DNA of 63,759 nt, the filler included, from Nemertoderma westbladi (lineage: Eukaryota > Animalia > Xenacoelomorpha): NCBI GenBank assembly GCA_032718475.1. It is 3 parts of 3 records of this genome, joined end to end, with 100 filler letters (N's around TTAATTAATTAA, not from the genome) between each part and the next. Parts side by side here need not be neighbours in the genome. Positions count along the whole stretch, not along the records: positions 27,587 to 52,429 come from JAUCBJ010005645.1; 2 more parts are not named here. The stretch is one strand, 5' to 3'. Below the pieces are notes generated by a model. The model saw only the letters and a program-made list of their open reading frames with translations, was not told where the DNA came from and made no database searches. Shown here in pieces: positions 1 through 63,759 of this stretch. Each line of letters opens with the position of its first letter. Positions within the stretch are counted from its first letter, which is position 1. A program made the position numbers and the translations under genes.

Positions 1-1564
1 GTCTCTAAATTTACACATTATATTTTGATAATATCTTTACCAATTATAGGTTAAATCTAGATTACATTTCAAAGACGTAAAATAAAGTCTACGGAGGTGG
101 TTAAACATTGCTAAATATACATTTTTAAGGGCTTGCTTTATGGAAATAACTGAGAAATTGAAAAATCCGGCCAGGCCACCAGTAAGAAAAGGTGTCGATC
201 TATCATCATACCGAATTTCGTAGCATTTTATTGAAATTTGAAAAAAAATAGGGGGGGGGGGGGGGGGGGGGTCTCCGACCCCCTAAAAATTGTTGTTGTA
301 TTAAGGGTTATGGTGTACTCTTGTGTGATCCGAAACAGTTTTTACGCCAATATAACTATTGGCTTCTTTTGCAGTATAATCAATATAGCTTTACAGGCAA
401 TATTACAGTCATGAGTTTATCATTAGAATTTGCATTGAATTGGTATAGACATAAGAAATTTCACAGCAAATCTAGTAGGCCTAAACTACTCGATATGGTT
501 CTGTGGTGTTCCTCCACAATAGCAAAGCAAGTTCAGCTTTGGACCCACATGCTCATAGGAAGAGAAAATAGGAGGAGACAGTTTACAGTTCAAGGTGAAC
601 CATGTGGGGTTGGTACAAGGATGACCATTGTTGGCTGAAATTCAGGTCAGCTCAGGTACATTAATCCAGAGAAATTGCCACCTCCATGCAGCATTTAAGG
701 AGGTGCCAACTGCGGTTACATAAACCCTCTTACTATGGGCATGCATAGCCAATGGTGGATCATGTGCTTAAGAGTAGGTATAGGTGATTGGCTCCATATC
801 TGACTCAACTGCCACACCCTCCCTGTGTAACCTGTTCTTCTTTCCCCGTGGTGCTGTATTTTCTATTTGGATCATGTAACCAGTTTTATTGAGTATCGTT
901 TATTGATTTGGTTAGAAAACACCGCCACTATTACCTGTACGCTTGGTGTGGTGTGTATGCATACACAACTAGAAGTATAATTAGTAGGCCTACTCAGTTA
1001 GTTGGTGGTAGGCATTTCTAGTACCGGTAGTACTCTACAGTAGAGTTCAGTATATTTGGTATTTAAGTGTAGATGACAAGACGATATGTAATTGCAGCAG
1101 ATGACATTAAGTGTAGATCATGTTCCTAGCTACTTATTTAAATATCACATTCTAGAACATGTTGTCAATATTTAAAATAAATTATCAAAATCATGATCAT
1201 TATATTAGATATATATATAGCACTGTATTCAGATAATAGCGAGAGTATGACTAGAAGAGGCGGCGTTATGGGGGGGGGGGGGGGGGGGGGGGGGTTTGGT
1301 GGAGAAAATTGCGAGAAATTTGACTCTTTTCGATTTGTAAAGTGCCTAAGGGTAGTGGTAATGCATCGGCACCACACTTAATGACTTATCCGGAATTTAA
1401 TTCTACTAATGTAGTTTAATTACATCCGCCCAACTAAAGGTAAACAAGTACATAAAAAATGTATTATGATATTATAAACTTTAGACATAAACCATCTGCT
1501 TTATTGGTATAATAGTACTGACGCTGTGAGACGCTTAAGACGCTGTCACCAAGTATAATTTATT

Positions 1565-1735
1565 ATTGGTGTTTTGGGTGAATGTGTGTGCGTGTGGTTT
1601 CATAATATTAACTTGATATAACCAGCCTTGAAGTCACCAGTTCGATCCCACCTGGACGTCATAGCTGACTTTGCAAAGCTGTTTCCTATGAAAGTTATAA
1701 TAATATGAAACCACTCATTCACCCAAAACACCAAT
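1565..1735. mobile_element. Small foldback/MITE with ~45-50 bp imperfect terminal inverted repeats around a SINE-derived core
   Basis: ATTGGTGTTTTGGGTGAATG..GTGGTTTCATA at 1565 is mirrored by TATGAAACCAC..CATTCACCCAAAACACCAAT ending at 1735. The core (TCACCAGTTCGATCCCACCTGGACGTC..TTTGCAAAGCTGT) matches the SINE at 36151. Confidence 0.65.
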
Positions 1736-1769
1736 TATATAATTATATAATTGCAATAGATACCGCGAT

Positions 1770-1880
1770 TTCACAATCTATTTTCATGCCAAAGTTACAT
1801 GAAATTCGTCAAAGCCGTTTTTGCTCTTAGTCAGTATTCAGTTTTCAGTGGTAAATAACAACTCGCTGTTAATACTACTA
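1770..1880 (+). mobile_element. Fragment of a non-autonomous Helitron/Helentron-like family, related to 48530-48878
   Basis: TTCATGCCAAAGTTACATGAAATTCG..GCCGTTTTTGCTCT(T)AGTCAGTA resembles 48694-48750. Confidence 0.4.
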
Positions 1881-2329
1881 AATAATCGCCAGGTTGTCGA
1901 CAGAACTTTCTAACTAAATTCCACAGTTTTTCTCTTACAGTTTATCTGGACCCCCTAGCGGGAAGCCTTACCCTTACCCTGTCTTTACAGCACCCTCTGG
2001 CTAACACACCCCTAGCGGGAGTGTTAGCCATTCCACTTTTGAATCTAAAGGTGACTAACTGTCCACTCACCTGGTTTCTTGGCTACCCAATCAGGACGCT
2101 TCCTGAGAAGGTATTTAAGCTGCAAAGGTACAGTCCATGTGTAAATCTGATGGGTGTAAGTATTAGCATGGAGTTGTATGTATATAATTGTGAAACATGA
2201 TGCAATAATCGTCATTCTTGATTTTCTTTGAAAATAGTTTTGACATTATTCGTTATTGTGCTCTTGGTAGAATTGTTTCCTATTACAGCGTGAGATACAC
2301 AATTTATTCGTTTAGAATCACCGCAGGAA

Positions 2330-5300
2330 CCAGTTGTTTGAAAATTTATAAAGTTTTTTTTCCAACTGGGGAACTTCCCAGAAACAGCCAGTTGAATATT
2401 GTCTCTGCTGGCTTCAGCAACGCGCCCCTCATTTGGTAAAAACAACTCGGGACATCTTTTGATAGCATGTTGCACAAGCATTGGGGCGCCATATCAATGA
2501 TGCCATGTTTAGTACAAATTTCATAGATAGCAACATATCAGTGTAATCTTTTGGACTTTCGCATTGCAAATTTATTTTGGCACAATTGATATGCCATGGC
2601 GGCATTTTGACAGCAGAAGCAGAGTCTCCAACAACGACTAGTCTCAATCCTCCCGATCGAGGATGGGGTGAACCTTCTGGGATGACGACAGGCGATCTCT
2701 CCCGGTCGACGACTTGGGAACCCTCTGGGATGACGACAGGTAATCCCTCCCGATCAAAGACGGGCGAACCTTCCAGGGTGACGATAGGCATTCCCTCCCG
2801 ATTGATGATGGGCAAACCTCCCGGGATGTCGACGGGCGATCCCTCCAGACTGACGACGGGTGAATCCTCCAGGGCGACGATGGGCGATCCCTCCTGATCA
2901 AAGTCAGGCCAACCTTCTGGAGTGAAGACGGGCGAACCCTCTGGGATGATGGCGGACGATCCCTCCCGATTGACGATGGGCGAACCTTCCAGGGTGATGA
3001 TGGGCAAATCTTCCGGGATGACGATGGGTGATCCCTCCCGAACGACGACGCACGAACCTTCTGGGATGATGACAGGCGATCCCTCCCAATTGACGACGGG
3101 CGACCCTTCCAAGGTGATGGCGGTGATCCCCCCCGACTGACGACGGGCGAACCTTCTGGGATGACGATGGGTGAACCCTCCCGAACAATGATGGGCGAAC
3201 CCTCTCGTATGATCACAGGCGATCCCTCCCGATCGACGATGGATGAACCTTCCAGGGTGACGACGGGTGATCCCTCCCGATTGACGATGGGCGAACCTTC
3301 CGGGATGACGACGGGCGATCCCTCCCGAACAACGATGGGTGAACCTTCTGTGATGATGACGGGCAATCCCTTCCGATCAAAGATGGTCGATTCTTCCGAG
3401 ACAGCGGAAAACCAGGCTGATTACAAGCGAGTTAAGCGAGTAAGATTTCAAGCTTCCCCGACGAACCTGGGTTGGGTAGGCCCGGGTATCCATACAGCCG
3501 ATGACCCAACCCGGGGGAATCTACCAGAATTTCATTGTACAGCAACCATGCCCGGTCCAGAGGTAGTAGCATTCCCGAACCTAAATCCTTTAATGCTAGC
3601 CTCGACCCCGGCCCAGACATGTCCGGGTACTAGTAGACCCAGTGACCTGGACCAGGGGGGGCGTGGAGACGGATGGTAACTCCACCTGTAATGTGCTTAC
3701 CGAGACAATGACGGCACCTACTACAGCGGACATTGGGAAACAAGATAACTGTATGGGTATGAGGTTGGTTGTAAACCCAGTGCCAATATATACCAGTGCC
3801 GTACCTAATACTGCCGTTTGCAGTCCTAGCAATGTACTGTACAAATCCATTGGGACACTAGACCTACTGACAACTATTTCACCCCACACTGTCTCATCAG
3901 ACTTTCCGGGCAATGACAGCATTAACACCAGCCAAACCATCACTGAGGACAACCATATAGCACACCCTCCCGCATTCCAGACTAAGACACACACAGGCAG
4001 GCCTCACACAAGGAGCAAAGGCCCCGCCCCCCAACTACCGCAAGCGAGGTCCCTAAAGGCAGCAATCACTAAAAGGAAGTCCATGCTGCATCCAAACAAA
4101 GTTCCTAAATCAAACAAACATAAACCACTAGCAGCATCCCAGTCTGCACATACACCTGTGTCTCAACCATTGCCCATGCCAGCTAAGCATTTACAACAAA
4201 CGATGCCTGAACATAAATCTACATCCCCGCCTCATCCCACACTTCCAGCACAACCAACACCCATACAAGCAACCCAGACAAAACTAACACCTAAGTCAAA
4301 TACTGCTACTATCATAGAGGATCTTATGGGCGACGGATCATGGTGTACTAGGAATGCCAGCACCATAATTACTTCCGCACCAGCAACCCCTTCTGGCACA
4401 GCCACAAACCCTGTTGCAACTACTTACATCTCACCAACACAATGTAACTTAATTCCCAGATACGGACCAGATAAAAATGATAATCAACCAAACCCACCTA
4501 GCTCAATTTCTGATACCCCTAGATTAATTGCTGCATCTGAGACCACATCAGAGCTCAAGAAGGTTACAGACAGCAGACCAATGTTAACAACAACAAAGAG
4601 GGGAAACCGAACACCACCACAGCAATGCCCCAGAAAGAATCACACTAAGAAGAGCAATAATAATACCAAATATAAACCTAAACTTTTGGAGAATAGATTT
4701 GTCTCGGCATCTCCAGACATCCAGACAGAAGACATGCAACCCCACGTGGTTAAGGCGGCCCTCAATGGGCTAATTGAAGAAATTGATTTCCCAGTAGATG
4801 CCCCATTGAAAAACCAAACAAGCATCTTAGACAATAACTCCCCTGATCTAGCAACAGGAGACACCAAGTTACGCACCAATTTAGTGGCTGAATGTATAGA
4901 TGTCTACCCGTGCAGCCCAACCAAGAAGAATACAAATAGGACGGAGGAGGTAAAAAAAGTACCTGTCATCACTGGATATTGATGAACGACGTCCTGGATT
5001 AATTATACCAAGCCCCAAAGACTTGCAGACTCTGTTGCCCACTACATGGGTAACAGATACCATAGTTGACGGATTCCTGGGAATACTGGTGCGACATTAT
5101 AACCATACCGTTGCACTGCCTATCCACCTCACTCTAAGGCTTCAAACACAGAATTATGACATTATTAGTGCGGTTAAATATATAGCTAAGCTATACCTGG
5201 GTACTTCGGACTTGAAAAAACCTGATCTGCTTTTCTTTCCTGAGTGTACAAAATATGGGCCTGGAGAAGAGAATAACCACTTTGTACTCCACGTAGCTAG

Positions 5301-6265
5301 TACAACAGATAATACGGTGAGATGTCTAGACCCTCTTAGTAGAAACATTCCAAACAAAACTACTTTTGAGATTGTAAAAGTACTGTCAAAAATAGACAAC
5401 CTAAAACCCAAAAAGTACCAAACTGGTGTCATAACACCATGGATGACAACAGTAGTCCCCTCAAACCTCCCAAAACAACCCAATTCTTTTGACTGTGGAA
5501 TTTTCGTATGTTTCTATGCTCTCAGCCTGGCCCAGTCATCAGATACGGCATTAGATCTTCTGAGAGACAGTATAAAGAGCAGACAGTGGATACACAACTG
5601 CCTTGATTCCTGTAAGCTTGTAGATCTGGGCCACCACACTTCAAACCATGGAAATTACTCACATGATACTGGTTCCAAACAAAACAAACAACCTCTAAGC
5701 TATGGCATATCTGGCAGGCCTGATTTAGTAGAAGCTGTCAACTCTGAAAATCTGTGTCACCCTATCGTCCCCGCACCCCTCTCTGGAAATAATGAATGGG
5801 CTGCTGAAATAATACCCCTGACCAGAAAGAATGCATTGTCCATAATTGGTGCACAGGTTAAGACAGGAGGTGAAGAGATGAGGCACAATCTTCTAGATGA
5901 TGTCAAGCTTTTTATGTCCCCTGTACAGGCTGCCTCAATGAAATTAAAAAATCGAGTATCCACACACGAATTATACAATGATATTTATGAGTTGCTACGT
6001 TGTATATATGAAAAGAAATTCACTGAGGCATGTAGGAAACGGCTGACAATTGCCGACCCCTCAATCAACGATATCACCATGGATACCCTCCGGAAAGATC
6101 TAATCTCGATGACGGTTACATTCCAAAATAGATTCAGCAAACTTGAAACAGATCATAAGCGCTTGCTAGAAGAAACCAAAAGGCTCAACGACGAGGTTGT
6201 CCATGAGAGGAATACCAGAATCTTATTAGAATTATGGGAATTAATTAAAAACTATAATGGAATGG
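2330..6265 (+). pseudogene. Disrupted large gene: 8-aa repeat array, Pro/Thr-rich linker, Ulp1/SENP (peptidase C48) domain, coiled-coil region; probably transposon-borne
   Basis: ORFs 2577-2897, 2922-3140, 3161-3679, 3642-4982 and 5023-6324 join via a CGA>TGA stop (2895), a 1-nt deletion (~3121), and +1 slips in a G7 run (~3655) and an A7 run (~4953). Ulp1 motifs are present: DLQTLLPTTWVTDTIVD, NNHFVL (His), CLDPL (Asp), QPNSFDCGIFVC (Gln, Cys). Possible decayed downstream exons at 6423-6812 and from 6984. Confidence 0.75.
2667..3390 (+). repeat. Coding minisatellite, 24-bp unit (GEPSRVTT / GDPSRLTM / GEPSGMTT variants), ~30 units
   Basis: Alternating GGCGAACCTTCC.. and GGCGATCCCTCCCGA.. units in the DNA; 8-aa period in the ORF track. 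Confidence 0.9.
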
Positions 6266-7061
6266 GGTATGGGGATTATAGCTGTATAACTTCTAAGTAT
6301 AATTATTTATATCTTATACTATAAAATAAATAATTTCCATTAAAAGTCATGTTGAAAATGTTGTTTTTACCCAAACCAACTTAATTAATTTTAATTTATT
6401 TAATTAACTGCTATTATCTTAGCTTCTCGAAGGCCACACGCAAATTCAACTGTGAAAATTTATAAACTTTTGCCAGACATTTTGTCAATCAATAGTCCCA
6501 GGTATCTCACATGGATCTCACGTGGATTATTGCTTTATAAAGAGTAGACTGTCTACTTTACGTTTAAGGACAACCAATTTGCAATAATAAACCATTCCGA
6601 TCAACTTTCAAGTTCGACGTTCCTATACAATTTTGAATAGTAATGGAATGGGACCAATGTGTCAGCTAGCAGTACGAAAGATATACACACTCAGACGGTC
6701 AGGGATCTACAGGATTAACGGGATGCTGAAACTGAATCTTGATCAAACTTAACTAATCCAAACCAACATTTTTAAATTATCGCTAAGAACATTCTACTCC
6801 ACACACTCTATGGTGAGTCGAGATTAAGTTTCACAAGGGGGTCTACCATGGCATGCCTATAACTAACCTACAGTATAACTAACAATTTAAAAAGAAAGTC
6901 ATGGACTAGGCCCTACATTTTTTAAATAATAAATAGGTTTTTGTATTAAATTTATGTTATATTCATATTATTTTTTCTTTCAGTTGATCTTGAAATTATG
7001 TCCAGCATGAATATCAACACCTATGATACGCAAACACTTTACTCTGGAAGACGATAGATTC

Positions 7062-7370
7062 CTAACCCTCAATAACTTTCAGAAATTGGTTCCTGAGTTC
7101 ATTACTTTCGAACCAAAACTTATCCTTCCTTTTGCCCTTTTTCATTAACTGAATTCCATGTACTACACGAGTTGTGGTTATTGGTTCTGCCGTGAACTCG
7201 TCTAGGGCGTAGATTTTTTCTTTGTTTTTCTGTATTAAGGAACAATTTCGTGTTATGCTCAATATGTTTCTGTTCTGTCCGGTGGATTTTATTTCTCCCC
7301 AATATAGTTTCGATTTTTTTTCGCCTTTATCTTTGTAGATAATTCCTTCCTTTACAAATGTCAATAGTCG
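7062..7370 (-). CDS. Terminal exon encoding a PH-domain-like module (~100 aa)
   Basis: Acceptor TTTTTTTTGGTTATAG| at 7371, then an open frame RLLTFVKEGIIYK...KFWFESNELRNQFLKVIEG*. The N-terminal R..F+KEG.+.K strand and C-terminal F...S..LR..FL..I helix are PH-like. Confidence 0.5.
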   Translation of the reverse strand, partial: RLLTFVKEGIIYKDKGEKKSKLYWGEIKSTGQNRNILSITRNCSLIQKNKEKIYALDEFTAEPITTTRVVHGIQLMKKGKRKDKFWFESNELRNQFLKVIEG

Positions 7371-7395
7371 CTATAACCAAAAAAAAAGTTATATA

Positions 7396-7402
<7 letters not shown>

Positions 7403-7431
<29 letters not shown>

Positions 7432-8637
7432 TGTATGTATGTATGTATGTATGTATGTATGTATGTATGTATGTATGTATGTATGTATGTATGTATGTAT
7501 GTATGTATGTATGTATGTATGTATGTATGTATGTATGTATGTATGTATGTATGTATGTATGTATGTATGTATGTATGTATGTATGTATGTATGTATGTAT
7601 GTATGTATGTATGTATGTATGTATGTATGTATGTATGTATGTATGTATGTATGTATGTATGTATGTATGTATGTATGTATGTATGTATGTATGTATGTAT
7701 GTATGTATGTATGTATGTATGTATGTATGTATGTATGTATGTATGTATGTATGTATGTATGTATGTATGTATGTATGTATGTATGTATGTATGTATGTAT
7801 GTATGTATGTATGTATGTATGTATGTATGTATGTATGTATGTATGTATGTATGTATGTATGTATGTATGTATGTATGTATGTATGTATGTATGTATGTAT
7901 GTATGTATGTATGTATGTATGTATGTATGTATGTATGTATGTATGTATGTATGTATGTATGTATGTATGTATGTATGTATGTATGTATGTATGTATGTAT
8001 GTATGTATGTATGTATGTATGTATGTATGTATGTATGTATGTATGTATGTATGTATGTATGTATGTATGTATGTATGTATGTATGTATGTATGTATGTAT
8101 GTATGTATGTATGTATGTATGTATGTATGTATGTATGTATGTATGTATGTATGTATGTATGTATGTATGTATGTATGTATGTATGTATGTATGTATGTAT
8201 GTATGTATGTATGTATGTATGTATGTATGTATGTATGTATGTATGTATGTATGTATGTATGTATGTATGTATGTATGTATGTATGTATGTATGTATGTAT
8301 GTATGTATGTATGTATGTATGTATGTATGTATGTATGTATGTATGTATGTATGTATGTATGTATGTATGTATGTATGTATGTATGTATGTATGTATGTAT
8401 GTATGTATGTATGTATGTATGTATGTATGTATGTATGTATGTATGTATGTATGTATGTATGTATGTATGTATGTATGTATGTATGTATGTATGTATGTAT
8501 GTATGTATGTATGTATGTATGTATGTATGTATGTATGTATGTATGTATGTATGTATGTATGTATGTATGTATGTATGTATGTATGTATGTATGTATGTAT
8601 GTATGTATGTATGTATGTATGTATGTATGTATGTATG

Positions 8638-8671
<34 letters not shown>

Positions 8672-8802
8672 TGTATGTATGTATGTATGTATGTATGGTA
8701 TGGTATGTATGTATGTATGTATGTATGTATGTATGTATGTATGTATGTATGGTATGGTATGTATGTATGTATGTATGTATGGTATGGTATGTATGTATGT
8801 AT
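7403..8802. repeat. (GTAT)n tetranucleotide microsatellite, ~1.4 kb, almost pure
   Basis: Directly visible; the only variants are ATAT at ~8641 and GGTAT units near the right end. Confidence 0.99.
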
Positions 8803-8809
8803 GCATGAA

Positions 8810-8852
8810 TATTATTGCAGCTGCAATGCAGCATGCCGATCCTAGTAGTAGT
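8810..8852 (+). mobile_element. 3' tip of RTE-clade LINE family B with (TAG)n tail
   Basis: TGCAGCTGCAATGCAGCATGCCGATCCTAGTAGTAG matches the family-B 3' end at 61024-61056 and the reverse complement at 50958-50995. Confidence 0.65.
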
Positions 8853-8869
8853 CTTTTAGTGTGGTTTAA

Positions 8870-10130
8870 TTTGGGATTTTAAATATCGAGCATAGTTTAA
8901 TAGTGATCTTGTATCAAATGAGAAACATATATTTAATGGTAAGTGGTCAGACACTGGTGGGTGGTTATCAGGAAAAATTAGACGAATGTTGCCTAAGTTA
9001 ATCATATTGTTTACGAACCAACAGTCTAACTGACTCTGCCGACTCCCATACAGAAAGGTGAAGCCCCCAGCATTGGAATGATCTTATCACTTTAAATGAC
9101 TAATGGAAAAATTCCTGTCTCCCTGGCAATGTCGATTATTTTCAGATTATTTTGGTTTCTCCGACAACCTGGGTTACATGTGTAAGACATATTCGGGTAA
9201 ACTTCGTTGATATCCCCTATTCTACAGTTAAGATCCCCAGCAAGTCTTGACTGAATACCAGCATCATTATTGCGTAGCAATATCATGTGTAAAGATGCGA
9301 AGTATTAATCTGTGAAATACGGTGAATTGTATGGTGGTATATACCCAATATACGTGAAAATAAGACTGGTGCCACCAATAAACTGAGTTTCATTACAGTC
9401 TGTATAAAAATACTCAACTGATCGAATAAAATCCTTAAGAGACTGTAAATAGGACAGATGAAAGCCACCTCTGGGAAATTGCTAAGTGCAATCTTTATCA
9501 GGGTAATCAACAGATATATATTTGCGTTTGTCTAATTTTAGACCCCATAGTTGATCTAGAGTATGAGTTTCTGATAGATATATAATACTGTAATGACTAC
9601 AGAATTTATTAAAAGTTAGATTATTCACAATAGAAAAACCTTTAATATTCCATGATAAAATATTCCAGTGTTTGATATTAACATTATGAGATAACAAGTT
9701 ACCTGCTAACCCAGTATTTAGAAAAAAAGAACTTGGTGTTTGGATTTTGTCAACCTCCACGTCATTGACAAACAATTTGTTGTAAGGGATTTCTGCCCTT
9801 TCACCACTCTTAATTATATCATCTCGTTTTTCATAAAGACGTTTATATTCATTTTGTTCCGCTTTAGTACGATCCGCTTTTATATGAATGGTTTTCAGTT
9901 CTTCGAAGTCCTTTAGTCTGTTGGCGCATGCATCTCCTCACATGGTTTCGGTCTGTCCAGGAACCAAAAGTAATTCATATGTATTGTGGTCTTGGATTGG
10001 GACCGCTGTCAATGCTTCCAATATGGCGGCATCAATCAATGACTATACTCAAGCAACTTATCTTCCTGAGACTATTCTGAACTGTGTCTTTGTCGTTTGC
10101 AGGTTCGGATTCTTTAACCCCCGAAAAAAA
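8870..10130 (-). mobile_element. Decayed CR1/L2-group LINE fragment: ORF1 C-terminus plus AP-endonuclease start
   Basis: Minus-strand translation gives ORF1-like KADRTKAEQNEYKRLYEKR..KLFVNDVEV, then the EN motifs ILSWNIKG, IIYLSETH and AGDLNCRIG, with stops and frameshifts. Confidence 0.75.
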
Positions 10131-10789
10131 TCAGACATTTTAAGCGAGCATTGCGATTTCAATGCTCCCACGATGATTGATTCACTTACCTTCATTAAGT
10201 CATATAATATTTTCATACTAACAATTTCCATACTATATACTTACTTATTTGTTTACCAGTAACTGTGAAAATAAGATAGTTAAGGAAAATAAACTCAATT
10301 AATTCCTTTACAATAATCCTGAAAATCAACAAATGATTATATCACAATCTTATAAAGTTATTTTATAGTCCTGTAAAGTCATAATGTGCCTAGAGTTATA
10401 TAAATGTTTAAAATATGTACATAATTCATCTTCCGTTGATATAATCGTTTAGGTTATATCGCTATAAAGGATTTCTTCTTATTATGTAAGTAATTACTGC
10501 TCGCTATGTAAGAGAATCATAAGAAAGTATATCTCTCGCATTCACTAAATAGGAATACTCATTTATGGGGTCTTTAATAACGTTTCTGTTTCTTGAAAGT
10601 CTGTTTCTTCCAAGTCTTCATCGTGTGTTTGTCGCTGTTTAATATATATGTGCTTGACATGTTTAGTAGTAGCAATCGACCAATTTCATTTATTTCTGTT
10701 GTTCGCGCTGATGTGATTTCGTTTTGAATTCTCTCTGTGCTTACTTACTCAGATAGTGACTAGTGAAGTTTGTTCCATTCCTCCATATG

Positions 10790-11380
10790 TATCATTATTG
10801 TACATCCGTACAGAAATAGAATCCGAGATGAATCCCTGTATTTGATTCCTTCGGTATGTAATCTTTCCTCCGGCTGCGAATGACTCAAAAGTCGTCAACC
10901 ATTCATCCGAATTCCTCTTGTGACATTCTGACTCTTATGTCCTCTGAATCCACATAGTGCACAATGCGTATTTATCCAGTTACATGCCACTAATAAATGT
11001 TCGAATCTATCACAATATATGCACTGCGTAACTCCTGTTTCTTTAGCAATGCAAGCTAACTTAATATGATGCCAACTTCCACAAAATCGACAACCTGGGT
11101 TTCAATATAGCTGTTCCATACGATGTTCCTCTATTGGATCTCGATACGATGATCCACTTCTTTGCTTTCATGATTCTTTGAGACGTCCGTTGCTCAAGTC
11201 CGATCTCTCTGGCTGCCATTAGAGCCTCTTCTAATTGTTGCTTGTTTATAATTACTTGTTCCCTCAACTTCCTTTGATTTTCTTTATCCTTTCGTATTAA
11301 CTCCATTACAGTTTGTCATTTTCTCAATTTTCTCAATCAATCTCAATTTTGTCATTCTTTTCAATTTCTCCATTACAGTA
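10790..11380 (-). pseudogene. Decayed ORF: coiled coil followed by three CCHC zinc knuckles; homologue of the BEL accessory ORF at 28587-30603
   Basis: Reverse complement of ~10850-11100 reads PGCRFCGSWHHIKLACIAKETGVTQCIYCDRFEHLLVACNWINTHCALCGFRGHKSQ, then after a frameshift CHKRNSDEWLTTFESFAAGGKITYRR. The coiled-coil segment is ORF 11061-11306. Confidence 0.7.
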
Positions 11381-14279
11381 TCGCACAGGAGCTAAATCGT
11401 GGTTCTGGGGCAACACAAGGCCCACGTAACAGGGTTTCTGGTGCTGCTTGGAGTCCGATGGTGATGCCATCTAGGGCATACACCCAGTCACCTAGAGGTA
11501 GCAATAAACGTCCACGTCTTAATGAGGATAGGGATCAGGAAAACGATGGTTTTACAGTGGTCTCATATCAGAAACAGCGCGCTCCTCCACCTCCGCAGCG
11601 ACTTATACACGAACAAGTAGTCGGTACACGTGGCGGTGGAGCCAGCACTTATAAACTACGAGCTGCACCGTGTCATATTTTCATTTCTTATCTCAGTAGT
11701 GATACAACGGCACAAGAAGTCATGGACTGTCTCGCGTTCAGTAAGATCAGAGTTGAGTTGAAGAACGTGGAGAGAAAGTCGCATGAGAATGCAAAATGCA
11801 AGGATAGGGTAGCTTCAAAGTTTCAATTCCAGGGAACTTCTCCTCCAAGGTCTTGGATTCGAGTATCTGGCCACAGGGTGTTTTCATACGGAAATGGATG
11901 CATTCTTTCCGTCGTTCAGGTCCCAGGTTAGGCGTGGTCCTAAGCACGACCAGGGGAAACGCTCCTCGTGGTCCAATGGGGAATGAGGAAGTTCATCCTA
12001 GTGGTGCTGGTGACGTGCCCCAAAGTCTGGGGCAATAGGTTGTTTGGTGATCGTTTATGTTGTTTATTTTATATATTTAGTTCAAGTAACCCTAACCAGT
12101 TATCTTTATTAACACTACAATGGCAGGCTCCAACGAAAGCCATGGTGACCTTACTGCCATGTCGCATAATTCTACAGGGTTTGGTCTAAATAAGATCGAG
12201 CATATTAAAACCCTACTGTTGGGTGCCAACATTGTTTGTTTGCAAGAACACTTTTTGTTAAAGAGTATCTCTTATAAGATTCGTGATGCTTTTCCAAATT
12301 GTAAATTTATTTTTAAGCCCGCGTTGTATTTAAATGAGAATGTGGTACACCATGGGAGACCCAGTGGGGGTTTGTGTATAATTTACAAAAGTAATATGCC
12401 AAATATGTGTCTCCAATTGATACTGGTAGCAAGCGGGTACAGGCTATTAAACTAATATTACCGAACAAGAGTATAATACTGATCAACTCGTATTTTCCCG
12501 TTGATTCGCAGTCCGCATCAACGGTATCTGATGAATTACTTGAGGTGCTTAACTGTGTGAAGGAATTAGTTCGGAATTCCAATACTAGTAATGTTATTAT
12601 GTGTGGTGATCTAAATAGCGATTTTTCGCGCCAATCTCTACAGGTGCGAATAGTTAAAGATGTTATTTTGGAATTGTCACTAAATATTTTACGGGAAGAA
12701 TTCCTGGTTGACTATACATACTTGGTGTGTACTGATTCGGGTACAGTTAATAAGTCAGTATTTGATCATTTTCTTGTTAGTGATACCGGTACAATAGGTA
12801 ATAACTGTTATGAATGCGATGTAGTAAATTCTGGTTGTAACCTATCCGGGCATTTTCCGGTGTATATAAAATTCCATACTAATGACTTAAATTTTGAAGT
12901 CACAGATACTAAATTTCCGAGGAAATGTCATTATAATAGAGCAACTGATACCCAGCGAAAGGAGTACGGTGGTAGACTATAGAAGGAAAATCTGTCTAAA
13001 ATTCAATTTCATTTACCTACTATAGGATATGTGCGACTGTACAGAACATACTCTATTTTTAGAGAATTATGCATTACAAATTATGGATGATTTAGAGAAT
13101 GCATCTCATGCATTACCTATGACGGGAGGTGAAGCCTCTCGTGGTTCAACTGATGCTAATCGGGTGTTACCAGGGTGGATAGAACACGTTAAGCCGTACA
13201 AAGATGAAGCGGTTTTTTGGCAAAGCGTGTGGGTGGCTGGCCTAATGGGAGTACTAATAATTTATTTTATATACGTCAACGTACAATGCTTCAATATAAA
13301 TATGCGATTCGTTGGTTGCAAAACTCGACGAATCGAATACAGCGTGACAAGCTGTTAAAGGCATTACTGAATGGAAAGACCGCGATTTTTGATGAAATAC
13401 GAAAATTGTGGGGGAATGGTAATGTTGTCAGTGATTCCATAGAAGGGGAGACAGATCCCCAAGAAATTGCAGAAAAGTTTGCTAATATTTATAATGAGTT
13501 ATATAATCGGAGTGATACAGTTGATGTAGGCGGTATTACGTCTGAAATTAACGACAGGCTGCAGGATGGTAGTCGTTCATTTTGTTCCATTACCGTAGAG
13601 TGTATTCATGATGCTTTGCAACATTTAAAGTTAGGCAAATCAGATGTTTCCTACGGTTTTGATTCCGGTGCACTTATTTATGGTGGTGTTAACTTTGAAA
13701 CCCATCTGGCAATTCTTTTTAATGCATTTTTGTTTCATGGGTTTTTATCTAAGTGTCTTTTAACAATTGCAATGCAATGGTGCCACTAGTTAAGAATAAA
13801 TTAAGTAGTATAGCATGCACGAATAATTATAGAGCTATACCTATTGCATCTCTAATTTTGAAAGTATTTGAATGGGTGCTGTTAATAACTCAGAAAGATA
13901 TAAACTTATTTTAGATGAACTTCAATTTGGCTTTCAGGCTAAGTCCAGCACTGTTATGCGTACTTGGACGGCCACTGAGGTAATAGGTTACTACAAACGC
14001 AATAACACTCCTGTTTTCGGTTGTTTGTTGGATTTCACCAAGCCTAGTTAATTGGAAGAAATTGTTTTTAGAACTACTAAAAAAAGGTTTTGTGTTCTTT
14101 TTTGCAGTGCTTATTATACATATATGTTAATCAATCGTGTCATGTGCGATGGAATATATAATAATAATTCAGATACATTTTCAATATCGAACGGTGTTAG
14201 GCAAGGGTCGGTGGTCTCACTGATATTATTTTGTGTAGTTGTAAATATTCTAATAAATCGATTACGTATATCTTGTGTA

Positions 14280-16778
14280 CTACTACTAGGTCGAGCGAAC
14301 TCGGACAGTGGAAATGAGATCCTTCCAGGCTTCCCGATTCTCCATAGTTGTCGCAATTTCGTTTCTCCCAAGTTTAGTACCCCTTTCAAGTTGATCTATA
14401 TATGTTATGGCCGGCTGTTACGACTACTCTTTTAATGAGTTGGTTGCCAGAGAAGTAGATCTGGTATGACCTCGTCTTCACTTTGCCAGCAGTGCCCACT
14501 GAATCTTAATCTGTGTTCACGGAGGGTGGTTGATACAGGTGCTATTGTACCATAAAGCTCGGCGTTTGTCATGTGTTGCCTCCAGCTGATGTTTAGGGCT
14601 GCCCTTAGTAGTCTTGTGTACCATCAATCCGTTGTTCAAGTGATTTAGTCAGCGTCCAGGTCTCACCCCTGTATAAAAATACACTTTCCACTGTGGCTCG
14701 AAAGAACTTAGTCTTCAGGTGCCTGAAGAGATCTGATTTCCAGATGGTATCCATTTTTGATAGAGCTGCCCAAGCCTTTGCTTTCCTAACTTCTATGTCC
14801 TTTTTGCTACTCTCTATCCATGATCCAAGGTACTGGAAGTCGTCGACCTTCCTTAGTTGATTATTATCAATGGTTGTCAAGTTTCCATCAACATTAAAGG
14901 ACATGAATACGGTATTGGTAGCATTTATATGCAATCCAACCTCCTTAGCAGCCCTCTCCACTTTATTTAGTAGGAGCTGTGCATCTGCTAGCGTGTTAGA
15001 GAACAGGGCGATGTCATCCGCAAAGTCGGTGTCTGTGACTGTAGTTGCCGGATATCTACTACTTCTGCGTTCTTGAAGTGTGAATCCCAGATCTTCACCC
15101 TTTGTGGCAGTCCTCATTGCGTAATCCAGCACAGTTACAAATAGTAATGGTGCTAATGTGTCACCTTGCAGTACGCCAGCCAGGATTGAGAAAAACTCAG
15201 TTTCACCATATGGTGAGAGTACCTGTGCTTCTGTGTCACAATATAACAATCCAATGCCAGCAACAATTACTTCTGGTATTCCATAAGCTCTCAGGATTTC
15301 AAGCATTTTACCTCTATGGATGGAGTCGAAGGCCTTCTTGAAGTCCACAAAAGTCATGACTGCAGGGAGATTCTTTGACTTAATTCCTTCAATCAGTCTC
15401 CATAGTGCAAGTATCTGAGGTATCTGATCTACTTGGTCGAAATCCGTTTTGGCTCTTACGCAGTAGTTTCTCTATGTGAGGCCTAATCCTAAATAGAATC
15501 ATTTCATTGTATATTTTGGCAGCTACCACAAGCAGACAGATCCCACGGTAGTTTGTTGGTATGTCGAGGTCTCCTTTCTTGGGGAGAGGCTTTAGTTCAC
15601 CTTTAGTCCAAATTGGTGGTGGCTTTTCCCCTTTTAACATCCGGTTGCAAACATTCAATAATGGTCTGTTTAGCACTCATGTTCCTGTTTTCCATACCTC
15701 CGCTGGGATTTAATCTAATCCACTCACTTTAATATTGGACATGCTTTTAATGCTTCTTTGGAGTTCGGCAGGCAAAGCGGTTTTGAACTTCTACTGTGTA
15801 AGCATCATTTACTGCATTGTCAGTCCTGAGTTTCTCCCAGTCATAGTTGATTGCTTGCTTGTCATGGGTTTGCTGGCTCTCAAACTGAGTCTGATCTCTG
15901 CAGTCACAATTCTGTGTTCCGAACCAATTAGGTCGAACGAGCTGTATGCCTCGCAGTTGATCATGCTGTTTCACCACTTTTTGTTTATAAGGATGTAATC
16001 CAGTTGTGCTTTGGTTCCATTAAGGTACTGACAGGTCCATAGCTTCCCCTTACTCTTTTCGAATGTGTTGTTTGTTGGTATCAATTCACATTCTTCCATT
16101 AGGTGTAAAAGTAAGTACCCATTTCTGTTAGAACTGGTGTTATAGGTGTAACCCTTGATGTCTTCTGGGCCAATTTGCGCATTCAGGTCACCAGCAATGA
16201 CTTTAACATTGTGTTTCGGAATGTCCTTTATAAGTACAGTCAGTTCTTCATAAAACTTGACTGCTTGTTCTGGCTCTGAAGCATTGGTTGGACTGTAGCA
16301 ACATATAACTGTTGCCTTGGGATTCCCATCAAATGTTGCGATCATAACCCTGAAATTTATAGATTCGATGTTGTTTAGTGTCTTAAGTGCAAATGGGCTT
16401 ATCAGAATTCCTACTCCACCAATTGATGCATTGGCCGAGTTTCTTACTGCTGAGCTTGTTACTAACTTCCATCCACCTCCAATGTCACTGTACTTCATGG
16501 CAGTGTCTTCATGACAAATCCGATGTTCTTGGATGTAGATGATGTTGTGTCGATGTTATATATTGCCAGAGCGACCATGTCACCCTGTTTGGTACAGTAT
16601 GTGCTTTCAGCGTGCATGCGTTCATTGTAGCAATCTTGAGTGTCTTTTTACATTTCAACAGGTTGGTTCTTCTTTCTTCTCTGTGTTCAGTTCCAGTAGC
16701 CAATTTATCGACCCCAGCCTGGTGTACCACTGAGGGACGCGGTCCTTGTTGACTCGGGCGACGACCGAGCCGGTATTT
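14280..16778 (-). mobile_element. RTE-clade LINE (family A), 5'-truncated and internally deleted, inserted in the CR1-group RT
   Basis: EN: IATMNA, CYSPTN, AGDLNAQIG, QLDYILIN. RT: NYRGICL, SQNGFRP, FVDFKKAFDSI, GVLQGDTLAP, DFADDIAL. (TAG)n tail. 14-bp TSD GTATATCTTGTGTA at 14266-14279 and 16779-16792. Confidence 0.95.
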
Positions 16779-17481
16779 GTATATCTTGTGTAGGGTGCTC
16801 TATTGGTAATATATATTTTGGTTGTCTAGCATACGCAGTCGATGTGTTATTACTATGTCCATCAGTTTTTGGTTTACAATATATGATCGATATCTGTGTA
16901 GATTTTTGTACTGAATTTAAGTTAAAAAACTAAGTGTTAATTGCGACCCGAAGTTGTGTAAATCTAAGTGTATTCCAATTAATTTTGTATGGAAACCTCC
17001 TAGAGCTGAAATTGTTGTAAACGGCATTTCACTACCGTAGGTTCAGGAGGCTATTCATTTAGGTATTTTGCTCGATTACAACTTTAATTTATTACGAGGT
17101 GCATTTATTGGTAAATTATCAAATTTACGTCAGGAATATAATTTCTCATCGCCACATATTTTATCATATCTACAACGTGTATGTATATTGTACACATTTT
17201 TATGGTTGTCCGGTTTGGGATATATATTCTGAAGGTTGTAAGCGAGTTTATAATGCATGGAACAACAACATTAAAATTGTATGGGCATTACCATATAATG
17301 CCCATCGGCTCATTGTTGAAGGACAGGTAAACTTTGAGCATCCTAAATTTATGATTACGAAACAACTAGTTAATTTTTCGAAAACGGTGTTAGCGTCTAA
17401 CAAGCTATGTGTCAGATTTTTGTCCAGATTAGTGTGGAATGATTGCCGGAGTCGTAGTGATTTATATATTAGGCGTATATG

Positions 17482-17598
17482 TATGGGGCGCCGTGGGCTT
17501 CAAAAATATGAAAATGTCGGCGACTGGTTCAGATTCTCGGCGACGGTCTGAACCAGTCACCGACATTTTCATATTTTTGAAGCCCACGGCGCCCCATA
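17482..17598. mobile_element. 117-bp hairpin MITE with 6-bp TSD
   Basis: ~52-bp arms (TATGGGGCGCCGTGGGCTTCAAAAATATGAAAATGTCGGCGACTGGTTCAGA and its complement, 1 mismatch) around a 13-nt loop. TATATG is duplicated at 17476-17481 and 17599-17604. Confidence 0.9.
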
Positions 17599-18135
17599 TA
17601 TATGCAATGAGTGTTTCCTCTCCGATATTATTTTTATTGTGCAACACCCTTACGAGCGACGCAGTTTGCATTTGTGCAGGGAATTATGCCGAGTTAGAAA
17701 CGGCGAGTTGGCAATAGCAGGGTTTTCAAATAATGAAATTGGGATGCTTTTGGAGCATGTCTCCTCAGACTGATTCTACCTACCTTACATTACTTATATA
17801 TATATTTATATATTTTTCTTTTTTTTGTTGGTAATTTAATTATTGTGCTCCTGTACTACCATACGATTAGTATATTCCCATATGTTATGTACGAAAGAAA
17901 TTAATAATAATAATAATAAGGGAAGCCTGTTGGATTGCAGACGTATATTTTATAGCAGGGCATCGCAAATTTTTGTCATTTGATTCAAAGTATACTTATC
18001 AGAAATCATCTTCAAAATGTCTTTTCTAAAGAATTTGGCGATATTGTATAGTTCGTAGATAACAGTTTGTTGCTGGTCTGATTTTAAGGTTATAAGCCTG
18101 GATTTAGGTTGGATTAGATTGGTAGGGAGAACAGG

Positions 18136-19359
18136 TGTAAAAGCTTTTGCGTAATTAGCCGGTTATTATCCCCGTAAAGTACTCTGTGGTTGGTTTACCA
18201 GGCATAAAAAGGCCGTGTCCTTGCTGTACTGGTGTTTTGGAGGACATAAAAGCCATTTCTTCTGTATTTGTACTTTAGAGGACATAATCTGCAATTTCGT
18301 GACGTAAAAGGCTCGATACTCTTGAAAACAGTGTCGCTACCATGACGACGGCTAACGGCTGATATTGCCACGTTGCAACTTTCTGTATCTGCCAATAGGA
18401 TTTGAGTTAGTTTTGATTTCGACCTATCACAAATCTACTGAACTGAATTTCCTATCTTTATGCTCATTCTCTGTGGTGGGTGGAAGCCTTTGTAAATAAG
18501 GTTATTCTTATCAGTGTTCAGTGTTATGTTTTTGCCCAGAGCCTAAGAACCGGCTTTTGGCACCTCCGTGTTTCAGTCTTTAGTCTTACATTAGTAGGCT
18601 CAATTATAGAACGTATATCTGTTATCTTAACTTAACTTAACCACTCACGAGTTACACAAGTTAACTCATTCACTTAATAATCATTTATACATTAATATTA
18701 CTGCTTTTACTGTCGGTCATTCATTATATTGGTTGATGAAATATTATATCGGAATACTGATCAATAGTCAGACACCCCACCTTCTTGATATACTAAAGGT
18801 TAGAGAGACCGGTTACAGATAAACGATTGCGACCTGTGTTGAGTGGTTTGAAGTGAATCTAATGCTATTTCATATGCCCAACATAAATTGTCTGTTGCTC
18901 TCTTTATACGTGACCAAATTTAGTGAAGGTCGGCAGATTAGTGTGCAGTATTGTGCAGCATTGTGTATGAGTGTAACTGATAACAAAACATCTCCTAAAG
19001 AATGTGCCATATACGTGAATCTATAGCCTTTTCGTTGTGACTAGTTTAAGTCATAACTCTGTTTATATAGATAGAGCGCCACGTCCTAAAGGAACTGTTA
19101 ATATTTCCCGAAAGTGAATAATATTTGTCAGAAATTATATATCACGATCAGTCGAATAATACAGTAGGCTTACACCATCAATCATTAAGCCCCGAACTCA
19201 GTCTCCCGGGTATATCCAACGGGTGAATGATTGCGCATAGACTGGCTTCGGCTAATGTAGTGTATCAAATACTCGTCATAGGCTAAAGACTATCTATCAT
19301 CCAAAAGACATTCTAATTTTGGCAGGTTAAACTGTCAAAGGTCTTTAAAAGCGCAAACA
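18136..19359 (+). repeat. 5' LTR (1224 bp)
   Basis: Starts TGTAAAAGCTTTTG and ends AAAGCGCAAACA. Aligns by eye with 30682-31846 from the CCAATAG motif (~18392) to the end. Confidence 0.9.
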
Positions 19360-19370
19360 ATAACAGATAT
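19360..19370 (+). promoter_or_regulatory. Candidate self-priming primer-binding site (ATAACAGATAT)
   Basis: Directly abuts the LTR end and lacks the TGG start of a tRNA PBS. Exact reverse complement of LTR positions 18615-18625 (ATATCTGTTAT). Confidence 0.65.
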
Positions 19371-19645
19371 TGCTTCTGGATTGCGGTGTAAGCAATCTAG
19401 TCGAAAGTACCGGTTGACCGGTAACCAGTAGGCCTGACTGCCTGATCATCCGGACCGGTACCTACAACAGTACAGGTACAGCAGTATTATTCGATTGTGA
19501 TCTATTGTATACTGTAGGCTGCCAGGGGAATAGGGATTGATCACCCCTCATTCTTTTGTAAAGTTTACTTATTTCTGCAAGTTTTATTTGTTTGTAGGCC
19601 AGTATTGAACAGAAGGCGTGTAAGCCTGATCAGATTGTGCAGACA

Positions 19646-20215
19646 ATTTGTAGGTTGAACTGTTGTCTGATTGCTGTTAAGTCTGAACGGATTGCAGTGT
19701 GTGTAGATCACCTGTCCGATAAAGAACGGTTAGGAAGTAGGGGCAGCGAATGCTGTAAGGTAAACCCCCAACTAAAGAATAAGTCGTACTACTGGGTTAG
19801 AACGCATACTACCTAATTATTTCGGAGTCTGCATGTCCTGTAGTTTATTTAGGCTTGAGAGTAGTCTGCCATCGTTTAGTCTGTACTTTGTTTGTGTAAG
19901 TCTGTACGGGTAGCGTATAATATTTATTTAGATAATTTGTAGGCTGGATAGTTGTCTGGCTGTTATTAGGTCTGAACGGATTGCAGCTTGTGTAGATCAC
20001 TTGTCCGATAAAGAACGGTTAGGAAGTAGGGGCAGCGAATGCTGTAAGGTAAACCCCCAACTAAAGAATAAGTCGTACTACTGGGTTAGAACGCATACTA
20101 CCTAATTATTTCGGAGTCTGCATATACCGTAGTTTGTTTAGGCTTGATAGTAGTCTGTCAGTGTTCGGTCTGCATTTTGTTTGAGTAGTTTGTACGCGTA
20201 GCGTAATATTTATTA
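19646..20215 (+). repeat. 289-bp direct tandem duplication in the BEL leader
   Basis: GAACGGATTGCAG at 19685 and 19974. The central ~120 bp are identical between copies; the flanks have diverged. Confidence 0.9.
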
Positions 20216-21534
20216 TTCAGAGTTTATGCGATTATTCGCAACATTCATTCCCCAAGTTTGTTCCTACAGTAATTGTGTTTGTTATACATACCGCTATAGT
20301 TAAATTAACCCCGGTACTACACGGGCTGCTTGGCGTAGGTAAAGACTGGTGATTTTGTGCACCGGTCACTCCAGCAGATGCCGTGGTTCTTTTAGCTGTT
20401 CAAATATATTTAACTACTGATTATATGTTGTACAAGTACTCGTACCTAATTTAGGGTTTAGTGTACAGTGCTTTCCGAAAGTAATTAGTGTAGGCATTAT
20501 ATTTGTGTTGTAAAGTGGTTGATAGGCACATTCGATTAGCTCTATTAACTTCTAGGTAGGAACACTCCGTGATACATAACGTAGAACCTATAGCGATACG
20601 GCTATAGGTCGTCAGGCGGTGGTATTTTCCTATCTGGACAACGCAGTGTATTTACTACTACGTATTATTTTCAAATACCGCAGTACCCTGTCCGTTGTAA
20701 TAACCAGAATTCTAACCCTTTGTTAGGCTGGTTTGTAGACTTCTTGTAAAATTACCCTAAAAATTTCGTATTTGTGTTTTTTGTAAATTTTTGTGTTTAT
20801 TTAGAGATTGTAATCTCACCCGAATTGTACGTAATTTGTAGTATTAAGTAACTTAGGTAAATTAGCATTATTTGTTTTAGTGTCCTATAAGTAACACTTC
20901 ACTGAAAGCACACCGCTTTGTGTAGTGATTACTCCCCAGAAATAATAACATTTATTTCAAACATTGACAAAAACCCATTAAAACGGGTATATATATATTA
21001 TAAATCAAATCTAACGATTTATAAATAGTAGGCCTACCATACAACCATTAGGTCTCAATATCAGTTGGATTACTGCTCAAAAAACGGTAATAAAGTAAGT
21101 AAAGTAACCAAGTAACCCTAAAATTCAGAAATTCAATTATTTAAAATAATTGATATACCGGTATTTACGATAGGCCTATTATCTTTATTTCTATAAATTT
21201 AGGCTGAAATTATACCGGTACTTTATAATTAATTCTAGTCCAGAATTATACTTATATATACTACAAACTGTAAGCTGTATACCGGTATTCCCGATAGGCC
21301 TATTATATATTTATATATATTTGTGCTAAAATTATACCGGTATTCTGTGATAAACCTAGTCTGTAATAATAGTTATATATACTATAAGCATACCGGTATT
21401 CTAATATATTATATATATCACGCTACACTGAGTAGCAGTACCGGTAATTAATTACTAGGCTAGCAGTTAATACTGAATTACTAGACTTGCTTAGACTGTA
21501 ATATAGCAGTAGGCATTCAACTGTACTCACAAAC

Positions 21535-24500
21535 ATGTCTGATACTACTCTGAACCTGTCAGACAGTCTATTAGATGTAACTATCTGCGACTCAGATAGA
21601 GATATAGAACCGTCTAGTCGTAAGTTCAGTTCACCTCCCACTGTGAGGAAGGTCATCCCTCCAGTAGTAATAAAAGAACCTAGGCTGGTCCAACATCGTA
21701 GGTCTATCATAGGCACTCGAGCTCAGGTCAAGCGGGACCAAGAAGCAGCGGAACAGCAACAACCCGCGAGCCAAGAACTTACTTCTCAACGGCCCAACAG
21801 CTCCAGTAGTGAGGATACTGTAGAACTGACACCCGAGCGCGGAGCAAGGATGACGGATGCGGTTTATTCGGATCCCCTTCTCATCCTTCCTGCAGCCGTA
21901 CTCACTAGGTTATTGATCGCTGTGGAAGAACACCAGATCGATTGGGCGAGAAGCCAGCGTTCAACTAGAGATAGTTATGCTGGATACACAAGGGAAGAAC
22001 TGAAGTCCATGGTCGAGTCGCAATGGAACTTCCCCGGACCCGGACTCCCGTTTGATTTATCAGAAGCTGCCTGGGAAGGCTGCCAAGGAAACCATCGATC
22101 CAGCTGTATGGAAGAGGTCCGCAGCCGGATACGCACAGGGATTCTTTAGCTCTATGGAGCGAGTAAAAGGACAACTGTTTCAACAACCACAAGGACCTCA
22201 AGAGCAGGGACAACTGCTTTATCAAGTTAGAGAAAGAATTCTACGAATCAGGCTAATATTATCGGCCTTTGAGGAGGCTTCTAAACGAAGGCAAGACACG
22301 TCATTGCAAGTTGCCGTAAAGACTTGGTTTCAAAGGGTGAGTCTCCAGGTTCAAGGAACAGCTCAGTGGAAAGCTCAGCTGGAAGAGCGCTCAACCCATG
22401 GAGAATCAACAGACGCTACTTTTTCCCAAGTGGAAAGTGAAGCGACGGCAGAGAAACCGCATAAGAGGGATGCCATTGACATCTATCTGTCAGACTATCA
22501 ACGTTTTTTAGGTGATGACGAGTTGAGGAGAAGGTTAGAGGGACTTAGCCCTAATAGTGAAGGAACCAAGCTAGTGTTGGATGCCATCGATGTGGAAATG
22601 AGGGCTGCGAATCAGGCTAAATTTGATGAACAACTCCGCCTGACACGAGTCCAAGAACAACAAGTAAAGAAAAAACGCATAGAAGACAGAAAGAAAGCAG
22701 CAGTGGTAGCTGCAGAAGCAGAAAGAAAAGCGGCAGCGGCAGAGGCAGCGGCAGAGGCAAAGGCAGCCGAAGCTGAAAGAAAAGCGGCAGCGGCAGCGGA
22801 AAGAAAAGCGGCTGAGGCAGTGGCAGAAGCAGAACGGAGAGCGGCTGAAGAAACCATCCAATTAGAATTGGAAAACATTCAGGAGAATCAAGACTGCATA
22901 AATAAACAGTTAACAGCTAGTAATATGCAGATGATGAATCGATCTACTCCCAAAAGACAGGGATATACATCATCTGAAGAAGGCGATACCACCGATACTG
23001 AAGGCAAAGGAAATAGATCTCGTCTAAGCAGACGTAAAAGAACATTCCACCATCAGAAATTGCCTGATTTGCCTCCAGCTGTTAGAAGGCAACTAAATAA
23101 CACCAACTTAGGTAGTACAGAGCCCACAGACCAAATAATTAAAATAGAAAGACTCCCTACGATAGTAGATGAGCCTGAAATAATTAGGCCTGTTCTTGAA
23201 ATCACCCCTTCGGTGATAGACACACCTGTGCTCCCTGAGATTACCTCTAAACTCCCTCTGCATAGCACTAAGCTACCTGTGCCCCGTAGAACTGCCCAGG
23301 AGACAGTTCATGTCCTGGACCCCGAGCGAAATATTCATGATTTGTCGCCCGTTGTCCCTTGTCCGCCCGCTACAACGTTGGCGACTCCCGCTTCGGTGGT
23401 CGAATGGGTGGACGAGAGACGGCGGGGGATGGATCTCCTGCTCGGGCAGATGCAGGAGACTGTTCAGCAATTTAAGGGCACAGTAAGGGAAAGTAGGCTA
23501 GAGTTGCAAGAAGTGCAGCAAAGTATCGCGCTAGAACGCGATAAATTAGTAAATACCCAAAAGGGTATACCACCACCCTCTGTAACAATGTGTCAACCTG
23601 TTAGGTCTGAAGTATCGCATGCGCAAGGTGTGGAGCCTACACGCATCTATACTGCTAGCGAAGTAGAAACTCCTATAGTGAACCCTATTAAGGGTAATTA
23701 TAGACCTGTTGATAATGATATTCCATATAGAACTGATCATAATCCGAGAAATTTATATACCGATAACTCGATATTAAATAACACGATGGCCCAAGAAAGT
23801 TTTACGCGTCAAATGGCTAGAACCGAAGCCCGGCAAGCGGTAAAGGTGGGAGAGATCGTCAAGTTCAATGGAGATGAGATGAAATGGTTACCTTTTAATG
23901 AATATTACAAAGATAACATACAGAACTCTGTACTATCTAATGGAGAAAAACTTAGATACCTCATCGAGTGCTTGGAAGGATCTCCCAAGTTAATGGCGTT
24001 AAAGTTTATTGGACATCCAGACGGATTAACCCTATTAGTACCGGGCTATAAAATGTTGTACAAATACCGGGAGGGGGTCATATTGACCCCCCCCCCTCTA
24101 AAATCTACAAATATTTACGAAAACGTCTGATTTTTTGTTTGTACGTAGGTATCACTTGTCTGGATCCGACCGAAAAATAAAATTTTCGAAAAAATGTACT
24201 GGGGTGGTTATATTGCAGCACCAAAATTACAAGTAGTGCACAATTTTCACAAAATTTGAAAGTTACATTTTCGGCTAATTATTTTTCAATACAGGTTTTT
24301 TGGGGTGCAAAATACATTGGAAAATATTTAAAATTGATATGATTACTATAAATGGCTGTTTAGTCCTCTCTGCGTAGGAAAAAAATGAAAAAAACAAGTA
24401 ACCAGCACTTTTCAGTTAGAACACAAAATTTTTAATTCACTTATACGATGCTATAAATTCACATTTTCAGGTTTTCGAGGGCGCTGATTCTAATGGAATA

Positions 24501-27486
24501 CATTTCTAATATGCCAGATCATTGCTACTTGTATTTTTCGGCGTAATTTAGCAAATTTTGGTGCTAGCACCAAATTTCGTACCCATCACCAAAAAGTACA
24601 AGTTTGCGATGTCCAGTGCTGTTTTTATTGATTCCATCGGATTCAGGACCCTCATAAACCCGTATAACGCAAGAAACAAGGTGATACTATCTACTTATCA
24701 ATTTGCATATTTTCCAAAATTTGGTGCTGGCACAACAATTTTCACCCACCGGCGAAAAATACAAGTTTGAGAACTCCTATGAAATTGTTACTGATTCCAT
24801 TGAATTCAGAACCATCACAGACCCGTATAACGCAAGAAACAAGGTGACACAATCAATTGACATATTTGATGGTTTTCAAAATTTGGTGCTAGCACCACAT
24901 TTTGCACCCACATCCGAGAAATACAAGTTTGAGATGTCTAGTTCGATAATTATATTTTCCATTGAATTCACAACAGCCATAAACCTCTAAAACGCAAGAA
25001 ATAAATTGTCACAAGCAATTTTATATATTGAATGGATTTTCAAAATTTCGTGCTAGCACCAAAATTAGCACACAGCACCGAAAAATACAAGTTTGATACG
25101 CTTGGTTCAACTCGTATATATTTCATCGAATCCAGAACCTCAAAAAACCCCAATTGCGTAAAAAACAAGTTTCAAACAATCAATTTACAAAATTGACTTA
25201 TTTCAAAATTTGGTGCTGGCACCAAAATTTGGCACCCATCGAAAAAAACAAGTTTGAAATTTCTAAATCAATTTATATGAATTCCATCCAATTTCTAACA
25301 CCAAAAAACCGGTGTAAATCAAAAACCGAGATGTTACAATTCATATTTAATGAAATGTAATTTTCAAAAAACGTCTCAAAAAAAGTGCCAAAAGTAGGGT
25401 TAAAAAATGGTGCTATAACTCGAAAAGTTCCCAATATTTTTGAAAACGGTTTTCACTACCATGACGACAATAGATTTTTAGGAAAAGTCATAAAATTTCA
25501 GATTCCCAACTGCGTTTGTTTCATAATTATTATAAAAAAACCACGGGGGGGGTCATATTGACCCCTCCCCGGGTTTAATAGGGTTAAGACAAGTTTGGGA
25601 TACACTAAACATCAAGTATGGTAATAGGAATAACATCGCTGGGTATTTGTATGCAAAGTTAGTAGCGCCCCGAAAGTTTATTAGCAGCGGAATTATCGAG
25701 TTTTCCGATGAGATTCAGGAGATCTGTAGACAATTAGATTGGCTAGGTAAGTCTCAGGAGTATCAGAATGCTATGGTTATTAGAGCAGTGGCTTCTACTT
25801 TACCGAAGGGTGGAGTAGGTACACGCTGGGATAAGAAAGTGTTATATATGATGGAACAACAACGACGAGACCCTACCATGGCTGATCTCATGTCATTCCT
25901 AGATGGAGAAGTGAAATTACAGCTCCTGAAACTGTCCAGAGAGAAGACACCGGAAAACAAGGTAAGCGAAAAACCCGTCTCTAGGAGAAAGGTAACACCA
26001 GTGTGTTATACAGACGACGGCGAAAGCCAGACTTCTCAAGGAGAAGATAGCGGGAAAGACACTGAGAGATCTTATTATGTCAATAAAATGCCTAAAGATC
26101 AGGTAAGTAAATTCAAGTCTCGAGCAAATGACAGGAGAGAACAGGTAAGAAAAACTCCTCCCACGTCTCCCAAGAGAATTCCGGTGAGAAAGCCCGAAGA
26201 AAAGGCAAGTGTACACAATGTGACTCAAAATAAGGTAAGTAACATCAAACCAAAATGTGCGCTGTGTGACGGGACCCACCGTTTGAATATGTGTGATGAA
26301 TTCCTGAAGAAGTCATTAACGGAGAGACGCGAAGTCATGTGGGATAAGCGGTTATGTTATAATTGCCTCAGACAAGGACACCAACGGCGTACCTGTTTCT
26401 CTGATATAAGGTGTGCAAAGTGTGGTGCGAAACATCATATCTTGTTGCATGCTGAATTCGAGCGAAATAGTCCGAATCAGGTAAGTGATTCCGAGCTACA
26501 TGTCCAATTCAGTGATGTGAACGACACTGATCAATCTGAGATGGAAGGATTCTATACGGACGAGTTCTCCGACGAAAACGAATCCTGTTACATGATAAAT
26601 ACCGCAGTGTATCGAGCACTCACCTATGAAAAGGATACAGACAACGACTTCACTCTAACTACTTCTGAGCGACAACCATCTTGGAAAGAGCCATCTTCCA
26701 ATATAGGGATCCGAGAGTTTCCTGTGGTGCAAGTAAGGGTTCACGGACCTAAGAGGAGTTATGTAGTGAACGCCCTCCTTGACTCCGGTAATACAGGAAC
26801 ATTCATCGACAAAGAGCTAGCCGAAGATATATTTGCTGGACAACCCAAGTTCCAAACTAAGCTCAACATGTCCGGCATTATGCAAGTTTGGAAATCTACA
26901 ATAACAGCGGATTATTATGTAGGAGCGTTGTCCACCCCCCAGGACGAACTAGGAGAACATAGCATAAGGTCAGTGAAAATGGTGGCTATAAAGAACTTCG
27001 CTACTACTCAAGCAGACCTTTATAATTGGGACGAGGATGAGAGCATCCAACATCTTAACATACCTCGATTCCAGACTGATTATCCTGGAGTGCAAATACT
27101 CATCGGCCAAAACGCGCATGAGGCGCTGGAGACATTAGAGAAACGGCCTGCTCAACCGCAGCCACTACAGACCTATGCGGTAAGAACTAGAGTAGGTTGG
27201 TACTTTACTGGCCCTTCCCGTAGAACACTCAGAGAAAGACTACCGCAAGAGCGCGTCTACCAGGTGAGTGAATGGGAATATGATACTAGTGAGGGAGACG
27301 ATTTAACTGAGGGAACCCCATACTCCTCAGATAACGACGACGTGCACCAGCTTTTTGATGAGGAGAATACCATCGATCTCCTTAAGGAAAGCGAGGCTTG
27401 GCAAAACCAAGTTAACTTATGTCAACTTCTCTATCCATCTGAACGAGAAGCTTATAACGACGAGTTAAATGACGTCATTGAGCGTT
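21535..27486 (+). pseudogene. gag-pol: BEL gag-protease polyprotein: one +1 frameshift, a DNA-transposon insertion, truncated by the gap
   Basis: ORFs 21535-22149 and 22052-24130 join at ..EAAW|KAAKETID (extra G ~22073). Removing 24030-25587 restores PDGLRQVWDTLNIKYGN. Knuckles CALCDGTHRLNMC, CYNCLRQGHQRRTC, CAKCGAKHHILLH; aspartic protease LLDSGN. Confidence 0.9.
24030..25583. mobile_element. Non-autonomous piggyBac-type DNA transposon (1554 bp), copy 1
   Basis: TTAA TSDs at 24026-24029 and 25584-25587; termini CCCTATTA..TAATAGGG; subterminal GGGGTCATATTGACCCC palindromes; internal ~125-bp subrepeats; no transposase ORF. Confidence 0.92.
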
Positions 27487-27586
27487 NNNNNNNNNNNNNN
27501 NNNNNNNNNNNNNNNNNNNNNNNNNNNNNNTTAATTAATTAANNNNNNNNNNNNNNNNNNNNNNNNNNNNNNNNNNNNNNNNNNNN
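27487..27586. other. Assembly spacer (N44-TTAATTAATTAA-N44)
   Basis: N runs around a six-frame-stop linker; same as 52430-52529. Confidence 0.99.
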
Positions 27587-28586
27587 TACCCATCTCAAAT
27601 ATTAATTAATTAATATTTGCAAAATCTAATAAATCAAAATCTGTAAAATTCAGATCCTTCAATAATTCTAGTCAATTAAGATATCGTAGCATTTACCGAT
27701 ATTCTTAAAAAAGACAATTGTCATAGAATTAAGGATCTTGTGTCCCTAGACATGTTCTAGAATCAAAATATGTCCATTTAATTATCAAATAATAAAATTT
27801 CAGGGAATAAATTTAAATTCATGCCTTTTAATGAATTTAATAAATTGCCATTTTTACGCAATTTATAACGTTCCCAAATTTCCATTAATTAATAGATCAA
27901 GGGAGCGGAGATTTATCTTATTATGCGTATGAGTGTGTGAAAGTCTCCCAAACATAGTCAATAGCCGATAAAATTCATAAAGTCATGTATAAAACAGAAC
28001 ATTGACTATTAAAGAATACTATTAAATAACATCCCAGATCTGTATGCATTGGAATTACCCTAATTCTACCGCTAGCTTTGCATAATGTCACCATAGCAAC
28101 AACCACGCTAGAATTAGAATGGAGTTAAAAGAACAATAGAAAGCTTGTCCCATTGAATAGCATAGGGAATAAATAGCGCACTACTAGTATCCAAGGATAC
28201 ATAATAATACAGTGACATTCTGGAAGGCATTGACTAACGGACAAATGGCCCGAATGTGCGTAGTTGTGACCAGTTGTGTGGTATTTGTGAGTTTATAGGT
28301 GAATGTTACTGCTAAAGTGTGTTTACAGTAGCTAGTCGCAATCGTAAAAGTAACCTAACTCTCCAAGGAATACCTGAAGTACATCTAAGCCTTTGGGACG
28401 GACAGTTGAGTGACTTGTGCCGGTTATCGTTGTCGTTGTACGGTCGTTGGCGAAAGTATAGCGACAGCGGTACATCGGCGCTGAGAATCTCATACTGTCC
28501 GGGGGCAAGGGAGAAATAGGCAGCGACGCCCGCTCGCCTAACAATATATAAACTCATTATAATATTGGTGAACTCGTATAGCAGAT

Positions 28587-30603
28587 ATGACTGAATTAAT
28601 AGAAGATGATCTTGGTATCAGGGAGAGATATACTCTACCTTTACAAGCGTTTGTCGATAGCTTGATACGCGGCGACGCTGATCCAACTACTACGGAGGAC
28701 GATGGTCGTTATATCGAACCGCCAATGTCCCAGGAGCAACTTACGCGTGAATTGGACTATAGAAAATTCACTGCTCGCTATACGCATCGTAATGGTATGT
28801 ATATGGACTTCTTAACTACCGGCCATCCTATTGATTTACACGACACCGACGATGTCGATACCGAAAGGGAAATGGTTTTATTTAAATATCATACCCAGCG
28901 GAGTCGAAACGACAAATCGAGAATAGAACACGAGAACTCTATTCGAAATAAACTCGAAAGAGAAGACGTTGAAGAACCTGATAAACGTAGCGGCTTCAAC
29001 GAATACGACTTTCGGAATATGGAGAACATTCCATATCCCTTCGTTGATATATTTTGATGGACCATTAACTGCGCCTGGTGCAGTATATAGCTTTATGAGT
29101 GTTCCACTTCGCCCTTCCTTAGCTATATACACGATCTTTGAAAACGCAGCACTTGCCGGTTGGCTAGCCGATGTGTGCAGTCGTACCATACGCGCTCACC
29201 CGTTAATACTTGAAACTAAACTCGCCAAGTTAGACGAACACAATAAGTTCATACGTTTCGAATGTTTCCGGCGCTTTCTGACTCCGTTCCGTAACGTCGA
29301 TAGTCAGTTCAAGGATCGCGCGCTGACCAAGCTCAGTCTTAGAGACTCAGCTGCGGAGAAACTGAGTAGCGCTGGATTTGCCGTCTTTCAAGACGTTTGT
29401 ATACAGAACCTACATTCATCCGTTATACAAAGACCCCGAATATCTACAGGTTATTCTGTCGTGGAAATACAGACAGTGGGTCCACTTACTGAGACAGACG
29501 CACCCACTTCGTCTATACAACTGGAGGATGAACCAGTGTGCTTGGAATCAGAAGCGATTCAGCCTACAACTTCCCGGAGAAGTGACAATGATTATGTCAT
29601 AGAGTGGTATCAAGGTCCACAGCGTCTCACAGCGTACGATTATCGACACGCCAACTACGTTTCTCGAAAACGTTGTCGATTATGCGCATCGAGAGACCAC
29701 TTCACTCCTCTAGACTCGAGCGTACCTTGTTCCTATTTCCTCGAACAACCGATGATGGAAATATATTGTGCTTATTGCCGGCTTAATAACTCTCATATAT
29801 TTGCCGTCTGCCCACAATTTATGACTCAATGTCACTACTGTCAATTTAAAGGACATGAAAGTTACAATTGTCCCTTTAATCGCGATTTAGAGAGCGTAGA
29901 CGAGATGATCACCCTGCGATACATCCGAGCTTGGGAAGCGAACGCCGATTTACATTGCGAATCCCGACATCGCTATTACCCTGGACGAGCTTACGAGGGA
30001 GTTTACGCGTTCCATCCTTATCTATTCGCGTCGATCGAACAGAAAACACGCGTACCAAGTTACGAGTTAATGAAGCGTGTTGGTGAGTGTATTTCCACCA
30101 AGTTTGTCAGGAAATACCTTAGAAACGTTAACCCTAATGATATAACCACATATCACCTGATCAATTTTATCCGTCAGGACCCTGAGTATGGCGACATCTT
30201 TGTGAACTCGCATCCTGAACTACAGGAAATATCTCGGCGACCATATGAATATCGAACCCGAGAACGCGAGCTGGAGAGAACCATTAAACCGAGAAAGTTC
30301 CTCACTACTCACGGTCCACCCACCGCTAGTGTCCAGACGACCCGTCAAGGACCCGTAGGAGCTGCTGTCCTGAGACGCGCTCTAAAGGCCGTTAGACCTC
30401 ACTCCACTGAGGTTGATATTAATCAACCAGGTACTTCGACCGGCGGGTATACCGATCGTAACCCTGCACCTTCTGATGCAATTATATTGCACCCTTCGCC
30501 TAGGAGCTACAGCCCTCCTCGTAAAGTGGCTCGCCCCAAAGAGAAAATGACTCTTGCTAGCTTTAAAAAACTGCGTAAACGCCGTCCGCGCAAGAAAGAC
30601 TAA
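28587..30603 (+). CDS. Accessory ORF of the BEL element (~670 aa if one +1 slip is corrected): triple zinc knuckle, basic C-terminal tail; not env-like
   Basis: ORFs 28587-29057 and 28969-30603 fuse at GAT ATA TTT(T) GAT GGA. Knuckles CRLCASRDH..C, CAYCRLNNSHIFAVC, CHYCQFKGHESYNC; ends KKLRKRRPRKKD. No signal peptide or TM segment visible. The 3' LTR starts ~80 bp after the stop. Confidence 0.75.
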
Positions 30604-30681
30604 CTGTTTAGAGTATTTATGTATATTAGAAATTGTGATTTTGTATATTTTATAGACTTAAATCCCATTTTCTGGGAGCGG

Positions 30682-31846
30682 TGTAAAAGCTTTTGTGGGA
30701 TAACTGATTCGTTTGCCTTGCTAACCAGTTCCCCCCCAGTCGCTAGAATACTCTAAAAAGGGATCTCTAACTCGAATAGCACAAGCTACCGGCTGATTGG
30801 CTGATTCGCTGTGCGAAGGGATCTGGGCTACGTTTGATTGTCCAACTAGCTTGGGAAAGTATCTCCCAATAGAATTTGAGTTGATTTTGATTTCGACCTA
30901 TCACAGATCTACTGAACTGAATTTTCCTATCTTTATGCTCTTTCTCTGTGTTGGGTGGAAGCCTTTGTAAATAAGGTTATTCTTATCAGTTTTCAGTGTT
31001 GTTGGTCTTTCTTTCCTAAGCCAGGAGAGAACGGCTTGTAAATATTTTGTGCTTTTCTGTTTTAGTCTAACACTAGTAGGCTTAATTATAAAGGGCATAT
31101 ATCCGTTATCATAACACTGCATTTATCACAACATAACATACCATACCTAATCAAACAACCTGTGCATACTTTATATTGTTATACTGCTATTTACTGTCAG
31201 TTCTTCATAATATGGTTGATGAATTATTATATTTGGAATAACGATAAATAACCCCGAAACCCAATATTCTTGATATACCGAAGGTAAGAGAGAAAGGTTA
31301 CATATAACGATTGTGACTTATGTTAAAGTGGTTTGAAGTGAATCTAATGTTATTTGATAGACCCTACATGAGTCAGTCCGTGTTCCTTTTATATATAACT
31401 AAAATCAGTGAAGATCGGCAGATCAGTGTGCAGTATTGTGCAGCATTGTGTATGAGTGAACCTGATAACGAAGCATTTCCTAAAGAATGCGCCATATATG
31501 TGAATTATAACTAAGCCATATCGTTGTGAGTAGTTTAAGTCATAACTCTGTTTGTATAAATAGAGCGCCACGTCCTAAAGGAACTGTTAATATTCCCCGA
31601 AGGTGAATAATATTGTCAGAGATTATATAATACTGTCAGTCGAATAATACATTAGGCTTACATAGCAATAAGATTAAGCCGTCGAACCCAATCTCCCGGG
31701 TATATCCAGCGGGTGAATGATCGCGCACAGATTGGTTTCGACTAGTGTAGTGAATTAAATACTTGTCATAGACTAAAAGTGATTTATTATCTAGAAGACA
31801 TCATAATTTGGCGGGTTAAACTGCCAAAGGTCTGAAAGCGCAAACA
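30682..31846 (+). repeat. 3' LTR (1165 bp) preceded by a polypurine-tract-like GGGAGCGG
   Basis: Same termini as the 5' LTR. The first ~185 bp do not align with it; the rest is clearly homologous but diverged. Confidence 0.9.
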
Positions 31847-31849
31847 GTT

Positions 31850-32098
31850 TTGAAAGGTCCATAGCTTCCCTTTACTCTTTTCGAATGTGTTGTTTGTTGG
31901 TATCAATTCACATTCTTCCATTAGGTCTAAAAGTAAGTACCCATTTCTTTTAGAACTGGTGTTATAGGTGTAACCATTGATGTCTTCTGGGCCAATTTGG
32001 GCATTCAGGTCACCAGCAATGACTTTAACATTGTGTTTCGGAATTTCCTTTATAAGTCCAGTCAGTTCTTCATAAAACTTGACTGCTTGTTCTGGCTC
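31850..32098 (-). mobile_element. RTE family A endonuclease fragment flanking the 3' LTR
   Basis: Near-identical to 45714-45960. Confidence 0.9.
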
Positions 32099-32430
32099 GT
32101 GGTAACTTAATGAGCTGCAATGTATAGAACACCTGACTTAAAATTAATTATTAAGCCCCACAGTCATTGTTAGCATTAGTAGTACTGTAGTATGCAATTA
32201 TTAAATTAAAATACATAACGTTGATAAAATAGGTCACACGGCTGACATGAGAAGAAATATGAAAATATTACGATGAAAATTTTTAGCATTAAAAATCGAT
32301 CCTACGCAAGTCAAACTAAAATTCTAGTGCAGCTACCGGTACTTGGAATATATCAAAACTCCAAACAAACTAATAGGTAACTGCCCCAAAAATCTACCAG
32401 AACTGCGCATGCGCAAGTCTGATACAAACC

Positions 32431-35400
32431 TTTATTGTTGGGGTCCGAGTCGGGATTGTTTCCATCTACTTCGCTATCTCCTTCCTGCTCAGGACTCGAC
32501 TCATCCCTCATTTCTTCGATAACATCTTCACCCTGTTCCTCAAACGTCGCCCTCAAATCCCAAAGGTCCTGGAAGGAAACATAAGTTTGTAAATTAATAA
32601 GTTTAGTATAAGAACTATAATAATGTACAATTACCATTAATTCAGCTTTTTGTAAGAACCATTTGAAATATAACATATTTCCCTTGCGTTCTTCAATGTT
32701 GATAGTTTTCTTTAAATGTTGGCTCACTTTCTGAACCCTGATGATCCTATTCTGCCCGTCCTCCCGAGGGTGACGTGCAGACGGCGCAATCGGAGTGGCT
32801 GGTATGTCGGTCGCCTCTAGGATCTCCTCTTCCTCGAATACGCTCGCTCGTATACGGGGGTTATGTTGTCATATTTCACTCGTATACGGGGGTTATGTTG
32901 TCATATTTCACTTAGCAGTTGCAGTTTACACAATGTAAATAATGCCAGGTTTTCACTAAAACCACAGGTTAAAGAAGGGCTGAAGAAAACCAAAACAATA
33001 AACGAATTAGTATATGTACAGAGTATAAGATAGAAATGGGCGCTATAAAACACTTAATAGATTAATTATGACCCGGGTGTCCGAGTGGATACAGCGCCTG
33101 AATGCTTTCACAATAGCAGAATAGTGTTTGGTTTGGTGGCCCTGGTTCAAATCCGACTAAGGGCGGTATAAATTTCGCACCGTTGTTGTCTCCTTAACCC
33201 TATTAAACCCGGGGGGGGGAGGCAATATGACCCCCCCCCCCCCCCCAGTGGTTTTTTTATTATAATTCTGATACAAACGCAGTTGGGAATCTGAAATTTT
33301 ATGACTTTTCCTAAAAATCTAATGTCTTCCTAGTAGTGAAAACCGTTTTCAAAAATATTGGGTAGTTTTCGAGTTATAGCACCATTTTTTAACCCTACTT
33401 TTGGCACTTTTTTTGAGACGTTTTTTGAAAATTACATTTCATTAAATATTAATTGTAACATCTCTATTTTTGATTTACACCGGTTTTTTGGTGTTCACAA
33501 TTGGATGGAATTCATATAAATTGATTTAGAAATTTCAAACTTGTTTTTTTTCGGCGGGTGCCAAATTTTGGTGCCAGCACCAAGTTTTGAAATATGTCAA
33601 TTTTGTAAATTGATTGTTTCAAACTTGTTTTTTACGCAATTGGGGTTTTTTGGGGTTCTGGTTTCGATGAAATATATACGAGTTGCATCAAGCGTATCAA
33701 ACTTGTATTTTTCGGTGCTGTGTGCAAATTTTGGTGCTAGCACGAAATTTTGAAAATCCATTCAATAGATAAAATTGCTTGTGACAATTTATTTCTTGCA
33801 TTTTAGAGGTTTATGACTGTTCTGAATTCAATGGAATATATAATTATCAAACTAGACATCTCAAACTTGTATTTTTCGGAAGTGGGTGCAAAATGTGGTG
33901 CTAGCACCAAATTTTGAAAACCATCAAATATATCAATTGATTGTGTCATCTTGTTTCTTGCGTTATACGGGTTTGTTAGGGTTCTGAATTCAATGGAATC
34001 AGTAAAAATTTCATAAGAGTTTTCAAACTTGTATTTTTCGCCGGTGGGTGAAAATTGTTGTGCCAGCATCAAATTTTGGAAAATGAGTAAATTGATCAGT
34101 AGATAGTATCACCTTGTTTCTTGCGTTATACGGGTTTATGAGGGTCCTGAATCCGATGGAATCAATAAAAACAGCACTGGACATGGCAAACTTGTACTTT
34201 TTGGTGATGGGTACGAAATTTGGTGCTAGCACCAAAATTTGCCAAATTACGCCGAAAAATACAAGTAGCAATGATCTGGCATATTTGAAATGTATCCCAT
34301 TAGAATCAGCGCCCTAAAAAACCTGAAAATGTGAATTTATAGCATCGTATAAGTGAATTAAAAATTTTGTGTTCTAACTGAAAAGTGCTGGTTACTTGTT
34401 TTTTTCAATTTTTTCCTACGCATAGAGGGCTAAACATCCATTTATGGTAATCATATCATTTTTAAATATTTTCCAATGTATTTTGCGCCCCAGAAAACCT
34501 GTATTGAAAAACAATTAGCCGAAAAATGTAACTTTCAAATTTTGTGAAAATTATGCACTACTTGTAATTTTGGTGCTGCAATATTACCACCCCAGTACAT
34601 TTTTTCGAAAATTTTTTTTCGGACGGATCCAGACAAGTGATACCTACGTACAAACAAAAAACCAGACGTTTTCGTTAATATTTTTAGATTTTAGAGGGAA
34701 GGGTCAATATGACCCCCCCCCCCCCCCCCGGTATTTGTACAGCATTTTATAGCCAGGTACTAATAGGGTTAAGGAAGACACTTTAGACATTAGTGCTTAC
34801 GCCAACCCAGCGGTATAATGGGAACCTAGCTTTTGCTTGGGGAAAAAAATAACGCAGGCGCCCTTATAAGGCTGTAATAGTCCCCAAGGGCGCCTGCGCT
34901 AAAAAATATAAATGTATGTTTTATTTGTTTATTTTCGTTATGTTTATAAAGATAAATTAATACAAAATTCTTAATATAAACCATTTCGACCAAATAGTCA
35001 AATCATGGATTTTTTCATGGGTGTATTGTAGGCCAACAGCCCACCCCATTGTATACCAACAGCCCACCCCATTGTAGGCCAACAGCCCACCCCATTGTAG
35101 GCCAACAGCCCACTCCATTGTAGGCCAACAGCCCACCCCATTGTAGGCCAACACCCCACCCCATTGTAGGCCAACAGCCCACCCCATTGTAGGCCAACAG
35201 CCCACCCCATTGTAGGCCAACAGCCCACCCCATTGTAGGCCAACAGCCCACCCCATTGTAGGCCAACAGCCCACCCCATTGTAGGCCAACAGCCCACCCC
35301 ATTGTATACCAACAGCCCACCCCATTGTATACCAACAGCCCACCCCATTGTATACCAACAACTCACCCTACATCTGGACGCTGTATCATCCGAAGAGACA

Positions 35401-38400
35401 CTCATTAAACTAGACCGTCGCCTTTCCTTTAGAAACAACCCTAACGGTATTGGATTCTCCGACGATGAAGTATCACCACTCCCACTACTGGACGATATCT
35501 GCTTAACCGGTCCCCTGAAAACGAATCAGTGAGTCATAAATGAATAGTTAAAAATCAAATAAAATAATATTAAACATTTTATGCAGAATTACAAAATTCT
35601 AGAAATATCTGGTAGCTTATGAGATATGATAATTTCAATCATAAAATTCAGGACCATCTCTCCAGGCACTACTACATCAGTCACAACAATAGAACATAAA
35701 TAATAATATTATTTAATAAATTCTATACTAAAGTCAAGACAATAAGGTCGCGAAGAAATATTATAATAGTAAACATTAATGCCATATGTTGGATAATTGA
35801 ATTACTATGCTTTTTAATTTACAGGGTGAAATCTATTTCTAGAAACCATCATCTATAACTCAATAACCTCCTTTTTATCTCCATCATAGAGTCATTTCTA
35901 TCAAATCTACGTAAATAATAGCCATGGTTACTCCATAAAATCTGTAGCCTGTTCTATTTATTTACTATAGTTTATTGTTTTGGTTAGAATAATGTGCTAC
36001 TACAAACTTTGGCTTAATTAACATTGAGGCGAGATATTATTTCGCCCAGATGGTAGTAAATGTTCCTAAAGTGGGAGTAAAGGTAGTTAAGGTATATGTG
36101 TTTTAGATGCCAAAGTACCATCAATAGACATTATTTTTGTTTTGCTCTGAACCGCTAGCAGAATGGTTAGAGCGTCAGACTTTCAACTTGGATATCACCA
36201 GTTCGATCCCGCCTGGACGTCGTTGCCGATTTTGCAAAGCTGTATACCCAACGAATTGACATGAAAGAATAATATTCTAGTGTATGTGAATTACCAGTAA
36301 ATAGTGCATTTTTGGTTACAATTTGAGGGTGGATATTGACTAATAACTATTATTGCACTGGAGAAGTGTTAAAGACAATTCATTCATTAATTGATATATT
36401 ATCGCATTAATTATCTAATTAAATAGTAAAATAGTGATTGATATTAAAATACTATGCTACAACGATAACTAATGTTAATTATCTACACGAATAAATGGTG
36501 GCAACTGTTTCTCTCTCTAAGTTCGGTGGGCTACTGTAGTTTCTATTGAATCCACCTGAAAATAGAATCCCTTGATTTGGGATTCATTTTAACCTACTAG
36601 TTTCTAGTTTCTAATGTACTGATGGCTGATGCATTAATTTGTTGGTATAATTTTGGATTAAATTGGATTAAATTTTTAGTAAAAAAAAGTTTGTAATGAA
36701 TCCCATAATACATTGATCATTTATAATCCCTAATCATTTATACCGGTTTAAATGAATCCCTTGATCAACGGGATTCAATACAACAGGTTTAAATGAATCC
36801 CTTGATCAACGGGATTCAATACAACAGGTTTAAATGAATCCCTTGATCAACGGGATTCAATACAACAGGTTTAAATGAATCCCTTGATCAACGGGATTCA
36901 ATACAACAGGTTTAAATGAATCCCTTGATCAACGGGATTCAATACAACAGGTTTAAATGAATCCCTTGATCAACGGGATTCAATACAACAGGTTTAAAAG
37001 ACGTCTCTGGTTTTAAATGAATCCCCTTATATGCCTACTATTCCTCAGTTATTAGTATTCCTATTCAAAATAATTCCATTTTTTATCACAATGTCCTTCT
37101 TCATCTTATATTTTATTACTATATTGAGCGGATTCGCTACAAACATTTCTCTAAGAAGTAATTATTTTTTTAGATACATTTCTTTCAACATTATAATACT
37201 GTAGTTTGAGTAAGGTACAGTAGGTATGTGAATAAAAAATAATTTGTGTAGGCTTTAATGACTACAGTGCCACGGTTAGGGAGGGACACAACAGTAAATT
37301 CTATAGCATTAACTTGGATTTAATCCTGCACCGACTTGTCCATTCGGAAACTATGGCATTAATAATACGATTAATAATAAATTATTGTCTTTGTGCTATT
37401 CGATTACACAATATCATATTGTTGATCTAAGCTTCGGAAACATTATTCTAAATGGTCTTTGAATTGAAAGATTGGCAAAATTGAATAGGGTTTGTGTGCG
37501 AAAAAAATGTTGGGCTGGAAACAAATGAATAAGGGGAAAAACAAGGTGTCCTGAATCGAGGCTAGACTCTTGCATATTAAAAAATAACGTCGCCGGTAAA
37601 GCCAACTTAATGAAGTAAAGCTGCAATACTCAGATATCAAGCGCTGACCGGTAGGATCGGTAGGATCGGTAGGATCGGTAGGATCGGTAGGATCGGTAGG
37701 ATCGGTAGGATCGGTAGGATCGGTAGGATCGGTAGGATCGGTAGGATCGGTAGGATCGGTAGGATCGGTAGGATCGGTAGGATCGGTAGGATCGGTAGGA
37801 TCGGTAGGATCGGTAGGATCGGTAGGATCGGTAGGATCGGTAGGATCGGTAGGATCGGTAGGATCGGTAGGATCGGTAGGATCGGTAGGATCGGTAGGAT
37901 CGGTAGGATCGGTAGGATCGGTAGGATCGGTAGGATCGGTAGGATCGGTAGGATCGGTAGGATCGGTAGGCAAGGGAGTGCTGCCTACCCCTCAGGAAAT
38001 CTGCCGAGTTTATAATTGTAACCAGCATTATATCAATCTTCCCCTTTATTAATTTAATTAATTGTTGTGTCAAAGGACGTGCAAGACTCTCGGCTTTCAA
38101 TTAATATAAGCCACGTGTGAAATGATTGAGATTTAATTTGTATTTGAATCGATCGGAAATCTCTATCCATAGAAACCAAGATAAGAAATTATCAGAGCAC
38201 TGCGTAATGACGTTAAATCTGTAGCAGCCAATCACAGCCGATTTTCAAAATTGGCTTCCCGCGCTTAATTAAACCCGCAATTTCGACAGTTTCTATGTGT
38301 TTTTGCATAAAACACACCCCGCCACTCGATTCAGGGCAACTTGTTACCCCTTATTCATTTGTTTCTAGCCCAACAATTTTTTCGCGCATCAACCAACCCT

Positions 38401-41400
38401 ATTCCGCAATATATTAAAGTGGCTCTCTCACATAATGCCTGAAATATTGATAACATGCTGCAAATTCTGTACCGGTATATACTGCACCATTAGCATAACT
38501 CATCAAAATCCAACCACTATATATTATATTGTTCTTCTAAAGGCCCATGCACGTATAAGACTCATTTGAGTGCCTGGGGTAAGTATAGTGTAGGTTGTAC
38601 TGTAAACTAATAAAGCACAGCACACATAGACACTACTGGTACATCAACAAAGCGTTGTTTCGGGATAAAACTGACCATCAAAACTCCAAAAATGTTTAAT
38701 TAATCAAACTCAGAAACATCACCCCAGCTGCAATACAAATAATATAATATGGCGAGTTTAATAATATAATTTAAGATTAATTGTACCACAAAGTTATTTA
38801 TTTATTACGCAGTTAGTTATTTATTTTTCATTAAACTCTTAAAAGATGATAATGCTTTCCACTGGGTATAAAATACACAACCAGGCAGGGGGTGATGCAG
38901 ATTGTAGTACATCAGGTTAAATTATAAAACGTAATATTCTTCTGCAATATCGAGCAGTATATTTCCCAACTAGAGTAGTTATGTGTGCCTATGTGTCGTC
39001 GTGTGGGATAACATTGCATAAATCAACATTATGATAAAGTTCAGCATAACACGACACATTGTACTTAATGCTTGCGGAGATAAGGGAGGTATCCAGTTAC
39101 AAATGAAATAAAATATTTATTACAATAACGCGGAAGGCGTGGCCTTTTGGACCACGCCTTTATAGCTGATGACTTCAACTCTCCTCTCTAGCTATACTCT
39201 ATACTCAATAAGAGCTCTGAGTTATAACATTATTATAGCTAGAAAACAAACAGTGTAGTAGTGCGCTAGCAATCGCTCGAATTAATGCAAGTCAGAATAG
39301 CCAACTAAGTAGGGAAGTGCTGTGTGTGCAGCTCTATGAGTAATATTAGCAGCAACAGAACCATAAGATATTCTAGACAGGTGATTGGAGTGAGATGTGA
39401 CGACAGGAGTTACGGTAATACAACTCTTATCTTCTCACGTTTACTCACCTTCTCCGCCACTGCTCTGGCTTTGCTTTCACACCCCCCTCTGATACAGGCA
39501 AGGGGTAAGTGAACTGTCTTTCAAGCAGAGAAGACCTCCTCTCACCACTACCGGCATTGCCCAACGGTTGTTCGGCTTGTAGGCCTGGGGGTCGTGGTGG
39601 AGGGGCGATGGGTTCCGCATGCTGAACTCTTGAGAACAGTTGGCTGTCACTAAGTATCCTAACAGGAGTCATCTGATGAGACTTCCGATGTTCAGGAATG
39701 TCGCTCGCATCATTGGGTTGATGCCAGTGGCTTGAGGTATAGTCCTGTTGTGGAATAGGGTCATGTTGGTGGATGGGGTACTGCCGGCTCTGGTAGTCTG
39801 AGGAGAAGTTCATCGTCTTGGGATCAGCAGAATAAGTTCTTTCTCGATGGAATGTGTAGAAATCTTCTGCATAACAGAACATAATCACCAATTTATTTTT
39901 TACAGAAATATCCTTATGATTATAATTAGAAATTGCCTAGTAACCCCCCCCCCCCCCCCCCCCCCCCATTGCCCTATATATATTTTATACCAAACGTAGA
40001 GGTTTTATTTAAATTTTCTAGATATTTTATTTTGATGGGATGTAATTGTGGTGACATTTTTTCCAACTAATGATGCATCATGTTTCTTTGAGTCAACATC
40101 GCCCACCCAGCCACCCCAAACATTTTATATTTTAATTTATTTTACCTCCTTTTCTATCGGTGTAGCTGCTGTGTCTTCTCTCTTCGATATGGTGCGGGAC
40201 GCCCAGGAAATTCTGAGTTGATCCTTGCACTGCCAGTCTGTCCATCCCAGAAGCATCCCGCCCGATAACCACTCTCTCCCTCCCATGTGAATCAGCACCT
40301 CTCCCGTGCTTCATGCTATCTGTCCCAATACTGAAACTACTGCGACCATGCATACCAATGACCCTACCACGTGACACGTCATCGCGGCTGACGCCATGTA
40401 GATGCGACCCAGAAGTTGATGTGGCCTGGAGATTGCCGTGACTCGCTGGCGGGTAGATCTCGATCCCCGACCCACCTCCTATCCTATCATGTGCGGCCGC
40501 TGGGTAATGCCCGATACCTGGCCCTACACTAATTCTATCATGGGTTGAACCACCCCCTACATAGTGTCCTCGACCAGTATCATGCGATATCGAGGGGAAC
40601 TGTTGCCGCAGACTATCGTGGGGTATTCCAGAATATTGTTCCCGCCCGCTATAGATAATATTTTGATTTGTCTCCATCCAGTGGTAGTCTCCATATTGTC
40701 GACCGTCTATTTTGGTTGCAGGCTGTCTGGCCTCCCGACTCCAGGAACTACTTGCATCCTCTTGCCCACAAGGCGACACTCTTATTTCCTAAGAATTTAA
40801 AAAATTAATTATTATAGAACATTATTACGCAATAATAAATATTAAAACATATTATTTACATGATAAATAATTTGCTTATCAATGACAGTGAATGACATAA
40901 CTTCTCAGAGATTTATTATCGTATAAATCTAATATTATGACATTTTCATTCTAAAAATTATTAAACAATAATGCGCCTTATACGGTAGTTACCAGAACAT
41001 TCACAGACACACCAGGGCCATCATTATATAGCATACAAGAATGGCTTTGGAACAGTAAGAAATATATGAAAAAAAATGTTTTAAAAAGCCAGCTATAACT
41101 GCTAATTTGTATATGAAAGTGTTTACTCTGCTTAAATAAAACATTGTACTAGTTTGTTGTTTTCTAAACTGTTTAATTTTATTCGAAAGTTATTATTGGT
41201 TTCGCTTTATGCCTTAGAGCCAGTGGTATGCTAATGAATTTACATATAAATAAAGTTCGCTTTACGCGTTTTACACATCAAAAGCCCAGAGTCAGTCATT
41301 ACCCGTAGATTTTTGAATTTTTACTGTAAATAATTAAATGACACTTCTTTTTGTAAGATGCACCATTTACGGCATTAGTGCATTGTGTAATATTAAGTGC

Positions 41401-44400
41401 AATATTTTTTGAACCTGAAATAATATGGGTGTTGTTGTTTGCCTGGAGTGCCGCAGTAATATATATAAAAAACAATTAATGATTTCTTCGGAAATTATAG
41501 CAGCAAGACGCATTAATTTAGGTAATAATAACGTCACCTGCCAGAGAGCCAGTTGATATAGCTGAGGTAAATATAAGATGATTACCAATCCCGTGGAGTA
41601 TCATTCACACCCTTTAGGGATATCGACTTGAATACAAATTTGTCATATAATTAGCGGAGTATATCATTATTATCCTGACTGGATGACAGATATTCCCTAA
41701 CTTTATGACTTTGATAGAATATTATATACCACACACATCTTATTGAGAAACGACATATAATTCCTCTAAAGAAAGAAATGCCGTGACGCTGAGTAAGGTA
41801 TTGATTGCTGCTGCTATAGAGAACAGGGATTCAGGGATATTCATGTGGGGAATATTGTTGTCAATCTACGATAAATTAATTAGGAATTGTTTGCATGAGT
41901 TGCACATAACATATAGATTCCAGTGCTTTATCCTATTTCGCAGTGTAAACTAATGTGTTTGTATAATTTAATCCACGCCATAGATAGGCTCAGTAACAGT
42001 AAATTAGGTACAAAATAAGTTACTAATAATAATAATGCTGACCTTACACTACAAGCTATTATATTCTAGAACAGGAATGCATATATTAAACACGAAGTGG
42101 AGCCTTCGCGCAGAACGTGACATATGTTAAGTATCAACTCGAAATAATTATAAACAAAATATAAACAGATGTCCCATACTCATTTAATAGAATAATAATA
42201 ATAATATCAATCAAGAAGAAAGAATTATAAACATTAAAATGGGCTGAAGGTTTTCATTTCAGCTGCTACTGGACTACCGGTAGCGTTCTGGCAAGATTCA
42301 GCTTGAACCTATTAAAAGCAAATGAATTGGAGTTGAGCTGTTAATGCAACGCGCTTCCTCATTTCTTCCATTTCTGAACAAAACCATAATATTACATCAT
42401 TAAAAGCAGAGAAAGACATTTAATGTTTAGACATGTGGCCCTCTAGCGGGAGACTATTGTACTAATGGTGTATAAAGGTTTCTTGTTAATGCCTACAACT
42501 ACTACTACTATTATTATAATCGGGGTGGGCACATTGAGATGATATGATGGCTTTACCATCATGCAATCCGCAATAGGGTTGGTGCGCGAAAAATTGTTTT
42601 AGGCAGAAAGGAGACCTTCCTTAAACACGCTCTTTCGGCCGTTTCTTTGTGTTTTTACAAAAACCACACCCCGCCACTCGATTCAGGGCACCTTGTTACC
42701 CATTATTCGATTGTTTCTAGACTAACAATATTTTGTAGCACCAACCCTATCGGCATGCTCCAATGCAGCGTGCATTAATAATGCTGTGCCGGCTTATCAA
42801 CAAAATTGTTCCGCCACAACTCCCTATCACCCCATCACATTTGCTAGATCATCCGCATCTTCAAGGCCAGTGTACTTTAAGATGCGTCTCAAGAAAGTCA
42901 TGGGCTGTCCACCATGCTTATTCACTCCATGAGGCTGCCAAAGTACAACATTATGCACTGGCTGGTCCTCAAGGCGAAAGCAATGTCCTGCAAAGCCAAG
43001 TGTCAAGCTAGGGGAGATTAATAAACACCTCTAATGTTGTATAGCGTCTGATTAGATATGTCTTCATTGTACTTGACCCGGTATAAAGGTTAAAGGACAA
43101 ATATGGTAAAATAGTAGAAACATATGGGTCAACGTTTCTATGTCTAACTTTTATGGTTAACATGACAGATATTTACCTGGAGGTGTGAGGGTTGCTACAA
43201 TCTTGACTTTATTTACCTGAGGGTTGCTATGGGCACTCCTTTCATCCATTGAATGTCTATGAGACAACTTTCTCCCTAATTGCGGGACATCTAAACGCCC
43301 TTCCACTGATCCGTGGAGCAGTTGTCTCTCATTGTCAACTATTTGTTGATCGTAGATCCCAGTACGCCCACCACGACGGGGTGTGGAACCACCATCGTTG
43401 TACACTGAGTCATAGCGTGCAGATGTACCGGCAGTACGGGTGTCAGTGCCCCTAGATGGTGTGCCGCCAGTGCCACGTGGAGGTGTGCCGCCAGTGCCAC
43501 GTGGAGTTGTGCCACCAGTGCCACGTGTAGGTGTGCCGCCAGCGCCACGTGGAGGTGTGACACCAGTGCCACGTGGAGGTGTGCCGCCAGCGCCACGTGG
43601 AGGTGTGCCGCCAGCGCCCCTAGTTGGTGTGCCGCCAACGCCACGTGGAGGTGTGCCGCCAGCGACCCTAGTTGGTGTGCCACCAGTGCCACGTGGAGGT
43701 GTGCCAGTAGACCGCGGTTGGGGAAGTTTTCGCTCTCTGTGGCTATGACGATGGGGTGAAGAGGGTGCAACTTCTTGCTGAGCTAACCTGTGAGCATTAA
43801 CCGAAAAAAATGTAACAATTAATAATAAAAAAATAATAATGAACAATTACAAATAATACAAACAGGTTTTTATATATAGTATATACCTATTCATACCGAT
43901 ATATTATATTTTAGTTATTTATATATTAGTTATAAATTATTTGTATAAAAGATAGTTATACTACTACTACTAGGTCGAGCGAACTCGGACAGTGGAAATG
44001 AGATCCTTCCAGGCTTCCCGATTCTCCATAGTTGTCGCAATTTCGTTTCTCCCAAGTTCAGTATCCCTTTCAAGTTGATCTATATATGTTATGGCCGGTC
44101 GTCCACGACTACGCTTTCCATGAGTTGGTTGCCAGAAAAGTAGATCTGGTATGACCTCGTCTTTCCTTCAGTGCCCACTGAATCTTAATCTGCGTTCACG
44201 GAGGGTGGTTGATACAGGTGGTATTGTACCATAAAGCTCGGCGTTTGTCATGTGCTGTCTCCAGCTGATGTTTAGGGCTGCCCTTAGTACTCTTGTGTAG
44301 CAACCATCAATTCGTTGTTCAAATGATCTAGTCAGTGTCCAGGTCTCACCCCCGTATAAAAATACACTTTCCACTGTGGCTCGATTGCCAGGATTGAGAA

Positions 44401-47400
44401 AAACTCAGTTTCACCATCTGGTGAGAGTACCTGCGTTTCTGTGTCACAATATAACAATCCAATGCCAGTAACAATTACTTCTGGTATTTCATAAGCTCTT
44501 AGGATTTCAAGCATTTTACCTCTATGGATGGAGTGCCGGATGACTGCGGGGAGATTCTTTGACTTAATTCCTTCAATCAGTCTCCGTAGTGCAAGTATCT
44601 GAGCTATTGTTGATTTACTTGGTCGAAATCCGTTTTGGCTCTTACGCAGTAGTTTCTCTATGTGAGGCCTAATCCTATATAGAATCATTTTATTGTATAA
44701 TTTGGCAGCTACCACAAGCAGACAGATCCCACGATAGTTTGTTGGTATGCCGAATGGGCTTGGGGAGAAGCTTTAGTTGACCTTTAGTCCAAATTGGTGG
44801 TGGCTTTTCCCCTTTTAACATCCGGTTGCAAACATTCAATAATGGTCTGTTTAGCACTCCGGTTTTCCATACCTCCGCTGGGATTTCATCTAATCCACCT
44901 GCTTTATTATTGGACATGCTTAATGCTTCATTGGAGTTCGGCAGGTGTGAAGTCCCCTTTTCTATAGGTAGTGTCTTGTCATATATTTTCCTTGTAGGGC
45001 TGAACTCGATGTTTGGTGGCTGCCCAAGCAAGTTGCTGAAGTGATTTTTCCACTTCCCAACACGTTCTTCAGGACTATCGGCTTTGAGGCGCCCCCTTGC
45101 ACAACTTTGCACAGTTTGCCAGGTAAGTTTTGATTGTTGCTGTATGTGAGCAGTTGTAATTGCTTCAGTTTTATCCTGTATGTACTTTTCCTGGCTGATG
45201 TTGTAGGTCAATTTAAGATAGTCCGTAGCTTTCTCAACCTTGTTAATGTTTTCGGTTGTTGGTTGTTCGGTTTTAACTTTGTAGGCTATCTTAAGATCTT
45301 CTCTCTTATAAGTAACCTCAGAGTTTTGCCATGGCACATATTGTTTTCGTTTGAGTTTCTAGGGGATCTGCCTTTTAGCTGATTCCTTGTGGGCTATTAT
45401 TATATTCTGGTATATTGAATTGGTGGACTGATCTTCATCCATTGACTGAAGTGCTTCAAAGCGGTTTTGAACCTCTACTGTTTAAGCATTCTTTACAGCA
45501 TTGTCAGTTCTGAGTTTCTCCCAGTCATAGTTGATTTGCTTGCTTGTCCTGGGTTTGCTGGCTCTCAAACTGAGTCTGATCTCTGCAGTCACAATTCTGT
45601 GGTCCGAACCAATTAGGTTGAACGAGCTGTATGCCTCGCAGTTGATCATGCTGTTTCTCCACTTTTTGTTTATAAGGATGTAATCCAGTTGTGCTTTGGT
45701 TCCATTAGGGCATTGAAAGGTCCATAGCTTCCCCTTGCTCTTTTCGAATGTGTTGTTTTTTGGTATCCATTCACATTCTTCCATTAGGTCTAAAAGTAAG
45801 TACCCATTTCTATTAGAACTGGTGTTATAGGTTAACCCTTGATGTCTTCTGGTCCAATTTGCGCATTCAGGTCACCAGCAATTACTTTAACATTGTGTTT
45901 CGGAATGTCCTTAATAAGTCCAGTCAATTCTTCATAAAACTTGACTGCTTGTTCTGGCTCTGAGGCATTGGTGGGACTGTAGCAACATATAACTGTTGTC
46001 TTGGGATTCCCTTCAAATGTTGCGATCATAACCCTGGAATTTATAGATTCGATGTTGTTTAGTGTCCTAAGTGCAAATGGGCTTAGCAGAATTCCTACTC
46101 CACCAATTGATGCATTGGCCGAGTTTCTTACTGCTGAGCTTGTTACTAACGTCCATCCATTTCCAATGTCATTGTACTTCATGGCAGTGTCTTCATGACA
46201 AATCCGATGTTCTTGGATGCAGATGATGTCGATGTTATATTCCATTGCCAGAGCGACCATGTCACCCTGTTTGGTAAGTGCTTTCAGCGTGCGTGTGTTC
46301 ATTGTAGCAATCTTTAGTGTATTTTTACATTTCAACAGGTTGGTTATTCTTTCTTCTCTGTCTTCTATTCCAGTAGCCAATTTATCGACCCCAGCCTGGT
46401 GTACCACTGAGGGACGCGGTCCTTGTTGACCCGGGCGACGACCGAGCCGGTAGTTCTCCTGGAGGGTTCTCATACTCATATCTTTCAGTTGAGGGAGTAA
46501 ACCGCTTGTGGTCGCAACTCCTACAAGCGTCTTCGCAGTAGGTCGCCGTTGGTTGATTACATTCCGCCGACCTTGTCAGCATGTCTAGCCGTTGGTTGAT
46601 TACCTTCCGCCTATCCATGGCCTACAGCCCTGCTGCCGACTGTAGGGGTCCATTTGTTATACCCTGAACCAAGTGTTCCTCCTGGGTTAGGTTACCTAAC
46701 ACTGGTAGAGGAGCATACAGTATAGACAGGGCGGGGCGTGTATCATCTCTAATGCAGATGCGTATCAAGACTTTGCCTTCAATGGTGCCCTAGGCGCAAT
46801 AGCCCTCAATGACTTATTTAGTTGACGGGGCTAAACCAACCCACTCTTGATCAACTAAATAATGAATAGGCTATGCTTATCGGGCCTGCCCTACTGGGCT
46901 GACAGCTACAGTACAGGTAGTACCTACCACATTACTGCCATAGTGGTAGCAGGATCTGGGGACCTCACCTGACCTCCCTGATAAAAGATAGTTATACAGT
47001 TAGAATATCAAAAAAAATTTTATTATTATATGTTTCTTTTGAAAAATCAATGTAATTTAATTTCAATTTAAATTATTAATTATTGAGACCTCAAATAAAA
47101 TATAATTCAATATATAATGGAATTTAATATTCCCATAAAGCTGCATGTTAGTTATTATTTCTGATAGCTTCTATTTTTGATTACTGGGAAGAACTTTAGC
47201 TATACGATTAAGTAGGTACTTATCTAGCTGACAATCAAATTAGCTGAAGCTGAGGTTAATATGCTAATACTTCTATTCACCACTAAGCTATACTAAATCT
47301 CAAAATAACACTTAAAATTATTTGTTAGAATCTTGACGTGTTTTACATATGATCGGTAATATGTTATGGAGGATTAATAATGAAAAAAATAACTGATTAA

Positions 47401-49559
47401 AAAATATGTTTCTTTTCACCAAAGTTTGGGGAAGAAAATAGGTTGGTTGACATATAATCTCTTGTTATTCGCATTGTTACTATTATATTTGCTTTCAATC
47501 CATTGGAATATAATTATTAGAAATATATAATAACATGATGATAAACAACATTATAAAATAATATCTTTTGGGTTATGATGTTCACAATCATTGAGTTTTT
47601 GCTTGAGACTTTTGGTTCAGCCTACATAAAGTATGTTTGTAAGTTTGATAAAGAACCAGAAAATTCATCACTGAAGAACATGGATTCCAGCTACTGACTA
47701 GAAACTTTCGCAAAGAAACACTGCCTGTCCTTTAGCAATTATATACTTTGCAACAATTCACCAGTAATATTAACTCATAAAATATGTGATTTAGTCAGGA
47801 ATAAAATAAAAGAAAGTCTAAAGCAAAATTATTGTCGTCATAAAATTGAAAACGTTCCCATCCCCTTTGTGAGATTCAAACCCATCACCTCCATAGATTA
47901 TGTTAACCGTACCACCAGATGTTGCACCACCACACCACAGCTGTACCATAACTACAACTCACCATCTCTGCAACGGATCCTCACCGAGCATCATCTTCTC
48001 TTCGTTGTATTGAACTCTCTCCGACTCGTTCCCTTTCCTCCCTTTGCTGTCGTACTTCGGGTCGTAGCTACCCCGCCGATCTTCCGGCCTTCCCGATCCC
48101 AACCTGTCATCCCAACTGCGTCGTCGTTGTTCCTCCATTGATGTCGCTAATAAAAATGAATTTACTACAATGTATATTAAATTATCACGAAAACAAATTG
48201 ATATTGCCGGTTAGTATGATTAAGATTGAGTTAGGTATATATGTTACAATTTACCCTCAATGAAAGCGATTAAAATAAATTTGAGAAGGAATTCAAATAC
48301 CCAAACATTCTCGTGCTTTATTACTTTACTACATAACGGGTGTCAACGTGTCAAGGTTAAACTATTGTCTGTCCCTGGGGTGGTCTATAATCCAGTGATG
48401 TCAGATTTGTATTTTATCTTTTATTTAGTACTTTTTGTGTAGAAATAGTCTATTAACCTCTTCAATACATTTTTACATTAACTTTCAATTTATTGTTTTA
48501 TTTATACGTTTTATACGTTTTATTGTATTTAATTTAAACGAGTCAAGTAAAAGCGTTTTGTTCTGTCTGATAATAAATTAGTGTGAGGGTAGTCCCGATG
48601 GTGTACGAGAAATTTTCTTGACAACTTCAAACTATAATTATTATGTTGTAATCATCTAATGAATTATAAAAGCTGTGAAATCTAATTCCATGATTCATGC
48701 AAAATTTCATCAAAATCGTTAGCGCCGTTTTTGCTCTAGGTCAGTAGCCAGTAGCCAGTAGCCAGTAGCCAGTATTCAGTAGTCAGTAGTCAGTAGCCAG
48801 TAGCCAGTAGCCAGTAGTCAGTAGCCAGTAGTCAGTAGCTTTTTTTCTTACAGCAATCAAGTCTAACGACTTGCTAATTACATAATGAATTATGTAATAT
48901 AAATTTGATATTTATAAATAATATTTCCACCTCACCTGTTGGCACAGCTAGCAGACTGATCATGTTAGCTTTGGATCTGCTAGAATTGCTTCCAGATATC
49001 TTCTGTTTACCATAGATTTTATCGGAATGTGTTTCAGCGCCACACGTCGCCTCCCTGAGACTGCTCCAATGGTCTTTGGGGGACTCCTCTTTAATTATAG
49101 GAATTACTCTTCTGTAACATAAAAATACAAATATTTATTTAAGGTATAATCCGCTTCTAAATTATAATATTCTACCAGTATGTAAACTGAATAAGTTTAA
49201 TGAATTAATAAATCTCGCAGTTACTGTCTTTGGAAAGTATACTTGAGCATAGTGAACCATTATTTTCTTTATTAATTAAGTTATTATCCACTAACGATGA
49301 TTGCCCATAATTCTCCAACTCCACTCGAGTGTTACTGCTTTCTGTCTGAGAGTCACACAACCTACTCCCGCCTCGAGACACCTTTCTAGTGGTCCCTCTT
49401 TCGGAGTCTATGTAGGATTCCATCTGGGCGTCGCTCGAATGTTGTGGTCGAGTAGCCCTTCTGGCTCTCTCAGCGTCCACATCGTGTCCGTAAGACGCTT
49501 CACTCGATCTACTGCGAGGGTGGAGTTCCATTCTGGGGTTGTTTCCTTGGTTACCACTC
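32431..49559 (-). CDS. Multi-exon host gene, largely low-complexity Ser/Gly/Arg/His-rich protein of unknown identity; partial at both ends
   Basis: GC-richer open blocks with GT/AG borders at ~49362-49559, ~49011-49111, 47985-48146, 43217-43787, 40146-40788, 39449-39866, 35367-35515, 32728-~32850 and 32431-32568. Phase is consistent at 47985>43787 and 32728>32568 (..IRVQK|DLWDLRATFEEQ); not all junctions are resolved. Confidence 0.65.
33071..34935 (+). mobile_element. tRNA-derived SINE with CORE/Meta-like central domain, split by the piggyBac-type insertion
   Basis: A box (GTGTCCGAGTGG) and B box (GGTTCAAATCC). GTCTCCTTAA|GGAAGACACTT and CCAACCCAGCGGTATAATGGGAACC resemble conserved SINE central domains. 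The halves rejoin at the TTAA. Confidence 0.7.
33198..34768. mobile_element. Non-autonomous piggyBac-type DNA transposon (1571 bp), copy 2, opposite orientation to copy 1
   Basis: TTAA at 33194-33197 and 34769-34772; reverse complement of 24030-25583 with scattered substitutions. Confidence 0.92.
35025..35360. repeat. 23-bp minisatellite (ATTGTAGGCCAACAGCCCACCCC), ~14 copies, next to a splice donor
   Basis: Period 23 (35071, 35094, ...). Lies beside the minus-strand donor GTGAGT at 35361-35366. Confidence 0.95.
36151..36267 (+). mobile_element. tRNA-derived SINE head (second family)
   Basis: A box TAGCAGAATGG and B box GTTCGATCC; no proper acceptor stem. The same 3' continuation occurs at 1634-1683. 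Confidence 0.65.
36745..36997. repeat. 41-bp tandem repeat, 6 identical copies, each with a 25-bp near-palindrome
   Basis: Unit GGTTTAAATGAATCCCTTGATCAACGGGATTCAATACAACA at 36745, 36786, 36827, 36868, 36909 and 36950. Confidence 0.97.
37486..38401. mobile_element. Non-autonomous DNA transposon with ~75-bp imperfect TIRs (TAGGG termini) and an internal 9-bp satellite
   Basis: TAGGGTT..GTTGGGCTGGAAACAAATGAATAAGGGG..CCTGAATCGAG is mirrored at 38325-38401. No TSD resolved. Confidence 0.75.
37650..37970. repeat. (GGTAGGATC)n 9-bp perfect tandem repeat, ~35 copies
   Basis: Directly visible. Confidence 0.99.
42574..42749. mobile_element. Short MITE of the same TIR family as 37486-38401
   Basis: TAGGGTTGGTGC..GCACCAACCCTA termini; CACACCCCGCCACTCGATTCAGGGCA shared with 38313-38338. 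Confidence 0.75.
42750..43065 (-). mobile_element. 3' fragment of RTE-clade LINE family B
   Basis: Minus translation RLGFAGHCFR..VVLWQPHG..GGQPMTFLRRILKYTGLEDADDLANVM..RELWR, typical of an RTE ORF C-terminus. Confidence 0.8.
43440..43710 (-). repeat. Exonic 27-bp tandem repeat encoding (GGTPPRGT/A)-type 9-mers, ~10 copies
   Basis: Seen in the DNA and in ORF 43157-43846, inside exon 43217-43787. Confidence 0.9.
43962..46980 (-). mobile_element. Near full-length RTE-clade LINE family A with 5' UTR; frameshifted, with a deletion removing the RT catalytic core
   Basis: 17-bp TSD ATAAAAGATAGTTATAC at 43945-43961 and 46981-46997; (TAG)n tail; EN and RT motifs as in 14280-16778. The GVLQGD..FADD segment is deleted at ~44385. 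Confidence 0.95.
48530..48878 (+). mobile_element. Non-autonomous Helitron/Helentron (DINE-1/Lep1-like) element with internal (CAGTAGY)n repeat
   Basis: AAATTTCATCAAAATCG core, a 7-bp repeat at 48742-48838, then 3' hairpin CAAGTC-TAAC-GACTTG followed by CTAA. The 5' boundary is approximate. Confidence 0.55.
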
Positions 49560-49769
49560 CTAAGAAATAATTAATAATTGCTACTTAGGGAATGCCAATT
49601 ATAAACGGTAATCATCTGAGGGTTCCTCTACCTTGTCTGTTACCTGTAAGACAGGGTAGGCGCCACACTTACTCCCAAAGGTGAACACTTTGTACCCACT
49701 TTCTTGATCCCCCCCCCCCCCCCTCCGCTGCGCTGACGGCGATCTCATCTGTAACTAGGGATACCGGTA

Positions 49770-49995
49770 CCCTTACTCCTGCCGAACTCCAGACGGGAAT
49801 TAAAAAGAATGTACAATACTAAAGCAAGTGCCTAAAAGGAAATCCCTGTTATGGAAAACAGGAGCTCTGAACAGACCATCATTGGATGTTTGCAACCGGA
49901 TACTGAAAAGGGAAAAGCCACCACCAATGTGGACTAAAAGTCAACTAAATCCACTCCCAAAGATAGGAGACTTCGGTATACTATACCAACAAACT
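49770..49995 (+). mobile_element. Old RTE family A RT fragment
   Basis: WKTGALNRPSLDVCNRILKREKPPPMWTKSQLNPLPK matches ORFs 15389-15676 and 44690-45337. Confidence 0.8.
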
Positions 49996-50957
49996 ATATA
50001 CAGGTACGGTACCCTCCAAAATATAGTGTACTGGATCGCCAAATGTAAGATAAATTCAATAACAACCATCATGCATCCAGGTGAGAAAAAGATTTGTTTA
50101 AAATTTAGTTTTTTCATACATATTAAATTTAGTTGCATTAATCTTTCGCTAAATTAAAATTACGTTCTTCGCATAATAACACTGCCTTTAGTTGTGGGTA
50201 ACGATAGCAGATTAATAGCAGATGCATAATTTTATTTAGTTGTCGACAATGAAATGTAGGCCTACAATAAACAGGCACAACGTGAATTATTTTAGTAATA
50301 AGCAAACATACTGATACCAACAAGTACTGATGGATTAATACATTATATTACACATGCAGCATGTTATCAATTATGGGAGGATACCAGCTTCATTACTGGT
50401 TAATCAGGCTGAATTAATGCCGAGTTGGTTGCGGAAATTGGATGTCTCGACTATCTCATAAATTATAAAGCCTCATAAAGTTGCTTTATAATTCCCAATA
50501 CTAATACATACATATAATCCCGCTGCTAAAGCTGCAGACATCACGTTCTACGGGCTGACGGGAATATTATAATATTTCAAATTTCGAACAAAATATTTTA
50601 TTTCTCTCGGTATCTTGAATTAATTGATTTTCTTAGACAGAATTCCCTAAGTCGGAACCCATGCGGTGCCATAGAACACCCGACCCCAAGGAAATAATGT
50701 CACGTCCTTGACAGGAAATCATTGTCGGTAATTTCCATCCGAACCCAATGGAACCCAACGGATCAGCCATTGGGCTCCATCAGCCATCAGCTTTAAAGAA
50801 ACCATTAAATATATTGTGTGGGAGTTGGTGGGCGGAATAATAGATACAACATGGATGAACAAAAATGCTTAATCATCCTGAATTATTCACAGCTTAATTT
50901 AATTATTCGTTTTGCACTACAGTGTTACTTTATAATTGTAATCACTCTATTCATACC

Positions 50958-51138
50958 ACTACTATCCTATCGGCATGCAGCATTGCAGCTGCATTATATA
51001 TATTAAGAATGCTGTGACGGATTGTCAAAAAATTGCGCCGCCACAACTCCCTATCACCCTTGATATTTGCTAGATCATCCGCATCTTTAAGGCCTGTGTC
51101 CTTAAAGATACGTCTCAAGAAAGTCAAGGGCTGTCCAC
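50958..51138 (-). mobile_element. 3' fragment of RTE family B
   Basis: Similar to 42750-42911. Confidence 0.8.
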
Positions 51139-51515
51139 GGTGATGGTATTGGTGACGGTGATGCTGATGGTAATGGTGACTGTGGTGGTAATGGTGACGT
51201 TGATGGTAATGGTAACTGTGATGGTAATGGTGATGCTGATTGTGATAGTAATGGTGAAGTTGATGATAATGGTGACTGTGAGGGTAATGGTGACTGACTG
51301 TGATGGTAATGGTGACGGTGATGGTAATGGTGACGGTGATGGTAATGGTGACGTTGATGGTAAGGGTGACTGTGATGGTACTGGTGACTGTGATGGTAAT
51401 GGTGACGGTGATGGTAATGGTGACTGTGATGGTAATGGTGACTGTGATGGTAATGGTGACGGTGATGGTAATGGTGACGGTGATGCTGATGGTGACGGTG
51501 ATGGTAATGGTGACT
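51139..51515. repeat. Degenerate (GGTGAYGGTGATGGTAAT)n triplet-based satellite
   Basis: Directly visible, ~18-bp period. Confidence 0.9.
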
Positions 51516-52429
51516 ACTCTAATGAATAATTTCTTAATATTCTATATGAGAGTTATTATTAATAATTTACTTATTAATAATAAAATAAGCGCTAATTTAT
51601 TAATTATTGATGAGAATGATGGTGGGGAATCGCTCTTTTTAGGTATTTTAAACCAAGTAATGCCAGTTAAAGTGTCACCTCCATGGTTGTCTACATTCAA
51701 ATATGTTTAACAAGTTCAATTGGTAACCATTTATTGATCAGCCAACATTTTCAGTCAAGGATTTATAATTTCAAATAGGTCTGTCTCACCATCTCAAGTG
51801 GAAATGAAGGTTATAGATTCGTCATAAATTGATCGTATCGCTACATTGACTTTATCAGGGATCGTATCACAATAATTTTGAACATGCGCATGGTCTACAT
51901 TGCCATATGATAAAATTTGTAATTTATGGAAAACAATATTGGCTACCAGACAGGATTCACTCAATGGAATACATTGAATTTAATTATCTTATTAACGTTA
52001 TGAATTATTATGAATATCTTTTAACAAAATAGAAGATTTACATTCCGTATTATTTAATATTAAATGGCACTAAATTAACACAATGGGAAACATAATGGTG
52101 GGGGTTGGAATAGGATAACTATGTTGGTCTCCCTGTATCAACGGTAACGATTTATGTTATTAAGTAATATTTTAGACATATTTACTTGTAAAAAATTAAA
52201 ATACATATTATTATTCGTTACAATCCTAAACAGTGGCGATTATACATCTTAGAGAATACATCCACGCGCAGAGTGTCTTCGATGTGACGACAGTATGTAG
52301 GCCTACAGTATACAGTTACGAAAGATCAATCAATACTGAATGTTTCAACTAATGAACTTGCTACAGCTGCTCCACTCCCCTAATGGACCAACCAACCACC
52401 AACATAAAGAAATATATAAATAATTGTGT

Positions 52430-52529
52430 NNNNNNNNNNNNNNNNNNNNNNNNNNNNNNNNNNNNNNNNNNNNTTAATTAATTAANNNNNNNNNNNNNNN
52501 NNNNNNNNNNNNNNNNNNNNNNNNNNNNN
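52430..52529. other. Assembly spacer (N44-TTAATTAATTAA-N44)
   Basis: As at 27487. Confidence 0.99.
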
Positions 52530-53085
52530 GTAACATCCGTATGTAACATCCGCATGTAACATCCGCATGTAACATCCGCATGTAACATCCGCATGTAACA
52601 TCCGTATGTAACATCCGCATGTAACATCCGCATGTAACATCCGCATGTAACATCCGCATGTAACATTCGTATGTAACATCCGTATGTAACATCCGCATGT
52701 AACATCCGCATGTAACATCCGTATGTAACATCCGCATGTAACATCCGCATGTAACATCCGCATGTAACATCCGCATGTAACATTCGTATGTAACATCCGT
52801 ATGTAACATCCGCATATAACATCCGCATGCGGACATTCGTATGTAACATCCGTATGTAACATCCGCATGTAACATCCGCATGTAACATCCGCATGTAACA
52901 TCCGCATGTAACATCCGTATGTAACATCCGCATGTAACATCCGCATGTAACATCCGCATGTAACATCCGCATGTAACATTCGTATGTAACATCCGTATGT
53001 AACATCCGCATGTAACATCCGCATGTAACATCCGTATGTAACATCCGCATGTAACACCCTCATGTAACATCCGCATGCGGACATT
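52530..53085. repeat. 13-bp minisatellite (GTAACATCCGCAT), ~40 copies, running into the gap
   Basis: Period 13 with CGCAT, CGTAT and TTCGTAT variants. Confidence 0.97.
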
Positions 53086-54292
53086 CGCCACATCCCTAGA
53101 AGCCTCATTACATTTATCACACATTCCGAATCTCTACAAAATAAGATGTACACTATAAATAATTAAACATTTTAAGACGCGTGGATAATATTACTACTGC
53201 CGCCGTAAATGCTATTTATTTTATGAGCATTTTATTAATTATTTTAGAAACACTACGAAGTACAATTAATTAGTAATTACCTCAACATAACATAGAGAGA
53301 GCAGCAAGGCGTTACTTTACTTCCGACATAAAGGCTAGCGGCCGATCAAATATAAATACCCCTTCAAAATTCCAAGCTCATTGGATTTGTCCATATTGAA
53401 ATTTCTAAATTTTGAAAATCCACTGAGTTTAATACTTTATTTTCCGGTAAAAGGAAATAAAAGTTAAACAAATTGGATACGATGCGAAGATATTTTCCAG
53501 GAAGTCGAAGAATCGTGTGAAACACGCTATCTCGGTTAATATCCTCGTCTGTAACGGGAGGAACTAAAGAATGGCCACAATGTGGAATTGTTTACACTCG
53601 AGTTTCCAGAGGTTTGAGGCTTAAAAGATTCCACAAACTTTGTTAGCAGAGCAGCGAACTTTCAGCTTGTGGACTTATAAAAGTTCCAATGAGTGGAAAT
53701 TTAAAAGGTTCAGTAAACCAAAGATCTAGAAGATTATTATTAAATAAGATAAGATATTCTATAGACATCGGCTTAAAAGTAAAAAATAACTAATTAGGGA
53801 ACGTTAAATCCCGTTGTGTACTAAATTATTCAGTTGTTTAAACAAACAAACTATTTTACCATAGGAAATTAACTCAAACCCACATTCGAGGTCTCAAACC
53901 TACCCTAGATGTTGGTTACCTAGGATACCTACCTACACTAGATGTTGGTTACCTAGGATACCAACGCCAGATAAATAAACAAATAAACTCATTTGATGGA
54001 TATTAAAATAAGTATAAATCTAAGCAGAAAGTAAATTCTTATTGTAACGCGGAATAGGAATTAACGCAATTAATAAGTTGTACTTTATATGAAATTCACT
54101 TTGTTTTAATTTAAAAGAAATCAGTTTATAAGACGAGCCTCAAGTTTGTGGAAAAAAATATTAGAACATCCAGATTCAACCATTATATCAAATACAAAGA
54201 AGGATACCCGGTACAATTCATTGATCAAAAATCGTACGTTGATATTGAAATTAGATATTCTAAGAGGAAGCAGGTCTCGGACCCGGTAATTG

Positions 54293-55204
54293 ATGATAAT
54301 TCGGCCCCGGACAATTCGGTCCCGGACAATTCGGTCCCGGACAATTCGGTCCGGACAATTCGGTCCCGGACAATTCGGTCCGGACAATTCGGTCCGGAGA
54401 ATTCGGTCCCATTAATTTTGTGTTTTGGGACCGAATTGTCCGGGACCAAATTTAATTGGTACTACTGTACTATATAATGGTGAATGTTCTAGAACCTTGA
54501 TAGATATTATTATATGGTAGCTAGTGTTTTTTTTACTAGCTAGTATTTTTATGAAAATAAAAAATTTACTTTTTTCTGTTAACATTATTAGTTATGGTAG
54601 CTATGGCGTTTTTATGGAGCTTGTGAATTATTTACTAGCTAGTAATAGTATGTATTTATAATGTTTAAAACTGATTTTTTTTATATATTGCGTATGTACA
54701 GTATACTGTATGTGTTGTTGGTTGGTTAACAAGCCTAAATTATTATCTTAGATAATAGCTGGATCTCATTCAGGGACTGTTATAATATCATCAATATTGT
54801 GGGTAATTAATATAATCAGCAACAGTTTAGGCCTAATTCTGAAATACTGTATCAATGTTTTCACAAGTGTTTTTATAATTTCAAGGAAATGCTAGCTACA
54901 GTAGTAAAAAAAAACACTAGCTACACCTTAATAAATAATATATAATAATGTTCTCGAACACTACCAATAACAAAAATAACCATAAAAGCTACCATAAAAA
55001 AATATCTCTACTACAGTAATGTTCTAGAACATTCACCAATATAAAAAAAAGCACTAAAAAGCGGCTATCAGGAACCGGAGAATTCGGTCCCGGACAATTC
55101 GGTCCCGGAGAATTCGGTCCCGGACAATTCGGTCCCGGACAATTCGGTCCCATTTATTTAGTGTTGTGGGACCGAATTCTCCGGGACCGAATTGTCCTAC
55201 ATCC
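54293..55204. mobile_element. Non-autonomous DNA element with arrays of 15-16 bp GACAATTCGGTCCCG subrepeats at both ends and an AT-rich internal foldback
   Basis: Direct and inverted copies of GGACAATTCGGTCCC at 54298-54450 and 55076-55197. Inner inverted repeat TGGTGAATGTTCTAGAAC (54478) / GTTCTAGAACATTCACCA (55021). Confidence 0.7.
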
Positions 55205-56015
55205 ATTCTAAGAACATGAGGCTCGGCAAATTGTTACTGTATTCGTATAAACAAACAAAGTGTATTTATTATTTATTAACAACCAAATTATATTATTATT
55301 CTTGAAAGTTCGCCAAATTCCGTGTTCCGTTTGCTTTGAAATCCTAATAACCATATCTATAACTATTGAATGACTTAAGGCAATAAAATTGATTAATTAT
55401 TATTTTTCTGTATTTTCCCTGGCGATGTTTAATATTGTAAATAAATACGGGACACATACGGTGTCTTCCTGACCCTGTCTGCATGTTGATATGATGACTA
55501 CATGTAGCCAGTTGTACCATGATATGAGTATATGTAATATTCAGATAATGTATTGTATATATATACTCATATACAATGATAGATAATAGTAATATATACA
55601 CTGGATGTAGACTACTATCCCTTCGGACAACTGGTCTTGACCACTGGCCAGTCAGACTATTCTGGTGTTGTAGTTGCGAAATAAACGAAATCGCCGTGAG
55701 GGAACAATGAAAGTGAAACCATCTAAAACTAATAATCGGCACCGGTACCGGTACACAGTAGAAATAAAAAAAAACCTACGAGTCTTAACAAGAAACACAA
55801 GGTTGCGACAACGAGACAGTAACTTACGCTATATAATATATTAACAAGTCTGATAACGTCTGTTCGCCGAGTCCTTATATTGTGCGTCTAGGAAGGAAAC
55901 CGCAACTCAGAAATAAAAACAAATCGAAAACACACGTAAACGTAACCGAGGGGGGGTCCGGGTATTGCAAAGAGTGGCAGCGCTACGGCTGTGGAGGGGG
56001 ACGGACGACGAGGGA

Positions 56016-57119
56016 TCACGAACTCGCACACCCACAATGAAACGAGGCGGACTCCTCCCGAACTACCGTAAAGTTACACCCGACGCACTCCACGTGGTAC
56101 CACTTGTCGCAGTCGTCGCACTGAACCCACTCCACCGTGTCCCCGGTCGGCTGGAAGCAGTCGTACGACGCGCAACTCTCGTATTCCGCCCCCAGCAGCA
56201 ACTCCACCCCCTTCTTCCGACCTTCCGACTTCCCACCAACTGGACCCCCTGGTTTCCGGGCTTCCGGTTTCCGTTCTACCTTCCGATCCTCCGGACTCGA
56301 GGCCTTCCCCGGGGGTTTCCTCCCGCGCTCCGACGGTTTCCCTTCCGACTTGGCCTTCCGGCCGGAGGTCGGAACCGGCGGCGGCTCGACGTAGCCGGAG
56401 GACTCGGATCGCCGCCGCGTCTTGGAGGCCATCGCGTTCTTTGCGGAGGCGGCGAGGGCGGCCTTCCGGGCGGGGACCACGGCCGGAATCAGCTTCCCGG
56501 AGGAACCGGAATCGCTATCCCCGGAGGAATCATCCCGTTTCTTCCCGCCTTTAGGGCTGAATTTATTCGATGTTTTAATCTTCTTGTTGGAGTTGACCAC
56601 GGGTTGCTGTTTCCGTCGCTTTCGATCCGGGCTGAACGACGACCTTTTGGAGTCGACGCTTTTCGAGCGAAACTCGTCGGCCTGAGTTTTTGATTGTCCG
56701 TTGTATGAGCGCGACGGGTGAACGCAAACGAACTCGAATCGGAACTCCGACTCAGATTGGTGCGCGATCGTACCCTCCTTTATGTTGAACCCGTTGACGT
56801 GGCCGAACGTGATAGAGTCGCCGACATGGAGTTCTTCTTGTCCGGATATTTTGCGGTCGTTCAGGAATGTTCCGTTGAGACTCGTGTCCAGCAGGAGGAA
56901 GCGACACTCGTTACTGTCGTGGATGCACTCGATCTCGGCGTGGTGCCGCGATATCAGCCGTTTGCTCAGCGACGAGTTTAGGTAGAAGTCCACCTCGTCC
57001 AGCTGTCGGCCAATCAGAGTTCGAGGTGACGTCAACCTGAAGCAGTCCTTGACCCCCTTACAGGTCGCTTGGTTTCCGGTCCGCCGGAGCTGGTAGATAG
57101 GTCCATCTCGGGTATCCAT
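56016..57119 (-). CDS. TCF19: TCF19-like protein (N-terminal FHA, basic linker, C-terminal PHD-type finger), 367 aa, single coding exon
   Basis: FHA motifs IGR, ISRHHAEI, DTSLNGTFLN, GDSITFGH, then the TCF19-typical Q..SEFRFEF. PHD: CASYDC..WVQCDDCDKWYHVECVG..FHCGC. First ATG at 57119 (in-frame TGA upstream); acceptor-like AAACAG at ~57150 suggests a 5'-UTR intron. Confidence 0.85.
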   Translation of the reverse strand: MDTRDGPIYQLRRTGNQATCKGVKDCFRLTSPRTLIGRQLDEVDFYLNSSLSKRLISRHHAEIECIHDSNECRFLLLDTSLNGTFLNDRKISGQEELHVGDSITFGHVNGFNIKEGTIAHQSESEFRFEFVCVHPSRSYNGQSKTQADEFRSKSVDSKRSSFSPDRKRRKQQPVVNSNKKIKTSNKFSPKGGKKRDDSSGDSDSGSSGKLIPAVVPARKAALAASAKNAMASKTRRRSESSGYVEPPPVPTSGRKAKSEGKPSERGRKPPGKASSPEDRKVERKPEARKPGGPVGGKSEGRKKGVELLLGAEYESCASYDCFQPTGDTVEWVQCDDCDKWYHVECVGCNFTVVREESASFHCGCASS

Positions 57120-58425
57120 AGCGACGGATTCATCCAATCAGCTACGAGTCTGTTTATTTCGGGTTAATCGTTCAACAGATGCGGAAATAATGAGAATATA
57201 TTAACTTTATAACTGGTGACTTCTAGCTGTGTGAGTAGAGTATATAAATATACCCTTCCAATACAATCCAATCGTAGGAACAACAGAGGGATGTAAATAA
57301 CGGCTACCGGTAACGGGTATAGAAATATTATACTAACAAATCAAACAATCAAAACTTTGGGTTTTGTTGATATAATAAGTTTAAATCACAATAAACATGG
57401 GAAACTAAATGAGCTTACGAAGCAAAGTATAAAGGTAAAATACGTTAACTGTAAAGTAATTTTAATACATAATAAGACAGTGCTACGTAGGGCAGTAGCA
57501 GTAGGGGCTAATGTGTAATGATTAGGCCTACCGGCTGACCGCATCGGTATAAATGTAAATTACAACTATTAATAGATAATACCATAGGGGCCTAATACAG
57601 GGTACTAGTGTGTTTTTTTAGTGCACACCACCCCCCCCCCCCCCCCCCACCCAAATTTTTTATACTAGCTAGTTTTTGTTGCTTTTTTTTTAATGTTCTA
57701 GAACATATTGTCTATTCATTTTTTTATTAATTTTGTTCTAGAACAAATAATTGTTGTTTTAGAACAAAATTAATTAATTAGGTACGGTATTTTTGAAGTT
57801 ATCAAAGCTAGTTTTTCTTACTTTTTTTATATGTTCTAGAACACATCGGTCTATTTAATTTTGTATCGTTTTATTTACCGAGCTTAATAAAGGGTCGAGA
57901 AAATATTGAAACAAAATATATTTTTTGGCAAGGTAGGCCTACCGGTACCGGTAATACTTAGGCCTAATTTATTCTGAAATTGGTACTTTTTTGTTGCTCA
58001 ATTCTTTAATAAAAGATAAGAGCGATATATGATATGATATAGTAGTGTTACAAAATAAATTGAACTGCAGTATTTTACTGTGTAGTTACTGCGATGTTAA
58101 ACTTACTCAATGTTAAATAATTACGTAACTACAGGTAGAGAGCCGCTTAACAACATAAACTAATTGGATATTGAGTTCCGTTTTGGAGTACCGGTACCGG
58201 TACGCCACACAGACACTAAATTTGCAATAACTCGAGTATGTGCATGGATTGTGTTCAAATTACGACCAAACATATTCCACGTCGATGCTCTTTAATACAT
58301 GTACCGGTAATAAAATTTAAGAAATTCTACCAAAAATATTTTATATTACTTTTTTCGCCAGGGAAAAGTAAAATCAATGCAATCCTATGGCACTCTGGAT
58401 ATGGCTTTTTTTCCTGAGTTCACCG

Positions 58426-58500
58426 GTTAGAATCTAAGTTCACCTAGTTAGGATCTAAGTTCACCTAGTTAGGATCTAAGTTCACCCAGGTAGGATCTAC
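58426..58500. repeat. 21-bp tandem repeat (GTTAGGATCTAAGTTCACCTA), ~3.5 copies
   Basis: Directly visible. Confidence 0.85.
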
Positions 58501-60937
58501 GTCCTATATGGAATACTGAAAAAAAGCGCGCCACACGCGTTCTGGTTAAACGAAAATCGCGCCACCCATGATATCAAATGCGCGCCAAGCCAACAATTGA
58601 TTATGAAATAATAATAATAAAAATAATAAAAGTAATTGCTTAATTGTAATAATTTATCAGTTTATAATGCTGTAGCCCTACAGTATTTTAACATTAAAAT
58701 GCGAGTGTAGCGCAGTAGCGAGCAAGGAAATTTTCCAATTATATCTGATTATGTTAACATAAATACAGTCTGACAGTAATAGTCAGATAGTGCTGTATAG
58801 TTGTAGTAGTAGTAGGTAAACGTCAACTGACTGTTTTTAAATGCAGATGTGATCAAGATGCGAGAGCAGCGAGCACGAAAATTTTAACATTTCAGCATTT
58901 AAAGTAGGCAAACCGCCTGTTTTCAAATGCAGATGTCATTAAATTGCGAGCTGGCGAGTGTATAGCGAGCACGGAAATTCTGCTGAATCATGCAGGCTGT
59001 TATGGTTTTATTGGTTTGAAGAATCTGACAATTGAAAATCTTTTGAAACAAGTCATGTTTTTAATGGTCATGCTCAATCGGTCTGTTTCCATTTGTCCAC
59101 AGCCAGACAGTGCTAAGAGTAGGTTTACAGTATAAATGCGAGCGAAGCGAGCGGACATTTTTCAATCTTTTTAAACCTATAGAATAATTTCAAATAGAGC
59201 TGTAGAGTAGAATGACATATAGCCAGCCAGAATGGTAATTAAAAGTATAGGGGCCTTTAAGTCTTTCCCCTCTGCCCCTACAGCTACTACTGTACTGTAC
59301 TTACAGGCGTCAGGGCGTAGATTGTAGATAAATAGCCATAACTGCAGCATGGTGAATGGTAATTAAAAGAACAAAACAGAAGTATTTCTGTATTTCCCCG
59401 CAGGCAAATTAAAAGTATAGCCTAAGACTTTCCTTTCTGCACCTACAGCGGTACCGGTACTGCTGTCAGGCTGTACAGGCATAGATAAATAGCCGGAATG
59501 GTAATTAAAAGTTAGTCTTTCAGTTCCCCGCACTGCGCACCGCACAGCCGCAGGCATATATAAATAGCCAGAATGGTACAGTAGGCCTACAGTAATTAAA
59601 TGTATAAGTGTTTCACCTGTTCACCACAGGCTGACAGGCATATCACATACTGACATATGCTGCCTGGTACGGCATACCTGCATACGGTAGGCTACATTTA
59701 TAAATTATAAAATTTATAATATCAGGCTTTAAAAAAAAACCGAACCGGTGTAAACAGATAATTTTCCTGGTTAAAATTCCCTAGTCTGCTAGCAGGCTAG
59801 TGCAGGACTATTCTCACTGCCGGGTGCCGCCAACGGGGTGAAATTTCCCTAGTCTGCTAGTGCCCGTAGTGCTAGGCATAGTGTATTTTAAGATTTTAAC
59901 CCCTCCAGTGAAAACTCACCCCTGCATTTATCAATTTTCACTCTGTACAAACTGACAAATCCATCCCATTCTGCGAGAAGGGGTAAATTCCGTGTTAAAA
60001 ATAGGCAAATGTGACAGATTAATGCAGTTGATTAATCAGTTAATGCAGCATACTGGCATAATGCAGTAATGGGTACGGTATCGGTAAGTGTTTGAACAGT
60101 TGAAAGGGAGATTAAAAATTGAATTTGAATTTGAATTTGAGTATAATGACATCGACAAATATAAAAGTAACGAAACATAACAAACATAACAAACAAGATT
60201 ACCCTTTATGTTGAGATCACTGCCGAGCAGCCGAGTGCAGATTTACTAAATGCAGAAATGCGCAATGCAGCAGTGGCCGGTCAGCCGGCAGCCGGTGAGC
60301 GGGAGCGCATGTACCTGTGTACGGGCTGACGGGTAGATATAGCAGTATAGAGATACCTGGTGCCTGGGCGCTGGCAGCTGGGCTGGATAGCCTGCTGAAC
60401 CGATGTTGACACATCCGTACCGGCTGACCGGTTACGACAGTACGATACTGTGCGCAGTTGCAAAGATCTGCCGTCGGACTGTCGGAACGCGGAACCACAG
60501 ATCCTGGATCCGGAATATCTGATATCTAATACATAATAAAATAGATTTCGACACTTTGATAGTAACTGAGTAATAAACCTCGTCGCGCCGTTCTTCAACT
60601 ACCTGCTGACCTGTACACTCCCGGTGTATTTTTTGTATCATCCCAGCATCCAGACACGACCTGCTGTCTGCTGACCTACGTCATCCAGTCATCCAACAGT
60701 CCAACCGCGTACCAGAACCTGAGTATACAATACTGCAATAGGCCTACCGGTAGCCTATTTGGCATTTGGTATTGGTATAGCCTACAGCTTCACTACTGCA
60801 CTACTATACCAGTCTGACGACACTGCTGCACTGACAGTAAGGCAGTACCGTAGGCCTACCATGTACTGCTGTACTGTACTAGGACTACTATTGTACCGGT
60901 ACTGATGATCTGATGATACTGATACTACTGTACTAAT

Positions 60938-61056
60938 GATCTAGCAAATGTCATGGGTGATAGGGCTGTAGGGAGTTGTGGCGGTGCAATTTTGTCGATA
61001 AGCCGGCACAGCATTCTTAAAAATGCAGCTGCAATGCAGCATGCTGATCCTACTAC
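60938..61056 (+). mobile_element. 3' fragment of RTE family B
   Basis: Reverse complement of 42750-42852. Confidence 0.8.
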
Positions 61057-61799
61057 TGTACAGCTGTACTAGTAGTACTGTTGTACTACAGTCAGTGTCA
61101 GACAGAGACAGTACTACTGCAGTACTGGTATAGGCCTACCCGACAGCCTGATACAAACTGATTAAACTCATGCAATATTCCAGACAGCAGTGCTGATTTA
61201 TATGATTTTCGTGCTTCCGTAGTTTCACTTTCGTATACCGGCAGTTTGGCGAGCCACGAAAGTAAGCGAGCTTAGGGTATGTATGTGGATGGCAGTATGG
61301 GTTGATTGATTGATTTTTTTTAACACTGAAGTAAGGAATAATTCAAAGTTTACAGCACCATAGAGTAAAAAGTAAAAATACACATACAATGTAAAAAAGA
61401 CACATACAATTTAAATATACTGTACGCTACAGTACAGCAGTAAGACAATTACGAAATACTGAAATATCAATTGGTTGTTCAATAGCTATGGTGAGACATA
61501 TTTACAATGACATGCTTTAAATAAAATATATACATACAGTAAGATAATTACATAATATATGATTCTAAAGTAGAAGAAAATACGAATATAGAAATGAAAC
61601 AATTATCGAAAACATGTCTAAGATTAATGGTGTAAAGATATAGAGATCTAATTACAATCTCTCCAGTTACTATTAAAGCGATCATACTGTAGGAAGCCTC
61701 ACACTTGGAAAGTCTCCGCATATCAAATCACTGGTTGTGAACATTTTTTGAATTGAAATCCAGAAATAATTTGTAATTCGATCTCTCATATAATAAATT

Positions 61800-62760
61800 C
61801 CAGTTTGGCCCTCGGTCAGGTTCCTAGGTCATTTGGTGCCACGATAATTTTGAATTTCTATAAGGGAAATAAATGCCAGCGACTTCATCATTAACACAAT
61901 CATACCGACCCATTGCTACCATGGGTTTAGCCTACTGGCTAAAGCATTTGAAGGTGTAATTCTGAAGTTATTTTTACAAGATGACTTGTCTAAATCCAGA
62001 AACTTGATTGACTACCAAGATGGGTACAGGAAGAATATCGGATATGGTCATTGGAGCAGTCCTAGAATGTATCGAATTCTATCGAAAGCGAGACTCACCA
62101 ATATACGTTTGCCAACTAGACATAAAATCCGCATTTGTTGATGTTGATCAGAGTGTTTTGTTCACAAATCTAAAGGACATATTAAATCCACATGTGGCGC
62201 TCGTCTTATTATATTATTACGCACAAACCTTGGTTTTTCTAAAATTTGATGGTAATATCATAGACAAAGGGATACCAGTACATAAAGGTGTAAAACAGGG
62301 CTCATTGGCGTCTCTGTGCCTGTTCAACTGAACCTAACTTATAGAATCCACAAAGACAAAATGGATATACACTTCGACAATTTTTGCACACTAATCAAAA
62401 TGTGAACTCCAACTTAATTCACGAGAGTAACAACGCAATCAAGTTCCTTGGAGTAGTAAAAACAAGAAGTGGAACTGATGCTCTGGAACGGTGTATCGGG
62501 ATGGTATCTATCATCTATGCCAATTTCATCAAACAATCCTGGACCGTTCGCTCATTAAATTTACGTACAACGTACTGTTATTACTCTGTGGAAATCTGTT
62601 GCAGTACCGTCAATATTATTTGGAATTATATTTATTGTTGGCTCATTAAACTCAAGCCAGATAGAAACTCTTGACATTCACTATAGGAAGCAACTTCGAA
62701 ATCTGCTTTGACCGAGCAACTATGTCAGTAATGATACTCTACATTACGTAACAGAGACAG
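61800..62760 (+). mobile_element. Highly decayed LINE reverse-transcriptase remnant (CR1/L2-like)
   Basis: SYRPIA..LAKAFEGVIL, YVCQLDIKSAF, KGVKQGSLASLCLFN, IKFLGV, with stops and frameshifts. Confidence 0.75.
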
Positions 62761-62795
62761 TTTTTATAAATGCACTGACTAGTTTAGTGATAGGA

Positions 62796-63122
62796 AAGTC
62801 GTCGACCTTCCTTAGTTGATTATTACCAATGGTTGTCAAGTTTCCATCAACATTAAAGGTCATGAATTCGGTCTTGGTAGCATTTATATGCAATCCAACC
62901 TCCTTAGCAGCCCTCTCCACTTTATTTAGTAGAAGCTGTGCATTTTCAAGGGTATTAGAGCGCAGGTCATCCGCAAAGTCGGTGTCTGTGCCTGTAGTTG
63001 CCGGATATCTACTACTTCTGCGTTCTTGAAGTGTGAATCCCAGATCTTCACCCTTTGTGGCTGTCCTCATTGCGTAATCCAGCACAATTACAAATAGTAA
63101 TGGTGCTAATGTATCACCTTGT
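62796..63122 (-). mobile_element. RTE family A RT-core fragment
   Basis: QGDTLAPLLF..DFADD..; near-identical to 14837-15168. Confidence 0.9.
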
Positions 63123-63268
63123 TGACATATTTTTCTATGTTAACACATAAACAACTATTTTGTGCATTGGCTCACAATTTTTCACCATTATGGATCCATG
63201 TTACCATAGCAACGGGTTGAAATTAATGATTTTCTTACATAGAAGGCCCTAGAATACATTTGTTTCAA

Positions 63269-63759
63269 CTAGAAAGCACACGGCCTTCGGCCACTGCTTT
63301 GCGGTCAGGCGCACTTTCACATCCAAGTGAGCTGCTTTCCCCACTTTGTAAAAATATATCAATGGCCCTGAAGGGCTCTTTATTTAGCAACATCATCAAC
63401 TTTAGCACCATATAAAATAATAATAGCTCTCCCTATAGAGACAGTCGTTTGTGGAATGGTAGTTTCTTTTGGCTCGGGCTAACTGTTTTAAACTGCACAA
63501 AAGCTAAGCCTATATTCTATAAGAAAATATATGACATTTTTGTCGCCGTGAAAGAGGTAGGACTATGACAAAAATAATTAATTTGTTAAAAATATGGTTG
63601 CGTTTCGGCGTCTAGGACCAGTACGCGCCTTAGGTTATACGCTTTTTGTAGTTAAAGGTTGTAAGACTCTAGTGTTTACCTTAAAGGTAGTTTCTCATGA
63701 CTCGGACTCACTGTGACCCCCGTGTAGAGACTGTCGTTGTTGGAATGGCAGTTTCTCTT
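63269..63759 (-). mobile_element. Probable Helitron 3' end on the minus strand, running off the window
   Basis: Minus strand reads GGCC-GAA-GGCC hairpin, GTGTGCTTT, CTAG|T. A ~35-bp direct repeat at 63436 and 63725 suggests an internal ~290-bp period. Confidence 0.5.

Follow-up and report, generated by a model that had tools for sequence, protein, structure and literature searches.

The BEL/Pao retrotransposons (Belpaoviridae) are described as using a tRNA primer, tRNA-Arg or tRNA-Gly, that binds at an 18-nt site, and their replication is described as poorly understood (ICTV profile, PMC8742986). Self-priming has been described for the Tf1/sushi group and predicted for Tcn1 (available text of PMC6317226 and PMC4600332), and the same part of PMC6317226 predicts it for the Copia elements TAR, Houba and Osr-1, on the basis of an LTR complement of at least 10 nt to a site starting 0–5 nt after the LTR. 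For this reason, self-priming outside Gypsy, which an initial annotation of the DNA studied here had put forward as new, is no novelty in itself. In Tf1, a central primer-site duplex is accompanied by two further duplexes, in which sequence adjacent to the site pairs with LTR sequence downstream of the primer (10.1101/2022.12.06.519325, as far as its available text goes). Bivalve TRIMs have hairpins instead of a tRNA site (PMC6934838, accessible part).

The element described here lies in a window of 63,759 nt, by which we mean the whole stretch of DNA analysed, from the Nemertoderma westbladi assembly GCA_032718475.1. Like the Tf1/sushi chromoviruses of the Ty3/gypsy superfamily (Tf1 and Tf2 of S. 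pombe, Tj1, Tosmo1-3), it has no tRNA site, its primer site adjoins the terminal CA and its LTR contains a complement of that site, and it is predicted to share with them two flanking duplexes (available text of 10.1101/2022.12.06.519325 and PMC4600332). Unlike them, it has a BEL/Pao gag and protease, an animal host, a 1.2-kb LTR, a 735-nt loop and a competing local hairpin, and its self-primer at the RNA 5′ end is putative. Its proteins are not those of Ty3/gypsy chromoviruses; since 36 of its 36 relatives are BEL-type, the element is not a member of the Tf1/sushi group, though it may work in a Tf1-like manner. Cer7 of C. elegans, likewise of BEL/Pao, reportedly contains a tRNA gene of its own; the present element would resemble it in supplying its own primer, and differs from it in that no tRNA gene was found.

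The element also has the complement of at least 10 nt at 0–5 nt from the LTR that marks the Ty1/copia elements TAR, Houba and Osr-1 and the Tcn1 chromoviruses (plants), which belong to another superfamily and another kingdom (PMC6317226, available text). The fungal GalEa elements of Copia (Conserved Hairpin Site) likewise have no tRNA site and carry a hairpin of variable loop just after the 5′ LTR, but they are without the LTR complement that is exact in our element (PMC5445492, available text). No paper on BEL/Pao self-priming was found in a literature search whose scope ended short of subscription journals, Repbase reports and supplements; a term search of the accessible text of two BEL/Pao papers (PMC554778, PMC3118150) gave no mention of primers or tRNA, and the accessible parts of PMC3601003, PMC13524379 and PMC3286476 held nothing further on the subject. 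What we propose is a known mechanism in a superfamily where its description appears to be absent.

Anatomy and class of the element

The element, whose own features are on the plus strand, begins with a 5′ LTR of 1224 nt (18136–19359, TG...CA), upstream of which lies low-depth DNA. Behind the putative primer site, a long 5′ leader of about 2.2 kb (19371–21534), with a direct repeat of 289-nt period (19641–19898 and 19930–20187), is followed by gag in pieces. The 5′ part of gag (21535–24025), in two overlapping frames in the present copy, has a weak DUF1759 match and tblastn support from BEL proteins; a TTAA-flanked insertion (24026–25588), presumably piggyBac-like, breaks up the gene; and the 3′ part (25590–27486), with Cys-His clusters and the protease motif LLDSG, stops at an assembly gap of N's (27487–27586). 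The word TTAATTAATTAA in the middle of this gap is probably an assembly marker. A second TTAA-flanked insertion, at 33193–34772, is 94% alike to the first and lies in opposite orientation; both are non-coding and contain internal 163-nt repeats.

Beyond the gap, an extra ORF region (28572–30603) in two overlapping frames (28572–29057 and 28927–30603) contains three zinc-knuckle-like motifs. It gave no Pfam match and no relative among 1.84 billion representatives, and in the Atlas only matches below threshold were obtained, with knuckle proteins of the CCHC, DUF8363 and AIR2-like kinds; it is a candidate RNA-binding accessory protein of this BEL family. A short, purine-rich stretch resembling a polypurine tract (30668–30681) directly precedes the 3′ LTR, of a sister subfamily (30682–31846, 1165 nt), and a LINE-like repeat fragment follows.

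LTR size, gag, protease, polypurine tract and the position of the extra 3′ ORF all recall the Belpaoviridae. Both LTRs, with their TG...CA ends, fit the 0.2–1.2 kb of BEL/Pao; the Gag is BEL-type (DUF1759, Cys-His clusters) and is accompanied by a protease; and the purine-rich stretch ends at 30681, immediately before the 3′ LTR. The DUF1759 matches are below the curated cut-off (E 0.001–0.01). The relatives are BEL-type polyproteins in 36 of 36 cases, with PF03564 in 34 and either PF03564 or PF05380 in all 36, and the closest protein identities amount to 21–43%, over parts of the proteins. The assignment to BEL/Pao is provisional, because it is based on proteins and Pol was not found in the window: tblastn with the 36 BEL polyproteins found no RT, RNase H or integrase in the element. 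The difference from the Belpaoviridae lies in the 18-nt site for a host tRNA 3′ end, which is part of the profile (PMC8742986) and is not found in the present family.

The two LTRs share a start of 14 letters (TGTAAAAGCTTTTG, at 18136 and 30682) and an end of 12 (AAAGCGCAAACA, at 19359 and 31846). Contigs (not raw reads) of four of seven public runs were also compared with the region. The 5′ LTR's end at 19359, originally fixed by the second LTR, is independently backed by a drop in summed contig depth at 19359/19360 and by one contig of run X3 that enters unrelated DNA behind 19360, and is upheld. Things are different for the second LTR as partner of the first in one element. Only from 18385 onward do the two resemble each other, at 80%, their first 180–250 nt being unalike; they have no common target-site duplication (ACAGG at the 5′ LTR, GTTTT at the 3′ LTR); and an N gap intervenes. 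They therefore probably stem from separate insertions, of sister subfamilies, that were brought together across the gap. The LINE-like repeat behind the 3′ LTR is absent upstream of 18136.

In the unalike stretch (18136–18384 versus 30682–30858), the 14 shared nt are followed by 160–235 unalike nt and similarity resumes at GTATCT; this looks like swapped U3 modules. A purine-rich flank before 18136 was considered as part of a tandem element and discarded, its depth being at flank level. In one X5 contig of depth 411, LTR position 18965 is connected through nine letters with the LTR start 18136, perhaps because one LTR sits inside another, and an inverted repeat at 17477–17603 has 57-nt arms, 96% complementary, around a 13-nt loop. 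Elsewhere in the window, an uninterrupted ORF on the minus strand (56016–57137) encodes an FHA + PHD protein like TCF19, with its best named match in Saccoglossus (53% over one third of its length). Three overlapping ORFs on the plus strand (3032–6324), the last with an Ulp1-type peptidase domain, are probably a DNA transposon. LINE-like fragments are present in several copies (14605–16780, 31851–32098, 45536–46575), one of them with an RT domain.

The post-LTR site and its match in the LTR

The 11 nt directly after the 5′ LTR (19360–19370, ATAACAGATAT) are the exact reverse complement of 18615–18625 (ATATCTGTTAT), with 11 of 11 letters at offset 0, as the initial annotation had noted. It was also correct that pairing ends at the LTR edge, where C18626 stands opposite A19359, and that the post-LTR sequence is without TGG: none lies within 0–5 nt of the LTR end, and this holds family-wide. 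The LTR complement thus exceeds the length of at least 10 nt, and the site starts within the 0–5 nt, on which self-priming has been predicted in Copia. The homologous motif of the 3′ LTR (31099–31109, ATATCCGTTAT) shows the single change that had been reported, C for T at 31104, which mismatches the primer site; the calculated duplex energy, −10.5 kcal/mol for motif and site, is −5.8 kcal/mol for the homologue, with a C–A mismatch in mid-helix.

When the LTR was shuffled 20,000 times with its dinucleotides preserved, an exact match of at least 11 nt had a chance of 0.0016, and of 0.0038 when an offset of 0–3 nt was allowed; this chance was 0.0005 over 2,100 leader positions and 0.0004 over 60,904 window positions, and the energy of the 11-bp duplex was equalled in 1 of 500 shuffles of the 11-mer. 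The earlier estimate by simple counting was a fair one, the computed chance being about 0.0004–0.004 per locus. A looser extension of the pairing (18601–18611 with 19374–19383), reported at the same time, is indeed predicted, yet it does not exceed chance expectation: 63 of 208 leader 25-mers find LTR partners that are equally good or better, as do 55 of 300 shuffles, so it was rejected as evidence for self-priming.

The family is very abundant in the host, as judged by contig depth. X3 record 9, which is the deepest of the junction contigs listed, covers 19330–19376 at depth 3831 without any differing letter, the flank having about 50, and ATAACAGATAT is unchanged in it; because of this, the primer site is family-wide and not the property of a decayed copy. 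It also appears better kept than its neighbours, since in another X3 contig (record 10) the match stops at 19371 and the following letters differ; diverging variants depart after 19371. Among the 16 of 153 pieces listed, from which variants at contig ends are excluded, no variant of at least 2% was found on 19330–19415, and none with a compensatory G at 19365; given the low power of short contigs, which hide variants, the absent G is a weak negative for motif–site covariation, which to that extent speaks against the prediction of the initial annotation. The LTR–leader junction is also covered, with 16 differences, by one contig of X4 (organism B), and X4 and X5 contigs gave no match on a short junction stretch, which is no proof of absence. 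DNA-pattern searches returned nothing in viral contigs, seven matches in bacterial genomes that were taken as chance, and, from metagenomes, a single contig that is GC-rich and bacterial-looking; when viral contigs were scanned at the protein level, no BEL locus was revealed. The metagenome contig (L001) starts with 24 letters (3–26) that also stand, unchanged, in the conserved LTR block around 31558–31581, either by chance or through a chimeric end.

At the LTR motif, similarity among LTR variants breaks directly after its end, past 18626: three of 13 contig joints depart from the window sequence at 18626, and summed depth is about 20-fold lower in the bin 18644–18697 than in 18590–18643 (X1, X3). 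Between the two LTRs, 11 of 12 letters are identical at 18615–18626 and 44 of 74 at 18627–18700; the former agreement is in itself unsurprising, because the LTRs are 80% identical overall.

An alternative is that the primer comes from the host, with a tRNA half or some other small RNA starting synthesis at 19360 and the LTR match being accidental. Half-tRNA priming is known from Copia lineages, and GalEa manages without either a tRNA site or a self-complement (PMC6317226 and PMC5445492, available text). In our data, one X1 contig carries the identical primer site and leader behind other upstream sequence (loose end before 19356), perhaps another LTR type with a common primer site, and in one variant a TGG occurs at a distance of 12 nt from the LTR end, both of which would suit an outside primer; this TGG, however, is not conserved among variants. 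The stretch 18619–18624 can also be counted on the same side, as it presumably resembles an anticodon loop with GUU. Nevertheless, a host primer requires a coincidence of 1 in 260 to 1 in 2,600 that starts exactly at the LTR edge, and searches for the RNA itself gave nothing: Rfam returned no tRNA (RF00005) up to E 10 at motif or primer site, only weak unrelated matches, and ARAGORN found no tRNA gene, on which grounds an embedded tRNA gene was rejected. We consider host priming unlikely. The primer-site feature is real and probably functional, and self-priming is the best reading of the 11-nt match; that the element's own RNA, in one way or another, primes its reverse transcription we regard as likely.

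Predicted duplexes and transcription signals

In the lowest-energy fold of an RNA from 18615 to 19500, an LTR arm b (19168–19183) pairs with a leader arm b′ (19379–19393) over 9 + 5 bp, and an LTR arm c (19231–19236) with an arm c′ at the LTR end (19351–19356), leaving the primer site mostly unpaired between the two duplexes. The energy of b/b′, −19.3 kcal/mol, is reached by 1 of 1030 leader 15-mers, by 10 of 500 shuffles and by a single one of 79 leader blocks, and five control leader blocks come within 0.7 kcal/mol of it. Its homologue in the 3′ LTR (31655–31670), with other letters, is that LTR's best predicted partner for 19379–19393 (−16.2 kcal/mol), so that b/b′ would have outlasted the divergence of the second LTR, although the significance is modest. 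The duplex c/c′ alone was rejected as evidence, because 86 of 500 shuffles are equally stable. When motif and primer site are held open, b/b′ has P 0.86 and c/c′ P 1.0 in five of five transcript spans, and adding the 11-bp duplex gives energies 3–7 kcal/mol below the unconstrained fold, pseudoknot penalty excluded. The resulting layout of three duplexes around the primer site is predicted to be like that of Tf1. The duplex b/b′ would also be compatible with a retrovirus-like U5–leader stem and an outside primer, in keeping with the host-RNA alternative discussed above.

A local hairpin of 9 bp (19376–19400) is mutually exclusive with b/b′. In RNAs from 18610 or 18615 to 19400–19450, the helix of motif and site forms beside this hairpin with a mean probability of 0.92–0.95, and it is absent from nested folds for an RNA start at 18513 or 18520 or an end at 19500 or 19600; such zero probabilities are partly methodological, because nested folding cannot form the motif–site pseudoknot. 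Loose ends of contigs, of which 24 of 440 were listed and which are not linked to single copies, were inspected by eye. Those at 19171, 19174 and 19175 have other letters and still pair with b′ over 12–13 nt; the one before 19388 pairs at 10 of 11 positions with 31088–31097, just ahead of the 3′ LTR motif; and the hairpin arm 19392–19396 is kept while the loop varies.

Transcription start positions were judged from sequence signals alone (TATA, initiator and other consensus words), and several besides 18615 are allowed. A start at about 18520 would fit a TATA-like word at 18491 followed 29 nt later by an initiator-like TCAGT, and a start further upstream is allowed if the GT at 18501 and the AG at 18583/18594, present in both LTRs, serve as donor and acceptors of an intron (18501–18609, with a further AG at 18609). 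The interior of this candidate intron is variable (24 of 43 letters identical between the LTRs at 18526–18568, against 133 of 141 in the block 18385–18525), and none of the 13 contig joints is intron-less. Starts at about 18520 or upstream would be compatible with self-priming by a longer primer. On the other hand, a start at about 18635 is allowed by TATAAA at 31087 in the 3′ LTR, only 12 nt ahead of the motif there, to which 18605 in the 5′ LTR is a poor match, and one at about 19095 by a TATA-like word at 19064/31555 in a highly conserved block; with either of these, the 5′ part of the RNA could not be the primer.

A start from the TATA-like words at 31087 or 19064/31555 would place the motif in U3. 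It is then conceivable that the pairing is selected for something other than priming, the 3′ LTR copy of the motif bridging the RNA ends or acting as a switch, and that priming occurs in another way, e.g. through the hairpin 19376–19400. The TATA-like words at 18605/31087 and 19064/31555 and the two mutually exclusive structures predicted at 19379–19397 would be in agreement with this, and a conserved hairpin stands in for the tRNA site in fungal GalEa (PMC5445492, available text). However, the helix ends precisely where a primer has to end, a helix on the 11 nt that adjoin the LTR would leave no place there for other primers, and no alternative primer was found, so that we judge a non-priming role of the pairing to be improbable.

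The break in similarity at 18626 also fits a cleavage site for polyadenylation, and TATAAA in the 3′ LTR lies 17 nt before the motif end. The element's own RNA might thus prime otherwise than by a cut 5′ end, either by its 3′ end, with poly(A) at about 18626 and the tail removed, or through a short LTR transcript acting in trans and possibly spliced; the TATA-like word at 18491, TCAGT and the possible intron at 18501 would suggest transcription from upstream of the motif. The signals at the site itself argue otherwise, as AATAAA is found in neither LTR and no listed poly(A) hexamer occurs at 18501–18791 in the 5′ LTR. Nor does splicing help: no splice joint in either LTR improves on the unspliced 11-mer complement, for which reason a splice-built primer was rejected, and intron-less joints number 0 of 13. 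A primer of either kind appears doubtful to us.

Proposed self-priming in a BEL/Pao lineage

Our preferred reading, which we hold to be rather probable, is that the minus-strand primer is the 5′ part of the element's own transcript, cut at 18625/18626. Transcription would start at or upstream of 18615. The LTR arms 19168–19183 and 19231–19236 would pair with leader and LTR end and keep the primer site open, and 18615–18625 would anneal to 19360–19370, forming a pseudoknot. Cleavage between 18625 and 18626, for which, on the model of Tf1, the element's RNase H is probably responsible, would free a 3′ end that reverse transcriptase could extend into the terminal ACA at 19359, and strand transfer would make use of the R that lies downstream of the cut. 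If transcription starts upstream, the primer may exceed 11 nt. Start, cut, extension and strand transfer are modelled here on Tf1. The weak, AU-rich helix of motif and site and the loop of 735 nt between primer and site count against the proposal.

Self-priming in a BEL lineage, as suggested in the initial annotation, has thus gained the family-wide site, the break at 18626 and the predicted Tf1-like duplexes, and has lost the extended pairing. In a fuller form, towards which we incline only slightly, an animal BEL/Pao lineage has independently dropped tRNA priming and evolved a Tf1-like leader, with a three-duplex pseudoknot, a switchable hairpin and a primer possibly placed by an intron. Start sites and primer RNA should be observable, because the family is so abundant in its host.

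If the proposal is true, self-priming has arisen in all three LTR superfamilies, and Gypsy, Copia and BEL/Pao have converged on one RNA architecture. The question would then be whether BEL RNase H also cuts RNA–RNA duplexes. It would also explain why tRNA-based annotation misses the primer sites of such families, and a self-primed lineage would alter the description of BEL/Pao replication as tRNA-primed.

Follow-up and report, generated by a model that had tools for sequence, protein, structure and literature searches.

The window, by which we mean the whole stretch of 63,759 nucleotides of Nemertoderma westbladi DNA that was analysed, holds two long terminal repeats (LTRs) in the same orientation, a gag-protease region behind the first and an extra gene in front of the second. 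The features that frame the extra gene are:

18136–19359, plus strand: LTR upstream of gag, TG...CA, 1224 nt, homologous to 30682–31846
21535–27486, plus strand: BEL/Pao-type gag and protease, running into the gap, with a frame change near 22100
24026–25588: insertion of 1.56 kb inside gag
27487–27586, no strand: gap of 100 bases (44 N, a 12-base spacer, 44 N) directly after the protease, where reverse transcriptase (RT), RNase H and integrase are expected
27587–28586, plus strand: non-coding spacer, repeated together with the extra gene
30674–30681, plus strand: short polypurine tract (7/8 purines) abutting the LTR
30682–31846, plus strand: LTR downstream of the extra gene, TG...CA, 1165 nt

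The gag region carries a triple Cys-His box at 26256–26450, to the left of the gap, which fits CX2CX3-4HX4C, CX2CX2-4HX4-5C and CX2-4CX3HX4H, and gag is followed by the protease motifs LLDSG and LIG. A triple Cys-His box in gag and LLDXG and LIG motifs in the protease are given as hallmarks of Pao/BEL in the excerpted text of PMC554778, and are thus shared with BEL/Pao elements including the env-bearing Tas, Cer7, roo and mosquito gB-like ones. The Pfam matches to DUF1759 in the gag region (E 0.001) and to Asp_protease_2 (E 0.019) stayed below the cut-off. The LTRs of about 1.2 kb (family range 0.2–1.2 kb), the polypurine tract and the presence of a third gene immediately upstream of the 3′ LTR are also as in BEL/Pao. 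Unlike in BEL/Pao, pol was not seen in the window, and RT, RNase H and integrase are absent from it because the gap follows the protease. This gap and a second one at 52430–52529, which has the same form (44 N, 12 bases, 44 N), are scaffold markers, and their 100 bases are not a true distance. No integrase end was recognised by eye in the short frames of 27587–28586, and no contig or locus linking integrase to the extra gene was found in metagenome and viral contig scans. The env position after integrase, which an earlier sequence-only reading of this DNA had assigned to the extra gene, was not recovered: the gene has the LTR on its 3′ side, and its placement downstream of integrase, on the side hidden by the gap, is inferred.

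The two LTRs are 84% identical over 957 aligned columns, with 30 gaps and a K2P distance of 0.18 (about 18%). Their first 16 bases are identical and their ends match; beyond these 16 bases, the likeness of their first 250 and 178 nt was no better than that of shuffles. No target-site duplication was found at their flanks. A single old element with decayed LTRs was rejected, as 9% neutral decay should have left about 6 stops in the 514 codons of the gene's second frame, which has none. Because the LTRs differ by ~18%, the target-site duplication is missing and the second frame is free of stops, the two halves probably derive from a pair of sister copies that scaffolding placed side by side; that both LTRs bound one insertion was not confirmed. 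The extra gene is very likely part of an LTR element, and the kinship of the LTRs suggests with fair confidence that its family is BEL/Pao-related.

BEL/Pao elements have an 18-nt tRNA primer-binding site after the 5′ LTR. Directly after 19359 no TGG-led site of this kind was seen on inspection of the sequence alone, and in this the element may differ from BEL/Pao. The 11 bases that follow the first LTR (19360–19370) are the exact complement of 18615–18625 inside that LTR, and in the second LTR the complement has one mismatch, at 31099. A TATA-like site is located ~10 nt upstream of 18615–18625 and fits poorly with a transcript start there. Tf1 uses an 11-nt self-primer. A purine-rich tract at 18120–18135 precedes the first LTR, as would suit a 3′ LTR or a tandem junction; no third-gene homology was seen in the DNA upstream of the tract. 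The 2.1-kb leader between LTR and gag contains a 258-nt tandem duplication (90%) at 19641–20187. The insertion inside gag is non-coding, has internal 163-nt repeats and is matched by a 94% identical inverted copy at 33193–34772, 7.6 kb away. Rfam gave 0 hits over 17900–32000.

Structure of the extra gene

The extra gene and its immediate upstream region comprise:

28545, plus strand: TATA-like site in the spacer (lead only)
Just 5′ of the ATG at 28587, plus strand: putative AG acceptor-like site in the spacer (lead only)
28587–29057, plus strand: first frame, 156 aa from the ATG, acidic
28927–30603, plus strand: second frame, 558 aa from stop to stop
29674–29871, plus strand: three CCHC-type zinc knuckles in the second frame
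29926–30072, plus strand: post-knuckle segment, predicted helical in a low-confidence model, common to the second repeat of the database protein P0003
30562–30600, plus strand: Lys/Arg-rich, putative NLS-like tail, the last 13 residues of the second frame

The second frame overlaps the first, and homology and selection were observed in it from about 29060 onward. Its knuckles read CX2CX4HX9C (29674–29730), CX2CX5HX4C (29767–29811) and, six residues further, CX2CX4HX4C (29830–29871), and on their C-terminal side W-E-x-x-A and then a low-complexity stretch follow. The stop lies 78 nt upstream of the LTR start at 30682. The sequence-only reading, which had described three knuckles of this spacing followed by W/F-E-x-x-A, an Arg/Lys NLS-like tail and an end ~80 bp before the 3′ LTR, was borne out on each of these points. 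It had further described a protein with neither signal peptide nor transmembrane helix, which holds for the sequence present in this copy: the extra-gene frames contain no membrane helix (best 19-residue Kyte-Doolittle means of 1.19 and 0.46), and hydrophobic segments are missing at the ends, where a signal peptide and an anchor would be. Stretches absent from the window copy could carry a membrane segment.

Pfam returned nothing above the cut-off for the extra gene, the one match being zf-CCHC_3 (E 0.18, 12 bits against a cut-off of 27), and a match of the viral fusion glycoprotein type was found neither in Pfam nor among 1.84 billion representatives. The window frames, from a copy that appears incomplete, showed no DEDDy-type nuclease domain in Pfam. 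A fold search with a model of the knuckle region, built from the single sequence (pLDDT 46), gave no Z of at least 5. We consider it highly probable that the extra gene is not an envelope. Two candidate signals were discarded: an essential promoter at the TATA-like sequence of 28545, as many copies are without four bases at 28542, and a restart at the TGA/ATG overlap of 29055–29059, as its ATG is out of frame and meets a stop after three codons.

Copies, selection and the frame break

The whole or part of the stretch was present in six public sequencing runs from four studies, and the contigs of four runs were compared. Run X5 is RNA only by guess and no inference on expression was drawn from it. 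The region 27587–31846 was covered in 4/4 runs of four studies, and all 30 bins of 27587–32000 were covered. Contigs matching the stretch numbered 33,480 (X1), 8,098, 511 and 189 in the four runs, depth not being equal to copy number; the LTR family with the extra gene is plainly abundant.

Variation was analysed on the best-supported variants (40 of 735 and 40 of 94), a selection biased toward shared ones. Among the best-supported 40 of 735, 20 fall inside the extra gene: those in the first frame are all synonymous third-position changes (10/10), and those in the second frame are synonymous in 4/10 and non-synonymous in 6/10 cases. Within 28960–30120, the best-supported 40 of 94 variants lie at third positions in 30/40 cases (p 8e-8), are synonymous in 28/40 against an expected fraction of 0.23–0.29, introduce zero stops and hit 0/13 of the knuckle Cys/His codons. 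In the same best-supported 40 of 94, 26/34 of the shared variants are synonymous versus 2/6 of those near-private to the window copy (Fisher p 0.055), and crude omega is 0.12–0.18, not the dN/dS near 1 that the sequence-only reading had named as evidence against itself. No indel inside the extra gene was seen among the 12 shown of 98, a list that favours deep bins. Other copies carry further internal deletions, with some of the gene lost at 8 of 15 listed joints (of a total of 28). The extra gene is almost certainly coding and selected, and the family retains the reading frame while the window copy decays.

The two frames had been read as one ORF of ~670 aa with a +1 slip in a T run at about 29052. 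Two overlapping plus-strand frames are indeed present. No indels at ≥20% were listed within 28960–30120 in 4/4 runs, and copy-private substitutions in that interval show at about 100%. The sequencing data near 29050 thus gave no one-base frameshift, and instead showed paired loose contig ends at two places:

29002–29049, plus strand: two probable deletion junctions in the window copy, at about 29003 and about 29048

At about 29003, loose ends lie behind 29002 (six contigs of X1; X5, 151 nt) and before 29005 (four contigs of X3; X5, 121 nt). At about 29048, they lie behind 29049 (five contigs of X3; X5), and a contig of X4 matches 29048–29185, including the T run, with one difference and then continues leftward with 144 unlike letters. 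This second junction coincides with the frame break. The one-base slip at 29052 was rejected, as the sequencing contigs contain no such indel and the break resembles a deletion junction. Because the break points from both sides agree within 2–3 bases, the window copy has in our judgement likely suffered two deletions rather than a slip, with the reservation that short contigs could mask a small indel. It follows from two deletions that the intact gene is probably longer than 670 codons. The sequence-only reading is supported in that a zinc-knuckle gene, under selection and without a membrane segment, sits 3′ in an LTR family whose LTR is akin to that in front of a BEL/Pao gag-protease; the gene's place after integrase, its length of 670 aa and the one-base slip were not confirmed.

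Relatives of the knuckle domain

A HMMER search of 1.84 billion representatives with the window protein gave two matches, P0003 (633 aa, E 4.4e-4) and P0004, of which P0004 was rejected as a relative, its match resting on Cys/knuckle spacing only. P0003 is built of two repeats; in each, F-E-x-F-A-D and G-F-x-Y-F come after three knuckles. Against the knuckle-free segment that ends the second repeat, the window frame ranked 1 among 1407 six-frame segments (shuffle p 0.001); the post-knuckle segment of the first repeat did not match the window frame (p 0.68), and a two-sequence profile of the post-knuckle segments found nothing. A profile built solely from P0003 found the extra gene (E 2.5e-6) among the 1407 segments, but not the gag knuckles. 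One further stretch was detected with this profile:

10750–11101, minus strand: second, decayed copy of the three-knuckle domain, with LINE-like fragments on both sides (E 1.7e-7 in the set of 1407 segments)

No LTR was recognised beside this second copy. The frame that follows it, at 10574–10744 on the minus strand, ends in a Lys/Arg-rich tail resembling that of the extra gene. Pairwise knuckle scores ranged from 72 to 91 among the extra gene, the second window copy and P0003, and from 41 to 45 against gag; the extra-gene knuckles scored 72–81 against P0003 and the second copy versus 45 against the element's own gag. Together, the pairwise and P0003-profile results point to a small knuckle family which, as judged by sequence comparison, is distinct from the element's gag and has a single outside relative (E 4e-4).

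Word-based protein searches identified no relatives of the window protein (0/1899 candidates) and, with P0003 as query, P0003 itself (1/796); a three-sequence profile likewise gave P0003 itself (1/1103, proteins of 596–2000 aa). Scans of metagenome and viral contigs for the window protein yielded 0/128, 0/4 and 0/48 candidates, no P0003 relatives were found in viral contigs, and two Atlas searches gave generic CCHC clusters only, all <0.9. No orthologue among host CNBP, AIR or gag-like proteins appeared, and no sign of an unrelated nested element was seen, two further outcomes that the sequence-only reading had listed against itself. Among solved structures, profile matches covered the knuckles only, the closest being 7c42 (a CCHC-domain protein, E 5e-6) and Lin28 (about 1e-3), followed by HIV nucleocapsid and Air2 (0.09–0.11). 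The extra gene shares tandem CX2CX4HX4C-type knuckles with Lin28, retroviral nucleocapsid, Air2 and 7c42, and differs from them in the X9 and X5 spacing and in the post-knuckle segment, with no orthology.

P0003 is also without a membrane segment (best 19-residue mean 1.38) and gave no nuclease match in Pfam or PDB. Its N-terminal part (positions 124–780 of its locus, L001), for which a single-sequence model was poor (pLDDT 31), looks by eye like a 3′-5′ exonuclease in its motif. Locus L001 is intronless. After P0003 it contains a purine run with TG at about 2315–2322, TATATAA at 2872, AATAAA at 2905, CA...TGG at 2954–2967 and an ORF from 3390. Read by eye, this may be the gene-LTR-leader-gag start layout of a collapsed LTR element, which we take as a lead only; no second LTR and no duplication were found in L001, and the last ORF had no Pfam-supported gag.

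Comparison with known elements and possible roles

The third gene described here consists of zinc knuckles and a basic tail, unlike the membrane glycoprotein genes of BEL/Pao. The C. elegans element Cer7 may also carry an accessory ORF that is not env. The ICTV profile of the Belpaoviridae gives gag, pol and env-like genes only and calls their replication poorly understood (PMC8742986), and the extra genes of BEL/Pao in the accessible portions of PMC3118150 and PMC13524379 are env-like only. The premise of the sequence-only reading that extra BEL ORFs are envelope-like agrees with the ICTV profile, but non-env third ORFs are documented in LTR elements of bdelloid rotifers (PMC5408684) and of plants (PMC7264820), and this lowers the surprise of the present finding. 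Accessory genes are named for retroviruses, caulimoviruses and some gypsy clades in the excerpted PMC2774666. No description of a zinc-knuckle third gene in BEL/Pao was found in the full-text literature, in a search of mostly open-access papers and mainly of listings that partly missed the slash spelling 'BEL/Pao' and had Repbase and GyDB entries and the PMC3118150 supplements outside its scope.

Taken together, the extra gene is a real, selected, non-membrane gene, probably of a BEL/Pao family, with a knuckle-plus-helix domain that has no Pfam name. The rotifer elements Juno and Vesta are gypsy-like. As would be the case in the present family, a non-membrane third ORF occupies their env slot (ORF3, a DEDDy exonuclease or a GDSL esterase); it has been proposed to aid replication and is common to unrelated retroelements (PMC5408684). 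Unlike the extra gene, which has no recognised enzyme and shows a synonymous bias, these ORF3s are recognisable enzymes with near-neutral within-genome variation. The ORFs between pol and the 3′ LTR of plant Grande, RIRE2 and Retand resemble the extra gene in being conserved and without database matches, and some are nuclear with a proposed regulatory role; they differ in belonging to gypsy/copia elements and in being often antisense, and the word 'zinc' does not occur in the available text of PMC7264820, from which these statements are taken.

A role of the extra gene as an RNA helper falls a little short of an even chance. Single-stranded RNA is the ligand of the CCHC knuckles in nucleocapsid and Lin28. 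In the specific form that we tentatively favour, while giving it clearly less than even weight, the gene product would be a nuclear helper that binds RNA, comes from a subgenomic mRNA and acts in trans on the element's own transcript. In whole copies, the extra gene would lie downstream of pol, and its protein would be made from a subgenomic, probably spliced mRNA with its acceptor at the AG immediately 5′ of 28587; spliced messages are the typical source of third-ORF products in LTR elements (PMC5408684). The basic tail would carry the protein to the nucleus, where the knuckles may bind single-stranded element RNA, like those of retroviral nucleocapsid and Lin28, and the protein may chaperone, protect or export the unspliced genome. 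Supply in trans would leave many copies free to lose the middle of the gene. If true, genes for regulation or RNA handling belong to the repertoire of BEL/Pao elements as well, and the extra gene offers a concrete protein for studying how, in an invertebrate, the unspliced RNA of a retrotransposon gets out of the nucleus or evades silencing. A broader proposal, which we regard as speculative and rather doubtful, is that an undescribed nuclear triple-knuckle family sits in the env slot of LTR elements of distant hosts (the window family and L001), and that these BEL/Pao elements are 'complex', their Rev-like gene for RNA handling possibly being linked to tRNA-independent priming.

The high abundance of the family (33,480 contigs in X1) and the exonuclease-like appearance, by eye, of the N-terminal part of P0003 would also suit an anti-silencing or RNA-processing factor, which would recognise element RNA or chromatin through its knuckles and block or trim silencing by small RNAs instead of acting as a chaperone or exporter of the genome. 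The DEDDy exonuclease third ORFs of rotifer LTR elements, for which a role in RNA 3′-end processing or silencing has been proposed (PMC5408684), offer a precedent; however, neither P0003 (Pfam, PDB) nor the window frames gave a nuclease match, and we consider such a factor unlikely. Another reading, distinctly unlikely in our view, assigns the extra gene to a separate or non-autonomous LTR family with LTR ancestry in common with the BEL/Pao copy; the halves would then be neighbours through scaffolding only, and the gene would have no BEL integrase upstream. The gap at 27487–27586, the flanks without duplication and the K2P of 0.18 next to a 514-codon frame without any of the roughly 6 stops expected after 9% neutral decay would be explained in this way, yet the common LTR termini and the 84% identity over 957 columns make close kinship hard to avoid, and the two halves lie on the same strand in the expected order.

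We give little credence to a protein that binds DNA or chromatin in order to direct integration or switch on the LTR promoter: the nuclear-type tail, the acidic N-terminal frame and the zinc fingers are consistent with one, as are the nuclear, putatively regulatory plant ORFs in the available part of PMC7264820, but the closest solved knuckles (Lin28, nucleocapsid, Air2) are RNA binders. A captured host zinc-knuckle gene of CNBP or Air2 type, carried as passive cargo, appears very unlikely. Generic CCHC proteins as Atlas neighbours (all <0.9) and a second copy elsewhere in the window without a recognised LTR alongside would fit such a capture, whereas the synonymous bias among element copies does not, and a conserved host gene should yield many matches rather than 0/1899 candidates and just 2 in 1.84 billion representatives. 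A degenerate envelope-like gene that lost its membrane parts in the window copy is least credible, since its position just before the 3′ LTR, the two stretches that this copy appears to miss and the env-like nature of known BEL/Pao third genes are outweighed by the CCHC knuckles, the basic tail and the lack of a hydrophobic segment at either end, P0003 being without a membrane segment as well (best mean 1.38).

Other mobile elements were observed around the extra gene and the LTRs. Several fragments, 88–97% identical and located at 14278–16778, 43962–46455 and 31851–32098, belong to a LINE-like element that has endonuclease and RT domains; the last of these comes immediately behind the second LTR, whose flank it may have eliminated. 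An ORF at 4954–6324 encodes a Ulp1-type protease domain (Peptidase_C48, E 2e-9), adjoins a 460-codon ORF without Pfam match and is likely transposon cargo.
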